NCBI RefSeq assembly: GCF_988243305.1 | Contig: NZ_OZ547136.1 | Direction: 5' to 3' (one strand) | DNA: 64,000 nt | Part shown: positions 1 through 64,000 of the stretch, one piece after another | Layout of the letters: the number at the start of each line of letters is the position of its first letter | Position numbering within the stretch: position 1 is the stretch's first letter | Translations under genes and position numbers: made by a program | Notes under the pieces: model-generated | Databases searched by the model: none | What the model was told of the DNA's origin: nothing | The model's input: the letters and a program-made list of their open reading frames with translations, nothing else

Positions 1-1102
1 CCAGTACCAGCAGGGCAAGAATAACCAGAATAGAGTGGACCACCGCCGAGATAGGGGACGTTGCCCCGGCACGGACGTTAGCGGCAGAACGCGCGATGGC
101 AGCTGTAGCGGTAATACCACCAAAGAACGGAGCGATAATATTCCCCAGCCCCTGTCCAACCAGTTCGCTATTCGCCTTGTGTTTTGTCCCGGTCATACCA
201 TCCAGCACCACGGCGCAGAGCAGAGATTCGATTGCGCCGAGCATTGCCATTGAGAATGCCGCAGGCAGCAGTGTGCGAATAGAATCCCAGGTTAGCGTGA
301 ATTCTGAATTGGGCAGGTCCCACGGCAGCACCAGTTGTGGCAGCAATTGCGGAATACCGTTACCCTGAGAACCATCGGCCAGAACGTAGTGGAACTGCGA
401 ACCGATGGTAGCAACATGTCCGCCGAGCAGGTTAACAATCCCCATCACCGCGCAACCAGCCAGCAAGGCCGGAAGGTGACCAGGCAAACGAATGCCCAGA
501 CGCGGCCAGAAAACCAGAATGCCAAGCGTCACAATGCCAATGGCTGCATCACCCACATTAATGGTCGGCAGCGCCATAAATAATGCGCCGACTTTTTGTA
601 GATAATGCTCCGGGACATGGGCCATTTGCAGACCGAGAAAATCTTTAATCTGCATGGTACCGATGGTGATCCCGATACCCGAGGTGAAACCTAAGGTCAC
701 GGAAACCGGAATATATTCAATCAAGCGTCCAAAACGTGCCAGCCCCATCAGGATCAAAAAGACACCTGACATGAGTGTCGCGACCAGCAGTCCTGCCAGT
801 CCAAACTGTTGCGAAACGGGATAGAGAATTACCACAAATGCCGCAGTCGGACCGGAAACGCTAAAGCGTGACCCACCCGTCAGAGCAATGACAATCCCCG
901 CAACAGCTGCGGTATATAAACCGTACTGGGGTGCCACACCACTACCAATAGCCAACGCCATTGCCAGCGGGATAGCAATAATCCCGACGGTTATCCCGGC
1001 AATCAGGTCACGGGTAAACCGTGCGGCAGTATATTTTTCTTTCCAGCAAGCGTCGATCAGAGCGCGGAAAGGCATCACATGTGAGGAAAATATTTTGTTC
1101 AC
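1..1102 (-). CDS. dauA: C4-dicarboxylate/sulfate transporter DauA (SulP family), partial; C-terminal part lies beyond window start
   Basis: Minus-strand frame from GTG at 1102 reads [24 protein letters not shown], the DauA/YchM N-terminus; no minus-strand ORF is listed here in the track, consistent with the frame running off the window; conserved position next to prs. Confidence 0.85.
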
Positions 1103-1226
1103 AATAATGTTTCATCCGTGAGCGCATCATCTGTCAACTAAATGGCAGGTGAAGGAGGCATAGGTCATACAAATGGATATTACAGACAAAAAAACCCGCC
1201 GCAGCGGGTCTTTGAGCCGGGTTCGA

Positions 1227-2300
<1,074 letters not shown>

Positions 2301-2324
2301 TCACCGAAACTCAGCTTGCCCGGC

Positions 2325-3175
2325 TTAAAGCATGGCTCTGTGCAATGGGGAAAGATTAACGCCTTTCGCCACAAAGCCATTGAGCCATTCCGGGGCTTGC
2401 TCTAGCACCTGGCGGGCTTCAGACTCTGTATCAAATTCAGCAAAGACACAGGCCCCTGTCCCAGTCAGGCGCGACGGGGCGTATTCTAACAGCCAGGAAA
2501 GCACCGCATCAACCTCGCGAAAACGTTTTCTTGCGATAACCTCGCAATCATTGCTGAATTCACATTTTAGCAACGTTTCTATTGACCTTTTTGGCGTATT
2601 GCGCGGGAGTTCAGGATCTTTAAAAATCACCGGTGTCGGAATACTTACACCAGGGTGCGCCACCAGATACCACTTCTCTGGCGGATCCACCGGCGTTAGT
2701 ATTTCACCAACGCCTTCGGCAAACGCGGCATGCCCCCGAACAAAGACAGGAACATCTGCGCCCAGCGTCAGCCCCATTTCCGCCAGCTCATCCATGCTTA
2801 GTCCGCATTGCCAGAGATAATTTAACGCCACCAGAACCGTCGCGGCATTGGAAGAACCACCGCCGAGACCGCCGCCCATCGGCAAACGCTTATCAATGCT
2901 GATATTCGCACCGCTTCCCGTCGGAAGACGCCCGCTGTCTGCCGCAGTTTTCATCAACAACCGTGCTGCGCGAACGATCAGGTTATCTTCATGTTCCACG
3001 CCTTCAACGGGCGTTAACAGACGAATATCCCCATCGTCACGAAGCTCAATGCTGATGGTGTCGCCGTAATCAAGAAACTGAAACAGCGTTTGCAGCGTGT
3101 GGTAACCATCCGCACGCTGACCGGTAATGTATAAAAACAGATTAAGTTTTGCCGGAGAGGGCCACTGTGTCCGCA

Positions 3176-3176
<1 letters not shown>
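2325..3176 (-). CDS. ispE: 4-diphosphocytidyl-2-C-methyl-D-erythritol kinase
   Basis: 283-aa [31 protein letters not shown]... matches IspE; GHMP kinase glycine-rich motif [14 protein letters not shown]. Confidence 0.95.
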
Positions 3177-3868
<692 letters not shown>

Positions 3869-4012
3869 CTATGTTCAAGTTGTCTTAATTGCCAGAATCT
3901 AACGGCTTTCGGCAATTACTCCAAAAGGGGGCGCTCTCTTTTATTGATCTTACGCATCCTGTATGATGCAAGCAGACTAACCCTATCAACGTTGGTATTA
4001 TTTCCCGCAGAC

Positions 4013-5269
4013 ATGACCCTTTTAGCACTCGGTATCAACCATAAAACGGCACCTGTATCGCTGCGAGAACGTGTATCGTTTTCGCCGGATAAGCTCGATC
4101 AGGCGCTTGACAGCCTGCTTGCGCAGCCGATGGTGCAGGGCGGCGTGGTGCTGTCGACGTGCAATCGCACGGAACTTTATCTTAGCGTTGAAGAGCAGGA
4201 TAACCTGCAAGAGGCGTTAATCCGCTGGCTTTGCGATTATCACAATCTTAATGAAGAAGATCTGCGTAAAAGCCTCTACTGGCATCAGGATAACGACGCG
4301 GTTAGCCATTTAATGCGTGTTGCCAGCGGCCTGGATTCACTGGTTTTGGGGGAGCCGCAGATCCTCGGTCAGGTTAAAAAAGCGTTTGCCGATTCGCAAA
4401 AAGGCCATATGAAGGCCAGCGAACTGGAACGCATGTTCCAAAAATCTTTCTCTGTAGCGAAACGCGTTCGCACTGAAACAGATATCGGTGCCAGCGCTGT
4501 GTCTGTCGCTTTTGCGGCTTGTACGCTGGCGCGGCAGATCTTTGAATCGCTCTCTACGGTCACAGTGTTGCTGGTAGGCGCGGGCGAAACCATCGAGCTG
4601 GTAGCGCGTCATCTGCGCGAACATAAAGTACAGAAGATGATTATCGCCAACCGCACTCGCGAACGTGCCCAAATTCTGGCAGATGAAGTCGGCGCGGAAG
4701 TTATTGCCCTGAGTGATATCGACGAGCGTCTGCGCGAAGCCGATATCATCATTAGTTCAACTGCAAGCCCGTTACCGATTATCGGTAAAGGCATGGTGGA
4801 GCGGGCATTAAAAAGCCGTCGCAACCAACCAATGCTGTTGGTGGATATTGCCGTTCCGCGCGATGTTGAGCCGGAAGTTGGCAAACTGGCGAATGCTTAT
4901 CTTTATAGCGTTGATGATCTGCAAAGCATCATTTCGCACAACCTGGCGCAGCGTAAAGCCGCAGCGGTTGAGGCGGAAACTATTGTCGCTCAGGAAACCA
5001 GCGAATTTATGGCGTGGCTGCGTGCACAAAGCGCCAGCGAAACTATTCGCGAGTATCGCAGCCAGGCAGAGCAAGTTCGCGATGAGTTAACCACTAAAGC
5101 GTTAGCGGCCCTTGAACAGGGCGGCGACGCACAAGCCATTATGCAGGATCTGGCATGGAAACTGACTAACCGCTTGATCCATGCGCCAACGAAATCACTT
5201 CAACAGGCCGCCCGTGACGGGGATAACGAACGCCTGAATATTCTGCGCGACAGCCTCGGGCTGGAGTAG
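4013..5269 (+). CDS. hemA: glutamyl-tRNA reductase
   Basis: Track ORF 3815-5269; internal ATG at 4013 gives [21 protein letters not shown]..., the 418-aa HemA. Confidence 0.95.
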
Positions 5270-5309
5270 CAGTACATCATTTTCTTTTTTACAGGGTGCA
5301 TTTACGCCT

Positions 5310-6392
5310 ATGAAGCCTTCTATCGTTGCCAAACTGGAAGCCCTGCATGAACGCCATGAAGAAGTTCAGGCGTTGCTGGGTGACGCGCAAACTATCGCCG
5401 ACCAGGAACGTTTTCGCGCATTATCACGCGAATATGCGCAGTTAAGTGATGTTTCGCGCTGTTTTACCGACTGGCAACAGGTTCAGGAAGATATCGAAAC
5501 CGCACAGATGATGCTCGACGATCCTGAAATGCGTGAGATGGCGCAGGATGAACTGCGTGAAGCTAAAGAAAAAAGCGAGCAACTGGAACAGCAATTACAG
5601 GTTCTGTTACTACCAAAAGATCCTGATGACGAACGTAACGCCTTCCTCGAAGTCCGTGCCGGAACCGGCGGCGACGAAGCGGCGCTGTTCGCAGGCGATC
5701 TGTTCCGTATGTACAGCCGTTATGCCGAAGCCCGCCGCTGGCGGGTAGAAATCATGAGCGCCAGCGAGGGTGAACATGGTGGTTATAAAGAGATCATCGC
5801 CAAAATTAGCGGTGATGGTGTATATGGTCGTTTGAAATTCGAATCTGGCGGTCATCGCGTGCAACGTGTTCCTGCTACGGAATCGCAGGGGCGTATTCAT
5901 ACTTCTGCTTGTACCGTTGCGGTAATGCCAGAACTGCCTGACGCAGAACTGCCGGACATCAACCCGGCAGATTTGCGCATTGATACTTTCCGCTCGTCAG
6001 GGGCGGGTGGTCAGCACGTTAACACCACCGATTCGGCAATTCGTATTACTCACTTGCCGACCGGGATTGTTGTTGAATGTCAGGACGAACGTTCACAACA
6101 TAAAAACAAAGCTAAAGCACTTTCTGTACTCGGTGCTCGCATCCACGCTGCAGAAATGGCAAAACGGCAACAGGCCGAAGCGTCTACCCGTCGTAACCTG
6201 CTGGGGAGTGGCGATCGCAGCGACCGTAACCGTACTTACAACTTCCCGCAGGGGCGCGTTACCGATCACCGCATCAACCTGACGCTCTACCGCCTGGATG
6301 AAGTGATGGAAGGTAAGCTGGATATGCTGATTGAACCGATTATCCAGGAACATCAGGCCGACCAACTGGCGGCGTTGTCCGAGCAGGAATAA
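5310..6392 (+). CDS. prfA: peptide chain release factor 1
   Basis: 360-aa ORF with GGQ motif (SGAGGQHVN) and PAT tripeptide; hemA-prfA-prmC order. Confidence 0.97.
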
Positions 6393-7225
6393 TGGAATAT
6401 CAACACTGGTTACGTGAAGCAATAAGCCAACTTCAGGCGAGCGAAAGCCCGCGGCGTGATGCTGAAATCCTGCTGGAGCATGTTACCGGCAAAGGGCGTA
6501 CTTTTATTCTCGCCTTTGGTGAAACGCAGCTGACTGACGAACAATGTCAGCAACTTGATGCGCTACTGACACGTCGTCGCGATGGTGAACCCATTGCTCA
6601 TTTAACCGGGGTGCGAGAATTCTGGTCGTTGCCGTTATTTGTTTCGCCAGCGACCTTAATTCCGCGCCCGGATACGGAGTGTCTGGTGGAGCAGGCACTG
6701 GCGCGGTTGCCTGAACAACCTTGCCGTATTCTCGATCTCGGGACGGGTACCGGGGCGATTGCGCTGGCGCTGGCTAGCGAGCGCCCGGACTGCGAAATTA
6801 CCGCTGTAGATCGTATGCCAGATGCTGTCTCTCTGGCGCAACGTAATGCCCAGAATCTGGCGATCAAAAACATCCATATTCTGCAAAGCGACTGGTTTAG
6901 CGCGCTAGCCGGGCAGCAGTTTGCGATGATTGTCAGTAATCCGCCGTATATTGACGAGCAGGACCCACATCTTCAACAAGGCGATGTCCGCTTTGAGCCG
7001 CTCACTGCGCTGGTTGCGGCAGACAGTGGAATGGCAGACATCGTGCATATCATCGAACAGTCGCGTAACGCGCTGGTATCCGGCGGCTTTCTGCTTCTGG
7101 AACATGGCTGGCAGCAGGGCGAAGCGGTGCGACAGGCATTTATCCACGCGGGATATCATGACGTCGAAACCTGTCGGGACTATGGTGATAACGAGCGCGT
7201 AACGCTCGGCCGCTATTATCAATGA
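6392..7225 (+). CDS. prmC: release factor glutamine N5-methyltransferase (HemK)
   Basis: 277-aa ORF with SAM motif DLGTGTGAIALA and NPPY motif (VSNPPYI); start overlaps prfA stop. Confidence 0.95.
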   Translation: MEYQHWLREAISQLQASESPRRDAEILLEHVTGKGRTFILAFGETQLTDEQCQQLDALLTRRRDGEPIAHLTGVREFWSLPLFVSPATLIPRPDTECLVEQALARLPEQPCRILDLGTGTGAIALALASERPDCEITAVDRMPDAVSLAQRNAQNLAIKNIHILQSDWFSALAGQQFAMIVSNPPYIDEQDPHLQQGDVRFEPLTALVAADSGMADIVHIIEQSRNALVSGGFLLLEHGWQQGEAVRQAFIHAGYHDVETCRDYGDNERVTLGRYYQ

Positions 7226-7614
7226 CAAGTTTTTCTACACTGCTTAGCGTTCATCTCATTAGCATTGCGCTTTCTGTAGGGCTATTAACCTTACGTTTCT
7301 GGCTACGTTATCAGAAGCATCCTCAGGCATTTTCGCGCTGGACGCGCATTGTGCCGCCGATTGTCGATACGGTGTTATTGTTAAGTGGCATTGCGTTGAT
7401 GGCTAAAGCGCACATCCTGCTATTTTCCGGGCAGGCACAGTGGCTGACTGAAAAGCTGTTTGGAGTTATCATTTATATCGTTTTGGGTTTTATTGCACTC
7501 GATTATCGTCGTATGCACAGTCAGCAGGCGCGCATTATTGCCTTCCCGCTGGCGTTGGTGGTGCTGTACATCATCATTAAACTCGCCACCACAAAAGTAC
7601 CGTTACTGGGGTAA
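7222..7614 (+). CDS. sirB2: SirB2 family inner membrane protein (YchQ)
   Basis: 130-aa hydrophobic ORF in conserved position after prmC. Confidence 0.85.
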   Translation: MTSFSTLLSVHLISIALSVGLLTLRFWLRYQKHPQAFSRWTRIVPPIVDTVLLLSGIALMAKAHILLFSGQAQWLTEKLFGVIIYIVLGFIALDYRRMHSQQARIIAFPLALVVLYIIIKLATTKVPLLG

Positions 7615-7617
7615 GTC

Positions 7618-8427
7618 ATGAGATCGTTAGCTGATTTCGAATTTAATAAAGCGCCATTGTGCGAAGGCATGATCCTGGCTTGCGAAGCAATCCGCCGCGA
7701 TTTTCCCTCGCAAGATGTTTACGACGAACTGGAGCGTCTCGTTAGTCTGGCGAAGGAAGAAATCAGCCAGCTTCTGCCTTTAGAAGAGCAGCTGGAAAAA
7801 CTGATCGCGCTGTTTTACGGCGACTGGGGATTTAAAGCCTCACGCGGCGTTTATCGTCTTTCCGATGCATTATGGCTGGACCAGGTGTTAAAGAATCGAC
7901 AGGGCAGTGCGGTATCATTAGGTGCCGTTTTATTATGGGTCGCGAATCGTCTCGATTTGCCGCTGCTGCCGGTGATTTTCCCTACGCAGCTGATATTGCG
8001 CATTGAATGTCCGGATGGCGAAATTTGGTTGATTAATCCTTTTAACGGTGAATCCTTAAGCGAACATATGCTGGACGTATGGTTAAAGGGAAATATCAGC
8101 CCGTCGGCGGAACTGTTTTATGAAGACCTTGATGAAGCTGATAACATTGAGGTAATCCGCAAATTGCTGGATACACTCAAAGCTTCGTTGATGGAAGAAA
8201 ATCAGATGGAGCTGGCGTTACGTACCAGCGAAGCTTTATTACAATTCAACCCGGAAGATCCCTATGAAATTCGCGATCGCGGGTTGATTTATGCGCAACT
8301 GGATTGCGAACACGTTGCGTTGAACGATTTAAGTTATTTCGTTGAACAGTGTCCGGAAGACCCGATCAGCGAAATGATCCGTGCGCAAATAAATAACATC
8401 GCGCATAAACATATTGTGCTGCATTAA
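7618..8427 (+). CDS. sirB1: SirB1 family protein (YchA), transglutaminase-like/TPR
   Basis: 269-aa ORF in conserved position between sirB2 and kdsA. Confidence 0.85.
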   Translation: MRSLADFEFNKAPLCEGMILACEAIRRDFPSQDVYDELERLVSLAKEEISQLLPLEEQLEKLIALFYGDWGFKASRGVYRLSDALWLDQVLKNRQGSAVSLGAVLLWVANRLDLPLLPVIFPTQLILRIECPDGEIWLINPFNGESLSEHMLDVWLKGNISPSAELFYEDLDEADNIEVIRKLLDTLKASLMEENQMELALRTSEALLQFNPEDPYEIRDRGLIYAQLDCEHVALNDLSYFVEQCPEDPISEMIRAQINNIAHKHIVLH

Positions 8428-8453
8428 TTAATCGACATTTTACTCAAGATTAA

Positions 8454-9317
<864 letters not shown>

Positions 9318-9389
9318 TCTTTTTTGCTTGAAAACTAAAGCCTTAGCGTTCTGCGTTAAGGCTTTTTTCATGGGGCCGGATACAAAAAA

Positions 9390-9924
9390 GGCCGCAGGCT
9401 GTTACTCCTGCGGCCGGTTTCGGGCGCATATTGCCATCACGGCAGCCTGACGCCCGTTTTCACCTTACTTCCGGTTACGCCACCAGCTGACAATCGCTGC
9501 GGTAATAATTCCCGCCAGGATCGGTGCTGCCAGGTCGTGCCAGAAAGTCATGGCAAACTGCGCGAGCGTCATATAGCCGCCTTGTTGTAATGACAACATT
9601 TTGCGGCTATTCTTGAATTGTTCTGGTTCAAGATTAGCCCCCGTTCTGTTGTCAGGTTATACCTCTCAACGTGCGGGGGTTTTCTCTTTCCAGCAACCAA
9701 TGCCACCAGGGATAGAGCCCCCGCAACATTGCGCCTCACCGGATAACGCCGGCTTGGTGTGGATACTACGACTCAATTAATCTTCACTTCATCCCTGAAA
9801 TGTATGCAATGAAGAGTGCATTCCGGTTTTTCAACAGCTGTTACAGTCGTTTCATGAGTGCTCTGGATGATGCTTCCAGCTCGGGTTGCCAATATTTACT
9901 TGTGGAAGAGATAAAGACAAAAAA
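9390..9924. repeat. long direct repeat (LDR) unit 1, about 535 bp, carrying an ldr toxin gene and expected Rdl antisense sRNA region
   Basis: 9390-9924 is repeated almost identically at 9925 to about 10400; corresponds to the LDR elements between kdsA and chaA in E. coli. Confidence 0.85.
9465..9572 (-). CDS. ldr: type I toxin-antitoxin small toxic peptide Ldr (35 aa)
   Basis: Minus-strand ORF MTLAQFAMTFWHDLAAPILAGIITAAIVSWWRNRK; below the 60-aa track cutoff; matches the Ldr toxin family. Confidence 0.8.
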   Translation of the reverse strand: MTLAQFAMTFWHDLAAPILAGIITAAIVSWWRNRK

Positions 9925-10400
9925 GGCCGCAGGCTGTTACCCCTGCGGCCGGTTTCGGGCGCATATTGCCATCACGGCAGCCTGACGCCCGTTTTCACCT
10001 TACTTCCGGTTACGCCACCAGCTGACAATCGCTGCGGTAATAATTCCCGCCAGGATCGGTGCTGCCAGGTCGTGCCAGAAAATCATGGCAAACTGCGCGA
10101 GCGTCATATAGCCGCCTTGTTGTAATGACAACATTTTGCGGCTATTCTTGAATTGTTGATGGTTCAAGATTAGCCCCCGTTCTGTTGTCAGGTTTTACCT
10201 CTCAACGTGCGGGGGTTTTCTCTTTCCAGCAACCAATGCCACCAGGGATAAAGCCCCCGCAACATTGCGCCTCACCGGATAACGCCGGCTTGGTGTGGAT
10301 ACTACGTCTCAATTCATCTTCACTTCATCCCTGAAATGTTTGCAATAAAGAGTACATTCCGGCTTTTCAACAGCTGTTGCAGTGGTTTCGTGCAGGTTCT
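9925..10400. repeat. long direct repeat (LDR) unit 2
   Basis: Second tandem copy; homology to unit 1 decays near 10400 before chaA. Confidence 0.8.
10000..10107 (-). CDS. ldr: type I toxin-antitoxin small toxic peptide Ldr (35 aa), second copy
   Basis: Minus-strand ORF MTLAQFAMIFWHDLAAPILAGIITAAIVSWWRNRK; one substitution (I vs T at residue 9) relative to copy 1. Confidence 0.8.
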   Translation of the reverse strand: MTLAQFAMIFWHDLAAPILAGIITAAIVSWWRNRK

Positions 10401-10512
10401 GGTACAGGCTCGCAATTCTGATTAACAACCTGTTCAGGTAGTATGAAGAAATACAATAAGCAGGAATTTATATTATCTCCCCCGATTTCTGTCATCGGAG
10501 GAGATATAACTG

Positions 10513-11613
10513 TCAGGCAAATATCGTCATCAAATAGGCGGCAAACAGTGCGAGATGCGCTGCGCCATTGAGCACGTTAGTACGTCCGGTGGAGAAGGAG
10601 ATATGGCACAGCACTAAAGAGGCCACCATCACCACCATTTCTGGCGCACCAAGTGCAAACTGCAATTCGTTACCCGTCATAAAGGCAATTAGCGTGACGA
10701 CAGGTACGGTAAGCGAAATGGTTGCTAACACTGAACCAAAGAACAGATTCATCGCGCGCTGGACCTGGTTGTTCAACACTGCTTTTAACGCACCTAAACC
10801 TTCCGGCGACAGAATCAACAGAGCCACCAGGAAGCCAGTAAAGGCGACAGGGGCATTCATGCTGTCGAGCAATGTCTCCAGCGGGCTGGCGTTCATTTTG
10901 GTCACCGCAATAACGGCAATCAGATGGACAATCAACCAGATAGCATGCCACAGGCTGCTATGGGCAGACGGTTTACCGTGGTGCGGGTCGTCATCATCAC
11001 TGTCATCTTCGTGCTCGTAGACAAATAAACTTTGATGCGTTTTGGTCTGGATCAGCAAAAATACGCCATACATTGCCGCAGAAATTAATGCTACCAGTAA
11101 CGCCTGACCGGTTGAAAAATTCGCCGCAGGCAGAGCCATTGGAAATACCAGTACGATTATCGCCAGGGGGAACAGCGCAATTAAATACTGCTTGATACCA
11201 AACAGATTCATATATTGGGTGGCAAACTTGCGTCCGCCCAACAATAATGAAAAGCCAACCAGCCCACCGGTAACAATCATAATGATTGAATAGAGCGTAT
11301 CACGCATTAGCGTTGGCGCGGCGTCGCCGGTTGCCATTAAAGCTGAAATCAAACTGACTTCAAGAATAACCACTGAAAGGCTAAGAATAAGCGAACCGTA
11401 AGGTTCTCCCAGGCGATGGGCTAATACGTCCGCATGACGGACAACACTAAAGGCGCTACTTAAAATACCAATAAGAGCAAGAAGATTGATGCCAATGACC
11501 ACTGGTAGTGTCTGGCTGCTTCCCCACAGGAACAGCACTACCAGCGCCAGAACCGGGAAAATAAGCGAAGTCTCCTTGTGGCGGGTTTTTACCGCCTCTT
11601 GAGCATTTGACAT
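10513..11613 (-). CDS. chaA: Na+/K+:H+ antiporter ChaA
   Basis: Track ORF 10513-11700; internal ATG at 11613 gives MSNAQEAVKTRHKETSLIFPV..., the 366-aa ChaA; acidic EHEDDSDDDD loop. Confidence 0.93.
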   Translation of the reverse strand: MSNAQEAVKTRHKETSLIFPVLALVVLFLWGSSQTLPVVIGINLLALIGILSSAFSVVRHADVLAHRLGEPYGSLILSLSVVILEVSLISALMATGDAAPTLMRDTLYSIIMIVTGGLVGFSLLLGGRKFATQYMNLFGIKQYLIALFPLAIIVLVFPMALPAANFSTGQALLVALISAAMYGVFLLIQTKTHQSLFVYEHEDDSDDDDPHHGKPSAHSSLWHAIWLIVHLIAVIAVTKMNASPLETLLDSMNAPVAFTGFLVALLILSPEGLGALKAVLNNQVQRAMNLFFGSVLATISLTVPVVTLIAFMTGNELQFALGAPEMVVMVASLVLCHISFSTGRTNVLNGAAHLALFAAYLMTIFA

Positions 11614-11882
11614 TATGGTTATCCCTTTGCAGATGAATTTATCGAAAATGTAAAAAATAGGTAGGAAAAATAACAGAAAGTGTCTGGATATCGGTAACAT
11701 TTTACGAATTTTTACCCCGCTGTCGATTTTTTACTCATCGGGCCATAAAAATAAGCAATGCGTTTAGACAATGTTTGTTTTAGCGTTTCTTAAGAAGAGT
11801 CTGACATGAAAATTCTTATGTTTTGGCAAGAGTGGATATTGTTGACCACACTTAATGTTCAACTTTGTAAAAGGAGTCAACG

Positions 11883-12113
11883 ATGCCGTATAAAACGAAA
11901 AGCGATCTGCCGGAAAGCGTAAAGCACGTGCTTCCGTCTCATGCCCAGGATATCTATAAAGAAGCGTTTAACAGCGCATGGGATCAATATAAAGATAAAG
12001 AAGATCGGCGTGATGACGCCAGTCGCGAAGAAACCGCGCATAAAGTGGCCTGGGCTGCTGTGAAGCATGAATATGCCAAAGGGGATGATGATAAATGGCA
12101 TAAAAAATCGTAA
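11883..12113 (+). CDS. chaB: cation transport regulator ChaB
   Basis: 76-aa ORF MPYKTKSDLPESVKHVLPSHAQDIYKEAF... matches ChaB. Confidence 0.93.
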   Translation: MPYKTKSDLPESVKHVLPSHAQDIYKEAFNSAWDQYKDKEDRRDDASREETAHKVAWAAVKHEYAKGDDDKWHKKS

Positions 12114-12270
12114 AACCGGTAGCTTAGTTAAAGCTATTCGTGCGGTGTTGCCTTGCAAGTGGTCCGTGGATTGCATATTGTCCCGTTAGTGGTTTCAAAA
12201 TGAGCAGTAAAAATGTCCGGAAGACACCAAAAAGTTGTCGCAGGGAAGTATGCAGTGGCGGAGGTGTAAG

Positions 12271-12966
12271 GTGATAACGCGTGATTTCTTGATGAATGCC
12301 GATTGTAAAACGGCATTTGGTGCCATTGAAGAATCACTCTTATGGTCAGCAGAGCAACGGGCGGCTTCGCTGGCGGCGACGCTGGCTTGTCGACCTGATG
12401 AGGGACCGGTGTGGATCTTCGGTTATGGATCGTTGATGTGGAATCCGGCACTGGAGTTTACCGAGTCGTGCACCGGTACACTGGTTGGATGGCATCGCGC
12501 GTTTTGCCTGCGCCTGACCGCCGGGCGCGGGACTGCGCACCAGCCGGGACGGATGCTTGCACTGAAAGAGGGCGGACGCACCACAGGCGTCGCCTATCGA
12601 CTGCCAGAAGAGACGCTGGAGCAGGAACTAACCCTGTTGTGGAAGCGCGAGATGATTACCGGCTGTTATCTGCCAACCTGGTGTCAGCTTGATCTTGATG
12701 ATGGACGCACAGTAAACGCCATTGTGTTTATTATGGACCCGCGACATCCAGAATATGAATCTGACACTCGCGCTCAGGTCATCGCGCCGTTGATTGCAGC
12801 GGCGAGCGGTCCACTGGGAACCAACGCACAATACCTGTTTTCACTGGAACAGGAGCTTATCAAACTGGGAATGCAGGACGATGGGCTGAATGATTTGCTG
12901 GTATCGGTAAAAAAACTGCTGGCGGAGAATTATCCGGATGGTGTGTTACGGCCGGGATTCGCCTGA
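12271..12966 (+). CDS. chaC: glutathione-specific gamma-glutamylcyclotransferase ChaC
   Basis: Track ORF 12235-12966; GTG at 12271 gives (M)ITRDFLMNADCKTAFGAIEE..., the 231-aa ChaC; start choice is the annotated one, not proven here. Confidence 0.88.
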   Translation: MITRDFLMNADCKTAFGAIEESLLWSAEQRAASLAATLACRPDEGPVWIFGYGSLMWNPALEFTESCTGTLVGWHRAFCLRLTAGRGTAHQPGRMLALKEGGRTTGVAYRLPEETLEQELTLLWKREMITGCYLPTWCQLDLDDGRTVNAIVFIMDPRHPEYESDTRAQVIAPLIAAASGPLGTNAQYLFSLEQELIKLGMQDDGLNDLLVSVKKLLAENYPDGVLRPGFA

Positions 12967-13009
12967 GTAAACTTCCCTCATCGTGGGGCGTCAGACGCCC
13001 CCTCAAACA

Positions 13010-13363
13010 TTAAAATGTGAGCACTTTATCGGCTGACAGCGTCCATTGCGCCAGTTCCACAAGCGTACCGATTTCCACCCCATCAATCAGAGGAAGTGTG
13101 CTAATCCCGCGCCCGTCGGTACAGGTTTTGCACAATTTCACCGGTACATTCTGAGCGGTAAGGATCTCCAGCATTTGCTGAATGTTGTAGCCTTCCCCTG
13201 GTTTTTGCCCGCGCAACCCGGCTGTGACCGCATCAGACATCAGGAACAGACGCAGATCCAGATTGTTCTCCTGCTCTCGTAACGCAATGGCCAGCCGCAA
13301 GCTGTTAAACAAGGATTCGCTCCCGTAAGGCGCGCCATTGGCAACGATCACGATTTTTTGCAT
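13010..13363 (-). CDS. ychN: DsrE/DsrF-like family protein YchN
   Basis: 117-aa ORF MQKIVIVANGAPYGSESLFNSLRLAIAL... matches YchN. Confidence 0.92.
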   Translation of the reverse strand: MQKIVIVANGAPYGSESLFNSLRLAIALREQENNLDLRLFLMSDAVTAGLRGQKPGEGYNIQQMLEILTAQNVPVKLCKTCTDGRGISTLPLIDGVEIGTLVELAQWTLSADKVLTF

Positions 13364-13380
13364 TATTTACTCCTGTATTC

Positions 13381-13484
<104 letters not shown>

Positions 13485-13512
13485 TTGCCAGTAATCGTTA
13501 TTCTTTAGGGCT

Positions 13513-14943
13513 ATGGTTTTTCATTTTTTACCGGAAGTTACCGACGTTTTGAGCCGTTTCGTTCCTCGCATTATTCCGTTTTATTTACTCTTGCTGGCGG
13601 CAGGCGGTACAGCTAACGCACAATCTACCTTCGAGCAAAAAGCGGCAAATCCCTTTGATAATAACAATGATGGTCTGCCGGATTTAGGCTTGGCACCTGA
13701 AAATCATGATGGGGAAAAACACTTTGCTGAAATTGTGAAAGATTTCGGCGAAACCAGTATGAATGATAACGGGCTGGATACTGGCGAGCAGGCAAAAGCT
13801 TTCGCATTGGGAAAAGTCCGCGATGCGCTTAGTCAACAGGTTAATCAGCACGTAGAGTCCTGGCTATCAGCGTGGGGAAATGCCAGTGTTGACGTCAAAG
13901 TGGATAACGAAGGACATTTCACCGGCAGTCGTGGAAGCTGGTTTGTGCCGTTACAAGATAATGATCGTTATCTCACCTGGAGCCAGCTTGGTCTTACTCA
14001 GCAGGATGATGGGCTGGTGAGCAATGTGGGCGTTGGGCAACGCTGGGCGCGCGGCAGCTGGCTGGTGGGTTATAACACTTTTTATGACAACTTGCTGGAC
14101 GAAAATCTTCAGCGAGCGGGCTTCGGTGCCGAAGCGTGGGGCGAATATTTGCGACTATCGGCAAACTTTTATCAGCCGTTTGCTGCATGGCATGAACAGA
14201 CAGCCACGCAGGAACAACGGATGGCGCGCGGGTACGACCTGACAGCCCGGATGCGCATGCCGTTTTATCAACACCTCAATACCAGTGTCAGCGTAGAACA
14301 GTATTTTGGTGATCGTGTTGATTTGTTTAACTCTGGTACGGGTTATCACAATCCCGTCGCATTGAGTCTGGGATTAAATTACACCCCTGTGCCCTTAGTC
14401 ACTGTGACGGCCCAGCATAAACAGGGTGAAAGTGGTGAGAATCAAAATAACCTCGGGCTGAATCTTAACTACCGCTTTGGTGTCCCGCTCAAAAAACAAC
14501 TTTCTGCGGGCGAGGTTGCCGAAAGTCAGTCGTTACGTGGTAGTCGCTATGATAATCCGCAGCGAAATAATCTACCGACTCTTGAGTACCGACAGCGAAA
14601 AACGTTAACGGTGTTTCTGGCGACACCGCCGTGGGATCTAAAACCTGGCGAAACAGTGCCGCTGAAATTACAAATCCGCAGTCGTTACGGTATTCGGCAA
14701 CTGATTTGGCAGGGCGATACGCAGATATTAAGTTTGACGCCGGGCGCACAAGCCAACAGCGCGGAGGGCTGGACGCTGATCATGCCTGACTGGCAGAACG
14801 GGGAAAGGGCGAGCAATCACTGGCGATTGTCGGTGGTGGTGGAAGATAACCAGGGGCAGCGTGTCTCCTCCAATGAGATCACGCTAACGCTTGTCGAACC
14901 GTTCGACGCATTGTCAAACGACGAACTGCGCTGGGAACCGTAA
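13513..14943 (+). CDS. ychO: putative invasin/intimin-family outer membrane protein YchO; start codon uncertain
   Basis: 476-aa ORF with N-terminal signal-like hydrophobic segment, conserved position between ychN and narL; true start may be downstream of 13513. Confidence 0.8.
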   Translation: MVFHFLPEVTDVLSRFVPRIIPFYLLLLAAGGTANAQSTFEQKAANPFDNNNDGLPDLGLAPENHDGEKHFAEIVKDFGETSMNDNGLDTGEQAKAFALGKVRDALSQQVNQHVESWLSAWGNASVDVKVDNEGHFTGSRGSWFVPLQDNDRYLTWSQLGLTQQDDGLVSNVGVGQRWARGSWLVGYNTFYDNLLDENLQRAGFGAEAWGEYLRLSANFYQPFAAWHEQTATQEQRMARGYDLTARMRMPFYQHLNTSVSVEQYFGDRVDLFNSGTGYHNPVALSLGLNYTPVPLVTVTAQHKQGESGENQNNLGLNLNYRFGVPLKKQLSAGEVAESQSLRGSRYDNPQRNNLPTLEYRQRKTLTVFLATPPWDLKPGETVPLKLQIRSRYGIRQLIWQGDTQILSLTPGAQANSAEGWTLIMPDWQNGERASNHWRLSVVVEDNQGQRVSSNEITLTLVEPFDALSNDELRWEP

Positions 14944-15594
14944 TCAGAAAATGCGCTCCTGATGCACCCATACCGCTGCTTCCACGCGAGACTTGAGCTT
15001 CATTTTCTTCAGCATGTGCTTGACGTGCACTTTTACTGTGCTTTCGGTGATGTCCAGGCGGCGGGCAATCATCTTGTTCGGCAAACCCTGGGCAATCAGC
15101 TTGAGAATATCGCGCTCGCGTGGGGTTAACTGGTTAACATCGCGCTCAGTAGTGGCACGGTTAGCGCGCAAGCTGGCGGCCAGAACAGGCGTTAATGCTT
15201 CGCTTAATACCATTTCGCCAGCAGCTGCCTGATGCAATGCTTTCAGCAGATCTTCCGGTTCCATATCTTTTAACAGATAGCCATCCGCGCCGCGTTTCAG
15301 TGCGGTGACCACATCTTCTTCATGGTTAGAGACGCTGAATACCACAATGCGCCCTGAGAGGGACTTTTCGCGCAGTTTATCCAGCGTTTCCAGACCATTC
15401 ATGCCGGGCATATTGAGATCTAACAGGATCAGATCGGGATCAAGAGATTCCGCCAGTTCAATACCCTGTTCGCCATTACTCGCTTCGCCAACCACGCTGA
15501 TATCTGGTGCCATACTGATAAGCTGTTTTACGCCAGTTCGCAGCATCGGGTGATCGTCGATCAGCAGGATAGTAGCCGGTTCCTGATTACTCAT
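14944..15594 (-). CDS. narL: nitrate/nitrite response regulator NarL
   Basis: Track ORF 14944-15708; internal ATG at 15594 gives [26 protein letters not shown]..., the 216-aa NarL; receiver domain plus LuxR-type HTH. Confidence 0.96.
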
Positions 15595-17383
15595 GGGTAT
15601 CTCCTTGGACGTCAGTGAAAGTTTTTTCGGGAATAAAGGTGACCACCACTTCGGTGCCACCTGATTCACGACGGCGGACGCGGCAATCGCCTCGTAAACT
15701 TTGCGCACGGTCGCGCATTATTATCATGCCGTAGTGATTGCTGCGGATGGCATTTTCAGGCACGCCGCAGCCGTTATCCTGGACGGTCAGTTTGACCTGA
15801 TTATCGTTTTGCGCCACCGTCACCACGACTTCACTCGCTTGCGAATGTTTGAGGGCGTTACTTAATGCCTCACGGGCAATTTGCAACAAGTGGATTGCCT
15901 GATGCGAAGGCACCAGACGAGGCGGCAATTGATAATTCAGCTTCACCGGGAAGCCAAATTTGGCGCTGTACTCTTCGCAACTCGCCTCCAGCGCCGGACG
16001 TAATCCAGGCTCGGTGAGCTGCAAACGGAATGTGGTGAGCAATTCACGCAACTGCGCCCAGGATGCATTCAGTTCGTTACGGATCTGACTTAACAGTTCG
16101 CGACTGCTTTCTGGCAGCGCATCGCCCTGCATCTGTAAACAACTCACCTGCATCTTCATGCAAGAGAGAGATTGGGCAATAGAATCATGCAGTTCGCGCG
16201 CAATGGTGGCACGCTCTTCCATCACGATCAACTGTTGCTGACGTTCCTGATGGCGATCCAACGCCAGCGTGGCGGTGAGTTGTTCAACCAGGGTATCCAC
16301 CAGTTGTTGTTGATCATGGCTAAGATGACGCCCCTGCGGCAGGGTCGCCAGCAAAATACCGTACTGCGTATGAGAGTCAGCCAGCCGCCACTTCAGGGTT
16401 GTGCCGCGATCGCCAACGGGTAATACGCCGCGCGGGCAGAGCTGGCAGCCTTTATCATCACAAGTCATATCTGGCTGGCAGGTAAACTCCTGATGATTCT
16501 CTTCATCATCAGTGTCATACACCCGCAGTTCAATATCACGTAGCAGGGTCAAATTCTGTAAGCCGTTGAGTACAGGTGACAGGCGTTCACACAGCGGGGC
16601 GCGGGAATGCAATCGGCGGTTGGCCTGCCATAAAAAAGAGAGGATCTGATTTTTATGCTCCAGCCCGGCGGTTTTCTCCTGAACCCGCTGCTCAAGTATG
16701 GCATAACTTTCGGCCAGTTCTGCAGACATATTGTTCAACGCAGTTCCAAGCATCGCCATTTCGTTGCGCCCGCTGATGTTCGCGCGTTGGGTAAAATCGC
16801 GATGGCTGACGGCACTCGCCATTGCCAGCAGTTGCCGCCACGGTTGTAGCAATCGCGCCCGCAACCAGATAATAGTGAACACCAGTAAAAGTGCCATAAA
16901 TACCGCCATTACCCGATGGACCAGCACCACTGTCTCAATACGCATTTCCGTGGTGCGGTCAAAACCAGATACCAGCTGATCAAGCCCGGCAACAAACTGG
17001 CTGACATCCGCTGACACCGTTTCGCGGTTTTGTGCACGCATCAGCGCAGGGATCAGTTCATTACGCCAGTAATCTTGTAAACCCTGTAATTGCGCCAGTT
17101 GTCCGTCTCGTTCTGCTGCTCGGGTTAATTCGGCGCTAAATGCTGTTTGTTCCATCTCTTTAATTAAGGACTTGTCTTTCTCGCTTAATGGCACTGCTGC
17201 CAACAGACGGTAACTTTGCATGCGCAGCGATCCCGCTTTGTTGATCGCATGGGCGCTGCCCTGAACGCCTTGCACCAGCCAGCCAGAAACCGCCATCCCT
17301 GCCAGTCCAATAGCAGTAGAAAGCAACACAATAAGCGCAACCTGATTAACCAGGGTGAGCGGAGAGAGACAACGTTTAAGCAT
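15587..17383 (-). CDS. narX: nitrate/nitrite sensor histidine kinase NarX
   Basis: 598-aa ORF with two TM segments and [10 protein letters not shown]-box; 3' end overlaps narL start by 8 nt. Confidence 0.96.
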
Positions 17384-17648
17384 GTAAACCTCTTCCTTCA
17401 GGCTTTAAATGAGCAATAACCTTAATGAATGTGACGATACATTCTGGAATGGCAGTATTCTCGGCTATTGGCTGAAGTATACCCATACCCGGAAAGAGTT
17501 ACTCCTTATTTGCCGTGTGGTTAGTCGCTTTACATCGGTAAGGGTAGGGATTTTACAGCACCGTGAAAAATCTCATAATTTTTATGAAATCACTGTACTC
17601 ACTATGGGTAATGATAAATATCAATGATAGATAAAGTTATCTTATCGT

Positions 17649-17662
17649 TTGATTTACATCAA
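17649..17662 (+). promoter_or_regulatory. FNR-type binding site (TTGAT-N4-ATCAA) in narK promoter
   Basis: TTGATTTACATCAA about 60 bp upstream of the narK start codon. Confidence 0.6.
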
Positions 17663-17721
17663 ATTGCCTTTAGCTACAGACACTAAGGTGGCAGACATCG
17701 AAACGAGTATCAGAGGTGTCT

Positions 17722-19113
17722 ATGAGTCACTCATCCGCCCCCGAAAGGGCTACTGGAGCTGTCATTACAGATTGGCGACCGGAAGATCCTGCGTTCTGGC
17801 AACAACGCGGTCAACGTATTGCCAGCCGCAACCTGTGGATTTCCGTTCCCTGTCTGCTGCTGGCGTTTTGCGTATGGATGTTGTTCAGCGCTGTTGCGGT
17901 GAACTTACCAAAAGTTGGTTTTAATTTTACGACCGATCAGCTATTTATGTTGACTGCGCTGCCTTCGGTTTCTGGCGCGTTATTACGTGTTCCATACTCC
18001 TTTATGGTTCCTATCTTCGGTGGTCGTCGCTGGACGGCGTTCAGCACCGGTATTCTGATTATTCCTTGCGTCTGGCTGGGTTTTGCCGTGCAGGATACCT
18101 CCACGCCTTATAGCGTCTTCATCATCATCTCTCTGCTGTGCGGCTTTGCTGGCGCGAACTTCGCTTCCAGTATGGCAAACATCAGCTTCTTCTTTCCGAA
18201 ACAGAAGCAGGGTGGCGCGCTGGGTCTGAATGGTGGTCTGGGCAACATGGGCGTCAGCGTCATGCAGTTGGTTGCTCCGCTGGTGGTATCACTGTCGATT
18301 TTCGCAGTATTTGGTAGCCAGGGTGTTAAACAGCCGGATGGGAGTGAGCTGTATCTGGCGAATGCGTCCTGGGTATGGGTGCCGTTCCTTGCCATCTTCA
18401 CCATTGCGGCGTGGTTTGGCATGAACGATCTTGCTACCTCGAAAGCCTCCATCAAGGAGCAGTTGCCGGTACTCAAACGGGGTCATCTGTGGATTATGAG
18501 CCTGCTGTATCTGGCAACCTTCGGCTCCTTCATCGGCTTCTCCGCGGGCTTTGCGATGCTGTCAAAAACGCAGTTCCCGGATGTTCAGATTCTGCAATAC
18601 GCTTTCTTCGGGCCGTTTATTGGTGCGCTGGCGCGTTCTGCAGGTGGTGCATTATCTGACCGTCTGGGCGGAACTCGTGTCACACTGGTGAACTTTATCC
18701 TGATGGCGATTTTCAGCGGCCTGCTGTTCCTGACCTTACCGACTGACGGGCAGGGCGGAAGCTTCATGGCGTTCTTCGCGGTCTTCCTGGCGCTGTTCCT
18801 GACAGCTGGGCTGGGTAGTGGTTCCACTTTCCAGATGATTTCCGTGATCTTCCGTAAACTGACAATGGATCGCGTGAAAGCAGAAGGGGGTTCTGACGAA
18901 CGTGCGATGCGTGAAGCGGCAACCGACACGGCGGCGGCGCTGGGTTTCATCTCTGCGATTGGCGCGATTGGTGGCTTCTTTATCCCGAAAGCGTTCGGTA
19001 GCTCGCTGGCATTAACGGGTTCGCCAGTCGGCGCAATGAAAGTATTTTTGATTTTCTATATCGCCTGTGTAGTGATTACCTGGGCGGTATATGGTCGGCA
19101 TTCTAAAAAATAA
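17722..19113 (+). CDS. narK: nitrate/nitrite transporter NarK (MFS)
   Basis: Track ORF starts at GTG 17716; ATG at 17722 gives MSHSSAPERATGAVITDWRPEDPAFWQQ..., the 463-aa NarK. Confidence 0.95.
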   Translation: MSHSSAPERATGAVITDWRPEDPAFWQQRGQRIASRNLWISVPCLLLAFCVWMLFSAVAVNLPKVGFNFTTDQLFMLTALPSVSGALLRVPYSFMVPIFGGRRWTAFSTGILIIPCVWLGFAVQDTSTPYSVFIIISLLCGFAGANFASSMANISFFFPKQKQGGALGLNGGLGNMGVSVMQLVAPLVVSLSIFAVFGSQGVKQPDGSELYLANASWVWVPFLAIFTIAAWFGMNDLATSKASIKEQLPVLKRGHLWIMSLLYLATFGSFIGFSAGFAMLSKTQFPDVQILQYAFFGPFIGALARSAGGALSDRLGGTRVTLVNFILMAIFSGLLFLTLPTDGQGGSFMAFFAVFLALFLTAGLGSGSTFQMISVIFRKLTMDRVKAEGGSDERAMREAATDTAAALGFISAIGAIGGFFIPKAFGSSLALTGSPVGAMKVFLIFYIACVVITWAVYGRHSKK

Positions 19114-19238
19114 ATCTTAATATTTGATTATCCTTTGCGCGGCATGATGTCGCGCTTTTTTTATCTGTCGTTTAGTTACAACATACTAATGTGTAAGTGG
19201 CTTATTTCGCCGGATTTCATTAAGAGCCATTAATATGT

Positions 19239-19268
19239 TACCCATGGGGAATACTCCTTAATACCCAT
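19239..19268 (+). promoter_or_regulatory. cluster of NarL heptamer-like sites (TACCCAT, TACTCCT, TACCCAT) upstream of narG
   Basis: Three TACYYMT-type heptamers about 240-270 bp upstream of the narG start, where the upstream NarL-binding region of narG is known to lie. Confidence 0.55.
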
Positions 19269-19411
19269 CTGCATAAAAATCTTAATAGTTTAAATAACTA
19301 CAGGTATAAAACGTCTTAATTTACAGTCTGTTATGTTGTGGCTGTTAATTATCCTAAAGGGGTATCTTAGGAATTTACTTTATTTTTCATCCCCATCACT
19401 CTTGATCGTTA

Positions 19412-19425
19412 TCAATTCCCACGCT
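19412..19425 (+). promoter_or_regulatory. FNR binding site (TTGATCGTTATCAA) of the narG promoter
   Basis: Near-perfect FNR consensus TTGAT-N4-ATCAA about 80 bp upstream of the narG ATG. Confidence 0.7.
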
Positions 19426-19506
19426 GTTTCAGAGCGTTACCTTGCCCTTAAACATTAGCAATGTCGATTTATCAGAGGGCCGACAGGCTCCCACAGGAGA
19501 AAACCG

Positions 19507-22500
19507 ATGAGTAAATTCCTGGACCGGTTTCGCTACTTCAAACAGAAGGGTGAAACCTTTGCCGATGGGCATGGCCAGCTTCTCAATACCAACCGTGACT
19601 GGGAGGATGGATATCGCCAGCGTTGGCAGCATGACAAAATCGTCCGCTCTACCCACGGGGTAAACTGCACCGGCTCCTGCAGCTGGAAAATCTACGTTAA
19701 AAACGGTCTGGTGACCTGGGAAACCCAGCAGACTGACTATCCGCGTACTCGCCCGGACCTGCCAAACCATGAACCTCGCGGCTGCCCGCGTGGTGCCAGC
19801 TACTCCTGGTATCTTTACAGCGCCAACCGTCTGAAATACCCGATGATGCGCAAACGCCTGATGAAAATGTGGCGTGAAGCGAAGGCGCTGCATAGCGATC
19901 CGGTTGAGGCATGGGCTTCTATCATTGAAGACGCCGATAAAGCGAAAAGCTTTAAGCAGGCGCGTGGACGCGGTGGTTTTGTTCGTTCTTCCTGGCAGGA
20001 AGTGAATGAACTGATCGCCGCCTCTAACGTTTACACCATCAAAAACTACGGCCCGGACCGCGTCGCTGGCTTCTCGCCAATTCCGGCAATGTCGATGGTT
20101 TCTTACGCTTCCGGCGCGCGCTATCTCTCGCTGCTTGGCGGTACTTGCTTAAGCTTCTACGACTGGTACTGCGACCTGCCTCCTGCATCTCCGCAAACCT
20201 GGGGCGAGCAGACTGACGTACCGGAATCTGCTGACTGGTACAACTCCAGCTACATCATCGCCTGGGGTTCAAACGTGCCGCAGACGCGTACCCCGGATGC
20301 TCACTTCTTTACTGAAGTGCGTTACAAAGGCACCAAAACTGTTGCCGTCACGCCAGACTACGCTGAAATCGCCAAACTGTGCGATCTGTGGTTGGCACCG
20401 AAACAGGGCACCGATGCGGCAATGGCGCTGGCGATGGGCCACGTAATGCTGCGTGAATTCCACCTCGACAACCCAAGCCAGTATTTCACCGACTATGTGC
20501 GTCGCTACACCGACATGCCGATGCTGGTGATGCTGGAAGAGCGCGACGGTTACTACGCTGCGGGTCGTATGCTGCGCGCTGCCGATCTGGTGGATGCGCT
20601 GGGCCAGGAAAACAATCCGGAATGGAAAACAGTCGCCTTTAATACCAATGGCGAAATGGTTGCGCCGAACGGTTCTATTGGCTTCCGCTGGGGCGAGAAG
20701 GGCAAATGGAATCTTGAGCAGCGCGACGGCAAAACTGGCGAAGAAACCGAGCTGCAACTGAGCCTGCTGGGTAGCCAGGATGAGATCGCTGAGGTGGGCT
20801 TCCCGTACTTTGGTGGCGACGGCACTGAACACTTCAACAAAGTGGAACTGGAAAACATTCTGCTGCACAAGCTGCCGGTGAAACGCCTGCAACTGGCTGA
20901 TGGCCGCACCGCTCTGGTGACCACCGTTTACGATCTGACGCTGGCAAACTATGGTCTGGAACGTGGCCTGAACGACGTTAACTGCGCAACCAGCTACGAC
21001 GATGTGAAAGCTTACACCCCTGCGTGGGCCGAGCAGATTACCGGCGTTTCTCGCAGCCAGATTATTCGCATCGCCCGTGAATTTGCCGATAACGCGGATA
21101 AAACGCACGGTCGTTCGATGATTATCGTCGGTGCGGGGCTGAACCACTGGTATCACCTCGATATGAACTATCGTGGTCTGATCAACATGCTGATTTTCTG
21201 CGGCTGTGTCGGTCAGAGCGGGGGGGGCTGGGCGCACTATGTAGGTCAGGAAAAACTGCGTCCGCAAACCGGCTGGCAGCCGCTGGCGTTTGCCCTCGAC
21301 TGGCAGCGTCCGGCGCGTCACATGAACAGCACCTCTTATTTTTATAACCACTCCAGCCAGTGGCGTTATGAAACCGTGACCGCAGACGAGTTGCTGTCGC
21401 CGATGGCGGATAAATCCCGTTATACCGGACACTTGATCGACTTTAACGTCCGTGCAGAACGTATGGGCTGGCTGCCGTCTGCGCCGCAGTTAGGCACTAA
21501 CCCGCTAACTATCGCTCGCGAAGCGGAAAAAGCGGGCATGAATCCGGTGGATTACACCGTGAAATCCCTGAAAGAGGGTTCTATCCGTTTTGCGGCAGAA
21601 CAACCAGAAAACGGTAAAAACCACCCGCGCAACCTGTTCATCTGGCGTTCTAACCTGCTCGGTTCTTCCGGTAAAGGTCATGAGTTTATGCTCAAGTACC
21701 TGCTGGGGACGGAGCACGGTATCCAGGGTAAAGATCTGGGGCAGCAGGGCGGCGTGAAGCCGGAAGAAGTGGACTGGCAGGACAATGGTCTGGAAGGCAA
21801 GCTGGATCTGGTGGTGACGCTGGACTTCCGTCTGTCGAGCACCTGTCTCTATTCCGACATCATTTTGCCGACGGCGACCTGGTACGAAAAAGACGACATG
21901 AATACTTCGGATATGCATCCGTTTATTCACCCGCTGTCTGCGGCGGTCGATCCGGCCTGGGAAGCGAAAAGCGACTGGGAAATCTACAAAGCCATCGCGA
22001 AGAAATTCTCCGAAGTGTGCGTTGGTCATCTGGGTAAAGAAACTGACATCGTCACGCTGCCTATCCAGCACGACTCTGCCGCTGAACTGGCGCAACCGCT
22101 GGATGTGAAAGACTGGAAAAAAGGCGAATGCGACCTGATCCCAGGTAAAACTGCACCGCACATTATGGTCGTAGAGCGCGATTATCCGGCAACTTACGAA
22201 CGCTTTACCTCTATCGGCCCGCTGATGGAGAAAATCGGTAACGGCGGTAAAGGGATTGCCTGGAACACCCAGAGCGAGATGGATCTGCTGCGTAAGCTCA
22301 ACTACACCAAAGCGGAAGGTCCGGCAAAAGGCCAGCCCATGCTGAACACCGCAATTGATGCGGCAGAGATGATCCTGACGCTGGCACCGGAAACCAACGG
22401 TCAGGTAGCTGTAAAAGCCTGGGCTGCCCTGAGCGAGTTTACCGGCCGTGACCATACGCATCTGGCGCTGAATAAAGAAGACGAGAAGATTCGCTTCCGC

Positions 22501-23250
22501 GATATTCAGGCACAGCCGCGCAAAATCATCTCCAGCCCGACATGGTCTGGCCTTGAAGATGAACACGTTTCTTACAACGCCGGTTACACCAACGTTCACG
22601 AGCTGATCCCGTGGCGTACGCTCTCTGGCCGTCAGCAGCTGTATCAGGATCACCAATGGATGCGTGATTTCGGTGAAAGCCTGCTGGTTTATCGTCCGCC
22701 GATCGACACCCGTTCGGTGAAAGAAGTGATGGGCCAGAAATCCAATGGCAACCCGGAAAAAGCGCTCAACTTCCTGACGCCACACCAGAAGTGGGGTATC
22801 CACTCCACCTACAGCGACAACCTGCTGATGCTGACTTTAGGTCGCGGTGGTCCGGTGGTCTGGCTGAGTGAAGCCGATGCCAAAGAGCTGGGTATCGCCG
22901 ATAACGACTGGATTGAAGTCTTCAACAGCAACGGTGCTCTGACTGCCCGTGCGGTTGTCAGCCAGCGTGTTCCGGCAGGGATGACCATGATGTACCACGC
23001 GCAGGAACGTATCGTTAACCTGCCGGGTTCGGAAATTACCCAACAGCGTGGTGGTATCCATAACTCGGTCACCCGTATCACGCCGAAACCGACGCATATG
23101 ATTGGCGGCTATGCCCATCTGGCATACGGCTTTAACTACTACGGCACCGTAGGTTCTAACCGCGATGAGTTTGTTGTAGTGCGTAAGATGAAGAACATTG
23201 ACTGGTTAGATGGCGAAGGCAATGACCAGGTACAGGAGAGCGTAAAATGA
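19507..23250 (+). CDS. narG: respiratory nitrate reductase 1 alpha subunit
   Basis: 1247-aa ORF; N-terminal Cys/His cluster (HGVNCTGSCSWKIY) and molybdopterin oxidoreductase features. Confidence 0.97.
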   Translation: MSKFLDRFRYFKQKGETFADGHGQLLNTNRDWEDGYRQRWQHDKIVRSTHGVNCTGSCSWKIYVKNGLVTWETQQTDYPRTRPDLPNHEPRGCPRGASYSWYLYSANRLKYPMMRKRLMKMWREAKALHSDPVEAWASIIEDADKAKSFKQARGRGGFVRSSWQEVNELIAASNVYTIKNYGPDRVAGFSPIPAMSMVSYASGARYLSLLGGTCLSFYDWYCDLPPASPQTWGEQTDVPESADWYNSSYIIAWGSNVPQTRTPDAHFFTEVRYKGTKTVAVTPDYAEIAKLCDLWLAPKQGTDAAMALAMGHVMLREFHLDNPSQYFTDYVRRYTDMPMLVMLEERDGYYAAGRMLRAADLVDALGQENNPEWKTVAFNTNGEMVAPNGSIGFRWGEKGKWNLEQRDGKTGEETELQLSLLGSQDEIAEVGFPYFGGDGTEHFNKVELENILLHKLPVKRLQLADGRTALVTTVYDLTLANYGLERGLNDVNCATSYDDVKAYTPAWAEQITGVSRSQIIRIAREFADNADKTHGRSMIIVGAGLNHWYHLDMNYRGLINMLIFCGCVGQSGGGWAHYVGQEKLRPQTGWQPLAFALDWQRPARHMNSTSYFYNHSSQWRYETVTADELLSPMADKSRYTGHLIDFNVRAERMGWLPSAPQLGTNPLTIAREAEKAGMNPVDYTVKSLKEGSIRFAAEQPENGKNHPRNLFIWRSNLLGSSGKGHEFMLKYLLGTEHGIQGKDLGQQGGVKPEEVDWQDNGLEGKLDLVVTLDFRLSSTCLYSDIILPTATWYEKDDMNTSDMHPFIHPLSAAVDPAWEAKSDWEIYKAIAKKFSEVCVGHLGKETDIVTLPIQHDSAAELAQPLDVKDWKKGECDLIPGKTAPHIMVVERDYPATYERFTSIGPLMEKIGNGGKGIAWNTQSEMDLLRKLNYTKAEGPAKGQPMLNTAIDAAEMILTLAPETNGQVAVKAWAALSEFTGRDHTHLALNKEDEKIRFRDIQAQPRKIISSPTWSGLEDEHVSYNAGYTNVHELIPWRTLSGRQQLYQDHQWMRDFGESLLVYRPPIDTRSVKEVMGQKSNGNPEKALNFLTPHQKWGIHSTYSDNLLMLTLGRGGPVVWLSEADAKELGIADNDWIEVFNSNGALTARAVVSQRVPAGMTMMYHAQERIVNLPGSEITQQRGGIHNSVTRITPKPTHMIGGYAHLAYGFNYYGTVGSNRDEFVVVRKMKNIDWLDGEGNDQVQESVK

Positions 23251-24785
23251 AAATTCGTTCACAAGTCGGCATGGTGCTGAATCTCGATAAGTGCATCGGC
23301 TGCCACACCTGTTCAGTTACCTGTAAAAACGTCTGGACCAGCCGCGAAGGCGTGGAATACGCGTGGTTCAACAACGTGGAAACCAAGCCGGGCCAGGGCT
23401 TCCCGACTGACTGGGAAAACCAGGAAAAATACAAAGGCGGCTGGATTCGTAAAATCAACGGCAAACTGCAGCCGCGCATGGGTAACCGTGCCATGCTGCT
23501 GGGTAAAATCTTCGCTAACCCGCATCTGCCGGGGATCGACGATTATTACGAGCCGTTCGATTTTGACTATCAGAACCTGCATACCGCGCCGGAAGGCAGC
23601 AAATCGCAGCCGATTGCCCGTCCGCGTTCGCTGATTACCGGGGAACGGATGGCGAAAATCGAAAAAGGGCCGAACTGGGAAGATGACCTGGGCGGTGAGT
23701 TTGACAAACTGGCGAAAGACAAGAACTTCGACAACATCCAGAAGGCGATGTATAGCCAGTTCGAAAACACCTTCATGATGTATTTGCCGCGCCTGTGCGA
23801 ACACTGCCTGAACCCGGCATGTGTGGCGACCTGCCCGAGCGGTGCGATTTACAAGCGTGAAGAAGATGGCATCGTCCTGATCGACCAGGATAAATGCCGT
23901 GGCTGGCGTATGTGCATCACCGGATGCCCATACAAAAAAATCTACTTCAACTGGAAGAGCGGTAAGTCTGAGAAGTGCATCTTCTGCTATCCGCGTATTG
24001 AAGCGGGTCAGCCGACGGTGTGCTCTGAAACCTGTGTCGGTCGTATCCGTTATCTCGGCGTGCTGCTGTACGATGCGGACGCCATTGAACGTGCAGCCAG
24101 CACCGAGAACGAGAAAGATCTCTACCAGCGTCAGCTGGAGGTGTTCCTCGATCCGAACGATCCGAAAGTCATCGAGCAGGCAATTAAAGACGGTATTCCG
24201 CTGAGCGTTATTGAAGCCGCACAGCAGTCGCCGGTTTATAAAATGGCGATGGAATGGAAACTGGCGCTGCCGCTGCATCCAGAATATCGCACACTGCCGA
24301 TGGTCTGGTACGTGCCGCCTCTGTCTCCGATTCAGTCTGCAGCAGACGCGGGTGAGCTGGGCAGCAACGGCATTCTGCCAGACGTCGAAAGCCTGCGTAT
24401 TCCGGTACAGTATCTGGCGAATCTGCTGACCGCCGGTGATACCAAACCGGTACTGCGCGCGCTGAAACGTATGCTGGCGATGCGTCATTACAAACGTGCT
24501 GAAACCGTTGACGGTAAAGTCGATACCCGTGCGCTGGAAGAGGTCGGTCTGACCGAAGCCCAGGCACAGGAGATGTACCGTTATCTGGCGATTGCTAACT
24601 ACGAAGATCGCTTTGTGGTGCCGAGCAGTCATCGTGAACTGGCGCGGGAAGCCTTCCCGGAGAAAAATGGCTGCGGCTTTACCTTTGGTGATGGCTGCCA
24701 CGGTTCAGATACCAAATTCAATCTGTTCAACAGCCGCCGTATCGATGCCATCGACGTAACCAGCAAAACGGAGCCGCACCCATGA
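23247..24785 (+). CDS. narH: respiratory nitrate reductase 1 beta subunit (Fe-S)
   Basis: 512-aa ORF with multiple ferredoxin-type Cys clusters (CIGCHTCSVTC, CEHCLNPACVATCPSGA); overlaps narG stop. Confidence 0.97.
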   Translation: MKIRSQVGMVLNLDKCIGCHTCSVTCKNVWTSREGVEYAWFNNVETKPGQGFPTDWENQEKYKGGWIRKINGKLQPRMGNRAMLLGKIFANPHLPGIDDYYEPFDFDYQNLHTAPEGSKSQPIARPRSLITGERMAKIEKGPNWEDDLGGEFDKLAKDKNFDNIQKAMYSQFENTFMMYLPRLCEHCLNPACVATCPSGAIYKREEDGIVLIDQDKCRGWRMCITGCPYKKIYFNWKSGKSEKCIFCYPRIEAGQPTVCSETCVGRIRYLGVLLYDADAIERAASTENEKDLYQRQLEVFLDPNDPKVIEQAIKDGIPLSVIEAAQQSPVYKMAMEWKLALPLHPEYRTLPMVWYVPPLSPIQSAADAGELGSNGILPDVESLRIPVQYLANLLTAGDTKPVLRALKRMLAMRHYKRAETVDGKVDTRALEEVGLTEAQAQEMYRYLAIANYEDRFVVPSSHRELAREAFPEKNGCGFTFGDGCHGSDTKFNLFNSRRIDAIDVTSKTEPHP

Positions 24786-25492
24786 TCGAACTCGTGATTG
24801 TATCGCGTCTCCTTGAATATCCGGATGCTGCTTTATGGCAGCATCAACAAGAGATGTTTGAGGCAATTGCTGCGTCGAAAAATCTGTCGAAAGAAGATGC
24901 CCATGCGCTGGGCATTTTCCTGCGCGATTTAACGACGATGGATCCGCTCGATGCCCAGGCGCAGTACAGCGAACTGTTCGATCGTGGTCGCGCCACGTCG
25001 CTGTTGCTGTTTGAACACGTTCACGGGGAATCCCGCGATCGCGGTCAGGCGATGGTGGACCTGCTGGCACAGTACGAGCAGCACGGTTTGCAGTTAAACA
25101 GCCGCGAATTGCCGGACCACCTGCCGCTGTATCTGGAGTATCTGGCGCAGCTGCCGCAAAGCGAAGCCGTGGAGGGTTTGAAAGATATTGCGCCGATTCT
25201 GGCATTGCTGAGCGCGCGTCTGCAACAGCGTGAAAGCCGTTATGCCGTGCTGTTTGATCTGCTGCTGAAACTGGCCAATACCGCTATCGACAGTGACAAA
25301 GTGGCGGAAAAAATTGCCGACGAAGCGCGCGACGATACGCCGCAGGCGCTGGATGCTGTCTGGGAAGAAGAGCAGGTTAAATTCTTTGCTGACAAAGGCT
25401 GCGGTGATTCAGCAATCACTGCTCATCAGCGTCGCTTTGCCGGTGCCGTCGCGCCGCAATATCTGAATATCACCACCGGAGGACAGCACTAA
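24782..25492 (+). CDS. narJ: nitrate reductase molybdenum cofactor assembly chaperone NarJ
   Basis: 236-aa ORF in narGHJI operon position. Confidence 0.95.
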
Positions 25493-26169
25493 TGCAATTC
25501 CTGAATATGTTCTTCTTTGATATCTACCCGTACATAGCCGGGGCGGTCTTCCTGATTGGTAGCTGGCTGCGTTATGACTACGGGCAGTACACCTGGCGCG
25601 CGGCGTCCAGCCAGATGCTGGATCGCAAAGGGATGAACCTGGCGTCGAACCTGTTCCATATCGGTATTCTGGGGATTTTTGTCGGTCACTTCTTTGGTAT
25701 GCTGACGCCGCACTGGATGTATGAAGCCTGGCTGCCGATTGAAGTGAAACAGAAAATGGCGATGTTTGCTGGTGGTGCCAGCGGCGTGCTGTGTCTGATT
25801 GGCGGCGTGCTGTTGCTGAAACGTCGTCTGTTCAGCCCACGCGTGCGTGCAACGACTACCGGAGCGGATATCCTGATCCTGTCTCTGCTGGTTATCCAGT
25901 GCGCTCTGGGCTTGCTGACCATTCCGTTCTCCGCCCAGCATATGGACGGTAGCGAGATGATGAAACTGGTTGGCTGGGCGCAGTCGGTAGTGACCTTCCA
26001 CGGTGGCGCTTCTCAACACCTTGATGGTGTGGCGTTTATCTTCCGTCTGCACCTGGTGCTGGGGATGACGTTATTCTTGCTGTTCCCGTTCTCACGTCTG
26101 GTGCACATCTGGAGCGTACCGGTGGAGTATCTGACACGTAAGTATCAGCTGGTGCGCGCTCGTCACTAA
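25492..26169 (+). CDS. narI: respiratory nitrate reductase 1 gamma subunit (cytochrome b)
   Basis: 225-aa hydrophobic ORF, last gene of the narGHJI operon. Confidence 0.95.
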
Positions 26170-26188
26170 GCGAATTTTAGTTTGCATA

Positions 26189-26214
26189 GACCCCGCTTCG
26201 GCGGGGTTTTTTTA
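26189..26214 (+). terminator. rho-independent terminator after narI
   Basis: GC hairpin CCCCGC-TTCG-GCGGGG followed by a T-run directly after the narI stop. Confidence 0.8.
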
Positions 26215-26232
26215 TGGGCACGGTACGGGGTG

Positions 26233-26310
26233 AGTTGTCGGATGCGCTTCGCTTATCCGACCTACAGGGGAGGATATTGTAGGTCCGGTAAACGCGGTGC
26301 CATTGGGTAG
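26233..26310. repeat. REP/BIME-like palindromic units
   Basis: TGTCGGATGCGCTTCGCTTATCCGACCTACA and an inverted partner (TGTAGGTCCGG...) resemble REP extragenic palindromes. Confidence 0.6.
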
Positions 26311-26350
26311 AATTAGCTCGGAGTAACAGGTTTTGAGTATTTACAGGAAG

Positions 26351-27063
26351 TGATGGTGGTGGGGGAAGGATTACTCAGCGCTGCGCGCTTCACCCTTCGG
26401 GTCGTTGCCTGCGGCAACGCTTTCTCGCTGGCGCTCGAGTCGCACCTTGGTCGAAGCTTCTCATCCTTCCCCGCATGGGCAGAATATTTAATTGCGGATT
26501 CGTTTGAGAGTTCACGGACTTTTGAAAAGTGATGGTGGTGGGAGAAGGATTACTCAGCGCTGCGCGCTTCGCCCTTCGGGTCGTTGCCTGCGGCAACGCT
26601 CTCTCGCTGGCGCTCAAGTCGAACCTTGGTTGAAGCTTCTCATCCTTCCCCGCATGGGCAGAATATTTGATTGCGGATTCGTTTGAGAATTCCGGGGCTT
26701 TTGAAAGTTATGGTGGTGGGGGAAGGATTACTCAGCGCTGCGCGCTTCGCCCTTCGGGTCGTTGCCTGCGGCCACGCTCTCTCGCTGGCGCTCGAGTCGA
26801 ACCTTGGTCGAAGCTTCTCATCCTTCCCCGCATGGGCAGAATATTTAATCGCGGATTCGTTTGAGAGTTCACGGACTTTTGAAAGTGATGGTGGTAGGGG
26901 AAGGATTACTCAGCGCTGCGCGCTTCGCCCTTCGGGTCGTTGCCTGCGGCAACGCTCTCTCGCTGGCGCTCGAGTCGAACCTTGGTCGAAGCTTCTCATC
27001 CTTCCCCGCTTGGGCAGAATATTTAATTACGGATTCGTTTGAGAGTTCAGGGACTTTTGAAAG
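26351..27063 (-). repeat. rttR: about 178-bp tandem repeat array downstream of the tyrT-tyrV tRNA genes (rtT RNA / tpr region)
   Basis: Four tandem copies beginning near 26351, 26529, 26709 and 26886, each opening with TGGTGGTGGGGGAAGGATT that mimics the tRNA-Tyr 3' end; known architecture of the tyrT operon. Confidence 0.85.
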
Positions 27064-27066
27064 TGA

Positions 27067-27151
<85 letters not shown>

Positions 27152-27185
27152 AGGGGTAATTCAAATTTTGAGGTAATGCTTGAGA

Positions 27186-27270
<85 letters not shown>

Positions 27271-27429
27271 ACGGGGTAATGCTTTTTACTGGCCTGCTCC
27301 CTTATCGGGAAGCGGGGCGCATCATATCAAATGACGCGCCGCTGTAAAGTGTTACGTTGAGAAAAATGAACTGGTTGCGTAATTTTCACCCGTAACGGAT
27401 TAAAGGTAACCAGTTATTTTTGCTGGCGA

Positions 27430-28272
27430 TTAAAGAATAATCGTCCGATTACCGTAAACAAAGACGCGCTGCGCCAGTACTTTGTAGAGTGCGCGACTTA
27501 AGACGTTTTTCTCGACGTCACGACCTGCGCGCATCATATCTTCAGCTGTGTAGGTATGATCGACATGAATAACGTCCTGCATGATGATTGGACCTTCGTC
27601 CAGATTGTCATTCACATAGTGAGCGGTTGCGCCAATAATCTTCACGCCACGTTCATAGGCCTGGTGATAAGGACGTGCGCCGATAAACGCTGGCAGGAAT
27701 GAATGGTGAATATTGATGATCTTATTCGGGAAGCGTGCCACAAATTCTGGCGTTAATACCCGCATATACTTCGCCAGCACCACGTAGTCAGGCTGATAAG
27801 CATCAATGGCATCCGCCATCTTTTGATCGTGCTCGTTGCGGCTTAACCCTTCATGGCTTACCAGCTCAAACGGAATATCAAAACGCTCAACCAGAGAACG
27901 TAAAGTATCGTGGTTACCAATAACTGCCGCGATTTCGACATCCAGGCCGCCGTAATTGGCTTTCATCAACAAATCGCCAAGGCAATGCGCCTCTTTAGTG
28001 ACCAGAATCACTATCCGGCGACGACCAGCAGGATTCAGCTCACGTACGGAGCCTTCTGGCAATGCGCTGTCGAGATCCGCCAGCAGGGTGGAATCATTAA
28101 AAATTCCTTCCAGTTCCGTGCGCATAAAAAAGCGCCCGGTACGGTGATCAACAAATTCATTGTTCTGTACGATATTTAACTCGTGCTTGTAGCAAATATT
28201 GGTAATACGTGCGATCAGACCTTTTTGGTCCGGACAAATAGTACGCAGAACTTTACGTTGGAGTGAATGCAT
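27430..28272 (-). CDS. purU: formyltetrahydrofolate deformylase
   Basis: 280-aa ORF MHSLQRKVLRTICPDQKGLIARITNICYKHELNIVQNNEF... matches PurU (ACT domain plus formyltransferase domain). Confidence 0.96.
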   Translation of the reverse strand: MHSLQRKVLRTICPDQKGLIARITNICYKHELNIVQNNEFVDHRTGRFFMRTELEGIFNDSTLLADLDSALPEGSVRELNPAGRRRIVILVTKEAHCLGDLLMKANYGGLDVEIAAVIGNHDTLRSLVERFDIPFELVSHEGLSRNEHDQKMADAIDAYQPDYVVLAKYMRVLTPEFVARFPNKIINIHHSFLPAFIGARPYHQAYERGVKIIGATAHYVNDNLDEGPIIMQDVIHVDHTYTAEDMMRAGRDVEKNVLSRALYKVLAQRVFVYGNRTIIL

Positions 28273-28321
28273 TGCTGGAAAAACCTTGTTGAGAGTGTTT
28301 GCTAAACCGTACCGTCAACCA

Positions 28322-28780
28322 TTATTGGCCGCAGCACTTTTTAAATTTTTTACCTGAACCACAAGGGCAGGGATCGTTGCGGCCAAACTGCGGACGTGTA
28401 CCGTCAATATAGTACCATTGACTGTTTTCTTTCAAAAATCGCGAACGTTCAATGATTGCACCTGTTTTGCCACCTTCGGTAAATCGCGCAACAAAACTGA
28501 CAAATCCGATATTGTCGACGTCCTGCCAACAATGTTCAAATACGGTCAATCCCAACCATTCAGTATGCGCAAATCCGGCAATCAATTCGGCACGTAACGC
28601 CGCCGCTCCACAAGATGGATGCCAGGTCTTTATTAAATAATCTGCGTCTTTCATCACAAAAGCGCAGTAACGCGAACGCATGAGATGTTCTGGATCAGGT
28701 GCAACCTTTTCACCAGACACATAAGGGTGGCAACATAGGCTATACTCGACAGCACTACCACAGGGACAAAGCTGAGACAC
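28322..28780 (-). CDS. ychJ: SEC-C motif protein YchJ
   Basis: Track ORF 28322-28801; GTG at 28780 gives (M)[19 protein letters not shown]..., 152 aa, with C-terminal [18 protein letters not shown] metal-binding motif. Confidence 0.88.
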
Positions 28781-28892
28781 AAATAATCTCCCTGGAAACA
28801 ATAACGGCGTATTAACCGCCTGAGTAGCACTATGTTAACCGAGCAGTAGCGATGTTGCTACGATTGCATTCCAGGGGAATCTTGCGGGAATA

Positions 28893-29798
28893 ATGAGAAA
28901 GATAAAAATAGGGCTGGCGCTGGGATCTGGCGCGGCGAGAGGTTGGTCGCATATTGGCGTTATTAATGCGCTAAAAAAAGTGGGTATTGAAATTGATATC
29001 GTTGCAGGATGTTCAATTGGTTCGCTGGTGGGCGCTGCCTATGCATGCGATCGACTATCTGCGCTGGAAGATTGGGTGACCTCTTTCAGTTATTGGGATG
29101 TTTTACGCCTGATGGATCTCTCCTGGCAGCGCGGTGGGTTACTGCGCGGCGAGCGTGTCTTCAATCAATATCGCGAAATAATGCCGGAAACCGAGATCGA
29201 AAATTGTTCCCGTCGCTTCGCGGCTGTTGCCACCAATTTAAGTACTGGGCGCGAATTATGGTTTACTGAAGGCGATCTTCATCTTGCTATTCGTGCATCA
29301 TGCAGTATTCCAGGACTAATGGCACCCGTTGCGCATAACGGCTACTGGCTGGTTGATGGCGCTGTAGTTAACCCAATTCCTATTTCGCTCACGCGTGCAT
29401 TGGGTGCTGATATTGTGATAGCGGTCGACCTGCAGCACGATGCTCATTTGATGCAACAAGATCTGCTCTCCTTTAATGTCAGTGAAGAAAATAGCGAGAA
29501 TGGTGATTCTCTGCCGTGGCATGCGCGTCTGAAAGAAAGGTTGGGCAGCATAACGACACGTCGGGCGGTGACAGCGCCAACGGCAACAGAGATTATGACC
29601 ACTTCTATCCAGGTGCTGGAGAACCGCCTTAAAAGGAACCGCATGGCAGGTGATCCGCCCGATATTCTGATTCAACCTGTTTGCCCGCAAATATCTACGC
29701 TTGATTTCCATCGCGCGCACGCTGCCATTGCGGCCGGGCAGCTGGCAGTGGAAAAGAAAATGGACGAACTTTTGCCGTTGGTACGCACCAACATTTGA
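28893..29798 (+). CDS. rssA: patatin-like phospholipase RssA
   Basis: 301-aa ORF with patatin GxSxG motif (GCSIGSLVGA) and oxyanion-hole GSGAARG. Confidence 0.92.
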   Translation: MRKIKIGLALGSGAARGWSHIGVINALKKVGIEIDIVAGCSIGSLVGAAYACDRLSALEDWVTSFSYWDVLRLMDLSWQRGGLLRGERVFNQYREIMPETEIENCSRRFAAVATNLSTGRELWFTEGDLHLAIRASCSIPGLMAPVAHNGYWLVDGAVVNPIPISLTRALGADIVIAVDLQHDAHLMQQDLLSFNVSEENSENGDSLPWHARLKERLGSITTRRAVTAPTATEIMTTSIQVLENRLKRNRMAGDPPDILIQPVCPQISTLDFHRAHAAIAAGQLAVEKKMDELLPLVRTNI

Positions 29799-29889
29799 CC
29801 AGAATTTTTATCTACACTTAAGTTAATTCTGACAGGCGCAGGTGGCAATAGCATGCCACTATTGAGTAAAGCCAGTCAGGGGAGAGAAC

Positions 29890-30903
29890 ATGACGCAGCC
29901 ATTGGTCGGAAAACAGATTCTCATTGTTGAAGATGAGCAGGTATTTCGCTCGCTTCTGGATTCGTGGTTTTCCTCATTGGGAGCGACAACGGTACTGGCG
30001 GCTGATGGGGTGGATGCCCTTGAGTTGCTGGGAGGTTTCACTCCAGACCTGATGATATGTGATATCGCGATGCCACGAATGAACGGGCTTAAACTGCTGG
30101 AGCATATACGTAACAGAGGCGACCAGACCCCAGTTCTGGTGATATCTGCCACTGAAAATATGGCAGATATTGCCAAAGCGTTACGTCTGGGCGTTGAAGA
30201 TGTTTTGCTGAAACCAGTTAAAGATCTGAATCGCTTGCGCGAGATGGTTTTTGCCTGTCTCTATCCCAGCATGTTTAATTCCCGCGTTGAGGAAGAGGAA
30301 AGGCTTTTTCGCGACTGGGATGCAATGGTTGATAACCCTGCCGCAGCGGCGAAATTATTACAGGAATTGCAACCGCCGGTTCAGCAGGTGATTTCCCATT
30401 GCCGGGTTAATTATCGTCAATTGGTTGCCGCGGACAAACCCGGCCTGGTGCTTGATATTGCCGCACTTTCGGAAAACGATCTGGCATTTTATTGCCTTGA
30501 TGTCACCAGAGCTGGACATAATGGCGTACTTGCTGCCTTGTTATTACGCGCATTGTTTAACGGATTATTACAGGAACAGCTTGCACATCAAAATCAACGG
30601 TTGCCAGAGTTGGGCGCGTTATTGAAGCAGGTAAACCATTTACTCCGTCAGGCCAATCTGCCGGGGCAGTTTCCGCTATTAGTTGGCTATTATCATCGCG
30701 AACTGAAAAATCTCATTCTGGTTTCTGCGGGGCTGAATGCGACGTTAAATACCGGCGAACACCAGGTGCAAATCAGTAATGGTGTTCCGTTAGGCACTTT
30801 AGGTAACGCTTATTTGAATCAATTGAGCCAGCGATGCGATGCCTGGCAATGCCAAATATGGGGAACCGGTGGTCGGCTTCGCTTGATGTTGTCTGCAGAA
30901 TGA
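29890..30903 (+). CDS. rssB: RpoS degradation adaptor/response regulator RssB
   Basis: 337-aa ORF with N-terminal receiver domain (ILIVEDEQVFRSLL, DLMICDIAMP). Confidence 0.95.
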   Translation: MTQPLVGKQILIVEDEQVFRSLLDSWFSSLGATTVLAADGVDALELLGGFTPDLMICDIAMPRMNGLKLLEHIRNRGDQTPVLVISATENMADIAKALRLGVEDVLLKPVKDLNRLREMVFACLYPSMFNSRVEEEERLFRDWDAMVDNPAAAAKLLQELQPPVQQVISHCRVNYRQLVAADKPGLVLDIAALSENDLAFYCLDVTRAGHNGVLAALLLRALFNGLLQEQLAHQNQRLPELGALLKQVNHLLRQANLPGQFPLLVGYYHRELKNLILVSAGLNATLNTGEHQVQISNGVPLGTLGNAYLNQLSQRCDAWQCQIWGTGGRLRLMLSAE

Positions 30904-31104
30904 GCAAACGATAACGCGGGCTAAATTTGCATTACCAGCTAATGTCGGCTGGTGGTACTATCGTCGCCATTCGTATAAGTAATTGTCTTAATTATGCTAA
31001 CTCGCCTCCTTTTCAGAACTTAGCCCCTTCGGGGTGCTGATATACTGGGATGCGATACAGAAATATGAACACGTTCAAAACACGAACAGTCCAGGAGAAT
31101 TTAA

Positions 31105-32013
31105 ATGGCTGCCATTAATACGAAAGTCAAAAAAGCCGTTATCCCCGTTGCGGGATTAGGAACCAGGATGTTGCCGGCGACGAAAGCCATCCCGAAAGAG
31201 ATGCTGCCACTTGTCGATAAGCCATTAATTCAATACGTCGTGAATGAATGTATTGCGGCTGGCATTACTGAAATTGTGCTGGTTACTCACTCATCTAAAA
31301 ACTCTATTGAAAACCACTTTGATACCAGTTTTGAACTGGAAGCAATGCTGGAAAAACGTGTAAAACGTCAACTGCTTGATGAAGTGCAGTCTATTTGTCC
31401 GCCGCACGTGACTATTATGCAAGTTCGTCAGGGGCTGGCGAAAGGTCTGGGACACGCGGTATTGTGTGCTCACCCGGTAGTGGGTGATGAACCTGTGGCT
31501 GTTATTTTGCCTGACGTTATTCTGGATGAATATGAATCCGATTTGTCACAGGATAACCTGGCAGAGATGATCCGCCGCTTTGATGAAACGGGTCATAGCC
31601 AGATCATGGTTGAACCGGTTGCTGATGTGACCGCATATGGCGTTGTGGATTGCAAAGGCGTTGAATTAGCGCCGGGTGAAAGCGTACCGATGGTTGGCGT
31701 GGTTGAAAAACCAAAAGCGGATGTTGCGCCGTCTAATCTCGCTATTGTGGGTCGTTACGTACTTAGCGCGGATATTTGGCCGTTGCTGGCAAAAACCCCT
31801 CCGGGAGCTGGTGATGAAATTCAGCTCACCGACGCAATTGATATGCTGATCGAAAAAGAAACGGTGGAAGCCTATCATATGAAAGGGAAGAGCCATGACT
31901 GCGGTAATAAATTAGGTTACATGCAGGCCTTCGTTGAATACGGTATTCGTCATAACACCCTTGGCACGGAATTTAAAGCCTGGCTTGAAGAAGAGATGGG
32001 CATTAAGAAGTAA
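31105..32013 (+). CDS. galU: UTP--glucose-1-phosphate uridylyltransferase
   Basis: 302-aa [38 protein letters not shown]... matches GalU. Confidence 0.97.
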
Positions 32014-32104
32014 CATCCGTATCGGTGTTATCCACGAAACGGCGTTGAGCAATCGACGCCGTTTTTTTATAGCTTATTCTTATTAAATTGTCTTAAACCG
32101 GACA

Positions 32105-32136
32105 ATAAAAAATCCCGCCGATGGCGGGATTTTTAA
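32105..32136. terminator. bidirectional rho-independent terminator between convergent galU and hns
   Basis: Hairpin ATCCCGCC-GATG-GCGGGAT flanked by A-run and T-run. Confidence 0.75.
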
Positions 32137-32157
32137 GCAAGTGCAATCTACAAAAGA

Positions 32158-32571
32158 TTATTGCTTGATCAGGAAATCGTCGAGGGATTTACCTTGCTCA
32201 TCCATTGCTTTTTTGATTACAGCTGGAGTACGGCCCTGGCCAGTCCAGGTTTTAGTTTCGCCGTTTTCGTCAACGTAGCTATATTTTGCCGGACGCTGAG
32301 CACGTTTAGCTTTGGTGCCAGATTTAACGGCAGCAAGGCTATTCAGCAGTTCGTTCGGGTCAATACCGTCAGCGATCAGCATTTCGCGATATTGCTGCAG
32401 TTTACGAGTGCGCTCTTCAACTTCAGCAGCAGCCGCGCTTTCTTCTTCGCGACGTTCGTTAACAACAACTTCTAATTTTTCCAGCATTTCTTCCAGCGTT
32501 TCAAGTGTACATTCTCTTGCCTGCGCACGAAGAGTACGGATGTTGTTCAGAATTTTAAGTGCTTCGCTCAT
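32158..32571 (-). CDS. hns: nucleoid-associated protein H-NS
   Basis: 137-aa [44 protein letters not shown]... matches H-NS. Confidence 0.98.
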
Positions 32572-33174
32572 TGTAGTAATCTCAAACTTATATTGGGGTG
32601 GTTTGTTGAGGTAATAATAGAGCCTTAAATTCAGTTGTGCAATAGCCAGGAATGTAAGGAATTCAAAATTGTTCTTTATTTTGTGCCGCCAATAAATATC
32701 TTTTCATAAAATTAGCCAGAAAAGACGCGGCATATAGCCCTATTTGCGCCGATGATTTCGCAGCACGTGAGGTTAAAACTTCCTGATTCATGTCACATTT
32801 TATGGGGAGATTATCGTAGGCTGACGACCTTTCAGTCTTCTGTATTAGTCGTGTTTACGAGAATTCCCTATTAAGCGAATGATGAAAAGTAGAACAGTCG
32901 CAATAAGAGCAGGGACTTAGTATTGCACTATCTCCTGGAGGTCAACAGAGGGCTATTACTTGCGCAACAGGTTAAAGATTGTGAATAGTTACCAGCAGTC
33001 ATTTACCCGCTTATAACAAGCGAGGCAGTTGTAATGATAGCTCAGAAGGATTATGCAAGGCTTCGTAAGGGAGAACGCATATACCACTTCTGTGCATACT
33101 GTTGAGCTGAAAAACTGACGAATTATGATAAACTCCAGCCAACTTTAATTCATATCATTGAGGGCCTGTGGCTG

Positions 33175-33792
33175 ATGGCACAGCTATATTTCTACTATTC
33201 CGCAATGAATGCGGGTAAGTCTACAGCATTGTTGCAATCTTCATACAATTACCAGGAACGCGGCATGCGCACTGTCGTATATACGGCAGAAATTGATGAT
33301 CGCTTTGGTGCCGGGAAAGTCAGCTCGCGTATAGGTTTGTCATCGCCTGCAAAATTATTTAACCAAAATTCATCATTATTTGATGAGATTCGTGCGGAAC
33401 ATGAACAGCAGGCAATTCATTGCGTACTGGTTGATGAATGCCAGTTTTTAACCAGACAACAAGTATATGAATTATCGGAGGTTGTCGATCAACTCGATAT
33501 ACCCGTACTTTGTTATGGTTTACGTACCGATTTTCGAGGTGAGTTATTTATTGGCAGCCAATACTTACTGGCATGGTCCGACAAACTGGTTGAATTAAAA
33601 ACCATCTGTTTTTGTGGCCGCAAAGCAAGCATGGTGCTGCGTCTTGATCAAGCAGGCAGACCTTATAACGAAGGTGAGCAGGTGGTTATTGGTGGTAATG
33701 AACGCTACGTTTCTGTATGCCGTAAACACTATAAAGAGGCGTTAGAAGTCGGTTCATTAACGGCTATTCAGGAAAGGCATCGTCACGATTAA
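33175..33792 (+). CDS. tdk: thymidine kinase
   Basis: 205-aa ORF with P-loop (MNAGKST) and C-terminal zinc-binding cysteines. Confidence 0.96.
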
Positions 33793-34039
33793 TAAGAATT
33801 TCTTTACTGACAGGGTGAGCAGGGCGCTTTTATCCTGTCAGTTCGTTTTACTCACTTCATCCGGTGTATATACCCTTCTCGACAGTTCTTTAACGCCACT
33901 ATACCCCTCACAGAGCGCTTTTACAGTGACGTTGACTTGTGACCTGTAAAGTACAATATCGCTGTGTGTAGGCGTTATACATCGCCGTAAATATGATGAA
34001 GGCAAATGCTGTCGGTTTATGGGAAAGTTGCTTTGGGTA

Positions 34040-34075
34040 AAACAAAAAAACGGCCCCAGAAGGGACCGTTTATGT
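34040..34075 (-). terminator. rho-independent terminator after adhE
   Basis: Minus-strand hairpin (AAACGGTCCC/GGGGCCGTTT) followed by a T-run, just downstream of the adhE stop. Confidence 0.65.
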
Positions 34076-34094
34076 TGCCAGACAGCGCTACTGA

Positions 34095-36770
34095 TTAAGC
34101 GGATTTCTTCGCTTTTTTCTCAGCTTTAGCCGGAGCGGCTTCTTTTTTCGCTGCAGTTTCACCTTCTACATAATCACGACCGTAGTAGGTATCCAGCAGA
34201 ATCTGTTTCAGCTCGGAGATCAGTGGGTAACGCGGGTTAGCGCCGGTGCACTGGTCATCGAATGCATCTTCAGACAGTTTATCCACATTCGCCAGGAAGT
34301 CTGCTTCCTGAACGCCAGCTTCACGGATAGATTTCGGAATACCCAGTTCAGCTTTCAGCGTTTCCAGCCATGCCAGCAGTTTCTCGATCTTAGCAGCAGT
34401 ACGGTCGCCCGGTGCGCTCAGACCCAGGTGGTCAGCAATTTCAGCATAACGACGGCGAGCTTGCGGACGGTCATACTGGCTGAATGCAGTCTGCTTGGTC
34501 GGGTTGTCGTTCGCGTTGTAGCGAATAACGTTACAAATCAGCAGGGCGTTTGCCAGACCGTGCGGAATATGGAACTGGGAACCCAGTTTGTGCGCCATTG
34601 AGTGACATACACCCAGGAAGGCGTTCGCAAACGCGATACCCGCGATAGTTGCTGCACTGTGAACACGTTCACGCGCTACCGGATTTTTAGATCCTTCGTG
34701 GTAGGACGCTGGCAGATATTCTTTCAGCAGTTTCAGCGCCTGCAGAGCCTGACCATCAGAGAACTCAGATGCCAGTACAGAAACATAAGCTTCCATGGCG
34801 TGAGTTACTGCGTCCAGACCACCGAAAGCACACAGGGACTTCGGCATGTCCATAACCAGGTTGGCATCGACAATCGCCATATCCGGGGTCAGCGCATAGT
34901 CTGCCAGCGGATATTTCTGACCAGTAGCGTCGTCAGTTACAACCGCAAACGGAGTGACTTCAGAACCTGTACCAGAAGTGGTGGTGACAGCGATCATTTT
35001 CGCTTTCACGCCCATTTTCGGGAACTTGTAGATACGTTTACGGATATCCATAAAGCGCAGCGCCAGTTCTTCGAAGTGAGTTTCCGGATGTTCGTACATA
35101 ACCCACATGATCTTCGCGGCGTCCATCGGGGAACCACCACCCAGCGCGATAATCACGTCTGGTTTGAAGGAGTTTGCCAGTTCTGCACCTTTACGAACGA
35201 TGCTCAGGGTCGGGTCAGCTTCTACTTCGAAGAAGACTTCAGTTTCAACGCCTGCTGCTTTCAGTACGGAAGTGATCTGATCAGCATAACCATTGTTAAA
35301 CAGGAAGCGGTCAGTCACGATGAGCGCACGTTTGTGGCCATCAGTAATCACTTCATCCAGCGCGATTGGCAGGGAGCCACGGCGGAAGTAGATAGATTTC
35401 GGAAGTTTGTGCCACAACATGTTTTCAGCTCGCTTAGCAACGGTTTTCTTGTTGATCAGGTGTTTCGGACCAACGTTTTCAGAGATGGAGTTACCACCCC
35501 AGGAACCACAACCCAGAGTCAGGGAAGGTGCGAGTTTGAAGTTATACAGGTCACCGATACCACCCTGAGAAGCCGGGGTGTTAATCAGGATACGAGCCGT
35601 TTTCATTTTCTGACCGAAGTAAGAAACGCGAGCCGGTTGGTTATCCTGGTCAGTGTACAGGCAAGAGGTATGACCGATACCGCCCATAGCAACCAGTTTC
35701 TCTGCTTTTTCTACCGCGTCTTCGAAATCTTTAGCGCGGTACATTGCCAGAGTCGGGGACAGTTTTTCATGTGCGAACGGTTCGCTTTCATCAACAACGG
35801 TCACTTCACCGATCAGAATCTTGGTGTTTTCTGGTACAGAGAAGCCTGCCAGTTCAGCAATTTTATAGGCTGGCTGACCAACGATAGCCGCGTTCAGCGC
35901 ACCGTTTTTCAGGATAACGTCCTGAACAGCTTTCAGCTCTTTACCCTGCAACAGATAGCCGCCGTGGGTTGCGAAACGTTCACGTACTGCGTCATAAACA
36001 GAGTCAACAACAACAACAGACTGTTCAGAAGCACAGATTACGCCGTTGTCGAAGGTTTTGGACATCAGTACAGATGCAACTGCACGTTTGATATCAGCAG
36101 TTTCATCGATAACAACTGGAGTGTTGCCCGCGCCTACGCCGATAGCTGGTTTACCGGAGCTGTATGCGGCTTTAACCATGCCCGGACCACCAGTCGCGAG
36201 GATCAGGTTGATGTCTGGGTGGTGCATCAGTGCGTTAGACAGTTCAACAGAAGGTTGATCGATCCAGCCGATCAGATCTTTCGGAGCACCGGCAGCGATA
36301 GCAGCCTGCAGAACGATATCAGCTGCTTTGTTGGTTGCATCTTTTGCACGCGGGTGCGGGGAGAAGATAATGGCGTTACGGGTCTTCAGGCTGATCAGCG
36401 ATTTGAAGATAGCAGTTGAAGTCGGGTTAGTGGTCGGAACGATACCGCAAATAATACCGATTGGTTCAGCGATAGTGATGGTACCAAAAGTGTCGTCTTC
36501 AGACAGAACACCACAGGTTTTTTCATCTTTATAGGCGTTGTAGATATATTCAGAAGCAAAGTGGTTTTTGATCACTTTATCTTCGACGATACCCATGCCG
36601 GATTCGGCAACGGCCATTTTCGCGAGTGGGATTCGAGCATCTGCAGCAGCCAGAGCGGCGGCGCGGAAGATTTTGTCTACTTGCTCTTGAGTGAAACTGG
36701 CATATTCACGCTGGGCTTTTTTTACACGCTCTACGAGTGCGTTAAGTTCAGCGACATTAGTAACAGCCAT
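34095..36770 (-). CDS. adhE: bifunctional aldehyde/alcohol dehydrogenase
   Basis: 891-aa [49 protein letters not shown]... matches AdhE. Confidence 0.98.
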
Positions 36771-37246
36771 AATGCTCTCCTGATAATGTTAAACTTTTTT
36801 AGTAAATCATCTGCTCGAATACGAGAGTATAGTCAGTGCGGTGATGATTTGCTTAACCGGTGAAAATCAAAAGCTTACTCGCGCTCACACTCACTGTGAT
36901 TTACTAAAAGAGTTTAAACATTAGAGTTATTATCTCTAATGCGTCACTTCCAGGTGGCGTAAGCAAGATTACTCACTTCTGGGTACTGATTACGTGATCC
37001 AAATCAAATTTTTGCAAAGCTGACACCTTTCAGCATCGCTTTTCGCCATTATAGCTAACAGTTAATAAATTGTAGTATGATTTGTTGGCTACATTATCAT
37101 GTTTTGCACAACCAGATAACAATAACGAATGATAGCAATTTTAAGTAGTTAGGAGGTGAAAAATGCTGTCAAAAGGCGTATTGTCAGCGCGTCTTTTTAA
37201 CCTTATTTATGGCTAACATTATCCGGCTTTTGCTTCGGAGCTAACC

Positions 37247-37894
37247 GTGATTCAGACCCTTTTTGATTTTCCCGTTTACTTCAAATTTTTCATCGGGTTA
37301 TTTGCGCTGGTCAACCCGGTAGGGATTATTCCCGTCTTTATCAGCATGACCAGTTATCAGACAGCGGCAGCGCGAAACAAAACTAACCTTACAGCCAACC
37401 TGTCTGTGGCCATTATCTTGTGGATCTCGCTTTTTCTCGGCGACACGATTCTGCAACTTTTTGGTATATCAATTGATTCGTTCCGTATCGCCGGGGGCAT
37501 CCTGGTGGTGACGATAGCGATGTCGATGATCAGCGGCAAGCTTGGCGAGGATAAACAGAACAAGCAAGAAAAATCAGAAACCGCGGTACGTGAAAGCATT
37601 GGTGTGGTGCCACTGGCGTTGCCGTTGATGGCGGGGCCAGGGGCGATCAGTTCTACCATCGTCTGGGGTACGCGTTATCACAGCATTAGCTATCTGTTTG
37701 GTTTCTTTGTGGCTATTGCATTGTTCGCTTTATGTTGCTGGGGATTGTTCCGCATGGCACCGTGGCTGGTACGGGTTTTACGCCAAACCGGCATCAACGT
37801 GATCACGCGTATTATGGGGCTATTGCTGATGGCATTGGGGATTGAATTTATCGTTACTGGTATTAAGGGGATTTTCCCCGGCCTGCTTAATTAA
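37247..37894 (+). CDS. ychE: MarC-family inner membrane protein YchE
   Basis: 215-aa multi-TM ORF in conserved position between adhE and oppA. Confidence 0.9.
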   Translation: MIQTLFDFPVYFKFFIGLFALVNPVGIIPVFISMTSYQTAAARNKTNLTANLSVAIILWISLFLGDTILQLFGISIDSFRIAGGILVVTIAMSMISGKLGEDKQNKQEKSETAVRESIGVVPLALPLMAGPGAISSTIVWGTRYHSISYLFGFFVAIALFALCCWGLFRMAPWLVRVLRQTGINVITRIMGLLLMALGIEFIVTGIKGIFPGLLN

Positions 37895-38631
37895 TTCCTT
37901 TCAAATGAAACGGAGCTGCCATGCTCCGTTTACTTCGTCATTATTTTTACTTTGTTCCGGTGCAGTTATCAAAAGCAAAAGGAATAGGTAAAAATATTCT
38001 TCTCAAATTACAGTTAGTTATAAGGATTTCCTTAACTGCTTCTCCTCACCATCATGTTATTTTCGCCACATCATAATCCTGGGCTTGCTGAAGAATAATT
38101 GAAATGATATTAGTAATTCCACTGCCTTTGGTAGAGGAAAGTGCTAAATAATAATCAATTGTTAAATTATTGTGCATTTCACTACTGGAACTGTAATCAG
38201 AAAAGAGAGACATGCTTAACCAATCTCTATTTGATTGAATTAAAAGATGTTTGTTAAGACATGGATGCAAGCTATAGATTCTGATACGGTCAATAAAAGA
38301 GAATTGCTTAACAATTTTGCAAAATGTATTGGCGAGTAAGAAGCGCATTTGGTACTTTCCGGGCAACCGCCAGACGATTCTTTATTGGTAATGAGAATAA
38401 TTAACAATTAAAGAGCGTCGCGAAAGAATAATGTGTCTCGACAGGGGAGACACAGTACGAATCGACATAAGGTGATCGTCTGAATCACCAGAATAAATAA
38501 AGTCGGTGATAGTAATACGTAACGATAAAGTAACCTGACAGCAGAAAGTCTCCGAGCCTGTGCAGGGTCCCAATCCGGGATTACACATGCTGGTTAATAC
38601 CAGTAATTATAATGAGGGAGTCCAAAAAACA

Positions 38632-40263
38632 ATGACCAACATCACCAAGAGAAGTTTAGTAGCAGCTGGCGTTCTGGCTGCGCTTATGGCAGGGAATGTC
38701 GCGCTGGCAGCTGATGTACCCGCAGGCGTCACACTGGCGGAAAAACAAACGCTGGTACGTAACAATGGTTCAGAAGTTCAGTCATTAGATCCGCACAAAA
38801 TTGAAGGTGTTCCGGAGTCTAATATCAGCCGAGACCTGTTTGAAGGCTTACTGGTCAGCGATCTTGACGGCCATCCGGCACCTGGCGTCGCTGAATCCTG
38901 GGATAATAAAGACGCGAAAGTCTGGACCTTCCATTTGCGTAAAGATGCGAAATGGTCTGATGGCACGCCAGTCACAGCCCAAGACTTTGTGTATAGCTGG
39001 CAACGTTCTGTTGATCCGAACACCGCTTCTCCGTATGCCAGTTATCTGCAATATGGGCATATCGCCGGTATTGATGAAATTCTTGAAGGGAAAAAACCGA
39101 TTACCGATCTCGGCGTGAAAGCTATTGATGATCACACATTAGAAGTCACCTTAAGTGAACCCGTTCCGTACTTCTATAAATTACTTGTTCACCCGTCAAC
39201 TTCACCGGTGCCAAAAGCCGCTATCGAGAAATTCGGCGAAAAATGGACCCAGCCTGGTAATATCGTCACCAACGGTGCCTATACCTTAAAAGATTGGGTC
39301 GTAAACGAACGAATCGTTCTTGAACGCAGCCCGACCTACTGGAACAACGCGAAAACCGTTATTAACCAGGTAACCTATTTGCCTATTGCTTCTGAAGTTA
39401 CCGATGTCAATCGCTACCGTAGTGGTGAAATCGACATGACTTATAACAACATGCCGATCGAATTGTTCCAGAAGCTGAAAAAAGAGATCCCGGACGAAGT
39501 TCACGTTGATCCATACCTGTGCACTTATTATTACGAAATTAACAACCAGAAACCGCCATTTAACGATGTACGTGTGCGTACCGCACTGAAACTGGGTATG
39601 GACCGCGATATCATTGTTAATAAAGTGAAAGCGCAGGGCGACATGCCCGCCTATGGTTACACTCCACCGTATACTGATGGCGCAAAATTGACTCAGCCGG
39701 AATGGTTTGGCTGGAGCCAGGAAAAACGTAACGAAGAAGCAAAAAAACTGCTGGCTGAAGCGGGTTATACCGCAGACAAACCGTTGACCATCAACCTGTT
39801 GTATAACACCTCCGATCTGCATAAAAAGCTGGCGATTGCAGCCTCTTCATTGTGGAAGAAAAACATTGGTGTAAACGTCAAACTGGTTAACCAGGAGTGG
39901 AAAACGTTCCTCGACACCCGTCACCAGGGCACTTTTGATGTGGCCCGTGCAGGCTGGTGTGCAGACTACAACGAACCAACTTCCTTCCTGAACACCATGC
40001 TGTCGAACAGCTCGATGAATACCGCGCATTATAAGAGCCCGGCCTTTGACAGCATTATGGCGGAAACGCTGAAAGCGACTGACGAGGCGCAGCGCACAGC
40101 TCTGTACACTAAAGCAGAACAACAGCTGGATAAGGATTCGGCCATTGTTCCTGTTTATTACTACGTGAATGCGCGTCTGGTGAAACCGTGGGTTGGTGGC
40201 TATACCGGCAAAGATCCGCTGGATAATACCTACACCCGGAATATGTACATTGTGAAGCACTAA
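38632..40263 (+). CDS. oppA: oligopeptide ABC transporter periplasmic binding protein
   Basis: Track ORF 38560-40263; ATG at 38632 gives MTNITKRSLVAAGVLAALMAGNVALAADVPAGV..., the 543-aa OppA precursor. Confidence 0.97.
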   Translation: MTNITKRSLVAAGVLAALMAGNVALAADVPAGVTLAEKQTLVRNNGSEVQSLDPHKIEGVPESNISRDLFEGLLVSDLDGHPAPGVAESWDNKDAKVWTFHLRKDAKWSDGTPVTAQDFVYSWQRSVDPNTASPYASYLQYGHIAGIDEILEGKKPITDLGVKAIDDHTLEVTLSEPVPYFYKLLVHPSTSPVPKAAIEKFGEKWTQPGNIVTNGAYTLKDWVVNERIVLERSPTYWNNAKTVINQVTYLPIASEVTDVNRYRSGEIDMTYNNMPIELFQKLKKEIPDEVHVDPYLCTYYYEINNQKPPFNDVRVRTALKLGMDRDIIVNKVKAQGDMPAYGYTPPYTDGAKLTQPEWFGWSQEKRNEEAKKLLAEAGYTADKPLTINLLYNTSDLHKKLAIAASSLWKKNIGVNVKLVNQEWKTFLDTRHQGTFDVARAGWCADYNEPTSFLNTMLSNSSMNTAHYKSPAFDSIMAETLKATDEAQRTALYTKAEQQLDKDSAIVPVYYYVNARLVKPWVGGYTGKDPLDNTYTRNMYIVKH

Positions 40264-40348
40264 TGGCAATACGTGGGGCAGGCGTGTCCTGCTCCACGGT
40301 GTCTGATTTTTATCGCATTACAGAAGGCACAGGCCAGAAGGTAGGGCA

Positions 40349-41269
40349 ATGTTAAAATTTATTCTACGTCGCTGTCTGGAAGCGATTCCGACGCTATTTA
40401 TTCTTATTACTATTTCGTTCTTCATGATGCGCCTCGCGCCGGGAAGCCCTTTTACCGGCGAACGTACTTTACCGCCAGAAGTGATGGCCAATATCGAAGC
40501 GAAATATCATCTTAATGATCCGATCATGACACAGTATTTCAGCTACCTGAAACAACTGGCGCATGGCGATTTCGGTCCATCGTTTAAATATAAAGATTAT
40601 TCGGTCAACGACCTGGTTGCATCCAGTTTTCCCGTTTCTGCCAAACTGGGAGCCGCAGCATTTTTCCTTGCGGTAATACTGGGTGTTAGTGCTGGCGTTA
40701 TTGCCGCATTAAAACAAAACACCAAATGGGACTATACCGTGATGGGGCTGGCAATGACCGGGGTTGTTATCCCTAGTTTTGTGGTTGCGCCATTATTAGT
40801 CATGATATTTGCGATCATTTTGCATTGGCTGCCGGGCGGTGGCTGGAATGGTGGGGCGCTTAAATTCATGATATTGCCGATGGTGGCGTTGTCACTCGCC
40901 TATATCGCCAGTATTGCGCGTATTACCCGTGGCTCTATGATTGAGGTTTTACACTCCAACTTTATTCGTACTGCCCGGGCGAAAGGGTTACCTATGCGGC
41001 GGATCATTTTACGCCACGCATTAAAACCTGCTCTGTTACCCGTGCTCTCCTATATGGGCCCCGCATTTGTCGGCATTATTACCGGTTCTATGGTTATCGA
41101 AACCATTTATGGTTTGCCGGGGATTGGGCAACTGTTCGTTAATGGCGCATTGAACCGTGACTATTCCTTAGTGTTAAGCCTGACTATCCTGGTTGGTGCG
41201 TTAACCATTTTGTTTAATGCCATTGTCGATGTGCTATATGCGGTTATCGACCCGAAAATCCGTTACTGA
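40349..41269 (+). CDS. oppB: oligopeptide ABC transporter permease
   Basis: 306-aa multi-TM ORF, second gene of opp operon. Confidence 0.96.
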   Translation: MLKFILRRCLEAIPTLFILITISFFMMRLAPGSPFTGERTLPPEVMANIEAKYHLNDPIMTQYFSYLKQLAHGDFGPSFKYKDYSVNDLVASSFPVSAKLGAAAFFLAVILGVSAGVIAALKQNTKWDYTVMGLAMTGVVIPSFVVAPLLVMIFAIILHWLPGGGWNGGALKFMILPMVALSLAYIASIARITRGSMIEVLHSNFIRTARAKGLPMRRIILRHALKPALLPVLSYMGPAFVGIITGSMVIETIYGLPGIGQLFVNGALNRDYSLVLSLTILVGALTILFNAIVDVLYAVIDPKIRY

Positions 41270-41283
41270 TACTGGAGCTCGCG

Positions 41284-42192
41284 ATGATGTTAAGTAAGAA
41301 AAACAGCGAGACGCTGGAAAATTTCAGTGAAAAGCTGGAGGTCGAAGGGCGCAGCTTGTGGCAGGACGCACGTCGACGTTTTATGCATAACCGTGCGGCG
41401 GTTGCCAGTCTGATAGTGCTGGTGCTGATCGCGTTATTTGTAATCCTGGCACCGATGCTTTCGCAGTTTGCCTATGACGATACTGACTGGGCGATGATGT
41501 CCAGCGCCCCGGATATGGAGTCCGGTCACTACTTTGGTACTGACTCATCCGGTCGCGACCTGCTTGTACGCGTTGCGATTGGCGGGCGTATCTCACTCAT
41601 GGTCGGTGTTGCTGCGGCACTGGTGGCTGTGGTCGTCGGGACACTTTATGGTTCGCTTTCCGGTTATCTGGGCGGTAAAGTGGATTCGGTAATGATGCGT
41701 CTGCTGGAAATCCTCAACTCCTTCCCATTCATGTTCTTCGTCATTTTGCTGGTGACCTTTTTCGGTCAAAACATCCTGCTGATTTTCGTGGCGATAGGCA
41801 TGGTTTCCTGGCTGGATATGGCTCGTATTGTGCGTGGGCAAACCCTGAGTCTGAAGCGCAAAGAGTTTATTGAGGCGGCACAAGTTGGCGGTGTATCGAC
41901 GTCGGGCATTGTTATTCGCCACATTGTGCCGAATGTACTCGGTGTGGTGGTGGTCTACGCATCACTTCTGGTGCCCAGCATGATCCTCTTTGAATCTTTC
42001 CTTAGCTTCCTGGGGTTGGGTACGCAAGAGCCGTTAAGCAGCTGGGGTGCATTGCTGAGTGATGGCGCGAACTCGATGGAAGTCTCTCCATGGTTACTGT
42101 TGTTCCCAGCGGGATTCCTCGTGGTGACGCTGTTTTGTTTCAACTTTATCGGCGATGGCTTGCGTGATGCCCTCGACCCGAAAGATCGTTAA
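41284..42192 (+). CDS. oppC: oligopeptide ABC transporter permease
   Basis: 302-aa multi-TM ORF, third gene of opp operon. Confidence 0.96.
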   Translation: MMLSKKNSETLENFSEKLEVEGRSLWQDARRRFMHNRAAVASLIVLVLIALFVILAPMLSQFAYDDTDWAMMSSAPDMESGHYFGTDSSGRDLLVRVAIGGRISLMVGVAAALVAVVVGTLYGSLSGYLGGKVDSVMMRLLEILNSFPFMFFVILLVTFFGQNILLIFVAIGMVSWLDMARIVRGQTLSLKRKEFIEAAQVGGVSTSGIVIRHIVPNVLGVVVVYASLLVPSMILFESFLSFLGLGTQEPLSSWGALLSDGANSMEVSPWLLLFPAGFLVVTLFCFNFIGDGLRDALDPKDR

Positions 42193-42203
42193 GGAGTGCA
42201 GCC

Positions 42204-43217
42204 ATGAGCGTAATTGAAACTGCAACTGTGCCGCTCGCACAACAACAGGCTGACGCACTGCTGAACGTGAAAGATTTGCGTGTCACCTTTAGTACCCCGG
42301 ACGGCGACGTCACGGCGGTCAATGATTTGAATTTTTCCCTACGTGCCGGAGAAACGCTGGGCATTGTAGGTGAGTCTGGTTCGGGTAAATCGCAAACTGC
42401 ATTTGCGTTGATGGGCCTGTTGGCTGCCAACGGACGTATTGGCGGATCGGCAACCTTCAATGGGCGTGAAATCCTCAATTTGCCAGAGCATGAACTCAAT
42501 AAACTGCGCGCTGAACAAATCTCAATGATTTTTCAGGACCCAATGACTTCGTTGAATCCCTATATGCGTGTCGGTGAGCAGTTGATGGAAGTGCTGATGC
42601 TGCATAAGAACATGAGCAAAGCTGAGGCGTTTGAAGAGTCGGTGCGGATGCTCGATGCGGTAAAAATGCCGGAAGCGCGTAAACGCATGAAAATGTACCC
42701 GCACGAATTTTCTGGCGGCATGCGTCAGCGAGTCATGATTGCGATGGCATTGCTATGTCGACCTAAGCTGCTGATTGCGGATGAACCCACTACTGCGCTG
42801 GACGTCACCGTACAGGCACAGATCATGACGCTATTAAATGAACTGAAGCGGGAATTTAATACCGCCATCATTATGATCACCCACGATCTTGGCGTGGTGG
42901 CGGGGATCTGCGACAAAGTGCTGGTAATGTACGCCGGGCGCACGATGGAATATGGCAATGCGCGCGATGTCTTTTATCAACCCGTTCATCCTTATTCTAT
43001 CGGTTTGCTCAACGCGGTGCCGCGTCTTGATGCGGAAGGTGAAACAATGTTGACCATCCCGGGTAATCCGCCAAACTTGCTGCGATTACCGAAAGGTTGC
43101 CCGTTCCAGCCACGTTGTCCGCATGCGATGGAAATTTGTAGTAGCGCACCGCCGCTGGAAGAGTTTACGCCTGGCCGTCTGCGTGCTTGCTTTAAACCGG
43201 TGGAGGAACTGTTATGA
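42204..43217 (+). CDS. oppD: oligopeptide ABC transporter ATP-binding protein
   Basis: 337-aa ORF with Walker A GESGSGKS and ABC signature FSGGMRQR. Confidence 0.96.
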   Translation: MSVIETATVPLAQQQADALLNVKDLRVTFSTPDGDVTAVNDLNFSLRAGETLGIVGESGSGKSQTAFALMGLLAANGRIGGSATFNGREILNLPEHELNKLRAEQISMIFQDPMTSLNPYMRVGEQLMEVLMLHKNMSKAEAFEESVRMLDAVKMPEARKRMKMYPHEFSGGMRQRVMIAMALLCRPKLLIADEPTTALDVTVQAQIMTLLNELKREFNTAIIMITHDLGVVAGICDKVLVMYAGRTMEYGNARDVFYQPVHPYSIGLLNAVPRLDAEGETMLTIPGNPPNLLRLPKGCPFQPRCPHAMEICSSAPPLEEFTPGRLRACFKPVEELL

Positions 43218-44218
43218 ATGCTGTAACTGAAGGAAGAAAAGTCCTCCTTGAAATCGCCGATCTGAAAGTGCACTTTGAAATCAAAGATGGCAAACAGTGG
43301 TTCTGGCAACCGCCGAAAACGCTCAAAGCCGTCGATGGTGTCACTCTTCGCCTGTATGAAGGGGAAACTTTAGGTGTGGTAGGGGAATCGGGATGCGGTA
43401 AGTCCACCTTTGCTCGCGCCATCATCGGTTTGGTCAAGGCGACCGACGGTCATGTTGCCTGGTTAGGTAAAGAGTTGCTGGGCATGAAGCCCGATGAATG
43501 GCGTGCCGTTCGCAGTGATATTCAGATGATTTTCCAGGATCCGTTGGCATCGCTTAACCCGCGTATGACCATCGGCGAGATCATCGCTGAACCACTGCGT
43601 ACTTATCATCCGAAAATGTCACGCCAGGAAGTTCGCGAGCGCGTGAAGGCGATGATGCTGAAAGTCGGGTTATTGCCTAACCTGATTAACCGCTATCCGC
43701 ATGAGTTCTCTGGTGGGCAGTGCCAGCGTATCGGGATTGCTCGTGCTCTTATTCTTGAACCGAAGCTGATTATCTGTGATGAGCCGGTGTCGGCGCTGGA
43801 CGTGTCAATTCAGGCGCAGGTGGTCAACCTGCTCCAGCAGCTGCAACGCGAGATGGGATTGTCATTAATTTTTATCGCTCACGACCTGGCCGTGGTAAAA
43901 CACATTTCCGATCGTGTGCTGGTGATGTATCTCGGCCATGCGGTAGAACTGGGGACCTATGATGAGGTCTACCACAATCCACTACATCCTTACACCCGGG
44001 CATTGATGTCGGCAGTCCCCATACCTGATCCGGATCTGGAGAAGAACAAAACCATCCAGTTACTGGAAGGGGAATTACCGTCGCCGATCAACCCGCCTTC
44101 CGGTTGTGTTTTCCGTACCCGTTGCCCGATTGCCGGTCCGGAGTGCGCCAAAACACGTCCTGTTCTGGAGGGGAGTTTCAGACACGCCGTTTCTTGCCTG
44201 AAAGTCGATCCGCTTTAA
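43214..44218 (+). CDS. oppF: oligopeptide ABC transporter ATP-binding protein
   Basis: 334-aa ORF with Walker A GESGCGKST and signature FSGGQCQR; overlaps oppD stop. Confidence 0.96.
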   Translation: MNAVTEGRKVLLEIADLKVHFEIKDGKQWFWQPPKTLKAVDGVTLRLYEGETLGVVGESGCGKSTFARAIIGLVKATDGHVAWLGKELLGMKPDEWRAVRSDIQMIFQDPLASLNPRMTIGEIIAEPLRTYHPKMSRQEVRERVKAMMLKVGLLPNLINRYPHEFSGGQCQRIGIARALILEPKLIICDEPVSALDVSIQAQVVNLLQQLQREMGLSLIFIAHDLAVVKHISDRVLVMYLGHAVELGTYDEVYHNPLHPYTRALMSAVPIPDPDLEKNKTIQLLEGELPSPINPPSGCVFRTRCPIAGPECAKTRPVLEGSFRHAVSCLKVDPL

Positions 44219-44270
44219 ACACAATAAGGGCTGACAGTTGTCAGCCCTTTTTCACGCCGAAAGCGATTAT

Positions 44271-46095
<1,825 letters not shown>

Positions 46096-46237
46096 AGATT
46101 AGAAATCCTTTTGAAAGCGCATTGTTATGAGTTTACCCATATGGATTCATCTGGCAAATAAAAACGCGGGAAAAGCACTGGTCAGCGTCGGGGGCGGAGG
46201 TATAATGACCATTCTGTTATTGCATAGAGTAGTTAAC

Positions 46238-46411
46238 ATGAAGCGGAGTAGAACGGAAGTGGGGCGCTGGCGCATGCAGCGTCAGGCTAGCCGACGTAAA
46301 TCGCGTTGGCTTGAGGGGCAGTCGCGCCGAAATATGCGTATCCACAGCATCAGGAAGTGCATTCTAAACAAACAGCGTAACTCGTTATTGTTTGCGATCT
46401 ACAATATCTAA
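46238..46411 (+). CDS. yciY: small basic protein YciY
   Basis: 57-aa ORF MKRSRTEVGRWRMQRQASRRKSRWLEGQSRRNMRIHSIRKC... within track ORF 46127-46411; matches the small yciY gene between cls and kch. Confidence 0.7.
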   Translation: MKRSRTEVGRWRMQRQASRRKSRWLEGQSRRNMRIHSIRKCILNKQRNSLLFAIYNI

Positions 46412-46465
46412 ATGTACTGGGCACCATTGCGGTGCCCAATAAGTTTACTCTTCCGTCTTTAAAGT

Positions 46466-47719
46466 CTATTTTTGCGCCGATTCTTTATTGTCAGCTTTCG
46501 TTTCTTGTTCATCGTTATCGCTGAAAATACCATGACCGGAGTTCAACAACATTGAAACGAGCATATCATTATTAATCTCTTCACCATTTAAAACTCGCGC
46601 CAGAATTTCGCTGCCAAACAGTTGCGGTGAGAGAATGATATCCGGATGTACCATCTTAATCTTATTCAGGTTTTTGCTATCACTGACGGCGAGAACTGTT
46701 TTGACATCACTGCTCATATCTTTTGCCGAGAGTACAACAAACGCGTTATCTGCATCGTTATCACTCAGCGCCAGAATGGCCCGGCATCGATCGATTCCTG
46801 CTTTCTTTAATACTGAACTGTCATTACTGTCACCGGGGATAACATCAGCGTTATCACCTAAGCGTTGCTCAAGTTGCTTGATATCATCTTCAGGCAAATT
46901 GCTGATAACCGTTACGTTTTGTCCGCGTTGATTCAGTTGCAGAATCGTATTGATGGCGAGAATCGAATGTCCGCAAACAATAAAATGATCTTTACGATGC
47001 ATTGTATGATTGTTTCCTTTTACAAGTTTGTTGAATCCCCCGCGGATAAGCGGACCAAAAATTGAAGTCATGGAGGTGGCAAAAACGGTAATGCCGGAAA
47101 TAATGACCGAAATAGTGAACAATCGTGCTGATTCAGAAACAGGGACAATATCGCCATAGCCGACGGTTGACATGGTTTCTATCGAAAAATAGAACGCGGT
47201 CATCAAACTTTCTATTCGCGGATTAAAACCTTCGCTTAAATAAAGCGCACCGTAGGTGGAGTAAAAAAGTAACGTCGTGAAACTAATAAATGCGAAAATT
47301 GTCCCGGCTGCGGCGCTACTGTGGGAGAAGTCTTTGCGCAGTATCAGCAAAAACACCAGCGTAAAAATGCAAAATCCAATACTAAATTTCAGCCAGGGAT
47401 AAAAATGCAGGGTGTAAATTAGCGCTATCAACAACAAAATGATACTGATTGCCCATGCCAGCTTTGCCCGGAACAGTAAGCCAATGGAGTTCAGGACAAG
47501 AAAGACGCCGAGCATAAAGAGTGGGGCGTTTGCCAGCAAGGAGAGATCCAACTCTGAAAATGCTTTGATATGGAAAATATCAAGCAAATTGACCGACATA
47601 CCATAGATTGTTTTAAAAATAAGCAATCCATTTAAAAAGACGGCCAGCGCGAGAATGTCGTGCCGTAGGGTCACCCATAAATTTGTTGCTGTTTGTTTGA
47701 ATGTAGCCCAGTGACTCAC
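46466..47719 (-). CDS. kch: voltage-gated potassium channel Kch
   Basis: Track ORF 46466-47737; GTG at 47719 gives (M)SHWATFKQTATNLWVTL..., 417 aa, with K+ selectivity filter TVGYGD and RCK domain. Confidence 0.93.
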   Translation of the reverse strand: MSHWATFKQTATNLWVTLRHDILALAVFLNGLLIFKTIYGMSVNLLDIFHIKAFSELDLSLLANAPLFMLGVFLVLNSIGLLFRAKLAWAISIILLLIALIYTLHFYPWLKFSIGFCIFTLVFLLILRKDFSHSSAAAGTIFAFISFTTLLFYSTYGALYLSEGFNPRIESLMTAFYFSIETMSTVGYGDIVPVSESARLFTISVIISGITVFATSMTSIFGPLIRGGFNKLVKGNNHTMHRKDHFIVCGHSILAINTILQLNQRGQNVTVISNLPEDDIKQLEQRLGDNADVIPGDSNDSSVLKKAGIDRCRAILALSDNDADNAFVVLSAKDMSSDVKTVLAVSDSKNLNKIKMVHPDIILSPQLFGSEILARVLNGEEINNDMLVSMLLNSGHGIFSDNDEQETKADNKESAQK

Positions 47720-48019
47720 TGATACCTCTGTAACCACAATTTTGTTTAATTATCTCAACGTGCACATTTTCTGAACATACATGCGGCACGTGAATGTGTT
47801 AAACAATAGTAGATGACTTTATCCGCAGTAATCAAAGGTTTTGAGTGAGCAACTCTGCGTCAGGAAAGGGCATTTTTCCTGAATATGCTCACATCATATA
47901 AAGAAATACAGATAAAGTTATTATCTGCTTGTGGGGGGGAATGCACTGACCGACCTATAAGGAAAGGCCAAACAAGAACACGGTTGCAAAAACCGTGCCC
48001 TTAAATATTGAATCTCTAT

Positions 48020-48316
48020 TCAGAACACTTTCTTAAATGGTTTCACTGAAACGTGTTCATAGACTCCTGCCGCTACGTACGGGTCAGCATCGGCCCAGGC
48101 CTGAGCTGCTTCCAGCGATTCAAATTCAGCAATAACGGTTGAGCCAGTAAATCCCGCAGCCCCTGGATCGTTACTGTCTACTGCTGGCATTGGACCGGCG
48201 GTCAACAAACGACCTTCATCATGCAGTAACTGTAAACGTGCTAAATGTGCCGGACGAACGGAAAGGCGTTTTTCGAGGCTATCAGCTTTGTCTTGAGCGT
48301 AAATAACATACAACAC
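48020..48316 (-). CDS. yciI: YciI-like protein (Dabb fold)
   Basis: Track ORF 48020-48412; GTG at 48316 gives (M)[24 protein letters not shown]..., 98 aa. Confidence 0.88.
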
Positions 48317-48469
48317 GGGCACAACTCCTTGTTCGGGAAAGTTGTAAAGTACGTTATTTGAAAGGGCGAAGATCTGCAACGGAAAGATGATGTCTTTGTT
48401 AAGACCATGCATAAAGTAAGGTCAATTACGCCAAAAATGACATTTTCACTGATCCTGATCGTCTTGCCT

Positions 48470-48495
48470 TATTGAATATGATTGCTATTTGCATT
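48470..48495 (+). promoter_or_regulatory. putative Fur box in tonB promoter
   Basis: GAATATGATTGCTATTTGC resembles the Fur consensus, about 50 bp upstream of the tonB ATG; tonB is known to be Fur-regulated. Confidence 0.5.
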
Positions 48496-48539
48496 TAAAA
48501 TCGAGGCCTGGTTTTTCTACTGAAATGATTATGACTTCA

Positions 48540-49259
48540 ATGACCCTTGATTTACCTCGCCGCTTCCCCTGGCCGACGTTACTTTCGGTCTGCATTCATG
48601 GTGCTGTTGTGGCGGGTCTGCTCTATACCTCGGTACATCAGGTTATTGAACTACCTGCGCCTGCGCAGCCAATTTCTGTCACGATGGTTGCGCCTGCGGA
48701 TCTCGAACCGCCACAAGCCGTTCAGCCGCCACCGGAGCCGGTGGTAGAGCCAGAACCGGAACCTGAGCCGATCCCCGAACCGCCAAAAGAAGCACCGGTG
48801 GTCATTGAAAAGCCGAAGCCGAAACCTAAGCCAAAACCGAAGCCGGTGAAAAAGGTACAGGAACAGCCAAAACGCGATGTCAAACCCGTAGAGTCGCGTC
48901 CGGCATCACCGTTTGAAAATACGGCGCCCGCGCGCCCGACATCAAGTACGGCGACGGCTGCAACCAGCAAGCCGGTTACCAGTGTGGCTTCAGGACCACG
49001 CGCATTAAGCCGTAATCAGCCGCAGTATCCGGCACGAGCACAGGCATTGCGCATTGAAGGGCAGGTTAAAGTTAAATTTGACGTCACGCCGGATGGTCGC
49101 GTGGATAACGTACAAATCCTCTCAGCCAAGCCTGCGAATATGTTTGAGCGTGAGGTGAAAAATGCGATGCGCAGATGGCGTTATGAGCCGGGTAAGCCAG
49201 GCAGTGGGATTGTGGTGAATATCCTGTTTAAAATTAACGGCACCACCGAAATTCAGTAA
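48540..49259 (+). CDS. tonB: energy transducer TonB
   Basis: Track ORF 48489-49259; ATG at 48540 gives [28 protein letters not shown]..., 239 aa, with Pro-Glu and Pro-Lys repeats ([16 protein letters not shown]). Confidence 0.96.
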
Positions 49260-49298
49260 GCATAAAGTCAAAAGCCTCCGACCGGAGGCTTTTGATTA

Positions 49299-49697
49299 TT
49301 ACTCAACAGGTAAGGCGCGAGGTTTTCCTTCAGGATCAACCGCGACATACTTAAATAATGCTTCTGTCGCTTTATAGCGTTGCCCAATGGGTTCAGACGC
49401 GACTTTTTTCACCCACACTTCAATATTAATGCTAACCGATGTCGTCCCTTTCTGGACACAGCGTGCATAGCAGCACACCACATCGCCGACCGCAACCGGT
49501 CGTAAGAAAGTCATTCCTTCAACCCGCACGGTCACTACGCGACCGTGGGCAATTTCTTTCGCCAGAATAGCGCCGCCAATATCCATTTGTGACATTAACC
49601 AACCACCAAAGATGTCACCATTGGCATTGGTATCGGCGGGCATGGCTAAAGTACGTAAAACAAGATCGCCCTGAGGGACGTTATGTGTTGTAGACAT
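49299..49697 (-). CDS. yciA: acyl-CoA thioesterase YciA
   Basis: 132-aa hotdog-fold ORF MSTTHNVPQGDLVLRTLAMPADTNANGDIFGGWLMSQMD... Confidence 0.93.
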   Translation of the reverse strand: MSTTHNVPQGDLVLRTLAMPADTNANGDIFGGWLMSQMDIGGAILAKEIAHGRVVTVRVEGMTFLRPVAVGDVVCCYARCVQKGTTSVSINIEVWVKKVASEPIGQRYKATEALFKYVAVDPEGKPRALPVE

Positions 49698-49801
49698 GGT
49701 AAAACCGACTTAAAAGGAAAATCACAGGCGCGATGCTACTATGATTTTCCTGAGGAGAACAGAGGAGATACAGCGCCAGCCCCGAAGGACTGGCAGTCTG
49801 G

Positions 49802-50341
49802 TTAGGATTTATCTTCCTGCGGCATGTGGCGGTAGATATAGATACCGCTTAACAATGTGAAGATTAAGGTAAGGGCGGTCAGGCCAAAGACTTTAAAGTT
49901 GACCCAAATATTTTGCGGCAGCCAGAATGCGATGTAGATGTTTGCCAGACCGCAAAGGATAAAGAAAACAGCCCAGGCCAGATTCAGCTTCGACCATACC
50001 GGTTGCGGCAGCGTGAGTTCTTTACCCAGCATCCGCTGAATTAGCGGCTTTTTCATCACCCATTGGCTGACTAACAGGGCACCCGCAAACAGGGCATAAA
50101 TGACAGTAACCTTCCATTTAATAAACTCATCATTGTGGAAGAACAGGGTCAAGCCACCGAAGACGACCACCAGAACAAAAGTGATCAGGGCCATCTTCTC
50201 AACCTTACGAAAGCGAACCCAGCTATATATAAGCACAATCGCCGTGGCGACGATCAGCGCCGCAGTAGCCGCATAGATGTCATAAATCTTGTAAAACGCG
50301 AAAAAGACAACCAGCGGTAAAAAATCAAGAAACTGCTTCAT
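49802..50341 (-). CDS. yciB: inner membrane protein YciB (intracellular septation protein A)
   Basis: 179-aa multi-TM ORF in conserved position. Confidence 0.92.
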
Positions 50342-50370
50342 TTTACGATTCCGTAATCAAATGCTTAAGG

Positions 50371-51114
50371 TTATTGGCGAATCAACATATACAGGCGGAA
50401 CAGATAGATGAGCAGTATGGCTGAAATCAGGTTGCTCAAGGTGTTCGCCAGTACGGCACCAATTTCCGGGGTTAATGCGGCAAAAGAAGAGGCAAAAAGC
50501 AGCAACAGTGTTTTTGCCAGCAACCAGCTCAGTACTGCGGGTGCCACCAGACGCATATTCGCCCAAGTCAGCCGCATACTGCTACGCATCGAGGCAAAAA
50601 CGCCCATTTTGTCCTGTACCAACATCACCGGTGCCAGGGCCAGTAAAATGGCCATGATAATTCCCGGAACGACCACCAGCATGATGCCAATCTGTACTAA
50701 AAGGGTAGTCAGAAAAATCAGAATAAATAACTTTGGCAATATCGGCGCACTGGCACCAATAGCTCGCAGCGCACTGACTCTCTGACCCGCAGACACCAGC
50801 TGGATAATTAATATTACGCCTCCGGCGAGAATGGCGTTACCGATTAATCCTGAAAAAGTGGACGCCGCTGAAGCCTGCAGCAAAATTTGTTGCTGTTCCG
50901 GTGACATATTCTGAACCAGGTCGAACAACCCACTACTGCCGCTAACGGGCACGCCGTCATTGAGCTGCGCAAGCTGTGCATCACTGGGTGAGAAAACATG
51001 CCCTAACACCACTGTGATAAACGCACATAGCAACGATACCAACAGAATGGTCATAAATTGATTACGGAAGAAATTTCCGGTGTCACGGTATACGGACTGC
51101 GCCGTGATAGACAT
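50371..51114 (-). CDS. yciC: inner membrane protein YciC
   Basis: 247-aa multi-TM ORF in conserved position. Confidence 0.9.
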
Positions 51115-51470
51115 GCACTCTCCTTGAGTTTTATGCAGGTGTTAATTAGCGGGCAATTGTACCCTGGTTAAGCCTCGGGTGGCAGCATCAGGTCTTGTAT
51201 GGAAAAGCATATCTTTGTAAAGCGGAGGTAATTGCTGGCCTTCAGGCGTGGGCAAACCGCTGCAAGTGGCGAGCGAGTTAATATTTGCGTAGCGAAAATA
51301 TTTAAAAATTGATTTAAATCACATTAACCAGGATTTTCAATGCAACTTCTAAATTAATCCAGATCAATAAAGGGTGAATTATCATATGTAATGTGATCTA
51401 TGTAGGATCATTTGTTACTCCAATGTAGGTATATTCGTCACGTTTTTATAACCATAACGACGGAGCGGAT

Positions 51471-52109
51471 ATGAAAAAGTTAACAGTGGCGGCTTTGGCA
51501 GTAACAACTCTTCTCTCTGGCAGTGCCTTTGCGCATGAAGCAGGCGAATTTTTTATGCGTGCAGGTTCTGCAACCGTACGTCCAACAGAAGGTGCTGGTG
51601 GTACGTTAGGAAGTCTGGGTGGATTCAGCGTGACCAATAACACGCAACTGGGCCTGACGTTTACTTATATGGCAACCGATAACATTGGTGTGGAATTGCT
51701 GGCAGCGACGCCGTTCCGCCATAAAATCGGCACCCGAGCGACCGGCGATATTGCAACCGTTCATCATCTGCCGCCAACACTGATGGCGCAGTGGTATTTT
51801 GGTGATGCCAGCAGCAAATTCCGTCCTTACGTTGGGGCAGGTATTAACTACACCACCTTCTTTGATAATGGATTTAACGATCATGGCAAAGAGGCGGGGC
51901 TTTCCGATCTCAGTCTGAAAGACTCCTGGGGAGCTGCCGGGCAGGTGGGGGTTGATTATCTGATTAACCGTGACTGGTTGGTTAACATGTCAGTGTGGTA
52001 CATGGATATCGATACCACGGCTAAGTACAAATCTGGTGTTACTACCGTAAAAGACTCGGTACGACTGGATCCGTGGGTGTTTATGTTCTCCGCAGGATAT
52101 CGTTTTTAA
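51471..52109 (+). CDS. ompW: outer membrane protein W
   Basis: 212-aa ORF with signal peptide MKKLTVAALAVTTLLSGSAFA and C-terminal aromatic residue (YRF) typical of beta-barrel OMPs. Confidence 0.96.
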   Translation: MKKLTVAALAVTTLLSGSAFAHEAGEFFMRAGSATVRPTEGAGGTLGSLGGFSVTNNTQLGLTFTYMATDNIGVELLAATPFRHKIGTRATGDIATVHHLPPTLMAQWYFGDASSKFRPYVGAGINYTTFFDNGFNDHGKEAGLSDLSLKDSWGAAGQVGVDYLINRDWLVNMSVWYMDIDTTAKYKSGVTTVKDSVRLDPWVFMFSAGYRF

Positions 52110-52154
52110 TTTTCTCTGCAAAACCTCTGCAAAACCCCTCTGCAAAACTGGTCA

Positions 52155-53285
52155 TCAAATGACCAGTTTTTTCCATTCCTTACCGCGTGCGTCGTTGTAA
52201 ATATCGGTCATTTTTTGATTCGAATGGCCTAGCAAAATTTTGGTATCAACCCCCTGCTCTCTGAACAATCGCTCTGATAAAGATCTCTGCTCATGGAAAG
52301 AGGGAGGGGTGCCATTAGCACGCCAGTTGTAATCCACAGAATCCCGGGCTTTTTTAAATGCAACGGTTAATGTTGCTGGCTTAACCATCCCGCCGCGCTT
52401 AGCTGTCCCTTTCGCGTGATGGTGGTGCAATAGCCACGGACTAAGAACGCAATCGCGGCAGGATGACACCACATCATCCAGGGTGAGATTTAATTTATCG
52501 CAACGCAGAGCCAGAGGGATGGCAATCCGGGTTCCTGTTTTTTGCTGTTCGACATGAAGATAACCATCCCGGATATCCGAAAATTGCATTTTGCAAATAT
52601 CTGAAAGGCGCTGGCCTGTCATCAGTGCCAGCAGCATACCGCGCTGTAAAAAGTAACCATCCTTTTCCGCTGCGTTATAAATCATCATCCACTCATCAAA
52701 AGTCAGTCGCTGTCTTGATATCCGCACCTGCGGTTTTTTTGCCGATTCTGCAGGGTTAAAGCCTGGCGGGACATCGCCCGTTTGCTGAGCTTCCCGGAAA
52801 ACATCGATCAGTACTTTCCTGAAAATTTGTCCCATTCTGTTATGTCCTCTGGCCTTGTACTCTTCCAGTACTGATACCACATCTTTTACGGTTATGGCAT
52901 CTAACGGTCTGGTGCCAAAACGTTCATCAAATACCCTGAGAGGGGCCGCTTTCTGTTTCAGCGTGTTGAGTTTGATCTCGCCGTTTTCATATCTTTCCTG
53001 TTGAATTTTTCTGTAATTATTCAGAAAAATGGTAACGGTTGATGAACCGCCGGTATCACTAATAATTTTCTCCTGCAGACTGAGCATTTGTTCCATTTGC
53101 TGCCGGGCAAGACGGCTGTTCGCTTCTGCTGCAATAGTTTCTGCCAGTTTCTGGTCAATACTGCCGAGACCGTGATTTTTGCCTGTTATGGGATGCCTGT
53201 AACGCCAGTAAACTTTGTTATTTCTTTTGTCAAAATACGGAGATAATCCCGGAACATCGGTTTTATATTTTCGCGGGCGCGCCAT
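52155..53285 (-). CDS. int: phage tyrosine integrase (lambda Int family)
   Basis: 376-aa ORF; C-terminal catalytic region with LGHSNQKMTDIYNDARG (Tyr nucleophile context); 3' end overlaps the hairpin adjacent to ompW. Confidence 0.9.
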   Translation of the reverse strand: MARPRKYKTDVPGLSPYFDKRNNKVYWRYRHPITGKNHGLGSIDQKLAETIAAEANSRLARQQMEQMLSLQEKIISDTGGSSTVTIFLNNYRKIQQERYENGEIKLNTLKQKAAPLRVFDERFGTRPLDAITVKDVVSVLEEYKARGHNRMGQIFRKVLIDVFREAQQTGDVPPGFNPAESAKKPQVRISRQRLTFDEWMMIYNAAEKDGYFLQRGMLLALMTGQRLSDICKMQFSDIRDGYLHVEQQKTGTRIAIPLALRCDKLNLTLDDVVSSCRDCVLSPWLLHHHHAKGTAKRGGMVKPATLTVAFKKARDSVDYNWRANGTPPSFHEQRSLSERLFREQGVDTKILLGHSNQKMTDIYNDARGKEWKKLVI

Positions 53286-53511
53286 CTTCCAGTATCCTCT
53301 TCAAAGCAGGGTGATCTGTGGCGATCACCTCCGGCTTGTTTACCATTCCGACAAAGCGAGCTTGCGGATCCACTCGCCAGCGTCTTCCAACTTTTTTGGG
53401 GAGAGGAAATATCATTCCGGCTTTAGCGTATTTACTTAACGTACTCGGAGTAGGGACCGGTTCACTGAATTCCTCTTTTGCCCACTCAGTGAGCAGAATA
53501 AGTCTTGCCAT
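53263..53511 (-). CDS. xis: excisionase-like DNA-binding protein
   Basis: 82-aa ORF MARLILLTEWAKEEF... with a winged-helix pattern similar to lambda Xis (MYLTLQEWNARQ...); overlaps int start by 23 nt. Confidence 0.7.
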   Translation of the reverse strand: MARLILLTEWAKEEFSEPVPTPSTLSKYAKAGMIFPLPKKVGRRWRVDPQARFVGMVNKPEVIATDHPALKRILEDGAPAKI

Positions 53512-53575
53512 GAGCGTCGTTCGCTAATCATGGTCGCCGCCACTATAGCTGGTGGGCAACGACCGGGGTTGAACA

Positions 53576-56050
53576 TTAAAAATCAGCCTGATTCGGGATC
53601 AGTTTTTGCCAGATAGTTGAAACGTATTTTGCCTGGTAACGGGCATCATCCAGCGCATTGTGGCGCTCACCTTCGAATGGAATAGCCGCCCTGGCATCGA
53701 AGTCCATGGCTTTTCCCAGCTCAACGATTGTGCGTACATCGCGATCGTTGTAGTAACGCCACGGGCAGGGGATCCCCTGCCGTTCGTATGAACGGCGCAA
53801 AATCGTGTTGTCGAAGTTGGCTCCATTTCCCCAGACCTGAACAAAAAATTCGCCGGAGTTTTCGTCGATAAATTCCCGCAATTGCAGCAGTGCATCATCT
53901 AACGGGATTTCATCGGTCAGAATGGCAGATTGCGCCTCCCGTGATTGCTTAAGCCACCATTTAATGGTGCCACGATCAATGACTCCGCCAGCAGTATCCA
54001 TATCGATGGTCTTACTAAATTCCGGCCCCATATCTCCGGTTTGCGGATCGAAAAATATTGCACCTATTGAGATAAGCGGGGCATCGGGATTTTTTCCCAT
54101 GGTTTCAAGGTCGATCATCATGTGGTGCCACATTCTGCTGGTGGATGTGATTTCTTGATGACCGTTCACCTTAATTGAGTGATCTGCCGTCTCGCCAGTT
54201 TCATTATCGCTATCGTGATGCTGATTGCCGCCAGTGTTCTCCTTGTGTGGATGTTCAGCGCCTTCCATTTCCTCTGGATCATCTTCCTGAACTTCAGGCT
54301 GATACTCTTCATCGAATGTTTCCTGGTATGTTGCGTCGCCCATTACCGCGCCACAATCAGGGCAGTTGCCGCCGCCGGTCTGACCGCAGGCGGTGCAGAC
54401 TTTTTCCACTTCCTGTTGCGCCACTGATTCAGGCTGTTTCGTTTCTGGCTCGTTTTGTAACGCATTTGGGCTGTTTTGTTCCGCTTTCTGGTCGTTCTGT
54501 TCCGTTTCTTGCTGGTTCTGGTTCACAGAATCGCGGGTCTGGTTCCCCTTAACCCATTTCGGATCATTCGGGTCGCTAATCCCTTCAACAAATTCACCAC
54601 GTGATACTGCAAGCAGTTCATCGGCGTCAGGCTGGCTGATATTGGCTGCCTGCATAATTTTGTTTACTTCGTCAGCGGTAACTTTTACTGGCTCTGGTTG
54701 TGCGGTCGTGTCAGATGCACCAGTATTTTGTTGTGAACCTGAGTATGTACCGTTTTTACGTGCGAAGTATTCCTCTTTTGTGATTTCCGTAGCTCCCAGG
54801 GCCAGTGCTTTTTCCAGACCAGAAAGTTTGTTTGCGCGACCGTATTTTTCGCCGTCCTTATCGGTGAAAAGGAAGTAGAACGGTCCCTCACGCTCTACAG
54901 ATGGTTCGTCTTCCACTTCGCATTCGGTTTTTTCGTTGTCCGGCATTGCCGTTTCCACTGCATCAGTTTCTGGTACTGGTGACGGGAGAGTACCAGCTGT
55001 GCCCTGATTTGTTCCTTCGTCATCTTCAAACACGCCCTTGGTAGTCAGGTATTCAGTGATGTATTTGTTCAGTGCTACGGGATCTTTGTGAATGTCGATC
55101 GGACGCTCACGGACAAGGCCAAAAATAGTCTGACGGTCGTAGCGAACGGCATCGGGTTGTTTGCGCATTGATGCGGAAATGCGCTTCCAGTCTTCGCGAT
55201 CTTTGTCGATAACTTCATTTTTTGCCCAGCGATGGATGCTGCCGTCAATGTTTCCGGTATCAATATCGCCAGGCCAGAGAGCGTAGGCCAGTTCTTCATC
55301 CAGCGTTTTCCATGTCTGCTTGTATTCGCGACAAATGGCGGCAGTGACTGGGTTGATTTTTCCTGCTGAGTTTTCAGTGTTCTGTTGATTGACTCTGGCG
55401 CGGGCGAGATCAACAACAGACGTGTATTTTCCGGTTTCCTTGCGTTCACCTTCGCGACGTTTTTTCCAGATGCGCATCTCTGCCTGAATTTCGGGCCATT
55501 TGGCACCAGGCTTACATTTATGCTTAACCCACCCGATGGCATGCAGCTTAAGCTCCGGATACATGGCGTTAACTTCTGGCATTTTCATCAACGCTTCAAC
55601 GATATGTCCGTCGAATGTTGCCATGTCTTCCTGCAACAATTCCTGTGCGCTAATAACCATATCAACGGTGATGTTTTCACATGTGTCGAACTTAACCATG
55701 ACAGCGTTCTGTACTTCAGGGGCCAGCTTGTCAAAAGTGACGTTCATCGGATCGGATTCAGTCTCAACCGGGACAAAGGAAGCAGACTCCTCATCCCAGC
55801 GGTTTTCCTGCATATATTCAGCATCCCAGGAATCGAGGGCAGGGCGGGGTATACCGGGTTTATCCTCGCAGACAAGAAATTTATAAGCGCAGTCCTGAGC
55901 AGCCGGATAATGCTCCAGGAATTGCCAGTGAAATTTTGCGCGGGCGCGACGTTCATCACCGGCTTCAATGGCAGTGGCTACAGCGACGGCACCTTCTTCC
56001 TTTATTGCCTGTTCGTCCGGAATGGCGGCGCAAATAAAGACTTTACTCAT
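53576..56050 (-). CDS. large prophage exonuclease: RecE/exonuclease VIII-like positional homolog with C-terminal DnaQ-like (DEDDh) 3'-5' exonuclease motifs and an internal CxxC-x8-CxxC zinc ribbon
   Basis: 824-aa ORF; C-terminal motifs MIDLETMG (Exo I), WGNGANFD (Exo II), HNALDDARYQA (Exo III); Cys pair CTACGQTGGGNCPDCG; acidic low-complexity linker; positioned between dicB and xis like lambdoid exo genes. Confidence 0.7.
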   Translation of the reverse strand: MSKVFICAAIPDEQAIKEEGAVAVATAIEAGDERRARAKFHWQFLEHYPAAQDCAYKFLVCEDKPGIPRPALDSWDAEYMQENRWDEESASFVPVETESDPMNVTFDKLAPEVQNAVMVKFDTCENITVDMVISAQELLQEDMATFDGHIVEALMKMPEVNAMYPELKLHAIGWVKHKCKPGAKWPEIQAEMRIWKKRREGERKETGKYTSVVDLARARVNQQNTENSAGKINPVTAAICREYKQTWKTLDEELAYALWPGDIDTGNIDGSIHRWAKNEVIDKDREDWKRISASMRKQPDAVRYDRQTIFGLVRERPIDIHKDPVALNKYITEYLTTKGVFEDDEGTNQGTAGTLPSPVPETDAVETAMPDNEKTECEVEDEPSVEREGPFYFLFTDKDGEKYGRANKLSGLEKALALGATEITKEEYFARKNGTYSGSQQNTGASDTTAQPEPVKVTADEVNKIMQAANISQPDADELLAVSRGEFVEGISDPNDPKWVKGNQTRDSVNQNQQETEQNDQKAEQNSPNALQNEPETKQPESVAQQEVEKVCTACGQTGGGNCPDCGAVMGDATYQETFDEEYQPEVQEDDPEEMEGAEHPHKENTGGNQHHDSDNETGETADHSIKVNGHQEITSTSRMWHHMMIDLETMGKNPDAPLISIGAIFFDPQTGDMGPEFSKTIDMDTAGGVIDRGTIKWWLKQSREAQSAILTDEIPLDDALLQLREFIDENSGEFFVQVWGNGANFDNTILRRSYERQGIPCPWRYYNDRDVRTIVELGKAMDFDARAAIPFEGERHNALDDARYQAKYVSTIWQKLIPNQADF

Positions 56051-56222
56051 TTTGTTTTACCTCATTACAGATTTAAGGGTGAACAAATCCCTGCCATTGC
56101 TGGCATATAAGAATGAAACCGGATATTTATTACGGAACTGTTTTAAAGACCTGCCGGGATTTCGATATCAACTGGCTCTCCGGAAACAAGAAAAACTGTC
56201 AGAACAAGTGCAAATGCTGTAT

Positions 56223-56411
56223 TCATTGCCAGCATCCTTTTTGTATCGGACGTAAACGGGCCAGCATTGAAAGAATGCATATTTTATTTAATAGCTCCCG
56301 TTCGTGTTTTCTCTTGTTAATGGCATCTTCAGTAAATACAGGGTTACTGATAGTGACACCAATTTCAAAACAACCTTCAGACGTATTAACGTTTGGTAAT
56401 AACGTTTCCAT
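56223..56411 (-). CDS. dicB: cell division inhibitor DicB
   Basis: 62-aa ORF METLLPNVNTSEGCFEIGVTISNPVFTEDAINKRK... from ATG 56411 (GAGG SD upstream) inside track ORF 56223-56516; lies about 170 nt downstream of DicF as in the dicB operon. Confidence 0.75.
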   Translation of the reverse strand: METLLPNVNTSEGCFEIGVTISNPVFTEDAINKRKHERELLNKICILSMLARLRPIQKGCWQ

Positions 56412-56585
56412 TATCGCGTCCTCAACAATGAATTTTGTGATGCGGTGCCTGGTGCCTCCAGGTGACGTTAACCAGTTAACAATTAACGCCGGATACAGAG
56501 AATCCACCCATAACACTGTTTTTGGTTTTAACTGTTCCGCGTGCGCTCAGCCGCATTCACCACATCACAAAATTCACTTTAAAAA

Positions 56586-56638
56586 GGGCGGCAGAGCAGT
56601 CACGGAGTAAAACTGATACCGCCAAACGTCACCAGAAA
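56586..56638 (-). ncRNA. dicF: DicF small regulatory RNA (ftsZ-targeting)
   Basis: Reverse complement reads TTTCTGGTGACGTTTGGCGGTATCAGTTTTACTCCGTGACTGCTCTGCCGCCC followed by a T-run; matches the 53-nt DicF sequence as recalled, with its 3' terminator hairpin. Confidence 0.75.
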
Positions 56639-56977
56639 ATTGATAACAGAGGGCGTTGCAGCGGGGTTGTCACTTAAGCGTATGGTCAACCTGACAACCC
56701 GGTGTCCTCAACGGGGGAAGGAATAACCCCGCCATACTTACCGCCGCGCCATTTCGCGGATTGCCACAACCGGAAGCGCACGGTCGACGAAAATTTAACG
56801 ACAGGCTATCTATGAACCAGCTACCTCGCCGTGCGCTTTCGCGTTATGGTCTGACTTTTCAGGGAAATATCCTTTCAGTAAACTGTCAGTGCCGGATTCT
56901 TATCCGTGTCCGGCGCACGACCACACGCTGTCACGAGAGGTCTCCATTCTCAACCAGTAACCTCAATGGAGGATAAA

Positions 56978-57172
56978 ATGTCAGAGCAGGAGTTAAAACT
57001 TGGTGCATGTTATTGTGTTCTCAAGGAGCTGGTACACATGCTTCCATCTACTCAGTATCAACAGTTAGTTGGCAATTTAAATCAGCGAATCGAAGCTATG
57101 TTAAAATCTGATGGTTTTAATAACGTAGAAACGCTGATGCTAAAAAGATATCTTGATGGATTAATCAGATAA
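56978..57172 (+). CDS. hypothetical small protein (64 aa) encoded convergently within the early-left region
   Basis: ATG at 56978 preceded by a strong SD (TGGAGGATAAAATG); MSEQELKLGACYCVLKELVHMLPSTQYQQLVGNLNQRIEAMLK...; inside track ORF 56906-57172; no competing minus-strand ORF over 25 aa in this interval. Confidence 0.5.
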   Translation: MSEQELKLGACYCVLKELVHMLPSTQYQQLVGNLNQRIEAMLKSDGFNNVETLMLKRYLDGLIR

Positions 57173-57499
57173 CATTTTTTTACGGCGTTCATATTCGTTA
57201 ATATTTATGAAGCCTGTTGCCAGAAGCAGTTCGTTAATTTCATGGTTGTTTGGCTGTTTCTGGCTCTTTGAGCTGGGATCTTCCACTTCTTTTTCTGCAA
57301 ATTGTTTTGCTGTATCCTCTGTGCCATGGATATTTAAAGCTGTATCTGAAAACAGCCCAGTAAACGCATCGCGCACATTACGAGCCATATTATCAGTGTC
57401 TTTTTTTGTTACCGATTCCAATTCAAGTTCGTTCAGACGATGACGAAGTGTGTGTGCTGCAATCTCCTGGATTGAAGGAGGTAAATCTTTAAATTCCAT
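57161..57499 (-). CDS. hypothetical early-left protein (112 aa)
   Basis: Track ORF 57161-57511; start placed at second ATG 57499 (MEFKDLPPSIQEIAAHTL...) which has a GAGG SD; 3' end overlaps the convergent plus-strand ORF by 12 nt. Confidence 0.55.
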   Translation of the reverse strand: MEFKDLPPSIQEIAAHTLRHRLNELELESVTKKDTDNMARNVRDAFTGLFSDTALNIHGTEDTAKQFAEKEVEDPSSKSQKQPNNHEINELLLATGFININEYERRKKMLSD

Positions 57500-57510
57500 C
57501 GTCAACCTCA

Positions 57511-57744
57511 TCAGTCAGTGTTTCTTGCTAACCAGCGATGCGCGCCAGCTGCGGTTTTAAACGTTTTACTTTTGGTATACGTCATCGCGGTGAAGGTGCC
57601 GTCCTGGTTAGGGAACACACCGCATACCAGAGATTCGTTGTTGCCAAGATCGATAGTATCCATGCTGACCTCATTTCCCCTTAACGCCGGGGTAGCGGAA
57701 CAAAAACCTGCTGCATAGTTATTAAAGTTGAACCCTGCCGTCAT
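57511..57744 (-). CDS. hypothetical early-left small protein (possibly YdfB-like); start ambiguous (57744 or internal ATG 57663)
   Basis: Track ORF of 77 aa; both ATG 57744 and ATG 57663 (MDTIDLGNNESLVCGVFPNQDGTF...) have GAGG SD sequences upstream; first gene downstream of the OL-type operator. Confidence 0.55.
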   Translation of the reverse strand: MTAGFNFNNYAAGFCSATPALRGNEVSMDTIDLGNNESLVCGVFPNQDGTFTAMTYTKSKTFKTAAGAHRWLARNTD

Positions 57745-57846
57745 GTTCTTACGCCTCGGGCTGGCTACTTACCCCCTGACCACTGCTTGGTAACTCGAAG
57801 TATTGCCCGGCGTTCTGTGGGGCGGGGTGGGTTGGTATGTTGTTAA

Positions 57847-57860
57847 GGTAACAAGAGTTA
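57847..57860. promoter_or_regulatory. candidate left operator (OL) for the prophage repressor
   Basis: 14-bp palindrome GTAACAAGAGTTAC (GTAAC-N4-GTTAC), same motif as the two sites between the cI-like and cro-like genes. Confidence 0.55.
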
Positions 57861-57903
57861 CCTTTCGAGTCAATACAATGTTGCAAAAGGTACATTCGAG
57901 GGC

Positions 57904-57930
57904 ATAAAAAACCCGCAATGAATGCGGGTT
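57904..57930 (-). terminator. rho-independent terminator after the repressor gene
   Basis: Minus-strand hairpin ACCCGCATTCATTGCGGGT followed by a T-run immediately after the cI-like stop. Confidence 0.7.
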
Positions 57931-57935
57931 CTGAC

Positions 57936-58610
57936 TCAGTCTAAGTATTGATGTATTTGTGAAACTTTACCTTTAATGGTGTAACCACCATTAAGTTCGA
58001 TGGGTTTGTAAAGCGGATTCAGTGACAACAGATAGATGTTTGGTCCGTCAATCGCAACTTTTTTTAGTGTTACGTTTGGCGTTCCTTCCAATTGGATTAA
58101 GATTATTTTTCCCACCAGTTCTCTAATGTTACTTGAGCATGGTGTGATCAGCACGGTAGATCCGTCGGGGATGGTTGGGAGGCCGTTAGAGTTTGTCATC
58201 GCATCTCCCTCAACATGCAATAAAAAAGAGTTTTCAGCGGTTTTTGTCATGACATCAACCCAATTCTTAATACCAGGAATCTCGGTTACTGGACAACTCA
58301 TATCCCAATAACCAGCCTGTTCCCACGTTAAAACGGGCAACCGGGCGATGTTGTCACTAATGTAAGGGTACTGATTCAGACGCAGATCATCGGCTTTATC
58401 GTGACCGTCCTTTCCATAAAGAATCCATTCAGGAGATTTGGAAAGCAATTTTGACAGTAGATACAAATTCTCACCGTCAGGTTTTGAAGAGCCATTTTCC
58501 CATTTTGTTACGGATACACGAGATATGCCGATTGCTTTCGCAACCTGCTGTTGGGTTAATCCAACGTCTTTTCGACGATTCCGAATACGTTCGCTGATAG
58601 TGTTTTTCAT
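57936..58610 (-). CDS. prophage CI-like repressor (XRE HTH N-terminal domain plus S24/LexA-like autopeptidase C-terminal domain)
   Basis: Track ORF 57936-58709; start placed at ATG 58610 (MKNTISERIRNRRKDVGLTQQQVAKAIGISRVSVTKWENG...) by close resemblance to the P22 C2 N-terminus; C-terminal Ser/Lys dyad context (GDAM...KK). Confidence 0.85.
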   Translation of the reverse strand: MKNTISERIRNRRKDVGLTQQQVAKAIGISRVSVTKWENGSSKPDGENLYLLSKLLSKSPEWILYGKDGHDKADDLRLNQYPYISDNIARLPVLTWEQAGYWDMSCPVTEIPGIKNWVDVMTKTAENSFLLHVEGDAMTNSNGLPTIPDGSTVLITPCSSNIRELVGKIILIQLEGTPNVTLKKVAIDGPNIYLLSLNPLYKPIELNGGYTIKGKVSQIHQYLD

Positions 58611-58624
58611 GTAACCAATGTTAC
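58611..58624. promoter_or_regulatory. candidate right operator site (PRM-proximal)
   Basis: Palindrome GTAACCAATGTTAC immediately upstream of the repressor start. Confidence 0.55.
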
Positions 58625-58658
58625 TACCAAGTGATGTTGCTATGGTTGACATTGTTAT

Positions 58659-58672
58659 GTAACTATTGTTAC
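58659..58672. promoter_or_regulatory. candidate right operator site (PR-proximal)
   Basis: Palindrome GTAACTATTGTTAC adjacent to a TTGACA hexamer (58646-58651) upstream of the cro-like gene. Confidence 0.55.
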
Positions 58673-58701
58673 CCTTCTGCTCGAAATAACAGGAGAGTTT
58701 T

Positions 58702-58917
58702 ATGTTCAAAGATGATGTTCTGCGCTATTTCAAAAAAAAGCGACTAGTAGCTGAGGCTCTTGGAATTTCACATGTGGCTGTTGTGCGGTGGAAAGCAGTT
58801 ATTCCCAAACTTCGCGCAATGGAACTGGATGAAATTACTAACGGTGAATTGAAATACAACCCAGAACTTTACAAGAAGCAGGATAGCACCTCAAACGAAG
58901 GAAAGAATGATTCATGA
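58702..58917 (+). CDS. Cro-like/YdaS-family HTH DNA-binding protein
   Basis: 71-aa ORF with SD AGGAGAG; HTH segment LVAEALGISHVAVVRW; divergent from the repressor gene. Confidence 0.7.
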   Translation: MFKDDVLRYFKKKRLVAEALGISHVAVVRWKAVIPKLRAMELDEITNGELKYNPELYKKQDSTSNEGKNDS

Positions 58918-59339
58918 AAATCAAGCATGAACACATCCGCATGGCGATGAATGTCTGGGCGCATCCGGACGGCGAAAAAGTGCCGGCTGCGAAAATTACC
59001 AAAGCGTATTTCGAGCTGGGAATGACGTTCCCGGAACTGTATGACGACAGCCATCCGGAAGCCCTGGCCCGTAATACCCAGAAAATTTTCCGTTGGCTGG
59101 ATAAAGACACCCCTGATGCTGTTGAAAAAATGCAGGCTCTGTTACCGGCGATCGAAAAGGCGATGCCGCCTTTGCTGGTGGCCCGTATGCGCAGCCACAG
59201 TTCTGAATATTACCGTGAGATCGTCGAACGGAGGGATCGGCTGGTGAAGGATGTCGATGATTTTGTTGCGTCAGCGGTTGTTTTGTATGACCAGATGAAT
59301 CGCGGCGGCCCGGCAGGGAATGCTGTGGTGATGCACTAA
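58914..59339 (+). CDS. CII-like/YdaT-family prophage regulator
   Basis: 141-aa ORF overlapping the cro-like stop; size and position match the YdaT family that follows ydaS in Rac-type prophages. Confidence 0.55.
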   Translation: MKIKHEHIRMAMNVWAHPDGEKVPAAKITKAYFELGMTFPELYDDSHPEALARNTQKIFRWLDKDTPDAVEKMQALLPAIEKAMPPLLVARMRSHSSEYYREIVERRDRLVKDVDDFVASAVVLYDQMNRGGPAGNAVVMH

Positions 59340-59361
59340 AAGCACGGTGTTCGGGGGTTTT

Positions 59362-60324
59362 ATGAGCAGCAAGCTTCATGGTCTTGTCTGGGAAGGGTGC
59401 GCCTTCACCGGCATGATCTTATCCAGGGTGGCGGTTATGGCCCGTCTTGCAGACTACAGCAATGACGAGGGCGTGTCATGGCCTGCCATTGAAACTATCC
59501 GGCGTCAGATCGGTGCAAGAAGTGAATCCACAGTGAAATCGGCTATTGCAGAACTGGCGAAAGAGGGCTGGCTGACGAAGGAAGAGCGTAAGGTCGGTGG
59601 GCGTAATGTAAGCAATATCTATCGGCTTAATGTGGAAAAACTCGAAGCAGCTGCGGCGGCGGCGCGTGAGTCATATAAACCGAAAAGAAAAATTAGCCCG
59701 GCAAAAAATGACCCGTTAACAGTTGACCCGTCAAATATTGACCCCTCAACGGTTGACCCGTCAAATTTTGATGGATCAACTGTTGATAAAAAACTGCCGA
59801 TTAGGGGGGCGATGATTGACCCCGATCCGTCAGTATTAAAACCTGATCCGTCAGATAAAAGATCTTCTTGTCCGGACGCTTCGCAACCGGACCCGCAGAC
59901 GGCTGAACAGGATTTTTTAACCCGACACCCTGACGCGGTTGTGTTCAGTGCGAAAAAACGCCAGTGGGGAAGTCAGGAAGATTTGGTGTGCGCACAGTGG
60001 ATCTGGGGACGAATCGTGAGTCTTTACGAGCAGGCGGCCAGCTATGATGGCGAGATCACTAGACCGAAAGAACCCAACTGGACAGCATGGGCCAATGACG
60101 TTCGCACAATGCGGATGCTGGATGGCAGAACTCACAGACAAATTTGTGAAATGTTTGGGCGTCTCCAGCGGGATTCGTTCTGGGTAAAAAACATCATGAG
60201 TCCGGCAAAACTCCGGGAAAAATGGGATGAACTGGTTATCCGCCTGGGGCGTTCGCCTGCGCAGCGTTGCGTGAATCACATTTCTGAACCGGACACTGAA
60301 ATTCCGCCGGGCTTCAGGGGGTAA
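59362..60324 (+). CDS. phage replication initiator (lambda O-like, HTH N-terminal domain) containing internal iteron-like repeats
   Basis: Track ORF from GTG 59347; ATG 59362 has a GGGGG SD; N-terminal winged-helix segment (LSRVAVMARLADYSNDEGVSWPAIETIRRQIG); central DPS-rich linker encoded by repeated TTGACCCGTCAA units. Confidence 0.6.
   Translation: MSSKLHGLVWEGCAFTGMILSRVAVMARLADYSNDEGVSWPAIETIRRQIGARSESTVKSAIAELAKEGWLTKEERKVGGRNVSNIYRLNVEKLEAAAAAARESYKPKRKISPAKNDPLTVDPSNIDPSTVDPSNFDGSTVDKKLPIRGAMIDPDPSVLKPDPSDKRSSCPDASQPDPQTAEQDFLTRHPDAVVFSAKKRQWGSQEDLVCAQWIWGRIVSLYEQAASYDGEITRPKEPNWTAWANDVRTMRMLDGRTHRQICEMFGRLQRDSFWVKNIMSPAKLREKWDELVIRLGRSPAQRCVNHISEPDTEIPPGFRG
59708..59790. repeat. iteron-like direct repeats (candidate phage replication origin) inside the replication gene
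   Basis: About five copies of a 12-15 bp unit (TTGACCCGTCAAAT and variants, each an internal dyad TTGAC/GTCAA) followed by an A-rich stretch GATAAAAAACTG. Confidence 0.6.
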
Positions 60325-60364
60325 GTGTTAATTTCTGGTCATGAGGTAATTTTCAGGAGGACTT

Positions 60365-60640
60365 GTGGCAAAAGTTTTTACACAAGAAGAGCGGGAAAAA
60401 ATTAAAGGGCTGATCGTGGAATTCGTACGCCTTAACGGACGAGGCACGATTCGGCAGTTATCGGATGAAATTGGTGTCAGTCATACGTCTGTCGGTCGTT
60501 TATGCATGGAGCTGGCCGCCAGTGGTGATGTTTACAATTCCGGTTACGGAGTATTCCCGTCTGAGCAGGCGCGCAAGGACTGGCAAAACGCCCGCAAAAA
60601 AACTCTCAAGGGCAAAGCTGAAGAAACCATCTGTGGTTGA
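60365..60640 (+). CDS. hypothetical small protein with predicted winged-helix/HTH segment
   Basis: 91-aa ORF from GTG with SD CAGGAGGAC; HTH-like GTIRQLSDEIGVSHTSVGRLCMELAASG. Confidence 0.5.
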   Translation: MAKVFTQEEREKIKGLIVEFVRLNGRGTIRQLSDEIGVSHTSVGRLCMELAASGDVYNSGYGVFPSEQARKDWQNARKKTLKGKAEETICG

Positions 60641-60788
60641 TCCGGACCTTATCTGGCTATTACCTGACGGAGAAATACGTCGCTACGACAGGCGTCAGAA
60701 CATAATCTGTCGCGAGTGCCGGAAGAGCGAAGTTATGCAGCGCGTACTGGCGTTTTATCAGGGGAATTTTCAGGAGGTAGCGCAGTGA
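60633..60788 (+). CDS. hypothetical micro-protein (51 aa), translationally coupled
   Basis: GTG at 60633 overlaps the upstream stop (GTGGTTGA); its stop overlaps the next start (GTGA); part of track ORF 60465-60788. Confidence 0.35.
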   Translation: MVDPDLIWLLPDGEIRRYDRRQNIICRECRKSEVMQRVLAFYQGNFQEVAQ

Positions 60789-61273
60789 GTGCACCGGCAA
60801 CCATTCTTGATATGTGCTGTGGCAGCCGTATGTTCTGGTTCGATAAGAATGACGACCGGGCGATATTTAGCGATATCAGAAAAGAAGAGCACACATTGTG
60901 TGATGGACGACGCCTGATTATCAGTCCTGACCTGATAGCAGATTTTCGAGCATTACCATTTGCAGACGCATCGTTTCCGGTTGTTGTATTCGACCCTCCG
61001 CATCTTGAGTGTGTTGGTGATAAAGCCTGGATGGGAAAGAAATATGGACGGTTGAATAAAGATACCTGGCGTGATGATTTGCGGCAGGGATTTAAAGAAG
61101 CTTTTCGTGTGTTGTGGCCACATGGCGTTCTGATTTTTAAATGGAATGAAACGCAAATATCTGTCCGCCAGATATTGGCACTAACCGACGCGAAACCAAT
61201 CATCAGCCAGCGCACCGGTAAGAACGATAAAACACATTGGATTATTTTTGTGAAGGAGGCGACCAGTGGGTAA
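60785..61273 (+). CDS. putative SAM-dependent (DNA) methyltransferase, orphan
   Basis: Track ORF 60716-61273; GTG at 60785 preceded by SD CAGGAGG; motif I-like ILDMCCGSRMF and motif IV-like FDPPHL; no adjacent restriction endonuclease gene. Confidence 0.5.
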   Translation: MSAPATILDMCCGSRMFWFDKNDDRAIFSDIRKEEHTLCDGRRLIISPDLIADFRALPFADASFPVVVFDPPHLECVGDKAWMGKKYGRLNKDTWRDDLRQGFKEAFRVLWPHGVLIFKWNETQISVRQILALTDAKPIISQRTGKNDKTHWIIFVKEATSG

Positions 61274-61520
61274 ATCAAAATGCCAGGTTTATGGCAACAA
61301 GATAGAACCGTGTACGACCCTGGCAAAATCCCTTGAGCATGATGCTGAATACACGATGCGAAAAGGTCTGCTGATATACAAAATCTGGAATGAGAGTTTA
61401 ACTCGCGGTCCTGATTTTGTGATGTTGCGTTCCGGTGAATTTTCTAAATTACCAGTTCGGGTTTCATTTTGTCCGTTCTGTGGTGAAAGTCTGAAAACGT
61501 GGGAGAACAGAAATGAATGA
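61266..61520 (+). CDS. hypothetical zinc-ribbon protein
   Basis: 84-aa ORF with Cys pairs C6/C16 and CPFC near the C-terminus; overlaps neighbours by 8 nt on each side. Confidence 0.45.
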   Translation: MGKSKCQVYGNKIEPCTTLAKSLEHDAEYTMRKGLLIYKIWNESLTRGPDFVMLRSGEFSKLPVRVSFCPFCGESLKTWENRNE

Positions 61521-61824
61521 AATTAAAGAAATACCAGTAGTACGTGATGAATATGGCTACTGGACGCATCCTGAATATGAAAAATTCTGTGACGGTCGGG
61601 AATATATTTCAACGGAAGAGTTTAACGCCTGGATGGAGGAAAATAATCTTCAATACGTCCTCTGCTTCAGAGATGAAGGATGTGCTGACCTTGATGCGTG
61701 TGATGCTGATATTTCTGCATGGGAACCGGAACGACCAGAGGGCAATGGATGGTTTATTGGTTCAATACATGACACCGAAGATGGCCCGGTTTGTGTATGG
61801 CTGAGAAATAAGGCCGAAGCATAA
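61513..61824 (+). CDS. hypothetical acidic phage protein
   Basis: 103-aa ORF, D/E-rich (DEGCADLDACDADISAWEPERPEG). Confidence 0.45.
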   Translation: MNEIKEIPVVRDEYGYWTHPEYEKFCDGREYISTEEFNAWMEENNLQYVLCFRDEGCADLDACDADISAWEPERPEGNGWFIGSIHDTEDGPVCVWLRNKAEA

Positions 61825-61952
61825 AGGCTATAAACCGACTAACAACTAAATACTGAAGATTTAAATCAGAAACGATTTTTATTAAATCCTTAACCGGAGG
61901 GATTCCTGCACCCTCAGAACATCAGGAGGCCGTCCGAAAGGGCGGTAGTGAA

Positions 61953-62135
61953 ATGCGAAAATTCAAAATAATTATTGAAACGGGAATAGCCGGTGGAGAT
62001 TTCGAGGATGAATTCGAAGTGGATGATGATGCAACACCAGATGAAATACAGGATGAAGCTAAAGATATTTTCTTTAACTACTGCAATTACTCATACCACG
62101 AAATAAAAGACGAAGAGGAAGAACAAAATGGCTGA
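61953..62135 (+). CDS. hypothetical very acidic small protein (60 aa)
   Basis: About one third of residues are D/E (FEDEFEVDDDATPDEIQDEAKD...KDEEEEQNG). Confidence 0.45.
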   Translation: MRKFKIIIETGIAGGDFEDEFEVDDDATPDEIQDEAKDIFFNYCNYSYHEIKDEEEEQNG

Positions 62136-62304
62136 TTTTGGTTCAACTAAATATAACGCCAGTTTTGAAGAATGGCATGAACTGTTAATGGATTATGCAG
62201 AGTTACGCGGTGGAAGTGCCGCTGATGCTGAAGCATGGCGTGATGATTATGAAGCAGGGAAAACACCGGTCGAAGCATATTGTGATGAGTGGGGCGATGA
62301 ATGA
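62128..62304 (+). CDS. hypothetical acidic small protein (58 aa)
   Basis: ATG 62128 overlaps upstream stop (ATGGCTGA); MADFGSTKYNASFEEWHELLMDYAELRGGSAADAEAWRDDYEAGKTPVEAYCDEWGDE; below track size cutoff. Confidence 0.4.
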   Translation: MADFGSTKYNASFEEWHELLMDYAELRGGSAADAEAWRDDYEAGKTPVEAYCDEWGDE

Positions 62305-62660
62305 GCGAGATTAATTATCAGGAAGGGCATGAAAAGGTAGGGCAGGCAAAACCAGTGGCATGGCGATATCGCTACGTGAAAAAAGGCGTTACAGACTTTC
62401 AGGGGAAGCAGTGGGTTGGTGACTGGAAATATGTCCCGACAAAAGAGGATTGTAACGACAGACCAAACTATGAAATTCAGGCGTTATTCACGGCCCCGCC
62501 AGCTTCGGTGACATCAGAAGGACTGGTTAAAGCTGTGCGCTTTTATGAACAGGTACGGCGTGAGGATCCGCCAGTTGAAACCGGAGCATGGAAAGACGCT
62601 ATTGACTGGGTACTCAAGGAGGCCTGCCTGGTTGTAAACACGGGCATCAAAGGAGGCTGA
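62301..62660 (+). CDS. hypothetical phage protein
   Basis: 119-aa ORF, start overlaps upstream stop (ATGA). Confidence 0.45.
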   Translation: MSEINYQEGHEKVGQAKPVAWRYRYVKKGVTDFQGKQWVGDWKYVPTKEDCNDRPNYEIQALFTAPPASVTSEGLVKAVRFYEQVRREDPPVETGAWKDAIDWVLKEACLVVNTGIKGG

Positions 62661-62876
62661 ATGGGTATTGCCGCAAGTTATACCATGCATCTCTATTGTG
62701 ATTGCCGCCAGTGTACGGATGGCAAATATCAGTCGCCAGATTTTGGTGAGTATATCGGTACGTCATGGGCTGGCTGTGCAAAAGAGGCACGTAAAGATGG
62801 GTGGCGAATAAGTGCCGACAAAACGCGTGCTTTTGCGCCAAGGCATAAAATTTTGAGGAGCAACAAAGGAGAGTGA
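62661..62876 (+). CDS. hypothetical Cys-rich small protein
   Basis: 71-aa ORF with CDCRQC motif, immediately after the previous stop. Confidence 0.4.
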   Translation: MGIAASYTMHLYCDCRQCTDGKYQSPDFGEYIGTSWAGCAKEARKDGWRISADKTRAFAPRHKILRSNKGE

Positions 62877-62877
62877 T

Positions 62878-63096
62878 GTGCCTACATTATTCAGAAAAGA
62901 ATATCCGCGAAAAAGTAGAGCGACAGAATTTTTGTTTCTCATTCTGTTTATCGTGTTGATGATACCGATATCCCCGTTAATTCTGGTATGGGGAATCGGA
63001 AAAATAATTGAGCCAGTTATTGAATTGTATAACGACGTGGTATGGGCTCCGTTCAACACACTGCACAATAAAATTAATCCGTATAAGGAAAACTGA
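62878..63096 (+). CDS. hypothetical small membrane protein
   Basis: 72-aa ORF with one strongly hydrophobic segment (FLFLILFIVLMIPISPLILVWGIG). Confidence 0.4.
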   Translation: MPTLFRKEYPRKSRATEFLFLILFIVLMIPISPLILVWGIGKIIEPVIELYNDVVWAPFNTLHNKINPYKEN

Positions 63097-63097
63097 T

Positions 63098-63361
63098 ATG
63101 GCAACTTTGACAAAAAAAGAACAGGCATGGTTGAACGAATTACAGGACGTTCTTGATCGCTGTCCATCACCGAAAAAAATTGGTTTTTACACCATTGGCG
63201 ATAAAAGCATTTACCTGTATGACCTGCGCCGCATGGATGAAATCATGGAGGCTCTTGATAATCGTTCGTCAATGGATTGGTGTGTTGCTGTCCATGATAT
63301 GAATGCAGGGTTTGATGAAAAGATTTTGTTCCCCTCATCAGTTGAAAGCACTGCGGGTTAA
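63098..63361 (+). CDS. hypothetical phage protein
   Basis: 87-aa ORF from ATG 63098 (MATLTKKEQAWLNELQDV...) within track ORF 63008-63361. Confidence 0.4.
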   Translation: MATLTKKEQAWLNELQDVLDRCPSPKKIGFYTIGDKSIYLYDLRRMDEIMEALDNRSSMDWCVAVHDMNAGFDEKILFPSSVESTAG

Positions 63362-63371
63362 GGAGTAACAC

Positions 63372-64000
63372 ATGACCACTATTACCAAAGAACGTATTGA
63401 ATTGTTCATTAAAAACCCGCTTGAAAACGGGCTTACCCGTGGTGAACAAATGGAACTGGCACGGATTGCGCTGGCATCGCTGGAAGCAGATCCAGTTAAA
63501 CGAGTTAACTCAGATCAGATGCGCCGAGTCTGCTTAGAAGCTAATCGCCATTTAGATAAATATGACGCGATGGCGAAAGAGGTAAATAAGTTGCTTGGAC
63601 GCATCGCCCCGCCAGCGCCGGTAGTGCCGGAAGAAGCAACTCCGGAAAACGTAGAAATGCTCTCTGGCTATGTTTCCACGTACAAATTAACCGATAGCGA
63701 GCGCGATATTGCTGCCGAAATATGGAACGCCTGCCGCACCGCCATGCTTCAGTCCGGAAACTTTCGGGAAAGCAAGAATTCGTCAACCAATAATTTTCGG
63801 GAAATCCCGGAAGCGTCAACCAGCTCTCCGGTAACTCCGGCTCTTCTGCCTGGTGGTTTCACCATTGAGGAGGCGAAGGAATTACATGAAGACCTGGTAC
63901 GCAGCCACATAAGCAAGGCCTTAAGTGGCGAAAAGATGAAAAAGAAAGATCGCGATGCTGATTTGCGCTGGATTCATGGCGTTATAGTTCAGGCAGCGTG
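63372..64000 (+). CDS. hypothetical phage protein, partial (runs off window end)
   Basis: ATG 63372 with SD AAGGAG; open frame MTTITKERIELFIKNPLENGLTRGEQMELARIALASLEADPV... without stop to 64000. Confidence 0.5.
   Translation, partial: MTTITKERIELFIKNPLENGLTRGEQMELARIALASLEADPVKRVNSDQMRRVCLEANRHLDKYDAMAKEVNKLLGRIAPPAPVVPEEATPENVEMLSGYVSTYKLTDSERDIAAEIWNACRTAMLQSGNFRESKNSSTNNFREIPEASTSSPVTPALLPGGFTIEEAKELHEDLVRSHISKALSGEKMKKKDRDADLRWIHGVIVQAA

Follow-up and report, generated by a model that had tools for sequence, protein, structure and literature searches.

In the window, that is, the whole 64,000-nucleotide stretch of DNA that was analysed (contig NZ_OZ547136.1, assembly GCF_988243305.1), two LDR units lie between kdsA (8463..9317, plus strand) and chaA (10513..11613, minus strand), where the direct-repeat search found them as head-to-tail direct repeats with a spacing of 535/536 bp. 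Unit 1 (9382..9916, 535 bp) is on the kdsA side and carries an "alpha" leader patch like that of K-12 LDR-A, and unit 2 (9917..10452, 536 bp) is on the chaA side and carries a "gamma" leader patch with one extra base; neither unit as a whole is assigned a strand. The final ~100 bp of unit 2 are chaA-side flank, as in K-12 LDR-C. The same search returned the pair as two repeat families, one of 241 nt at 99% identity (9382-9622 versus 9917-10157) and one of 300 nt at 86% identity (9624-9923 versus 10160-10459). A gapped alignment of 9382-9853 with 9917-10389 gave 14 differences in 472 nt (~97% identity), and beyond these homologous 472 nt the units diverge because unit 1 enters the inter-unit junction and unit 2 enters the chaA flank. 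The array is absent from the Tandem Repeats Finder output, since the longest period covered there is 500 bp. A preliminary description of this DNA had proposed two tandem units of about 535 bp with a 35-aa Ldr toxin on the minus strand, which the repeat search, the open reading frames and the matches to PF13940 and RF01813 confirm. Its span of 9390-10400 located the array correctly, but the true extent is slightly wider, from 9382 to 10452.

The statement in the same description that K-12 has three LDR copies here is correct, as MG1655 has ldrA/rdlA, ldrB/rdlB and ldrC/rdlC between kdsA and chaA. When the check that it had proposed, an alignment to K-12 LDR-A/B/C, was run, the window units showed 96% mean column identity. 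The two arrays share locus, flanks, unit size (~535 bp), orientation, 35-aa toxin, Rdl position, terminators and inter-unit junction, with unit 1 of the window resembling LDR-A and the chaA-side end of unit 2 resembling LDR-C. They differ in that K-12 has three units and the window two, and in that the three K-12 units are without the extra base of the gamma patch that is present in unit 2 of the window.

Toxin genes and antisense RNAs

Both units encode a 35-aa toxin on the minus strand. Toxin gene 1 (9465..9572) encodes the T9/S29 peptide MTLAQFAMTFWHDLAAPILAGIITAAIVSWWRNRK (PF13940, 89.9 bits), which is WP_000170965.1 and is annotated at the same coordinates in strain 118UI. Toxin gene 2 (10000..10107) encodes the I9/S29 peptide MTLAQFAMIFWHDLAAPILAGIITAAIVSWWRNRK (PF13940, 86 bits), which is WP_000170955.1 and identical to K-12 LdrA/LdrC. 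Both products span positions 1-35 of the 35 positions of the Pfam Ldr_toxin profile PF13940 (cut-off 27 bits; E=1e-25), and together with the RF01813 matches of the accompanying antisense RNAs (E=3.5e-18 and 2.8e-17) these scores exclude chance open reading frames. [quoted passage not shown] The nearest solved structure is that of LdrD (PDB 5LBJ), with an alignment that covers all 35 residues. Ldr is a single-pass inner-membrane peptide of 35 aa. On overexpression, LdrA lowers ATP within minutes and arrests growth, presumably by pore formation, and LdrD rapidly condenses the nucleoid and makes cells lose viability (PMC8309996; PMC12643268).

The two toxins of the window differ only at residue 9, T in unit 1 and I in unit 2, as had been described beforehand and as the comparison of translations bears out; the cause is a single base, a plus-strand G at 9547 versus A at 10082. 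T9/S29 combines the T9 of K-12 LdrB (T9/G29) with the S29 of LdrA/LdrC, and the combination is not found in K-12. The earlier wording of a "toxin variant", taken to mean anything uncommon, does not hold, as each of the two alleles is recorded on at least 1,000 contigs and I9/S29 is that of LdrA/LdrC. Ten units from four strains already include all four combinations of T or I at residue 9 with S or G at residue 29, which indicates recombination or gene conversion between units.

An antisense RNA gene accompanies each toxin gene on the plus strand. rdl 1 (9620..9685, 66 nt) matches RF01813 over its full length with 87 bits and has a predicted minimum free energy of -26.7 kcal/mol (z = -5.3), and rdl 2 (10156..10221, 66 nt) matches over its full length with 83.6 bits (z = -4.5), the gathering score of this Rfam family (rdlD) being 50 bits. 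Each rdl starts 48 nt upstream of its ldr ATG, the same offset as in K-12 rdlA, and lies across the ldr 5' UTR rather than the coding sequence, on the opposite strand and complementary to its own ldr leader. Such ~60-nt cis-antisense RNAs to the ldr 5' UTR block the toxin at translation (PMC4147584; PMC8167048), and relief of toxicity by the cognate Rdl has been reported for LdrD/RdlD and for LdrA (PMC4147584; PMC8309996; PMC12643268), while the manner of repression is still debated (PMC8309996).

In the predicted fold of both Rdl RNAs, a single-stranded tail at the 5' end is followed by a long hairpin resembling a terminator. Rdl-1 and Rdl-2 differ exactly in the two parts predicted to be single-stranded, namely the 5' tail, by a substitution and a 1-nt indel (GUUCUGG versus (G)UUGAUGG), and the apical loop, by one base (A9659 in unit 1 versus U10195 in unit 2; GGUUAUACC versus GGUUUUACC), where K-12 rdlA carries a G at the position equivalent to 9659. 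Perfect complementarity therefore exists only between an Rdl and the ldr leader of the same unit. The apical-loop base also sets, on the ldr strand, the fate of a 56-codon GTG frame (9569-9739), which is open in unit 1 and ends at a TAA after 26 codons in unit 2.

Intrinsic terminators are predicted on the minus strand for the ldr-1 mRNA (9384..9415, a 9-bp GC-rich stem followed by T6) and, as a hairpin prediction, for the ldr-2 mRNA (9919..9950); according to the terminator prediction, a GC-rich hairpin with a T-run ends both rdl RNAs as well as both ldr transcripts. A strict sigma-70 consensus scan returned no promoter in 9300-10520, so that the following promoters, read by eye, are of low confidence. 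A putative -10 element of ldr-1, TAGTAT (9763..9768, minus strand), aligns with TAGAAT upstream of K-12 ldrD, and its equivalent in unit 2 would be at 10299-10304, also on the minus strand. With this start the ldr-1 mRNA would run from ~9756 to 9385 (~370 nt). A putative rdl-1 promoter (9585..9613, plus strand; TTGTAA, 17 nt, TATTCT) agrees with the consensus at 8/12 positions, below the scan threshold, and its end lies 7 nt ahead of the start of rdl; in unit 2 the corresponding element would lie at 10120-10148 on the same strand.

Leader types and the state of the two modules

Variation within the functional unit is greatest in a patch at 9618-9626, in the Rdl 5' tail, which occurs in three types: alpha (CCAGAACAATTC) in unit 1 of the window and in K-12 LDR-A; beta (AACCAGACACTTC) in K-12 LDR-B and LDR-C and in Sakai unit 2; and gamma (CCATCAACAATTC), which is one base longer, in unit 2 of the window, Sakai unit 1 and 23CRST001 unit 2. 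K-12 has the patches in the order alpha-beta-beta, 23CRST001 has alpha-gamma-beta, the window alpha-gamma and Sakai gamma-beta. Among 5,426 complete E. coli genomes, 3,812 have the alpha type, 3,742 the beta type and 2,816 the gamma type.

In every unit examined, a TTG inside the region complementary to Rdl opens a reading frame. Alpha and beta leaders have this TTG 59 nt upstream of the toxin ATG, opening a 20-codon frame that overlaps the toxin start (ATGA); in unit 1 of the window this leader frame is at 9569..9631 on the minus strand, its TGA overlapping the ldr ATG. In the gamma leader the TTG is 60 nt upstream rather than 59 and is therefore in frame with ldr, so that the leader of unit 2 (10108..10167, minus strand) forms with the toxin a single frame of 55 codons (10000-10167). 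Between the two units of the window, then, a 1-nt indel in the patch targeted by Rdl switches the frame of the leader. The in-frame geometry of unit 2, with TTG 60 nt upstream of the ATG, is that of K-12 LDR-D (ldrD-rdlD), the experimentally characterised member, whose Rdl has the same structure as those of the window (RF01813). LDR-D differs in being a single unit at bcsG-yhjV, unlike the tandem pair in the window, and in its toxin, which shares ~20 of 35 residues with the window toxins as counted from the alignment; the published identity between LdrA and LdrD is 57% (PMC8309996).

A model resembling hok/sok has been proposed for these loci, in which Rdl blocks a leader frame, "ldrX", that is coupled to ldr (PMC4147584; PMC8167048). 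In hok/sok (with mok), the proposed analogue, the antisense RNA blocks a leader frame coupled to the toxin frame (PMC4147584); the hok/sok toxin family is unrelated to Ldr, and coupling for ldr is a proposal. By this analogy the TTG leader frame of unit 1 is a candidate coupling frame of the ldrX type.

The features of unit 2 raise the question of whether one of the modules is decaying and non-functional, which would leave effectively one working Ldr/Rdl system at the locus. Its 1-nt leader insertion shifts the upstream ORF into another frame with respect to ldr, and its upstream 56-codon GTG frame is cut by a TAA. This TAA is, however, also present in K-12 LDR-B and LDR-C, and the gamma leader is found in 2,816 of the 5,426 genomes and shares its in-frame geometry with LDR-D, which has been shown by experiment to be toxic and regulated. 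Moreover, both ldr frames are intact, both rdl genes are of full length and above the Rfam threshold, and the terminators of both units are intact. Decay of one module is thus quite improbable. Our main reading, to which we give a probability of about 93%, is that the locus represents an allele of the E. coli LDR array between kdsA and chaA with two complete, apparently functional Ldr/Rdl type I modules, the function of both being suggested by their intactness and homology.

Within this reading, the two units may also be non-redundant, that is, mutually insulated and maybe with different translation routes or products, if translation of the leader frame gates toxin synthesis. Repression by the cognate Rdl only is conceivable because the Rdl differences sit in the predicted single-stranded tail and apical loop, but we regard non-redundancy as unlikely. 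A comparable arrangement is that of the ibs/sib loci, which are tandem duplicates in one intergenic region with strain-variable copy number, like LDR, and in which repression is limited to cognate sRNA-mRNA pairs (PMC2943612; PMC2887945). The ibs/sib toxin and RNA families differ from Ldr and Rdl.

Copy number among E. coli genomes

The number of units was counted in 5,426 complete E. coli genomes with queries that contained the flanks on the kdsA and chaA sides and none of the array. The census rests on the joining rule of the search, under which two matching pieces are treated as one match up to a gap of half the query length plus 500 bases; the length of the query therefore fixes the largest array that is still joined. 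A query of 600 nt, for which the largest array is one unit, joined 1,291 genomes; one of 1,600 nt (up to two units) joined 2,721; and one of 2,600 nt (up to three units) joined 5,248 of the 5,424 genomes with a match. By subtraction, one unit is present in 1,291 genomes (~24% of 5,426), two in ~1,430 (26%) and three in ~2,527 (47%), proportions that mirror the composition of the database, which is skewed to clinical lineages, and are not natural frequencies. The match spans listed fit the sizes expected for one, two and three units, and an independent count through the leader-patch types gave 11,934 units versus ~12,260 predicted by the copy census. A query that contained the repeats gave 2,821 genomes with one or two units, 100 off the 2,721 of the flank-only query, which we prefer because it is independent of how the repeats align.

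The remaining 176 genomes fall outside the one-to-three class and have either more units or an insertion. The only one of them that was inspected, 23CRST001, has three units plus ISVsa5, so that the class does not consist entirely of arrays of four or more. ISVsa5 (IS4-like) lies at 4679-5887 of the locus extracted from 23CRST001, between the third LDR unit and chaA, where it replaces the upstream region of the third unit; such insertions explain at least part of the 176.

Variation in Ldr number among enterobacterial genomes was tabulated by Fozo et al. in 2010, who inferred lineage-specific duplications and losses (PMC2887945). The unusualness of two copies that the preliminary description implied was not borne out, as two units are present in ~26% of the 5,426 genomes and in the reference strain O157:H7 Sakai, which has two ldr genes between kdsA and chaA (ECs_5717 and ECs_5718, both annotated ldrB); two copies in reference strains were what the description had itself named as refuting its point. 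Sakai resembles the window in having a two-unit array at this locus with one unit of gamma type; it differs in the order, gamma-beta versus alpha-gamma, and in its toxins, I9/G29 and T9/G29. The chaA-proximal unit of Sakai has in addition a 6-nt deletion (columns 9641-9646 in window coordinates) ~70 nt upstream of its ldr ATG, which is at 3330 of the extracted locus. To judge from its position, the deletion shortens the 5' arm of the rdl hairpin, and this Rdl may be impaired though the ldr frame is intact.

The units share ~97% identity over 472 nt, and an assembler working from short reads could in principle merge such repeats, in which case the two units of the window might stand for three or more real ones. 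Against this, the same two-unit sequence, 100% identical over 1,801 bp, is found in independent complete genomes, including strain 118UI, in which the 1,801-bp locus is 100% identical to the window, with 99.3-99.4% identity and indels elsewhere. Two units are also present in 58 of 60 complete genomes with 100%-identical 1.6-kb flanks, in each of the 16 genomes that best match the window over its first 25 kb (at 99.9% identity) and in ~1,430 complete genomes overall. Furthermore, the units can be told apart at 14 sites and an indel, and the junction between them is normal, as between K-12 LDR-A and LDR-B. Collapse is very unlikely, given that the two-unit structure recurs in 58 of the 60 genomes with identical flanks. 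Two units are the normal state of the lineage of the window strain, neither an artefact nor a rare event.

Comparison with 118UI also revealed differences elsewhere in the window. Downstream of narI, the tyrT/rtT region contains a 178-bp tandem array of 4.1 copies (26348-27085), which is about two copies shorter in 118UI and is thus a second tandem repeat of the window with variable copy number. Between galU and hns (~32062), 118UI has an IS200C insertion that the window is without, seen as a jump of ~356 bp in the alignment offset. The annotation of 118UI indicates that a lambdoid prophage adjoins ompW from ~52150 to 64000 of the window, with genes for integrase, excisionase and exonuclease, dicB, ydfC and replication genes. 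Beyond ~56.2 kb identity to 118UI is patchy and falls to 81-91%, and the prophage therefore differs between these close strains.

Recombination between units

Three close relatives with complete genomes carry a single unit, and their locus differs from that of the window by the absence of exactly one unit of 535 bp. Ec-FL1-1X and TUM14759 have a locus of 2,483 bp that is identical to window positions 8382-9546 joined to 9942-11399, which retains the I9 toxin and places the crossover within a 140-bp stretch identical between the units. The locus of Z1323HEC0462 equals 8382-9622 joined to 10083-11399, with the T9 toxin retained and the crossover within the adjacent identical stretch of 75 bp. 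Apart from the missing unit there is no further change in 2.5 kb in any of these relatives. Two distinct crossover intervals, both in identical stretches, directly support unequal homologous recombination, and the three alleles represent at least two independent in-register losses of one unit from the two-unit allele of the window. We also considered the reverse route, a duplication from one unit to two among these close relatives, and rejected it because it would not yield units that differ at 14 sites. The earlier suggestion that copy-number variation here reflects recombination between repeats is supported by these three near-identical strains, each one unit short, with crossovers in identical stretches.

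The origin of the two-unit state itself is a more tentative matter. The allele of the window may descend from a three-unit alpha-gamma-beta ancestor by unequal crossover of the second and third units, which would have left a hybrid unit next to chaA. Consistent with this, unit 2 of the window bears the gamma leader patch together with beta-typical bases at 9811, 9818, 9827 and 9843 in its upstream part, 23CRST001 shows the three types in just this order, and the gamma-beta array of Sakai resembles the complementary loss of the first unit. On the other hand, the ancestor is based on ten units of four strains without an outgroup, gene conversion could produce the same mosaics as the proposed crossover, and Fozo et al. 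infer lineage-specific duplications besides losses (PMC2887945). We give this descent slightly less than an even chance; in the alternative direction, two units would be the older state and three would have arisen by duplication.

Whatever the order of events in the past, the main reading of two functional modules leads to the following proposal for how the locus works. From each unit a minus-strand mRNA of ~370 nt would encode the 35-aa single-pass membrane toxin Ldr, and a 66-nt plus-strand Rdl would be transcribed from within the region of the ldr 5' UTR. By analogy with LdrD/RdlD and the work on LdrA, this Rdl, perfectly complementary to the leader, would prevent translation of the toxin. 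The number of units, one to three and rarely more among E. coli lineages, would shift by unequal homologous recombination or slippage between units that are ~97% identical, and recombination or gene conversion would shuffle alleles between them.

The system is fully known, the locus being a textbook type I toxin-antitoxin array with strain differences in Ldr number tabulated in 2010 (PMC2887945), and the result has little consequence beyond correct annotation. Its by-products are a copy census at population scale, the exact mapping of two independent losses of a unit in near-identical strains, and a catalogue of the three types of leader. This catalogue bears on the ldrX coupling model, itself a proposal: both leader geometries are common, so that the window is not special in this respect, and any model of ldrX coupling must accommodate both. 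Insulation between units, if true, would extend to the alpha, beta and gamma leader types across E. coli.

Follow-up and report, generated by a model that had tools for sequence, protein, structure and literature searches.

Genetic organization of the tyrT locus

The feature described here lies in a window of 64,000 nucleotides (the whole stretch of DNA that was analysed; NCBI RefSeq assembly GCF_988243305.1, contig NZ_OZ547136.1), in a region with the gene order narJ-narI, repeat array, two tRNA-Tyr genes and purU-ychJ. This order is identical in the tyrT locus of K-12 and in Ecol_316, the closest complete genome among the matches listed, in which PGAP annotates four 'RtT sRNA' genes. The two tRNA-Tyr(GUA) genes are located on the minus strand and are recognized by both ARAGORN and Rfam: the equivalent of tyrT occupies positions 27186-27270 and that of tyrV positions 27067-27151 (GTA anticodon in ARAGORN; 53.4 bits with the Rfam tRNA model), with a spacer of 34 bp between them that was delimited by sequence comparison (27152-27185). 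A tyrT promoter-like site upstream of the tRNA pair on the same strand (27321-27348), composed of TTTACA, a 16-nt gap and TATGAT with a TG extension, is a candidate by consensus matching (10 of 12 positions). At the far edge of the intergenic region, the convergent narGHJI operon ends in an intrinsic terminator on the plus strand (26188-26209), while a terminator scan of the region found no minus-strand intrinsic terminator 3' of the array. The stretch from the narI terminator to the distal array end also contains a REP-like imperfect palindrome (26250-26294), the 17-nt arms of which, CGCTTATCCGACCTACA and TGTAGGTCCGGTAAACG, are 82% complementary.

Two plus-strand open reading frames, 26671-27042 (123 aa) and 26861-27334 (157 aa), run antisense to the repeats and the tRNA genes, and K-12 annotates a similar one, ychS (b1228). 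Both were rejected as genes and are regarded as mechanical read-through of a repeat that is antisense to the RNA. Elsewhere in the window, two plus-strand matches to rdlD-family antitoxin RNA (9620-9685 and 10156-10221; 87 and 83.6 bits), 536 bp apart, indicate a tandem ldr/rdl toxin-antitoxin module; K-12 carries three ldr/rdl copies at the corresponding locus, and this count may be another copy-number difference from K-12. A minus-strand match to the DicF antisense RNA (56586-56637; 76.7 bits), about 30 kb from the tyrT locus, suggests prophage-derived sequence there.

Structure of the repeat array

Tandem Repeats Finder reports positions 26348-27085 as one tandem array with a period of 178, 4.1 copies, 94% matches, 0% indels and a score of 1341, in a register that opens with the last 19-20 nt of the tyrV equivalent. 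A repeat search of the window returned four in-register copies spaced by 179, 178 and 178 bp, and parsing with the anchor ATGGTGGTNGGNGAAGGATT sets the unit starts on the plus strand at 26353, 26532, 26710 and 26888; the anchors that follow the fourth unit fall at 27066 and 27185, where the two tRNA-Tyr genes have their 3' ends. Together with the unit alignment (93% mean column identity), these analyses define an array of four TLR/RtT units on the minus strand at 26353-27065, with unit lengths of 179, 178, 178 and 178 bp from left to right on the plus strand. The initial annotation had described four copies of a 178-bp tyrT repeat here, and its coordinates, unit length, count and motif are borne out by Tandem Repeats Finder, the repeat search, the anchors and Rfam. 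In transcript order, the anchor-parsed minus-strand units are u1 (26888-27065), which adjoins tyrV, u2 (26710-26887), u3 (26532-26709) and the distal, 179-bp u4 (26353-26531). They differ pairwise at 6-13 positions, and the nearest relative of u3 is the distal unit of K-12 (4 differences) while that of u4 is u2 of the same array (6 differences).

On its 5' side each unit consists of a C-rich and G-poor linker of about 58 nt (16-18 C vs 6-8 G), which is followed by a structured RNA of about 120 nt. In the consensus fold of an eight-unit alignment, a 10-bp closing helix pairs GGGGAAGGAU with AUCCUUCCCC and internal hairpins are present; a few base pairs are kept despite substitutions in the divergent spacer unit of K-12. 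A mimic of the tRNA-Tyr 3' end, which had been noticed before, is present in every unit. Compared with the tRNA 3' end itself (AATCCTTCCCCCACCACCA), the 19-nt motif is exact (19/19) in u2 (26711) and u4 (26354) and has one mismatch (18/19) in u1 (26889) and u3 (26533). However, it had been taken to start the repeat, and because both the genes and the repeats are on the minus strand, the mimic, AAUCCUUCCCCCACCACCA in the transcript, closes each unit in the RNA.

One base deserves separate mention. Position 26896 is A in the window and G in the eight closest genomes among the matches listed, and this is the sole difference across 1301 bp. It falls in the tRNA 3'-end mimic of u1, just outside the closing helix, with CCCCUACCACCA in place of CCCCCACCACCA, and may be explained by a mutation private to this strain or by an error in sequencing.

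The units as members of the RtT family

The Rfam family RF00391 (RtT) matches the minus strand four times, each time over model positions 1-130 of 130 and with E-values of 1e-27 to 1e-29 (gathering score 45). The matches, which are far beyond chance, are located at 26889-27020 in u1 (136.1 bits), 26711-26842 in u2 (131.6 bits), 26533-26664 in u3 (127 bits) and 26354-26485 in u4 (131.2 bits). They thus score above the curated gathering threshold over the full model, and they share two further properties of the family, i.e., identity with a tRNA 3' end and a site directly downstream of a tRNA gene on the same strand (the array starts at 27065). The RtT element of u1 together with its 5' linker (26889-27059) matches the annotated K-12 rttR, the window coordinates being obtained by offset from positions 2067-2237 of the K-12 locus sequence (L001). 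From the K-12 rttR annotation and the literature, a discrete processed RNA of about 171 nt is predicted here.

The family, first seen in 1978 and named and described as TLRs (Rudd, 1999; PMC8144298), has 22 copies at ten loci in K-12, every one of which has, as its last 18-19 nt, the 3'-terminal sequence of the tRNA or rRNA that precedes it (PMC8144298). Since the 3' 19 nt of the units correspond to the tRNA 3' end, this hallmark is present in the window. The sole functional claim made for the rtT RNA has been withdrawn and TLRs 'have no known function' (PMC8144298). TLRs of rRNA operons (RrA/B/F) bind Hfq and CsrA in vitro, while those of tRNA operons score below 0.01 in a CsrA predictor (PMC8144298). 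The idea that the present units, like RrA/B/F, might act as a CsrA sponge was dismissed on the basis of this published predictor score.

Tpr reading frames

The initial annotation had named the region as the source of the rtT RNA and of a small basic Tpr peptide. This stands insofar as u1 corresponds to K-12 rttR and contains a Tpr open reading frame of 29 codons (26910-26999, minus strand), the translation of which is identical to K-12 Tpr (b1229). The Tpr peptide itself is only predicted, and is listed as a 'predicted protamine-like protein'. A second full-length Tpr-like frame with one substitution, C17G, was found by translation in u2 (26732-26821, minus strand), and the frame is shortened to 9 codons in u3 and to 24 codons in u4. 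K-12 has one full-length Tpr frame, and the copies in its u2 and u3 stop after 5 and 9 codons, respectively. In the consensus fold, the Tpr start codon lies at alignment columns 68-70, inside the closing helix (columns 60-69). The Shine-Dalgarno-like AAGG lies directly against the ATG, which would make for poor initiation geometry.

Copy number in K-12 and in the window's own lineage

The count of about three units that the initial annotation gave for K-12 agrees with the 3.1 tandem units found downstream of tyrV in MG1655 and with the 178 bp x 3.14 attributed to the K-12 repeat in passages of two later papers (Egan and Landy, 1978; Bosl and Kersten, 1991; via PMC8144298 and PMC3318445). Rfam detects a fourth RtT element in MG1655 (L001 2364-2495, 132.9 bits) inside the 209-bp tyrT-tyrV spacer (L001 2330-2538). 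This spacer unit is 175 bp long and divergent, with 43-46 differences from the tandem units. The junction of the window spacer lies exactly at a shared 20-bp motif (ATGGTGGTGGGGGAAGGATT), and the operon order is thus tyrT-tyrV-RtT x4 in the window and tyrT-RtT'-tyrV-RtT x3 in K-12. Because the spacer RtT of K-12 is absent from the window, the operon totals are equal (4+0 vs 3+1, downstream plus spacer units). The initial annotation had called the array expanded and had named the same four-unit array in reference strains as evidence against this. The K-12 total is also four, genomes with five and six units exist, the locus is the known marker ms09, and at least 15 complete genomes carry a colinear four-unit array with 98.5-99.9% identity; the description as expanded is therefore not supported. 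With a 1301-bp locus query, 11 records among the matches listed aligned as a single colinear block with 99.8-99.9% identity, as did a further four with 98.5-99.6%.

Among the matches listed, 17 records, which include duplicate assemblies or members of the same clone, have 2-kb flanks 100% identical to those of the window: 11 of them are 4+0, four are 6+0, one is 3+0 and one has four units and a single tRNA gene. THO-008 (ST393), with flanks 100% identical, has six units in the order u4-u3-u2-u3'-u2-u1. In terms of the unit types of the window, this arrangement is the array of the window with a duplication of two units (356 bp), and it is a direct footprint of unequal recombination. Four units are the commonest state in the lineage of the window, within a species-wide range of 0-6.

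Population survey

Coverage of the whole array by BLAST was rejected as a measure of copy number, as genomes with two units are also 100% covered by overlapping pieces. Because whole-array coverage is misleading, 5,426 complete E. coli genomes were queried with a sequence made of the two flanks alone, 1 kb from narJ/narI followed directly by 1 kb from purU, and copy number was read from the span of the flank-to-flank match, some structures being confirmed directly. A span of 2936 bp corresponds to 4+0, as in the window, and one of 2931 bp to the 3+1 of K-12; 3+0, 2+0 and 1+0 give 2757, 2579 and 2400 bp, the span without any unit is 2222 bp, and 5+0 and 6+0 give 3113 and 3292 bp, respectively.

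The survey rests on two rank-spaced samples and two best-match lists from a clinically biased collection with near-duplicate assemblies, and its frequencies are to be read accordingly. In the first sample (51 rows with joined flanks), totals of 0, 1, 2, 3, 4, 5 and 6 RtT elements occur in 1, 13, 14, 9, 12, 1 and 1 rows, respectively; the corresponding numbers in the second sample (52 rows) are 1, 17, 13, 7, 13, 1 and 0, where the 17 one-element rows include five with an IS4-family insertion that were taken as 1 by analogy with the first sample. The range across the sampled complete E. coli genomes is 0-6 downstream units, 0-2 spacer units and 1-2 tRNA genes. A total of four RtT elements is found in about a quarter of the sampled rows, nearly all of them with the 3+1 span of K-12, and about 31 of the 103 rows with joined flanks have 0 or 1 unit. 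Setting aside the top own-lineage record of each sample, four or more downstream units occur in only two sampled rows, strain 103 (5+0) and PEC1009 (4+2). Further arrangements include 5+0, 3+2, 4+2, 2+1, 1+1, 0 and a single tRNA gene: two spacer units are present in E2528-C1 and PEC1009, BL21 is 1+1, and the K-12 derivative ER3413 is 2+1, i.e., one unit below MG1655. The flanks are unjoined in about 14% of the sampled genomes, as exemplified by EC32 (L003 1-3878), in which tyrV directly adjoins an island and RtT units are absent.

The EC32 island codes for an F390 synthetase-related protein, a PAP2 phosphatase, a sterol desaturase and a fatty-acid desaturase, and in the island-type genomes (about 14%) narI is located elsewhere. 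At least seven rows, including UTI89 and PMV-1, contain an IS4-family transposase in the narI-purU interval (~1.72 kb).

The array as the VNTR marker ms09

The same repeat is in use as a typing locus. ms09 is a locus of Shigella/E. coli MLVA with a 179-bp repeat. In 80 E. coli isolates it was found to have nine alleles with 0 to 7 copies, amplicons that ranged from 445 to 1432 bp, and a Simpson diversity of 0.81 (PMC8215070); the locus is named SF2 in a Shigella flexneri MLVA scheme. The published primers (PMC8215070) bracket the array: the forward site lies at 26297-26316 on the plus strand with 3 mismatches, and the reverse site at 27288-27308 on the minus strand with 1 mismatch. The K-12 sites have 0 and 1 mismatches, respectively, the latter being the same as in the window. 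Because of the three forward-primer mismatches, PCR efficiency could suffer in the window strain. In silico, the ms09 amplicon of the window is 1012 bp (26297-27308). With primers that bracket the array, a matching period (178/179 bp) and a polymorphic copy number (0-6 downstream units), the region belongs to ms09, and copy-number variation of this exact array is thus already established.

Interpretation and alternative explanations

Taken together, the region is very probably a four-unit allele of the tyrT-operon TLR (Rfam RtT) array, the copy number of which changes by recombination in a neutral or nearly neutral manner. In the proposed mechanism, the units would be co-transcribed with tyrT and tyrV from the tyrT promoter. 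Because their last 19 nt, CCA included, are those of mature tRNA-Tyr, cuts by the tRNA 3'-processing machinery are possible; as the literature leads one to expect, this machinery would cut after each unit and free rtT-type RNAs. Rho may terminate transcription of the array, as the C-rich linkers and the result of the minus-strand terminator scan suggest. Copy number would change when 178-bp units undergo unequal homologous recombination or when replication slips from one to another, and the shared 20-bp tRNA-end motif would also allow a tRNA gene (119 bp) or a spacer unit (175 bp) to be lost or duplicated. Because the RNA is without demonstrated function, we infer that the variation in copy number is most likely neutral or nearly so. 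The conserved RNA fold, and the maintenance of the family at about ten loci in K-12, hint at some function.

The initial annotation had proposed that repeat number alters the dosage of rtT RNA and Tpr. A selected expansion, in which an extra unit raises rtT RNA and/or Tpr, could draw on the four RtT elements in one tandem block, the two full-length 29-codon Tpr frames (u1 and u2) where K-12 has one, and the predominance of four units among flank-identical relatives (11 of 17 among the matches listed). The dosage effect is nevertheless unsupported and such an expansion is very unlikely: with its spacer unit, K-12 likewise reaches a total of four RtT elements, some strains lack the units altogether, 0-1 unit is common (about 31 of 103 joined-flank rows) and another 14% or so of the genomes have no array at this position. 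Furthermore, the rtT phenotype has been withdrawn, and no function is known for TLRs (PMC8144298). The Tpr frame also speaks against dosage, since its start codon in the closing helix, with AAGG abutting the ATG, would initiate poorly and the frame is not conserved between units (broken in u3 and u4 of the window and in u2 and u3 of K-12). Kupper et al. in 1978 and Rossi et al. in 1981 reportedly located a Rho-dependent stop within the second repeat, in which case little transcription would reach the distal units. A literature search for a Rho-dependent terminator in the repeat found nothing usable.

Termination has also to be considered as a role of the array itself, which would then stop transcription from the very strong tyrT promoter, or insulate the convergent narGHJI operon from it, with more units giving fuller Rho-dependent termination. 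The position between convergent operons, the failure of the scan to find a minus-strand intrinsic terminator after the array, and linkers of about 58 nt with 16-18 C vs 6-8 G, a composition typical of Rho-loading sites, fit this idea, but strains with 0-1 unit and the same narI-tyrV arrangement are common, and the REP-like palindrome and the narI terminator hairpin also intervene, which leaves it very improbable. There is equally little probability that TLR unit number, which is 3, 4 or 6 behind identical 2-kb flanks, is a fast-switching dial with a set state selected in the phylogroup-D-like lineage of the window. If this were true, the dial would control either how much rtT-type RNA and second intact Tpr peptide is made or how completely Rho stops transcription toward the convergent nar operon, and the four-unit, no-spacer haplotype would be the selected state. 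That the fourth unit arose by mis-assembly is the least credible explanation, to the point of being almost negligible. Short-read assemblies can miscount 178-bp tandem repeats, but the units of the window are distinguishable (6-13 differences per pair), which makes collapse or expansion in assembly unlikely, and 11 records from different laboratories among the matches listed share this array with 99.8-99.9% identity over 1301 bp (four more at 98.5-99.6%), with a single-base difference (26896) between the window and its best matches.

The feature is thus an ordinary allele of a known VNTR in a known RNA family and, as such, already known. Since the locus varies over very short evolutionary times (3, 4 or 6 units with identical flanks), it is well suited as a marker and ill suited to conclusions about function. 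What the result records is a single allele of a repeat that has long been known and is in use for typing, which matters little, and the window adds nothing decisive on the role of the TLR/RtT RNA.

Comparison with known systems

Compared with the TLR family, the units of the window show no structural difference: full-length covariance-model matches, tRNA-end identity and location in a tRNA operon are all alike. Relative to the ms09 marker, the amplicon takes in both tRNA genes and the variable spacer as well as the array, which explains the half-integer alleles that have been reported.

The closest counterpart is the K-12 tyrT repeat (rttR b4425, tpr b1229), which has the same locus, strand and 178-bp unit and an identical proximal Tpr frame, the units being on average 93% identical. 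The two differ in the number of tandem units (three in K-12, four in the window), in the tyrT-tyrV spacer (209 bp with a 175-bp RtT element vs 34 bp without RtT), in the number of full-length Tpr-type frames (one vs two) and in the base at 26896 in the tRNA-end mimic of u1, which may be private to the window. Comparisons with K-12 should include the RtT element of its tyrT-tyrV spacer in the count.

Follow-up and report, generated by a model that had tools for sequence, protein, structure and literature searches.

Which element occupies the DNA behind ompW in contig NZ_OZ547136.1 (assembly GCF_988243305.1), and where does the chromosome give way to it? The stretch analysed here, referred to as the window, is 64,000 nucleotides long. 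The initial annotation described the conserved E. coli core order up to ompW, followed from position 52110 by a mosaic lambdoid prophage directly downstream of this gene. Alignment against K-12 supports the first part, since window positions 2299-52111 are collinear with K-12 from ispE to ompW. In K-12, ompW is directly followed by yciE and the site is empty, so the region is not fixed core. The presence of a lambdoid prophage was also confirmed, as its early region takes up everything between ompW and the end of the window at base 64000. This early region encodes integrase, excisionase, an 824-aa exonuclease, DicB, DicF, repressor, cro, a YdaT-like protein, an O-like protein, a methyltransferase and small ORFs resembling a nin region. 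We are highly confident that this is a lambda-like prophage of the PPompW type, represented by its left (early) arm and integrated by crossover inside the 3' end of ompW. The ompW site, the att sequence and the gene set have already been described and are annotated in thousands of genomes.

The junction consists of two features:
51991-52018, plus strand: 28-bp att core CAGTGTGGTACATGGATATCGATACCAC inside ompW, the crossover point
52019-52111, plus strand: replacement ompW 3' end carried by the phage (93 bp, comprising the final 30 codons and the stop)

In a three-way alignment, the core is identical in the window (attL), K-12 (attB) and strain MY1-8 (attR), and the sequences diverge from it leftward in attR and rightward in attL. 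The switch to phage DNA is thus located within ompW and not at 52110 behind it: the last 93 bp of the gene are already phage-derived. Core and phage-borne end together form a 121-bp attL (51991-52111), matching the 121-bp att in ompW of PPompW prophages (Nakamura et al. 2021, PMC8112680). The 21-bp secondary attB of PPompW was absent from the window and may be located in the right arm beyond it; no tRNA was found at the junction. In strain MY1-8, the displaced original ompW end of 126 bp is present as a remnant pseudogene at attR, adjoining yciE. During integration, the tyrosine integrase would recombine the phage attP with the core in the ompW 3' end, and the original end would be moved to attR, roughly 50 kb away and beyond the window. 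The gene is kept intact as a host-phage chimera because a diverged version of its final 93 bp comes with the phage. Phage 21 and e14 likewise integrate in the 3' end of a gene, icd, and supply a diverged replacement end with which the gene stays functional. The present case differs in gene and integrase, and in that seven changed residues are clustered in one hairpin of an outer membrane protein.

Compared to the K-12 ompW end, positions 52019-52111 show 72% identity, with 48% in 52019-52062 and 94% in 52063-52111. Codon comparison yielded seven nonsynonymous changes, all within residues 185-194. These are predicted to sit in the last (beta7-beta8) hairpin, based on the standard 8-stranded barrel topology and on solved OmpW structures, which are 100% alignable outside residues 185-194. 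A single-sequence AF2 prediction of OmpW gave no usable model for mapping the changed residues (pLDDT 28). A link to colicin S4 was considered. Its reported contact residues D116, H117 and E120 fall outside the changed segment, and therefore we make no claim of altered colicin sensitivity.

Between the junction and the immunity region, the following features were identified:
52155-53285, minus strand: tyrosine integrase, 376 aa (phrog_7244, 2e-77; phrog_1)
53263-53511, minus strand: excisionase, 82 aa (phrog_629, 3.7e-35)
53576-56050, minus strand: exonuclease, 824 aa (phrog_2082, full length)
56143-56226, minus strand: ydfD lysis-gene remnant, 27 aa (in-frame 108-bp deletion in the alignment with EC931 and K-12 Qin)
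56223-56411, minus strand: dicB, cell-division inhibitor, 62 aa (NCBIfam NF049927)
56586-56637, minus strand: DicF small RNA (Rfam RF00039, full length)
56978-57172, plus strand, opposite to its neighbours: 64-aa ORF in moron position, weakly IraP-like (phrog_4987, 9e-49)
57161-57511, minus strand: early-left ORF of unknown function, 116 aa (phrog_2151, 2e-55)
57511-57744, minus strand: ydfA-like DUF1391 ORF, first in the leftward operon (phrog_751)

The integrase translation shows the R, K, HxxR, H and Y motifs. The int-xis-exo stretch (query bases 1-4901) shares 95.8% DNA identity with 11 GenBank records of PPompW or Stx2-in-PPompW; taken over the stretch as a whole, this exceeds the 90% identity expected for a PPompW integrase such as EC112648_1574. 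The exonuclease is composite: residues 1-256 are 95% identical to K-12 ydfE (Qin), residues 262-626 resemble RecE (38% identity), and a 3'-5' exonuclease of the DEDD type forms the C-terminus (Pfam Rv2179c-like PF16473, 5e-66, residues 643-814). The gene ydfD is intact in all eight records among the matches listed, in which BLAST joins the flanks of the deletion.

A Qin-type DicF/DicB pair, as initially annotated, is present. DicF reached 76.7 bits (gathering score 48) and aligns with the K-12 dicF region without a mismatch. DicB reached 132.7 bits (NCBIfam cut-off 100) and is 89% identical to K-12 DicB. The Qin-type operon order ydfA...dicF-dicB-ydfD is kept, with ydfD internally deleted. The ydfA-like product is 89% identical to K-12 YdfA and 75% to YdaF of Rac. 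For the 116-aa ORF, no Pfam or PADLOC match was obtained.

The 64-aa ORF was predicted to fold into a three-helix bundle (AF2, pLDDT 86). No NCBIfam match to IraP was found, the Pfam E value was 0.098 and hhalign gave a probability of 7%. P0029, a homologue with 72% identity, reached 26.8 bits against the IraP cut-off of 78. BLASTP returned nothing and Foldseek nothing significant in the PDB, while a Foldseek search of AFDB listed five IraP/YaiB models in its top 30, at non-significant E values of 1-6. We regard an IraP identity of this ORF as a weak lead.

The immunity region comprises:
57848-57861, palindrome: putative left operator GTAAC-N4-GTTAC, upstream of the leftward operon
57906-57930, minus strand: terminator-like hairpin with T-run, just past the repressor stop codon
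57936-58610, minus strand: CI-type repressor with HTH and S24 domain, 224 aa from Met15 of a longer ORF
58611-58672, palindromes: putative right operator region with two GTAAC-N4-GTTAC sites (58611-58624 and 58659-58672) in the gap between repressor and cro
58702-58917, plus strand: cro of the P22-Cro/DicC type, 71 aa (Pfam P22_Cro, 3e-16)
58914-59339, plus strand: YdaT-family CII-like activator, 141 aa (Pfam YdaT_toxin PF06254, 3.9e-10)

This arrangement corresponds to a lambdoid immunity layout, in which repressor and cro are divergent and the predicted operators are repeated at the leftward promoter. GTAAC-N4-GTTAC has only three exact matches in the 64 kb, all in the immunity region; by chance, 1.27 matches would be expected with one mismatch allowed. 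P22 operators are 18-bp sites of a different sequence. A simple consensus scan revealed no PL- or PR-like promoter in the immunity region. The simple promoter and terminator scan also overlooked the hairpin behind the repressor gene, which was located by RNA folding: a 46-nt segment around it folds at -16 kcal/mol, and the stem is followed by TTTTTT.

Cro is 39% identical to DicC and 47% to P22 Cro. The initial annotation had proposed a YdaS/YdaT-like cro/cII pair, of which only the second member holds. No BLASTP alignment of cro to K-12 YdaS was obtained, and Pfam YdaS_toxin reached only 2e-3 compared to 3e-16 for P22_Cro. The YdaT-like protein, in contrast, carries the family domain (4e-10), belongs to phrog_163 ('CII-like') and is 31% identical to K-12 YdaT; its gene is located between cro and the replication gene. 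A CII-like role was demonstrated for the YdaT homologue of CP-933P (PMC8630535). In CP-933P and Rac, a YdaT-family gene also follows cro and precedes the O-like gene, but there the cro is YdaS and the repressor PaaR2 or RacR, whereas the present prophage has a P22-Cro/DicC-type cro and a CI/S24 repressor.

The CI-type repressor is predicted to bind the three palindromes and thereby to shut two divergent operons. The leftward operon would comprise the ydfA-like gene, the 116-aa ORF, DicF, dicB, the ydfD remnant, exonuclease, xis and int. The rightward operon would comprise cro, the YdaT/CII-like gene, the O-like replication gene, the broken DUF977 gene, the methyltransferase and the small ORFs. 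In its layout, the region corresponds to Qin, the cryptic prophage of K-12, prior to decay.

The repressor has HTH_3 (6e-17) and Peptidase_S24 domains (1.3e-16, model positions 1-115 of 116). Its full-length identity to P22 C2 is 36%, and its HTH is 57% identical to that of DicA. HTH, full-length S24 domain, Ala-Gly cleavage site and catalytic Lys are shared with lambda cI, P22 C2 and LexA; the QAG and KK motifs align with those of lambda cI and P22 C2. At the position of the S24 nucleophile, where these proteins have Ser, the repressor has Ala, encoded by GCG (58200-58202). Its GDAM motif aligns with GNSM of lambda cI (Ser149) and GDSM of P22 C2. It is established that self-cleavage is lost in LexA S119A and lambda cI S149A, as Slilaty and Little reportedly showed in 1987. 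RecA-stimulated self-cleavage of the present repressor is predicted not to work because Ala replaces the nucleophilic Ser, and the protein would have the S24 fold while lacking the activity that defines the family.

The GCG codon is common to EC931, EC958 and C8, while an 83%-identical allele has TCA (Ser). Ser is also found in homologues of at most 65% identity and in the close allele P0003 (87%); the exception is the Salmonella allele P0005 (68% identity), which has Ala as well. The exact 43-mer across the Ala codon occurs in 680 of 5426 genomes, ST131 included. Among 50,697 phage genomes, none was seen to encode a version of this repressor with more than 43% identity. Strains of bovine, canine, poultry and human origin carry nearly identical copies of the Ala allele. 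Its occurrence in unrelated hosts is hard to square with a prophage unable to leave its host. The near identity of the allele argues for another route of induction, or for recombination having spread the immunity module. Induction would require an antirepressor or cleavage in trans, or else be absent. The complete relatives examined have no annotated antirepressor gene, and we found no literature on the inducibility of the ST131 ompW prophage.

Downstream of the YdaT-like gene, the window contains:
59347-60324, plus strand: O-like replication initiator (phrog_391, 2e-115)
60365-60788, plus strand: DUF977/LygF/Ren-like gene (phrog_142), broken by a frameshift
60785-61273, plus strand: DNA methyltransferase, 162 aa (phrog_954; boundaries from strain 55989)
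61266-63361, plus strand: eight small ORFs of unknown function (PHROG 4030, 1372, 1997, 519, 660, 926, 1832, 1714)
63372-64000, plus strand: Ea22-like ORF, cut by the window end (phrog_60, phrog_5117)

Every ORF, including the cargo in which the initial annotation saw the likeliest place for uncharacterised functions, was assigned to PHROG families, most of them of unknown function. Alignment of the DUF977 gene with 55989 and EC931 places a +1 frameshift within the A7 run at 60596-60602, which could also be a homopolymer sequencing error. The methyltransferase matches the PADLOC models MTase_II (2e-71) and orphan MTase; it lies in segment 60792-61245, an insertion relative to the closest relative, EC931. 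No defence systems were found, as PADLOC analysis of ten cargo proteins yielded methyltransferase models only. The Ea22-like ORF is 54% identical to P22 EaA over 83 aa, and RefSeq relatives are named 'ead/Ea22-like'. Absence of a DnaC-like gene was considered as a sign of decay and rejected because an O-like gene is likewise followed by DUF977 in PhiR42_1 and other relatives. Three features of the window do look like decay: ydfD is internally deleted, DUF977 is frameshifted and the repressor has exchanged Ser for Ala. These could point to a degrading element and not a working phage.

The element was compared to known prophages. PPompW prophages of STEC O145:H28 and other E. coli (PMC8112680; GenBank LC5678xx) have the same ompW site and the same 121-bp att, but share only 39% of the 12-kb query and differ in the immunity, replication and nin-like regions. 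Qin of K-12 has the same gene order, and DicF and the dicF-dicB spacer are nearly identical. Besides DicB, YdfA and the DicA HTH, identities to Qin were 95% for YdfE (exonuclease N-terminus) and 39% for DicC. Qin differs in its integrase and in its site (ydfJ/rspB instead of ompW); its exonuclease is truncated by IS2 and full-length here, the present repressor has an added S24 domain, and other small ORFs stand in place of ydfB and ydfC. Phage PhiR42_1 shows the same layout as the early region of the window, and an intact element of this layout occupies the rspB/Qin locus of strain 2012C-4431.

Could the region be ancient, fixed E. coli core instead of a mobile element? The chimeric ompW junction is indeed very common, being present in 1728 of 5426 complete E. 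coli genomes (about a third). However, K-12 and about two thirds of the genomes keep the uninterrupted K-12-type ompW end, and the empty K-12 site refutes a fixed core. The prophage content behind the junction varies between strains: coverage of the 14 kb is at most 92% in any of the 5426 genomes, and compared with the best match, two segments (56920-57519 and 60792-61245) have been exchanged or inserted. In addition, excised and circularised prophages (at ompW, in PPompW and at yecE) were detected by PCR (PMC8112680, S1 Fig). We consider this explanation practically untenable. Improbable, to a lesser degree, is the patchwork of Rac-, Qin- and P22-type modules that the initial annotation proposed. 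The YdaT family domain with 31% identity to Rac YdaT, the RecE-like middle of the exonuclease and the 36% identity of the repressor to P22 C2 fit such an origin. These Rac and P22 similarities are at family level (31-38%), though, whereas similarities to Qin amount to 89-95%. In tblastn searches covering Qin, Rac and P22, nearly all K-12 similarity was to Qin, in Qin gene order, and Rac gave family-level matches only (YdaT 31%, RecE middle 38%, YdaF 75%). Cro lacks a YdaS match, and Qin has its own YdaT-like remnant at the same position (ydfX, 36%). The element is mosaic in the usual lambdoid sense, and probably not drawn from different cryptic prophages.

A more serious alternative, which we still judge rather unlikely, is a grounded, decaying remnant like Qin or Rac, kept as harmless or useful through DicF/DicB, the methyltransferase or the altered OmpW. 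Such a remnant would neither be induced nor form particles, and its right arm may be truncated. The nucleophile-dead repressor, the in-frame deletion in the lysis gene ydfD, the frameshifted DUF977 gene, the absence of the repressor from sequenced free phages and vertical persistence in ST131 are in line with this assumption. On the other hand, the integrase, excisionase, exonuclease, cro, YdaT-like and O-like genes are all full-length, ydfD and DUF977 are accessory genes, and unrelated hosts carry almost the same immunity allele. The head, tail and lysis modules are complete in the closest relatives. The window itself stops at 64000, but a matching attR next to yciE, together with a full right arm, was found in related genomes. 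One of these is strain MY1-8, whose full prophage of 50 kb carries structural and lysis genes in its right arm.

Within the preferred reading of a PPompW-type prophage, we tentatively propose, as a possibility we rate below even chances, that a pseudo-protease CI (Ser to Ala, cleavage site kept) holds the immunity type in about one eighth of complete E. coli genomes, including ST131. The prophage would be blind to direct induction by RecA. It would need an antirepressor acting in trans or trans-cleavage by a co-resident element, or be permanently domesticated. If this is true, the prophage would serve its host via DicF/DicB, the altered OmpW surface hairpin and, possibly, a stabiliser of RpoS resembling IraP.

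The corrected junction helps annotation: roughly one E. coli genome in three has a chimeric host-phage ompW with seven changed residues, and what is labelled an 'ompW pseudogene' next to yciE is the original end of the gene after displacement. If biochemically confirmed, a nucleophile-dead repressor would bear on which prophages of clinical lineages such as ST131 are induced by DNA-damaging antibiotics, and on which resident prophages depend on other prophages.

Between the end of ompW and nucleotide 64000, the window is occupied by lambdoid prophage DNA, namely the early region. This is the concordant result of six-frame ORFs, family scans and BLAST, and it bears out the initial annotation, which had reported such a prophage at ompW. 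The following features were found.

Features of the prophage early region
52155-53285, leftward: int, last gene of the arm
53263-53511, leftward: xis
53576-56050, leftward (minus strand): exonuclease, 824 aa
56143-56226, minus strand: ydfD remnant, in the leftward arm between dicB and the exonuclease gene
56223-56411, leftward: dicB (NCBIfam 132.7 bits, cut-off 100)
56586-56637, leftward: DicF RNA (Rfam 76.7 bits, gathering score 48)
56978-57172, plus strand: 64-aa ORF (phrog_4987), sole opposite-strand gene in the left operon
57161-57511, leftward: 116-aa ORF
57511-57744, leftward from the immunity region: ydfA-like DUF1391 ORF
57848-57861: left palindrome, upstream of the leftward operon
58611-58624 and 58659-58672: two right palindromes, between repressor and cro
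58702-58917, rightward: cro
58914-59339, rightward: YdaT-family gene (Pfam 3.9e-10)
59347-60324, rightward: O-like replication gene
between O-like gene and methyltransferase, rightward: DUF977/LygF gene
60785-61273, rightward: DNA methyltransferase
after the methyltransferase, rightward: eight small ORFs, each of a PHROG family without known function
window end, rightward: Ea22-like ORF, truncated

The integrase motifs are intact in the int translation. A match to STnc100 at 56379-56588 (minus strand), spanning the spacer between dicF and dicB together with the first part of dicB, stays below the Rfam threshold (38.7 bits, gathering score 47) and probably reflects a homologous Salmonella prophage region.

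At the K-12 locus, ompW is followed by yciE with nothing between them. A three-way alignment of the window, K-12 (attB, the empty site) and the far end of the MY1-8 prophage (attR) yielded a common 28-bp core, CAGTGTGGTACATGGATATCGATACCAC, at 51991-52018. To its right the window departs from K-12, to its left the MY1-8 attR departs. Because the sequences diverge on either side of this core, the crossover falls within ompW, and not downstream of the gene as had been proposed; it precedes the boundary at 52110 by 92-120 bp. The adjoining 93 bp (52019-52111) are phage DNA restoring the final 30 ompW codons. MY1-8 has a complete prophage of about 50 kb, beyond which the original ompW end persists as a 126-bp 'OmpW family' pseudogene adjoining yciE. 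Core and replacement end together span 121 bp, and Nakamura et al. 2021 (PMC8112680) gave precisely this length for the att of the lambda-like prophage PPompW. GenBank PPompW records are 95.8% identical to the window over int-xis-exonuclease.

The phage-borne ompW end shows 72% overall identity to K-12, with 48% over 52019-52062 and 94% over 52063-52111. The former span (codons 184-198) holds all seven amino-acid changes, which fall within residues 185-194 (N185K, L188S, G190V, A191T, Q192T, Q193V and H194K). Elsewhere the gene differs from K-12 only synonymously, with just eight changes in the 548 bp upstream of the core. The altered residues are placed in the beta7-beta8 hairpin between the final two barrel strands, which points outward in the standard topology of eight-stranded barrels. 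Solved OmpW structures align perfectly everywhere but at these seven residues. None of the colicin S4 contact residues reported for OmpW lies within the changed segment. Phage or colicin recognition by the chimeric OmpW may be altered.

The element is common and variable, but not fixed. An ancient, fixed core locus is refuted by the empty K-12 site. Of 5426 complete E. coli genomes, 1728 cover a 201-bp junction query to at least 80%, and the remainder have a K-12-type ompW end. When the same genomes were queried with the 14-kb prophage region, coverage reached at least 80% in only 19 and never exceeded 92%. Compared with the best match, EC931, the window has a replacement at 56920-57519 and additional sequence at 60792-61245, which is normal lambdoid mosaicism. 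The K-12 core order described up to ompW was confirmed, as 2299-52111 runs collinear with the ispE-ompW stretch of K-12; the sole differences are two IS elements present in K-12 and minor variation in repeat number. ISZ (between tdk and adhE) and IS5U (between ychE and oppA) are missing from the window at about 34055-34064 and 38144-38147, respectively, and the ldr/rdl and tyrT-tyrV repeats differ in copy number.

All window proteins were searched by tblastn against K-12 Qin, K-12 Rac and P22.

Matches of early-region proteins
Exonuclease: Qin, residues 1-256, 95% to YdfE; Rac, residues 262-626, 38% to RecE; P22, none
DicB: Qin, 89%; Rac, none; P22, none
YdfA-like protein: Qin, 89% to YdfA; Rac, 75% to YdaF; P22, none
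Repressor: Qin, HTH 57% to DicA; Rac, none; P22, 36% to C2, full length
Cro: Qin, 39% to DicC; Rac, no YdaS match; P22, 47% to Cro
YdaT-like protein: Qin, 36% to YdfX; Rac, 31% to YdaT; P22, none

Similarity to Qin is strong and in Qin gene order, which does not agree with the proposed blend of modules from different cryptic prophages. Of the suggested YdaS/YdaT-like pair, only the YdaT member stands; the other gene belongs to the Pfam family P22_Cro (3e-16, YdaS_toxin merely 2e-3). CII-like action of YdaT-family proteins was shown for CP-933P (PMC8630535). Since the same layout also occurs in phage PhiR42_1 and, with a different integrase, at the Qin locus adjoining rspB in strain 2012C-4431, the description that best fits the early region is that of a Qin-type layout which has not decayed, coupled to an ompW-specific integration module. 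The 2012C-4431 element (NZ_CP024289.1, 1276290-1291022) is an apparently intact prophage; its repressor allele, of 83% identity, still has the catalytic Ser.

Two genes are disrupted in the sequence of this copy. In ydfD, a lysis gene in Qin, 108 bp have been lost in frame by comparison with EC931 and K-12 Qin, and 27 codons are left; the gene is intact in all of the eight best genomic matches. The DUF977/LygF gene is frameshifted by one extra A (A7 at 60596-60602, A6 in relatives); either the gene is a pseudogene or the homopolymer was misread in sequencing.

The exonuclease combines a YdfE-like N-terminus, a RecE-like middle and an Rv2179c-like 3'-5' exonuclease C-terminus (PF16473, 5e-66), the latter in the position of the 5'-3' nuclease of RecE. 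Its neighbours include no RecT/Bet-like partner gene. A large existing family (phrog_2082) has this architecture, and K-12 ydfE is a truncated N-terminal remnant of the gene. Of ten cargo proteins, PADLOC matched the methyltransferase alone, by type II or orphan MTase models. The 64-aa ORF belongs to a tiny family (four representatives among 1.8 billion proteins) and is modelled by AF2 as a confident three-helix bundle (pLDDT 86). A relationship to the RssB anti-adaptor IraP is a lead only: Pfam gave E=0.098, a 72%-identical homologue named IraP by NCBI scored 5e-6 with NCBIfam IraP, under the cut-off, and five IraP/YaiB models were in the top 30 of AFDB Foldseek (TM-scores up to 0.82, E values 1-6), while BLASTP, hhalign (7% probability) and PDB Foldseek gave no support.

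An exact GTAAC-N4-GTTAC palindrome occurs three times in the 64 kb, and we infer that the repressor binds all three copies. The repressor is taken to be 224 aa long (57936-58610), because the first right-hand palindrome abuts the ATG at 58610, a start common to many homologues. Its stop codon is followed by a strong hairpin and T-run. The protein has HTH_3 and full-length Peptidase_S24 domains, and alignment with lambda cI (PDB 3bdn) and P22 C2 showed that the Ala-Gly cleavage site (EQAGYW) is kept, as is the Lys-Lys. The catalytic-Ser motif reads GDAM, where lambda has GNSM and P22 has GDSM.

The Ala codon (GCG, 58200-58202, minus strand) is also present in EC931, C8 and the ST131 strain EC958; in an allele of 83% identity the codon is TCA (Ser). 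Among homologues, the clusters with Ala are the close ones from E. coli (98% and 89% identity) and a single one from Salmonella (68%); Ser is found in one close allele (87%) and all others at ≤65%. The immunity region was present in 701 of the 5426 genomes, and an exact 43-mer spanning the Ala codon in 680, including EC958. None of 50,697 phage genomes searched encodes a repressor with >43% identity. Because LexA and lambda cI lose self-cleavage when this Ser is exchanged for Ala, we predict by analogy that RecA-stimulated self-cleavage would be unable to inactivate this repressor. No antirepressor is annotated in the complete relatives inspected. Across cattle, dog, poultry and human strains the allele is nearly identical, from which it follows that horizontal movement or exchange of the module has continued. 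This counts against a simple 'locked-in' reading.

Taken together, the ompW prophage is real and was correctly spotted, yet it is an ordinary element of a kind described before, for which both the boundary and the module assignment need correction. The nucleophile-dead repressor is the single feature of this prophage that might merit experiment.

What the first reader, a model, noticed from the sequence alone, without database searches (positions are those of the whole stretch)
52110..52180. Triple direct repeat and hairpin at the ompW/integrase junction (candidate att core)
The 45-bp gap between the ompW stop and the integrase stop holds three tandem copies of CTCTGCAAAAC(C), immediately followed by a perfect hairpin AAACTGGTCAT-CAA-ATGACCAGTTT with a T-run. 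The integrase reading frame ends inside this hairpin. Phage att cores commonly rebuild the 3' end or terminator of the host target gene, so this looks like the attachment junction, with the repeats as possible integrase arm-type sites.
Basis: seen in the sequence. Interest (0 to 1): 0.4.

Follow-up and report, generated by a model that had tools for sequence, protein, structure and literature searches.

The report
Prophage attL arm beside ompW
The three repeats and the hairpin are real, but they are not the crossover site: they lie in the phage-derived arm of a known E. coli ompW prophage junction, most likely as integrase arm-binding sites plus a replacement terminator, which is an ordinary lambda-like layout.

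Summary
There are three exact CTCTGCAAAAC copies (52114-52148), a perfect 12-bp hairpin (52144-52170) with a T-run, and the int stop codon (52155-52157) sits inside the hairpin.

The att core is not in the gap. Aligning this junction with an empty K-12 site, with attR of lysogens and with an intact attP puts the shared core at 51991-52018, inside the ompW coding sequence. Everything to the right of it is phage DNA: a substitute ompW 3' end, the stop codon, the repeats, the hairpin, int and xis.

The prophage is the published PPompW type, found in about 32% of complete E. coli genomes. Its 121-bp att was defined by Nakamura et al. 2021.

The arm-type-site idea holds up on comparative evidence:
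- A fourth motif copy sits at exactly -130 in the P arm, where similarity between diverged phages begins.
- Int carries the lambda arm-binding domain.
- Int relatives that target ushA, icd or potC keep three tandem copies of the same or a related motif next to the int stop.

The hairpin is best read as a phage-supplied bidirectional terminator; one compensatory base-pair change supports it.

This is ordinary biology and of low interest. One side observation: integration swaps a variable segment of OmpW, probably a surface loop.

The parts
51471..52109 (+). ompW coding sequence. It is chimeric: host-derived up to the core and phage-derived from 52019 to the stop codon.
   Evidence: ORF; Pfam OmpW E 1.6e-80; alignment with the K-12 empty site.
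51991..52018 (.). Common att core: a 28-bp block identical in attL, attR, attB and attP. The crossover must lie within it. It contains the inverted hexamers GTGGTA (51995-52000) and TACCAC (52013-52018), which are candidate core-type Int sites flanking the overlap region.
   Evidence: Four- and five-way alignments A2 and A3; core positions in all loci. Reading the inverted hexamers as Int sites is inference.
52019..52111 (+). Phage-borne substitute 3' end of ompW. Together with the core it makes up the published 121-bp imperfect att duplication (51991-52111). It changes 7 OmpW residues.
   Evidence: Identical in the attP of phage 204576; GenBank 'duplication due to insertion of PPompW' feature; codon table; PMC8112680.
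52114..52124 (+). Repeat 1, CTCTGCAAAAC. Proposed P'-arm arm-type Int-binding site.
52125..52135 (+). Repeat 2, CTCTGCAAAAC. Proposed P'-arm arm-type Int-binding site.
52138..52148 (+). Repeat 3, CTCTGCAAAAC. Proposed P'-arm arm-type Int-binding site. It overlaps the left arm of the hairpin by 5 bases.
52144..52172 (.). Perfect 12-bp hairpin (loop CAA) with a T-run on the + strand and an A-run before it. Proposed bidirectional intrinsic terminator for ompW (+, six U) and int (-, four U).
   Evidence: Inverted repeat I2; fold z -5.4 on + and -3.7 on -; compensatory C-G to T-A change in three strains. The simple terminator scanner did not call it.
52155..53285 (-). int: a lambda-family tyrosine integrase with an N-terminal arm-binding domain.
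   Evidence: Pfam PF09003 E 7e-22 and PF00589 E 1.3e-16; full-length match to lambda Int structure 5j0n, E 8.5e-56.
53263..53511 (-). xis (excisionase), overlapping the start of int.
   Evidence: Pfam PF07825 E 1.3e-7; annotated as excisionase in RefSeq lysogens.

Best explanation
The region is the int-proximal (P') arm of the left junction (attL) of a lambdoid prophage of the PPompW type.

How the site works:
- The phage integrates by Int-mediated site-specific recombination within a 28-bp core (51991-52018) inside the 3' part of ompW.
- Its attP carries, to the right of the core, 91 bp that re-encode the OmpW C-terminus and stop codon, so the gene stays intact after insertion.
- Next come three tandem CTCTGCAAAAC sites, then a hairpin that overlaps the int stop codon.

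Proposed roles:
- The three repeats are the P'1-P'3-like arm-type sites, bound by the N-terminal arm-binding domain of Int.
- Together with a fourth copy 130 bp to the left of the core in the P arm, and an IHF-like site, they would let Int bridge arm and core to build the recombination complex, as in lambda.
- The hairpin with its flanking A and T runs is a phage-supplied bidirectional intrinsic terminator. It replaces the native ompW terminator, which is left behind at attR, and keeps the convergent ompW and int transcripts apart.

Shown here: the position of the core, the phage origin of the repeats and hairpin, the motif copy in the P arm, and conservation across relatives.

Inferred only: Int binding to the repeats, and termination at the hairpin.
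For: Junction:
- The K-12 empty site is identical up to 52018, diverges through the following ~47 bp, and is unrelated after 52111.
- attR of O157:H7 F7386 reads phage DNA, then the 28-bp core, then a K-12-type ompW tail and yciE.
- Phage 204576 holds an intact attP: P arm, core, the same substitute ompW tail, three repeats, hairpin, int.
- Window 51991-53285 is 100% identical to the GenBank PPompW records, whose depositors mark 51991-52111 as the insertion duplication. PMC8112680 defined this att by attP PCR.
- The repeat-plus-hairpin segment occurs in 1721 of 5426 complete genomes. In every listed row it lies under a phage integrase gene next to ompW.

Arm sites:
- Int has Pfam Arm-DNA-bind_1 (E 7e-22) and aligns with lambda Int over its full length.
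- In the 44-kb prophage L004 the 9-mer CTGCAAAAC occurs only four times: three at attL and one at attR, exactly -130 from the core.
- In five diverged P arms, similarity starts exactly at that invariant 9-mer. An IHF-like AATCA(A/G)NC(A/G)GTTA follows it.
- Across 11 attL or attP variants, TCTGCAAAA is invariant in every copy, although the adjacent OmpW segment differs.
- Int relatives at 54-58% identity, inserted at ushA, keep three CTGCAAAAC copies at the same 11 and 13 bp spacing next to the int stop. Their N-domain is 59-64% identical to this Int, against 45-48% for the core-binding domain.
- Relatives at icd (51% identical) and potC (44%) have three tandem copies of the related motif TTCCCCAAAAC or YTCTCCAAAAY.
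- The geometry matches lambda. Lambda's three tandem arm-site matches abut its int stop, and its P1 at -141..-133 has the same orientation, against -145..-135 here.

Terminator:
- Fold z is -5.4 on + and -3.7 on -.
- There is one compensatory C-G to T-A change.
- The ushA and icd relatives also place a hairpin after the rebuilt stop codon.
Against: - No binding or termination experiment is available.
- No second, inverted P2-like copy was recognised in the P arm.
- No IHF consensus lies between the core and the repeats. The repeats are also about 55 bp further from the core than lambda's P' sites.
- One relative with a near-identical N-domain (L081) has no repeats downstream of int.
- The consensus terminator scanner did not report the hairpin. 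The stem has only 4 G-C pairs, and the minus-strand tail has only 4 U.
- The single compensatory change may be one evolutionary event.
Confidence: 0.8

Rival explanations
1. One reading: the 45-bp gap (repeats and/or hairpin) is the att core where strand exchange occurs.
For: It lies between a host gene and int, and hairpins or terminators are often part of att cores at tRNA genes. No tool result supports it.
Against: attR and the empty attB contain none of this sequence. The only block shared by attL, attR, attB and attP is 51991-52018, plus the imperfect ompW tail up to 52111. No second copy of the repeats is present at attR apart from the single P-arm motif.
Confidence: 0.02
2. The repeats are a functionless slippage product, or they bind a factor other than Int (Xis, Fis, or a regulator of int expression).
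For: Copy number varies: one strain has 5 copies, as expected for slippage-prone tandem DNA. No binding data exist.
Against: The motif also sits singly at a fixed -130 position in otherwise diverged P arms. It is kept three times, at the same spacing, in relatives only ~55% identical and with a different target gene. Motif similarity tracks N-domain similarity. In lambda, the Xis and Fis sites lie in the P arm, not the P' arm (established knowledge, Landy 1989).
Confidence: 0.1
3. The hairpin is not a terminator. It would instead be a 3' stem-loop that stabilises or destabilises int mRNA (a sib-like retroregulator), or a DNA palindrome bound by a protein.
For: The int stop codon lies inside it. 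The minus-strand U-run is short (4 U). The scanner did not call it.
Against: Unlike lambda sib, it is on the int side of the core, so it stays linked to int in both the phage and prophage states and cannot act as an integration-dependent switch. The + strand has a canonical stem plus six U. Relatives supply a hairpin after the rebuilt host gene at a different position, away from the int stop, which points to termination of the host gene as the shared function.
Confidence: 0.15

Closest known systems
PPompW prophages of STEC and EPEC (Nakamura et al. 2021, PLoS Pathog, PMC8112680; GenBank LC567818-LC567841)
   Same: 100% identical over 51991-53285. Same integration site and same 121-bp imperfect att duplication, which was defined experimentally from attP PCR products.
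   Different: That paper does not mention arm-type sites (0 occurrences) or the hairpin. The window's prophage is collinear with PPompW_132418 only up to about 56919.
Phage lambda attP (P1, P2, core, P'1-P'3; Int, Xis, IHF)
   Same: Int is 36% identical over its full length and has the same three domains. Both have three tandem arm sites abutting the int stop. Both have a same-orientation P-arm site about 135-145 bp from the core centre, followed by an IHF-like site, and xis overlaps int.
   Different: The arm motif differs (CTGCAAAAC against AGTCACTAT). The P' sites lie at +108..+142 here instead of +55..+84, because 91 bp of host-gene coding sequence sit in between. No P2-like inverted site or H'-like IHF site was recognised. 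The core lies inside a protein-coding gene.
Phage 21 / e14 integration into icd (Hill et al. 1989; summarised in PMC6379469), represented here by phage 4A7
   Same: Int is 51% identical. The phage carries a replacement 3' end of the target gene next to int, then a hairpin and three tandem 11-mers (TTCCCCAAAAC), with one further copy in the P arm.
   Different: The target gene and core differ. Three of the 11 motif positions differ. The hairpin precedes the repeats there, rather than following them and overlapping the int stop.

Membership tests
Lambda-type heterobivalent tyrosine integrase attachment site (arm-type plus core-type sites) | Integrase with an N-terminal arm-binding domain plus core-binding and catalytic domains | tested here: met
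   PF09003 E 7e-22, PF22022 (24.3 bits, below its curated cut-off of 27), PF00589 E 1.3e-16. Full-length alignment to lambda Int 5j0n; the GQR, HExRSLSxRL and LLGH...Y motifs are aligned.
Lambda-type heterobivalent tyrosine integrase attachment site (arm-type plus core-type sites) | A common core shared by attP, attB, attL and attR | tested here: met
   A 28-bp identical block at 51991-52018 in all four site types.
Lambda-type heterobivalent tyrosine integrase attachment site (arm-type plus core-type sites) | A repeated motif distinct from the core, present on both arms of attP | tested here: met
   Three copies in the P' arm and one at -130 in the P arm. These are the only four CTGCAAAAC in a 44-kb prophage. 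The P-arm copy is invariant and marks where similarity begins.
Lambda-type heterobivalent tyrosine integrase attachment site (arm-type plus core-type sites) | The arm motif follows the N-domain rather than the core or target | tested here: met
   Relatives at ushA keep CTGCAAAAC three times (N-domain 59-64% identical). Relatives at icd and potC have CCCCAAAAC or CTCCAAAAC (47-50%). Lambda's motif is unrelated (39%).
Lambda-type heterobivalent tyrosine integrase attachment site (arm-type plus core-type sites) | Accessory bending-protein (IHF) sites between arm sites and core | tested here: inconclusive
   An IHF consensus match (perfect or one mismatch) lies about 20 bp inside the P-arm motif. 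None lies between the core and the P' repeats.
Lambda-type heterobivalent tyrosine integrase attachment site (arm-type plus core-type sites) | Physical binding of the Int N-domain to the arm motif | not testable with these tools
   Needs gel-shift or footprinting experiments.
Intrinsic (Rho-independent) terminator | A stable stem-loop immediately followed by a U-run | tested here: inconclusive
   12-bp perfect stem (4 G-C pairs) with six U after the CUGGUCAU/AUGACCAG stem; z -5.4; one compensatory pair. The consensus scanner did not call it.
Intrinsic (Rho-independent) terminator | Transcript 3' ends at the U-run | not testable with these tools
   Needs Term-seq or 3' RACE.
Integration that replaces the 3' end of a protein-coding gene (phage 21 / e14-icd type) | The phage carries a duplicate of the target's 3' end that keeps the ORF intact, and the displaced original remains at attR | tested here: met
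   attP carries the tail. ompW stays a full 212-aa ORF. A remnant annotated as an OmpW pseudogene lies at attR.

The most novel reading that the evidence does not exclude
The phage-borne ompW tail may be more than a neutral prosthesis: it may be a lysogenic-conversion cassette.

- Integration replaces 7 residues in what is predicted to be the last extracellular loop of OmpW. The host sequence NYKLGGAQQHD becomes KYKSGVTTVKD.
- Different PPompW-type phages carry at least four alleles of this segment, one of them 5 residues longer.
- The flanking beta-strand codons and the att arms stay nearly invariant.

OmpW is a receptor for TraN-alpha-mediated conjugation (PMC10833342). It is treated as a common phage receptor and is the colicin S4 receptor (own knowledge). 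The swap could therefore change the lysogen's susceptibility to phages, colicins or plasmid transfer.
Probability: 0.25. Interest if true: 0.5.

Novelty: new member of a known kind. Interest (0 to 1): 0.2.

Why it matters
- It corrects where this very common prophage recombines: it is present in about a third of complete E. coli genomes, and the core lies inside ompW.
- It gives a concrete, testable arm-site motif (CTGCAAAAC, three copies plus one) for an Int clade that targets the 3' ends of ompW and ushA. A related motif serves the relatives that sit next to icd and potC.
- This helps in annotating att boundaries of STEC/EPEC effector-carrying prophages and in designing excision or integration assays.
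- It does not change any concept. The architecture is that of lambda and phage 21.

Tried and rejected
- A second copy of the core or of the ompW tail was sought in the window and not found. attR lies beyond the window, so it was taken from complete genomes.
- Rfam at a permissive threshold found nothing in 51300-53700.
- The consensus terminator scan did not list the hairpin, probably because it extends the stem into the T-run. I relied on folding and covariation instead.
- No convincing P2-like inverted arm site was found in the P arm. GTTAAAAAC matches 6 of 9 positions but is better explained as part of the IHF-like site.
- The IMG/VR scan was mostly uninformative for the arms, because the prophage contigs are trimmed at the int stop. 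Only 9 loci had downstream DNA.
- The lambda GenBank feature 'int 4' (27814-27854) does not coincide with the arm-consensus matches at 27786-27815. I used the consensus matches.
- The literature search found no description of arm-type sites for this Int or for phage 21 in the held library. Such work may exist in subscription journals.

Full report
**Observation.**
- ompW ends at 52109 and int ends, on the minus strand, at 52155. The gap between the two stop codons is 45 bp.
- Three exact CTCTGCAAAAC copies lie at 52114, 52125 and 52138.
- A perfect 12-bp inverted repeat follows: AAAACTGGTCAT, loop CAA, ATGACCAGTTTT, at 52144-52170, running into a T-tract. The int stop codon straddles the left arm and the loop.
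- No other exact copy of the 11-mer exists in the 64-kb window.
- The hairpin folds far better than shuffled sequence, z = -5.4 on the + strand.

**Where the junction is.** A megablast of ompW plus the gap against 5,426 complete E. coli genomes splits them into two groups. About 1,714 match through int. The rest match only up to two bases past the ompW stop.
- Against a K-12-type empty site, identity is perfect up to 52018. About 47 bp are then heavily substituted, the last 44 bp of ompW are nearly identical again, and everything after TAATT (52111) is unrelated.
[quoted passage not shown] The K-12-type ompW tail, the native terminator and yciE come next.
- A GenBank record of phage 204576 holds the uninterrupted attP: a P arm like that of the O157 attR, the same 28-bp block, the window-type ompW tail, the three repeats, the hairpin and int.
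- The variant tail therefore travels with the phage and the host tail stays at attR. Strand exchange must occur within 51991-52018, inside ompW. The gap with the repeats and hairpin is phage DNA in the int-proximal (P') arm.
- The 28-bp block contains the inverted hexamers GTGGTA and TACCAC, 12 bp apart. These are plausible core-type sites, but that is inference.

**Already described.** Window 51991-53285 is 100% identical to the 'PPompW' prophage records. Their depositors annotate 51991-52111 as the insertion duplication. Nakamura et al. 2021 (PMC8112680) defined this 121-bp att by sequencing attP PCR products. They do not discuss arm-type sites. ompW is a routinely reported prophage site in STEC.

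**The repeats.**
- Int carries the lambda arm-binding domain (PF09003, E 7e-22). It aligns with lambda Int over its full length, with the catalytic motifs in place, and xis overlaps its start.
- In a complete 44-kb PPompW, CTGCAAAAC occurs only four times: the three P' copies and one copy in the P arm. That P-arm copy sits exactly 130 bp before the core, in the same orientation, in all three sequences checked.
- When five diverged P arms are aligned, similarity begins exactly at this invariant 9-mer. It continues through an IHF-like AATCA(A/G)NC(A/G)GTTA towards the core. Upstream of the motif the phages are unrelated.
- Across 11 attL or attP variants, the 9 bases TCTGCAAAA are invariant in every copy. 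The neighbouring OmpW-coding segment exists in several different alleles. One strain has five copies instead of three.
- Int relatives of 54-58% identity from IMG/VR sit at the 3' end of ushA. They carry three CTGCAAAAC copies at the same 11 and 13 bp spacing next to the int stop. Their arm-binding domain is more conserved (59-64% identical) than their core-binding domain (45-48%).
- The 51% relative (phage 4A7, a phage-21-like icd integrator) has three tandem copies of TTCCCCAAAAC, and 4A7 also has a P-arm copy. The 44% relative (potC) has three tandem copies of the related YTCTCCAAAAY or TTCCCCAAAAC.
- In lambda, the three tandem arm-consensus matches also abut the int stop. Lambda P1 lies at -141..-133 in the same orientation, compared with -145..-135 here.
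- This is the pattern expected of arm-type Int sites. Binding itself is not shown.
- Three points weigh against a complete match. No P2-like inverted copy was found. No IHF consensus lies between the core and the repeats. One relative (L081) lacks the repeats.

**The hairpin.**
- On the + strand it is a stem followed by six U, directly after the rebuilt ompW. On the - strand it begins in the last int codons and is followed by four U.
- It replaces the native ompW terminator (GACCCCGTAATATACGGGGTC), which is left at attR.
- Three strains carry a compensatory C-G to T-A change. The change in the arm that lies within int is synonymous.
- The icd and ushA relatives also supply a hairpin after the rebuilt stop codon, although there it precedes the repeats.
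- I read it as a bidirectional terminator that insulates the convergent ompW and int transcripts.
- It cannot work like lambda sib, because it stays on the int side of the core in both the phage and the prophage state.
- The simple scanner missed it and Rfam has nothing here.

**Comparison and novelty.** This is a lambda-type attL of the gene-3'-end-replacing kind typified by phage 21 and e14 at icd (PMC6379469), in a prophage whose att is already published. The only additions are three:
- the core placed at 51991-52018;
- the arm motif assigned, together with its distribution across the clade;
- the terminator reading.

That makes it a new member of a known kind and of low interest.

**Side observation.** Integration changes seven residues of OmpW, NYKLGGAQQHD to KYKSGVTTVKD. 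At least four phage-borne alleles of this segment exist, one of them 5 residues longer. By the topology of an eight-stranded barrel this should be the last extracellular loop, which is inference. OmpW is a conjugation receptor and is treated as a phage receptor, so a receptor-modifying role is possible but untested.

Noticed in passing
window 52023-52052; L007, L008, L016-L020: Prophage integration swaps 7 OmpW residues (host NYKLGGAQQHD becomes KYKSGVTTVKD). Other lysogens carry different phage-borne alleles: KYKSGVNTVKD, KYKSDGRKLAKGSYSDN (5 residues longer) and SYKFNGTPVKDA. The flanking strand codons are almost unchanged. This is probably the last surface loop of a protein used as a receptor by TraN-alpha conjugation, phages and colicin S4.
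   Followed up: partly
L016 (E. coli F1022) about 1506-1565; L018, L019: Strain F1022 has five tandem copies of the 11-mer instead of three. F1022, P15-25 and ETEC4073 share a compensatory C-G to T-A change in the hairpin stem.
   Followed up: yes
L079, L085, L086, L095, L099 (IMG/VR), downstream of int: Int relatives of 54-58% identity are inserted at the 3' end of ushA. They carry the same three CTGCAAAAC repeats, preceded by a terminator-like hairpin. L081 has a near-identical N-domain but no such repeats, which is unexplained.
   Followed up: partly
L003 2700-2772 (O157:H7 F7386, phage side of attR): A 73-bp stretch of prophage DNA near attR is about 90% identical to the chromosomal yecE/yecD region. 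This matches the secondary 'attB-in-PP_1' site described by Nakamura et al. 2021 for prophage-in-prophage integration.
   Followed up: no
window 56107-64000: The window's prophage is collinear with PPompW_132418 only up to about 56919 (about 96% identity beyond int) and unrelated after that, so it is a mosaic relative rather than the same phage. The 824-aa exonuclease ORF (53576-56050) is intact here but frameshifted in PPompW_132418.
   Followed up: no
hit H39 (E. coli Iso00225): A diverged ompW allele (86.5% identity) aligns only up to query position 546, which is window 52016 at the end of the core. This suggests yet another tail or another element at the same site.
   Followed up: no

Follow-up and report, generated by a model that had tools for sequence, protein, structure and literature searches.

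A RecE-family scaffold with a predicted DexA-type DEDDh 3'-5' exonuclease head in the early-left operon of a lambdoid prophage

The window analyzed here is a stretch of 64,000 nucleotides from contig NZ_OZ547136.1 (RefSeq assembly GCF_988243305.1), and it includes a lambdoid prophage beside ompW. The early-left operon of this prophage contains an intact 824-aa ORF with an ATG start (Table 1), exactly as described in an earlier reading made without database searches (the sequence-only reading), and the gene does occupy the exo/recE slot of the operon as that reading proposed. No gene lies between it and xis, a layout that is identical in the annotated sequence NZ_CP042903 and that is also found in the viable phage mEp460. 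On the other side, a cI-like repressor bounds the operon. All ORFs between the exonuclease gene and the repressor are at most 116 aa long (ORFs ≥25 aa were scanned). In a PHROG search that covered six upstream ORFs, the repressor, and three early-right ORFs, these small upstream ORFs matched only PHROGs of unknown function.

We found no sigma-70-like promoter on the exonuclease gene's strand just upstream of it, and no Shine-Dalgarno-like sequence before Met640, Met644, or Met645, where a stand-alone head might start. Thus, both a promoter of its own and an internal start for a stand-alone head were rejected. The 11.8 kb of prophage contain three Chi sites, or ~1 per 4 kb, a sample too small to interpret.

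Table 1. Coordinates of the exonuclease gene, its parts, and neighboring genes (positions in the window)
Feature	Position	Strand	Basis
ompW, adjoining integrase	51471..52109
Integrase int, prophage end, abuts ompW	52155..53285	-	ORF list; annotation of matching locus L001
Excisionase xis, directly downstream of exonuclease	53263..53511	-	ORF list
Whole ORF: RecE-family scaffold plus predicted DEDDh 3'-5' exonuclease head	53576..56050	-	ORF list; PHROG 2082; RefSeq
Predicted DEDDh 3'-5' exonuclease head, aa 643-814	53609..54124	-	Pfam PF16473; RNase_T; PDB match
RecE-homologous linker with zinc ribbon, aa 476-626	54173..54625	-	BLASTP vs RecE ~455-591
Zinc ribbon CxxC-x7-CxxC, aa 552-566, CTACGQTGGGNCPDC	54353..54397	-	Regex on translation
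Mini-domain, aa 388-435, two beta-hairpins plus helices, motif GPFYF...GRANK	54746..54889	-	AlphaFold2
Acidic disordered linker 1, aa 345-385	54896..55018	-	Composition; AlphaFold2
Scaffold domain 3, aa 247-338, helical module, common to RecE ~270-345	55037..55312	-	BLASTP vs K-12 RecE
Scaffold domain 2, aa 105-227, helical bundle, remainder of Q-type N1 module	55370..55738	-	AlphaFold2 helices 111-227
Scaffold domain 1, aa 1-100, small alpha/beta, part of YdfE_N module	55751..56050	-
cI-like repressor, HTH plus S24 peptidase, bounds early-left operon	57936..58709	-	PHROG 4 "transcriptional repressor", E 3e-44

The C-terminal head matches Pfam PF16473 (Rv2179c-like) over model positions 2-177 of 177 (E 5.4e-66), and RNase_T also matches it (E 1.3e-3). 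The Exo I, II, and III motifs that the sequence-only reading had placed at the C-terminus are indeed there, at aa 645-652 (MIDLETMG), 740-747 (WGNGANFD), and 797-807 (HNALDDARYQA). They carry the catalytic residues D647 and E649 (Exo I, DxE), D747 (Exo II), and H797 and D802 (Exo III, H-x4-D), which are conserved in 75-78 of 78 homologs, and the head as a whole has a dN/dS of 0.17. Its sole PDB sequence match is a 227-aa "Exodeoxyribonuclease" (8KEL/8KEN, E 6.6e-6), which we take to be T4 DexA based on PMC12153337. The 824-aa query matched 745 phage records, nearly all via the DEDDh domain, stand-alone members of which are widespread in phages. These matches assign the head to the DEDDh (DnaQ-like) exonucleases of the PF16473/DexA family, and we predict that it is a Mg-dependent 3'-5' exonuclease. 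The founding member of PF16473, Rv2179c, is an exoribonuclease, so RNA is also a possible substrate of the head.

The ~500-aa N-terminal region was previously thought to have no recognizable motif, but it is in fact homologous to RecE and contains YdfE families. By BLASTP, aa 262-626 align to residues 278-591 of Escherichia coli K-12 RecE (E 6e-60, 38% identity overall), while the first ~260 aa are a YdfE_N module. Close homologs carry the N-terminal Pfam families PF27430 (YdfE_N) and PF27432 (YdfE_C), both precomputed assignments given without boundaries. Because of this N-terminal homology, the protein is best read as a head-swapped RecE relative and not as an unrelated giant exonuclease. 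The best stretch of NCBIfam PRK09709 is aa 445-626, and the match to the NCBIfam RecE model (NF007259, equivalog) is limited to the same residues and reaches 278.7 bits vs. a cut-off of 1269. BLASTP gave no alignment to the RecE nuclease (residues 600-866), and Pfam shows no PD-(D/E)XK domain at the C-terminus, only the DEDDh domain. A canonical RecE C-terminus was rejected on these three results, and the earlier statement that the nuclease is not of the lambda-Exo/RecE type holds up. Judged by homology, the gene encodes a RecE-family scaffold with its PD-(D/E)XK head swapped for a DexA-type 3'-5' exonuclease.

The ~640 residues before the head form a scaffold of acidic disordered linkers, on which sit a zinc ribbon, a mini-domain, and three folded domains. 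Domain 2 (dN/dS 0.20) belongs to one of two alternative N1 types, Q-type vs. RecE-type (Pfam PF06630), that we distinguished among relatives by module blastp of 150 cluster representatives. Nearly all of these relatives have a domain 3, regardless of head; in the protein studied here, it is modeled with a pLDDT of 90-97 and has a dN/dS of 0.13. Linker 1 has 35% D+E in aa 361-400, a pLDDT of 32-54 (<50 for aa 345-383), and a dN/dS of 2.2, which is that of sequence without constraint. A second acidic, low-complexity linker spans aa 567-640. The acidic linker of the sequence-only reading is thus real and occurs as two segments that reach 35% D+E. Between them, the mini-domain (pLDDT 94-97, dN/dS 0.07) is, along with domain 1, the most constrained part of the protein. 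Relatives whose head is of the DEDDh, RecE-nuclease, or Rad52-like type have it too, and it is unaligned in K-12 RecE.

The RecE-homologous linker shares 76.7% nucleotide identity with K-12 recE over 443 nt and is near-identical to RecE around GISDPNDPKWVKG and the zinc ribbon. The zinc ribbon itself had been noticed earlier with a spacing of x8, which we correct to x7; 77-78 of 78 homologs conserve its four Cys, and K-12 RecE has the same motif, CNACGQTGGDNCPDC. To our knowledge, a solved structure and an assigned function exist for no part of RecE other than its C-terminal nuclease domain, and the full-length protein is known only for enhancing linear-linear recombination.

The ORF is intact in 78/80 related loci with an overall dN/dS of 0.21. 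The values of 0.07-0.20 for the folded parts and 0.26-2.2 for the linkers indicate purifying selection on every folded part of the protein. Decay was considered, i.e., that the gene is a non-functional recE remnant in a defective prophage, as K-12 has only a pseudogene fragment from this family, ydfE, which is cut by IS2, and many partial copies exist in databases, although these are mostly contig-end artifacts. This reading is effectively refuted by the intact ORFs, the domain-specific selection, and the conserved catalytic and zinc-binding residues, and a viable phage (mEp460) carries the gene. By these comparisons, the exonuclease gene appears to be functional and not decaying.

The family is already known as a gene, with a RefSeq annotation, its own PHROG, and its own Pfam families, so as a gene call it is routine. 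PHROG 2082 ("exonuclease") covers the whole protein (residues 1-824; profile positions 1-823/823), and 98.9%-identical copies are named "3'-5' exonuclease" in RefSeq. The gene family is common in E. coli, where it is present in 3533 of 5426 complete genomes (about two thirds) at a median of 2 and up to 10 places per genome. In the literature searched, we found no functional study and no biochemical or genetic data for the architecture of a DEDDh head on a RecE scaffold.

Across the 150 cluster representatives, the same scaffold bears four alternative heads, and all combinations of heads with the two alternative N-terminal modules are seen. The RecE-nuclease head is followed by recT in 5/5 cases and the DEDDh head in 0/5, in a comparison of 5 vs. 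5 divergent clusters; in the four DEDDh-head clusters other than our own, we found no annealase gene near the head. Thus, a separate recT gene tracks head type rather than scaffold. The third head is a predicted Rad52-fold annealase and is followed by a Mu Gam-like gene. For this head, fold comparison alone is informative: Pfam Rad52_Rad22 reaches only E 0.13 and a PDB profile search was empty, so an annealase call at the sequence level was rejected. Based on the modeled fold, the Rad52-fold annealases that are labeled "exonuclease" are probably mis-annotated. The fourth head is of another type.

The sequence-only reading had reported no annealase gene between the exonuclease and xis, and our searches agree. 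We detected no annealase by tblastn of three RecT proteins and one Rad52-like annealase domain against the window, nor any annealase genes in 80 close homologous loci (the single-protein search for loci returned close relatives only) or in phage mEp460. An overlooked annealase was rejected after the ORF scan, the PHROG search, and tblastn on the window and the 80 related loci, and no recT-like gene turned up outside the earlier ORF calls. The adjacent annealase gene that would place the protein in a two-component exonuclease/annealase (SynExo) system is absent. A hidden SynExo pair, in which the N-terminal scaffold or a small upstream ORF has an unrecognized annealing function, would be in keeping with relatives in which scaffold and annealase are fused in one polypeptide, and with the upstream small ORFs having no assigned function. 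However, the PDB matches of the N-terminal model include no Rad52-, RecT-, or Erf-like fold, and the upstream ORFs are below the size of known annealases. In addition, the 5' tails left by a 3'-5' exonuclease are of the opposite polarity to the 3' tails on which known phage annealases load. We regard such a hidden recombinase as very unlikely.

In Salmonella phage g341c, the gene order is erf, ssb, gene 29, abc2, which puts a stand-alone, 54%-identical member of the head's DEDDh clade (gene 29) inside a canonical Rec module. A DnaQ-like gene in the Rec module of epsilon34 is noted in the passages of PMC12315714 drawn on here.

The most likely role is scaffold-delivered trimming of DNA 3' ends in early lytic growth. 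For the more specific model of a modular early-left RecE-family protein with a DexA/Rv2179c-type DEDDh head that trims 3' ends independently of an annealase, we put the chances at about even. In this model, a DexA/Rv2179c-type DEDDh domain would have replaced the RecE-type 5'-3' PD-(D/E)XK head, and the protein would be made once the cI-like repressor is lifted. The scaffold can be tied to recombination because it also bears RecE nuclease heads that are then followed by recT. It would bring the head to a target that it also serves in RecE and in the annealase fusions; this target may be linear DNA ends or intermediates of replication or recombination. There, the head would be a metal-dependent exonuclease working inward from free 3'-OH ends, with DNA as its most likely substrate, as for T4 DexA, so that 3' ends of phage or host DNA would be trimmed within the phage DNA-transaction program. 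Any strand pairing would depend on host RecA/RecBCD, or the 5' overhangs created would anneal on their own, and the protein would therefore not be one half of a two-component exonuclease/annealase recombinase.

There is precedent for parts of this model. T4 DexA is a 3'-5' DNA exonuclease with a part in intron homing driven by double-strand breaks (PMC12153337). According to the abstract of preprint 10.1101/454074, in vivo cloning in E. coli relies on cohesive ends made by exonuclease III (XthA). By our own reasoning, 3'-5' resection alone may be able to yield annealable ends. On the other hand, the relevant passages of PMC12315714 state that 3'-5' exonucleases of the ExoI and ExoX type usually suppress recombination by removing 3' tails, and they do not count DnaQ-type genes adjoining int as members of the Rec module.

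The main rival to 3'-end trimming, which we consider unlikely, is that the protein is a prophage-encoded defense or exclusion nuclease whose DEDDh head breaks down nucleic acid of rival phages, with the scaffold as an auxiliary or targeting domain. The E. coli DexA homolog EcD (HREX) degrades 5hmC-modified T-even DNA, and protection of cells and digestion of T4 DNA by it have been reported (PMC12153337), and an EcD-like 189-aa protein (starting MIDTET, with A78 as in EcD) is 36% identical to the head (E 4e-36). In TONDO, prophage DEDDh exonucleases with auxiliary domains, which are required, trim the 3' ends of RNA phages (PMC13344964). The spread of the gene over E. coli genomes, often in multiple copies, would also fit a benefit to the host. 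However, the gene is located within a repressor-controlled early-left operon beside xis and int and lacks its own promoter-like site, so it is expected to be silent in the lysogen. It matched 0 families of defense-protein models in PADLOC-DB 2.0 at E ≤0.01, and defense-system membership was rejected on this basis. Within the head, Asp719 (78/78 homologs) aligns with the DexA tetramer contact D90, where EcD has Ala78, and Tyr767 aligns with DexA W152, a Trp that is also present in EcD and is said to stack on 5hmC. DexA W152 and D169 are reported to recognize 5hmC (PMC12153337); D169 is beyond the confident alignment. Finally, the scaffold also bears recombination heads (RecE nuclease and Rad52-like annealase), which would be unexpected for a defense adaptor.

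We also weighed nucleotide scavenging, in which host DNA or broken DNA would be degraded to mononucleotides in lytic growth to supply phage replication. T4 DexA, the closest solved relative, has a documented host-DNA role (PMC12153337), and the gene would be expressed with the early lytic genes. However, a conserved 640-aa scaffold shared with recombination proteins would be needless for this purpose. We also know of no host chromosome degradation by temperate lambdoid phages, and scavenging therefore seems quite improbable.

We tentatively raise the possibility, itself rather doubtful, that the N-terminal 350-640 residues of RecE are a general adaptor of Rac-type recombination modules on which enterobacterial phages swap effector heads. 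The "RecE-2" proteins, now labeled "exonuclease", would then be annealases on a scaffold with a Mu Gam-like protein as partner, and the DEDDh form would define an annealase-independent route, by 3'-5' resection, of processing phage DNA ends. The comparative value of the family is that one scaffold bears nucleases of opposite polarity or an annealase, which gives a handle on the large N-terminal part of RecE. A predicted 3'-5' exonuclease, with a putative role in recombination or defense, is widespread in EHEC-type and commensal prophages.

Among known systems, the survey in PMC12315714 describes, in the passages considered here, DnaQ-like 3'-5' nuclease genes within Rec modules (as in epsilon34) and, in scattered cases, beside int, as well as RecE-related proteins without a nuclease domain ("RecE-2"). 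The gene here fits the "next to int" class; those passages contain no fusion of a DnaQ-type domain to a RecE-type scaffold and no mention of a Rad52-fold head on the nuclease-less RecE-related proteins. EcD resembles the head as a DexA homolog from E. coli but is a stand-alone protein of ~190 aa that differs at the positions of Asp719 and Tyr767, and a defense phenotype has been shown for EcD only. RecE (exodeoxyribonuclease VIII, Rac prophage, K-12) shares the early-left slot near xis/int, a homologous scaffold, and the general build of a long N-terminal region, acidic linkers, and a C-terminal nuclease head. It differs in having a 5'-3' PD-(D/E)XK head vs. the DEDDh 3'-5' head predicted here, the N-terminal module PF06630 vs. 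YdfE_N, no "GPFYF" mini-domain, and a downstream recT. T4 DexA has the same PF16473 catalytic domain and DEDDh residues as the head, with low sequence similarity. However, T4 is virulent and its 227-aa DexA stands alone, whereas the DEDDh domain here forms the last quarter of a scaffolded 824-aa protein of a temperate phage.

The gene at 53576-56050 is established to join a RecE-family scaffold to a DexA-type DEDDh exonuclease; it is likewise established that the gene is under purifying selection and lies within a repressor-controlled early operon without a phage annealase. The 824-codon ORF, with its ATG start, is present as the sequence-only reading had called it, and its host element is a lambdoid prophage integrated beside ompW. 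On the minus strand, the repressor is followed by several small ORFs, the 824-aa ORF, xis, and int. E. coli CFSAN061761 has an identical annotated layout, with a 98.9%-identical copy named "3'-5' exonuclease". The viable lambdoid phage mEp460 also shares the layout (repressor, small genes, dicB, a 63-aa gene, this gene, xis, int), and its 63-aa hypothetical gene occupies the slot of DUF1482 in related loci.

Features of the prophage region and of the 824-aa protein, with dN/dS by region (72 distinct alleles)
Feature	Position	Strand	dN/dS (region)	Remark
ompW	51471..52109			prophage neighbour
int	52155..53285	-		last in minus-strand order
xis	53263..53511	-		between 824-aa ORF and int
Chi sites	53548, 54137, 59174	+
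824-aa ORF	53576..56050	-		ATG start
88-aa ORF	56906-57172	+		within early-left region
cI-like repressor	57936..58709	-		first in minus-strand order
DNA methyltransferase, 185 aa	60716-61273	+		early-right
Alpha/beta domain (1)	aa 1-100		0.07 (aa 1-100)	AlphaFold2
Helical domain (2)	aa 105-227		0.20 (aa 101-230)	AlphaFold2
Second helical domain (3)	aa 247-338		0.13 (aa 245-340)	AlphaFold2; common to RecE
Acidic disordered linker	aa 345-383			AlphaFold2
Linkers			0.26-2.2
Small beta-hairpin/helix mini-domain	aa 388-435		0.07 (aa 388-435)	AlphaFold2
Zinc ribbon	aa 552-566		0.13 (aa 552-566)	CxxC-x7-CxxC
DEDDh head	aa 643-814		0.17 (aa 641-824)	PF16473
Exonuclease motifs	aa 645-652, 740-747, 797-807			in head

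The DnaQ-like C-terminus and its three exonuclease motifs were borne out: the head matches the Rv2179c-like DEDDh domain of Pfam over its full length (E 5.4e-66), and RNase_T matches the same residues weakly. The sole solved structure detectable by sequence is a 227-aa "Exodeoxyribonuclease" (8KEL/8KEN, E 6.6e-6), taken as T4 exonuclease DexA following PMC12153337. The five catalytic residues are conserved in 75-78 of 78 sequences. Four of the 78 close homologues (loci L037-L116) carry changes in the first catalytic motif, D647N (n=3) or E649K (n=1), in ORFs otherwise intact; these retained variants may be without catalytic activity. The closest stand-alone relatives of the head (53-56% identity) are gene 29 of Salmonella phage g341c and sb30 of ST64B. 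In g341c, gene 29 stands between ssb and abc2, with erf ahead of ssb, and is thereby inside a canonical recombination module of P22 type; a match at E 3e-128 confirmed erf, and the arrangement agrees with a remark on epsilon34 in PMC12315714. In ST64B, sb30 adjoins xis/int, like the 824-aa ORF.

The N-terminal region, in which no motif had been recognised, is in fact homologous to RecE: aa 262-626 align with K-12 RecE 278-591 (BLASTP, E 6e-60), with near-identity around GISDPNDPKWVKG and the zinc ribbon and 76.7% DNA identity with K-12 recE over this stretch. The score with the NCBIfam RecE equivalog, 278.7 bits, is below the cut-off of 1269 and is best over aa 445-626. Close homologues bear two Pfam families of recent date, PF27430 (YdfE_N) and PF27432 (YdfE_C). 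The K-12 Qin pseudogene ydfE (L003:4079-4999) corresponds to the first 256 residues of the exonuclease family (95% identity) and is truncated by IS2 (IS2E), so the Pfam names stem from a gene fragment. The zinc ribbon is one residue shorter than the CxxC-x8-CxxC first read, and its four cysteines are conserved in 77-78 of 78 sequences; the acidic linker proved to be two acidic low-complexity stretches, one on either side of it. The N-terminal domain boundaries were read from AlphaFold2 modelling of aa 1-450 with 39 divergent homologues (mean pLDDT 84.6). By the regional dN/dS values and the conserved catalytic and cysteine residues, the gene is functional over its whole length, and a mere relic is highly improbable.

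The reported lack of an annealase holds. All ORFs between the 824-aa ORF and the repressor are at most 116 aa, and wherever a PHROG family matched one of them, that family has no known function. The recT-like gene that might have lain outside the ORF calls was not found when three RecT proteins and a Rad52-like domain were searched across the whole window (tblastn). RecT queries also gave zero matches in 80 IMG/VR loci whose full-length homologues are 91-100% identical; these loci cover a median of 7 kb upstream and extend downstream to the prophage end, and their larger same-strand ORFs encode repressors or Rha-like regulators or have no known function. A hidden annealase supplying the missing partner is very unlikely.

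Other genes and sites were noted in these regions. The 88-aa ORF (PHROG 4987, unknown function, E 9e-49) appears to be a conserved gene transcribed against the early-left operon, and the methyltransferase (PHROG 954, E 3e-86) lies downstream of an O-like replication gene. The window contains 11.8 kb of prophage with three Chi sites (GCTGGTGG), all of them + strand; one falls within the exonuclease gene and another between it and xis, a number too small to judge enrichment. In one related prophage, L114, two larger genes, 1825-3174 (449 aa, PHROG 8571, unknown function) and 3722-4666 (314 aa, a marginal PHROG match alone, E 6e-4), take the place that the repressor and small ORFs occupy elsewhere, 2.3-5.2 kb upstream of the exonuclease gene; they may be an insertion of accessory or defence cargo.

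Searching separate modules by blastp against 150 listed cluster representatives showed that the scaffold family is combinatorial. The first module is of YdfE_N type, as here, or RecE type (PF06630); the second helical module is common to the family, and the mini-domain and zinc-ribbon linker each occur in some members only. Four alternative C-terminal heads were found: DEDDh, the RecE PD-(D/E)XK nuclease (DUF3799), a 275-aa head-3, and a 185-aa head-4, and each first-module type occurs with both nuclease heads. Gene neighbourhood tracks the head, not the scaffold. The PD-(D/E)XK head is followed by recT in 5/5 cases (Rac, L032, L033, L126, L127), and the DEDDh head directly by xis/int, with recT in 0/5 divergent clusters (the window, L121, L030/L031, L034, L128; two-sided Fisher exact ~0.008, on small numbers). 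Head-3, with a Rad52 fold, has in 2/2 cases a downstream PF05565 (Sipho_Gp157) gene overlapping its stop codon (L117:7367-7927, L119:7442-7996) that matches PHROG 253 "Mu Gam-like end protection" (E 1.4e-37); the pair would form a two-gene annealase/end-protection module. Head-4 (motif RQIEVIYALDDLLSGRTDVM) is borne by this scaffold in 12 or more cluster representatives, matches only PHROG 26058 (unknown function), and in one case (L035:5001-7109; P0127, aa 518-702) has xis/int directly downstream.

The sequence family is thoroughly catalogued, given its Pfam families, an end-to-end match to PHROG 2082 "exonuclease", and its frequency: among 5426 complete E. coli genomes, 3533 have copies (>=80% coverage), the median genome at two places. 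The gene thus belongs to a family that was annotated before. DnaQ-type nuclease genes beside int in lambdoid phages are noted in a 2025 survey (PMC12315714). We found no functional study of the scaffold + DEDDh architecture or of ydfE in the searchable literature. That one scaffold carries exchangeable heads, including a Rad52-fold head, bears on what the first 600 residues of RecE do (PMC11611040).

The DEDDh head would remove nucleotides from DNA 3' ends, targeted by the scaffold as the RecE nuclease and Rad52-like heads would be. We give about even chances to a role in processing phage DNA ends or recombination intermediates with host pairing functions, because the scaffold otherwise always bears recombination activities and the same DEDDh clade also occurs in a canonical Rec module. 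Nucleotide scavenging is an unlikely alternative role for such a nuclease. A defence or exclusion nuclease, the main rival to DNA processing, is somewhat less unlikely: the gene is highly abundant and there are precedents, since the E. coli DexA homologue EcD is reported to digest 5hmC DNA and give protection from T4 (PMC12153337), and TONDO, prophage DEDDh exonucleases with auxiliary domains, are reported to block RNA phages (PMC13344964). However, the gene lies within a repressed operon, with no promoter-like site just upstream on its strand and no PADLOC match. The EcD primers in the supplement of PMC12153337 recovered an EcD-like stand-alone DEDDh protein (L012, L013, L016, L019, L026, L027; in L013 on the minus strand, from reverse-complement position 3480) of 189 aa, starting MIDTETLGNGPDA (MIDTET), with Ala78 and 36% identity to our head. 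It fits the published description and forward primer of EcD, but its C-terminus departs from the reverse primer, so we consider it a close variant, not EcD. By the criteria of PMC12153337 the 824-aa protein is rejected as an EcD-type variant: where EcD has Ala78 and DexA Asp90 it retains Asp719, which also speaks against defence, and it has Tyr767 at the position of DexA Trp152.

Follow-up and report, generated by a model that had tools for sequence, protein, structure and literature searches.

The minus strand of the analyzed window, a 64,000-nucleotide stretch of contig NZ_OZ547136.1 (RefSeq assembly GCF_988243305.1), carries dicF and dicB, and these genes almost certainly make up a dicBF cassette of the standard kind, placed in the PL-type (early-left) operon of an ompW-integrated lambdoid prophage. 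Both DicF and DicB are textbook examples of division inhibitors encoded by prophages. The dicF–dicB module is real and correctly located, the coordinates that an earlier note on this DNA had given for the two genes being exact. It is also a routine, already described prophage module, and its importance beyond correct annotation is small, as the literature already reports DicF and DicB from many prophage settings, with several copies in a single genome.

Identity of dicF and dicB

The two genes that define the module lie on the same strand:
56586-56638, minus strand: dicF, the 53-nt DicF sRNA (Rfam RF00039 and 53/53 identity to K-12)
56223-56411, minus strand: dicB, encoding the 62-aa cell division inhibition protein DicB (NCBIfam NF049927 and phrog_1251)

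From the letters of the sequence, the earlier note had read minus-strand positions 56586-56638 as DicF with its terminator and had proposed pairwise alignment to the K-12 genes as a check. The alignment bears out this reading, as dicF is identical to K-12 dicF (NC_000913, b1574) at 53 of 53 positions, while DicB matches its K-12 counterpart at 55 of 62 residues. A scan of the whole window at Rfam gathering thresholds returned RF00039 at 56586-56637 on the minus strand with 76.7 bits (E 3.6e-15; gathering threshold 48 bits), covering the full model, positions 1-52 of 52. The RNA consists of a single-stranded 5' seed followed by a 3' Rho-independent terminator hairpin (56623-56611 with 56601-56587), which is kept in the consensus fold of 72 homologues, and the sequence TTTTT at 56585-56581 lies directly 3' of this hairpin. 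As in K-12, with which the region is collinear, dicF is embedded in an operon of the dicBF type and has an untranslated leader on one side and dicB on the other. Given its identity to the K-12 RNA, DicF would be expected to be processed by RNases III and E, to bind Hfq and to repress ftsZ translation.

A 62-aa DicB-like ORF had been noted about 170 nt downstream of dicF. This ORF, which runs on the minus strand from the ATG at 56411 to the stop codon at 56223 and is separated from dicF by a 174-nt spacer (56412-56585) equal in length to that of K-12, scores 132.7 bits against the NCBIfam model NF049927, "cell division inhibition protein DicB" (curated cut-off 100 bits), with residues 1-62 of 62 aligned, and also matches phrog_1251 (E 3e-41). 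It is 100% identical to RefSeq WP_000449192.1, which is present in two complete genomes. Four of the seven positions (of 62) that differ from K-12 DicB fall within the last eight residues; this allele is nevertheless the common one in RefSeq. The ydfD ATG overlaps the dicB TGA, as it does in K-12. By analogy with the known function of K-12 DicB, the protein would inhibit FtsZ ring formation in a MinC-dependent manner.

Architecture of the ompW prophage

The genes surrounding the module are as follows:
51471-52109, plus strand: ompW, adjoining the prophage end
52155-53285, minus strand: integrase ORF; the same gene is annotated as phage integrase beside ompW in FORC_069 and EC931
53263-53511, minus strand: excisionase ORF; annotated as excisionase in FORC_069 and EC931
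53576-56050, minus strand: 824-aa exonuclease, the intact counterpart of the ydfE pseudogene (phrog_2082, full length 1-824)
56143-56226, minus strand: ydfD remnant, 27 aa versus 63 aa, from alignment to K-12
56978-57172, plus strand: antisense 64-aa ORF, convergent with the operon and situated between the leader and the 116-aa ORF (phrog_4987)
57161-57511, minus strand: 116-aa ORF
57511-57663, minus strand: YdfA-like DUF1391 protein, 50 aa, with 87.8% amino acid identity to K-12 YdfA

Since the integrase and excisionase genes lie directly beside ompW, the element is a lambdoid prophage integrated at ompW, which is a known integration site used by the PPompW prophages (PMC8112680). Judged by its tyrT/tyrV tRNAs, RtT repeats and rdlD, the window as a whole is E. 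coli chromosome. Four RtT repeats with two tRNA genes (a tyrT/tyrV-type locus) and two rdlD antitoxin RNAs were found at 26354-27270 (minus strand) and 9620-10221 (plus strand); such features are ordinary for an E. coli chromosome, and they locate the window close to ompW. Along the minus strand, the prophage genes follow the order repressor, terminator, YdfA-like gene, 116-aa ORF, leader, dicF, spacer, dicB, ydfD, exonuclease, excisionase and integrase.

The earlier note had described a large exonuclease directly downstream of the dicB region, and this gene proves to be the intact form of the K-12 ydfE, which is truncated by IS2. Translated ydfE, as far as the IS2E insertion, shares 95.3% identity with residues 1-256 of the exonuclease, and at the nucleotide level 56168-55284 matches the ydfE pseudogene with 94.9% identity (blastn) up to the same insertion. 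Because the exonuclease matches ydfE so closely (94.9% of nucleotides, 95% of amino acids), Qin also had an exonuclease downstream of dicB, and the gene described here shows the state of K-12 ydfE before its truncation by IS2.

The short gene between dicB and the exonuclease is ydfD, which encodes the lysis protein in K-12. Compared to K-12, it has an in-frame 108-bp deletion, and phrog_1092 matches residues 1-21 only. The deletion junction was found in 0 of 66 viral loci. When complete E. coli genomes were queried with the junction, the best 10 of 3878 records all kept the extra 108 nt, with ties in the ranking left unsettled, and uniqueness of the deletion is thus not proven.

Upstream of the leader, the YdfA-like gene and the 116-aa ORF form a pair matching phrog_751 and phrog_2151. 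The 64-aa ORF that lies antisense to the operon matches the profile of phrog_4987 over 64 of 64 positions (E 3.1e-49), has a strong Shine-Dalgarno sequence, GGAGGA, 5 nt before its ATG, overlaps the 3' end of the 116-aa ORF with its own 3' end by 12 nt, and is annotated in FORC_069 as the hypothetical protein WP_001295058.1. It is probably a real gene inside the transcription unit, and convergent transcription from it could reduce read-through to dicF.

Comparison with the K-12 prophage Qin

In the K-12 cryptic prophage Qin, the dicBF operon has the order ydfABC-dicF-dicB-ydfD-ydfE and is under the control of DicA and DicC. The earlier note had placed dicF and dicB in a non-Qin prophage context. 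This holds for the attachment site, the integrase and the full-length CI/C2-type repressor, all of which are different here, but Qin has the cassette and the genes around it in collinear order. Indeed, blastn aligned 56919-56165, which runs from the leader through dicF, the spacer and dicB into the 5' part of ydfD, with Qin at 96.8% identity over 755 nt, and 57701-57520 with ydfA at 90% nucleotide identity. The two prophages share an identical DicF, the 174-nt spacer, an untranslated gap of the same size upstream of dicF, ydfA upstream, and ydfD followed by ydfE (exonuclease) downstream, in the same order. In both, the repressor gene is on the strand of the operon and a DicC-like Cro gene diverges from it. 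Judged by these alignments, the non-Qin framing overstates the difference, and to treat the context as foreign to Qin is wrong.

Unlike Qin, the prophage studied here is integrated at ompW with an integrase unrelated to intQ, its exonuclease, excisionase and integrase genes are intact and lack IS2, its ydfD carries the 108-bp in-frame deletion, and the 116-aa ORF and the antisense 64-aa ORF take the place of ydfB and ydfC. No similarity to ydfB, ydfC or intQ was found in the prophage in the comparison against K-12 Qin. Qin is best regarded as a decayed relative of such a prophage.

Leader and spacer RNAs

On either side of dicF lies an untranslated segment of the operon, each with a predicted long helix (that of the leader is listed separately):
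56639-56919, minus strand: conserved untranslated leader, ~280 nt, the precursor part of the DicF transcript (from homology and the lack of an ORF)
56765-56848, minus strand: long leader helix, a predicted RNase III substrate (single-sequence fold and 72-sequence consensus fold)
56412-56585, minus strand: dicF–dicB spacer, 174 nt (fold z-score and consensus fold)

The stretch upstream of dicF, 56639-56977, had been described as lacking any sizeable minus-strand ORF and as a possible processed leader. The first point is confirmed, as the longest minus-strand ORF in this stretch is a 31-aa GTG ORF; the coding potential of the leader amounts to no more than small ORFs (31-71 aa) that begin with GTG or TTG. 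The K-12 gap between ydfC and dicF, at 340 nt, is the same size as 56639-56977, and homology to K-12 has a sharp upstream boundary at 56919. The processed-leader idea is also supported, as the leader is ~97% identical to that of K-12, yet it is published K-12 biology, the processing of the K-12 leader by RNases III and E having been described (PMC10448788, PMC9438474). In K-12, DicF is excised from a polycistronic RNA whose start is at dicBp, upstream of ydfA; RNase III generates a 190-nt species and RNase E the 53-nt species, and primer extension showed no internal promoter (PMC10448788). RNase III processing of the full-length transcript also yields a 72-nt DicF (PMC5069750, PMC9438474). An internal leader promoter, which would make dicF a self-standing gene, was considered and rejected: a consensus promoter scan revealed no minus-strand promoter-like site in 55900-58900, in agreement with the published primer extension.

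The predicted folds of the leader and spacer place a helix at each expected cleavage position. In the leader, arms at 56848-56826 and 56787-56765 enclose a hypervariable apical loop (56825-56788), and the 5' end of a 190-nt DicF species that stops at the DicF terminator is expected at ~56771-56775, within the 3' arm. In the spacer, which has one mismatch to that of K-12, smaller hairpins and a variable segment (56527-56492) lie inside a 20-bp long-range helix (56578-56558 with 56447-56427). The 72-nt DicF species would end at 56567, within the 5' arm of this helix, while the 3' arm stops just 5' of the dicB Shine-Dalgarno sequence. According to the predicted folds, both end positions are those that RNase III cutting of the leader and spacer duplexes would give.

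The association of these elements with DicF was examined in 120 IMG/VR contigs retrieved by the DicF core pattern. All 120 loci had the leader beside DicF, 97 of them at a coverage of 90% or more (identity 85.6-100%), and 115 of the 120 had the spacer. By contrast, dicB was present in 97 of these contigs, with near-full coverage in only 70. Thus, with the leader and spacer near-universal and dicB less so, the leader–DicF–spacer block is the inherited unit. In an alignment of 72 distinct homologues (81-97% identity), the arms of the leader and spacer helices are almost invariant, and the leader loop (56825-56788) and spacer segment (56527-56492) have been swapped for unrelated sequence in several lineages. 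The helices lack covariation support in these 72 sequences, with double changes in 3 of 129 predicted pairs and a covariation term of -0.72 kcal/mol. None of the three pairs is located in the leader helix; one (alignment columns 377/528, in a single sequence) belongs to the long spacer helix, and a short hairpin within the variable segment accounts for the remaining two. The modeled structures are thus based on thermodynamics, the pattern of conservation and agreement with the published cleavage products, and not on covariation. That both helices always accompany DicF fits their published role as RNase III substrates.

A permissive-threshold Rfam search of 55900-58000 gave two additional matches. 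One, at 56379-56588 on the minus strand, covers the spacer and the first dicB codons and aligns with the full 206-position model of STnc100, a Salmonella sRNA family, at 38.7 bits (gathering threshold 47; E 2.3e-6 in a local search). The Salmonella STnc100 "sRNA" may itself be a homologous prophage spacer. The other, to Trp_leader, was rejected, as it is at chance level and the matched sequence is actually the terminator of the repressor gene. Apart from STnc100 and Trp_leader, this search detected no further RNA family in 55900-58000.

These data also bear on whether the 280-nt leader or the 174-nt spacer encodes an extra regulatory RNA, or a cis-element that controls dicB translation, an explanation that we consider unlikely. 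In nearly every one of the 120 viral loci DicF is accompanied by the leader and spacer, also where dicB is missing or has diverged, the fold of the spacer is far better than that of shuffled sequence (z-score -4.31, none of 200 shuffles reaching it), the STnc100 match covers the full model, and the 3' arm of the spacer helix adjoins the dicB ribosome-binding site. However, the STnc100 score is below the gathering threshold, the helices show no covariation, and neither the promoter scan of the minus strand nor K-12 primer extension (PMC10448788) points to a promoter from which a separate RNA would start. Moreover, the known RNase III sites already explain why both helices are conserved. Processing of one long dicBF transcript is the preferred account of the leader and spacer.

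The repressor and its candidate operators

The immunity region upstream of the YdfA-like gene contains the following features:
57845-57873, minus strand: candidate PL-like promoter, TTGACT-17 nt-TACCTT, read from the sequence
57936-58652, minus strand: CI/C2-type repressor, 238 aa, with a DicA/P22 C2-like helix-turn-helix (HTH) and a lambda CI-like C-terminal domain
58611-58624 and 58659-58672: candidate OR operators facing cro, exact copies of the GTAAC-N4-GTTAC palindrome
58702-58917, plus strand: DicC-like cro (DicC model, below cut-off)

The earlier note had dicF and dicB downstream of a P22 C2-type repressor, and the comparison with known repressors agrees, as the HTH is closest to that of P22 C2 (1adr, E 1.5e-12). 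Over residues 18-82, the HTH is 57% identical to DicA. In addition, residues 25-231 align with lambda CI (3bdn_A, E 4.8e-14), with the C-terminal domain matched over its full length. The repressor is thus a 238-aa protein with an HTH and a CI-like C-terminal domain, whereas Qin DicA, at 135 aa, has the HTH only. On the DicA model the repressor scores 79.5 bits, through its HTH only and below the cut-off of 101, and the Cro-like protein, at 56.1 bits, falls short of the DicC model's cut-off of 130. The operator sequences also differ from those of Qin. By these sequence comparisons, the repressor and Cro-like protein are best described as homologous to DicA and DicC but of a different immunity type.

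The assignment of promoter and operators is putative. The candidate PL-like promoter is located upstream of the YdfA-like gene and downstream of the terminator hairpin of the repressor gene (57929-57911, with a T-run after it), and is overlapped by the palindrome GTAACTCTTGTTAC (57848-57861). Its -10 element is weak, matching at 3 of 6 positions, and the consensus promoter scan did not call it. The GTAAC-N4-GTTAC motif occurs in three exact copies in the 64-kb window, all of them in the immunity region; of the two remaining copies, 58611-58624 is at the start of the repressor gene and 58659-58672 in the intergenic region between the repressor gene and cro. Such an arrangement is that expected for OL and OR operators, and it suggests that the CI/C2-type repressor would repress the cassette. 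Because an in-frame ATG (MKNT...) comes directly after the copy at 58611-58624, the repressor may start 14 codons downstream of the annotated start.

The C-terminal domain has the domain layout of the peptidase S24 proteins lambda CI, P22 C2 and LexA and retains two of their hallmarks, the Ala-Gly cleavage site (WEQAGYW versus HVQAGMF in lambda) and the catalytic Lys (TLKKV versus TFKKL). The third is missing: Ala replaces the residue that corresponds to the catalytic Ser149 of lambda CI (VEGDAMT versus VEGNSMT), leaving the Ser-Lys dyad incomplete. In cultured phages, the nearest homologues of the repressor have the Ser; Ala is found again in the E. coli EC931 protein (WP_000103687.1) and, at 90-100% identity, in 16 IMG/VR contigs. 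The corresponding LexA S119A and lambda CI S149A substitutions abolish self-cleavage. Self-cleavage is therefore not expected of a repressor in which this Ser is replaced by Ala and, by analogy, the protein is probably non-self-cleaving and blind to SOS; the operon may then fail to respond to SOS, as under DicA in Qin. A broader proposition is that the dicBF cassettes of ompW prophages are held by an Ala-form repressor, making the cassette, and perhaps the whole prophage, blind to RecA/SOS and responsive only to an anti-repressor or to stochastic Cro-type switching. We put this forward tentatively, as a possibility that we do not favor. If true, the repressor would correspond, in full-length form, to Qin's DicA, which is truncated and non-cleavable, and might be an intermediate toward DicA, and its Ser-to-Ala substitution would offer a testable reason for silence of the cassette under SOS.

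Proposed mechanism

The standard dicBF cassette would then operate as follows. In the lysogen, the CI/C2-type repressor would bind the GTAAC-N4-GTTAC operators and keep the operon silent. Upon firing of the promoter, one transcript would be made that contains the YdfA-like gene, the 116-aa ORF, ~520 untranslated nt and dicF. Part of transcription would stop at the DicF terminator and the rest would continue through the spacer, dicB, the ydfD remnant, the exonuclease, excisionase and integrase genes. RNase III would cut the leader helix to produce the 190-nt precursor and the spacer helix to produce the 72-nt form, and RNase E would trim the RNA to the 53-nt DicF. DicF, together with Hfq, would base-pair with ftsZ mRNA and other mRNAs, DicB would recruit MinC to the division site, and the two in combination would block division. 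For the source strain, we infer transcription, processing and phenotype from K-12, on the strength of near-identity.

That the cassette is instead a decaying remnant, present as a silent passenger but no longer expressed or functional, is very improbable. In favor of this reading, ydfD is shortened by an in-frame loss of 108 bp, neither ydfB nor ydfC is present, the leader is separated from the promoter-proximal genes by an opposite-strand ORF, and SOS induction may not derepress an operon whose repressor lacks the catalytic Ser. Against it, DicF matches at 53 of 53 positions, the leader and spacer are ~97-99% identical to functional K-12 sequences, DicB is an intact, widespread allele, the downstream exonuclease, excisionase and integrase are full length, unlike in Qin, and K-12 Qin, which is far more degraded, makes DicF (PMC10448788).

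Distribution and relatives of the cassette

The spread of the cassette was assessed using a 901-nt query (56100-57000). Matches were present in 4737 of 5426 complete E. coli genomes, with a median of two places per genome and a maximum of ten, and in 61 phage records, among them PPompW prophages, Stx-converting phages, mEp460 and Tritos, whose record annotates DicF explicitly. In 13 complete genomes, 80% or more of the 12-kb arm at 52100-64000 is covered with ~97-98% identity, the repressor, there named "LexA family", included. These findings accord with the literature, in which dicF or dicBF in several prophage contexts and in multiple copies per genome has already been published, as have multiple dicF copies in O157:H7 strains and the resemblance of the dicBF region to the P22 immC locus (PMC5069750, PMC7873438). 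For the dicF copies of EHEC O157:H7, the study of Melson & Kendall 2019 is known to us as cited in PMC7873438. The EHEC O157:H7 prophages carry dicF, along with portions of the dicBF operon, outside Qin, as is the case here; the window holds a single copy.

Close relatives are the lambdoid prophages at ompW (PPompW of STEC strains, and the prophages of EC931, FORC_069 and others), which have the same integrase-excisionase-exonuclease-ydfD-dicB-dicF arm beside ompW. These prophages vary between ydfA and the leader, where EC931 has ydfB, ydfC and two more ORFs, and the immunity region of the FORC_069 prophage differs. In both of the ompW prophages inspected, EC931 and FORC_069, ydfD is full length, in contrast to the remnant described here.

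In the RefSeq annotation of the FORC_069 and EC931 ompW prophages, dicB and ydfD are listed and the dicF ncRNA is absent, though its sequence is present. As the annotations of these sister prophages omit dicF, its annotation in the present prophage is warranted.

Lastly, the 254-kb record of Aeromonas phage AP1 (MT713136.1) includes, at 249906-250152, a 247-nt copy of the E. coli DicF region with 98% identity, which looks like contamination or a chimeric assembly and not real biology.
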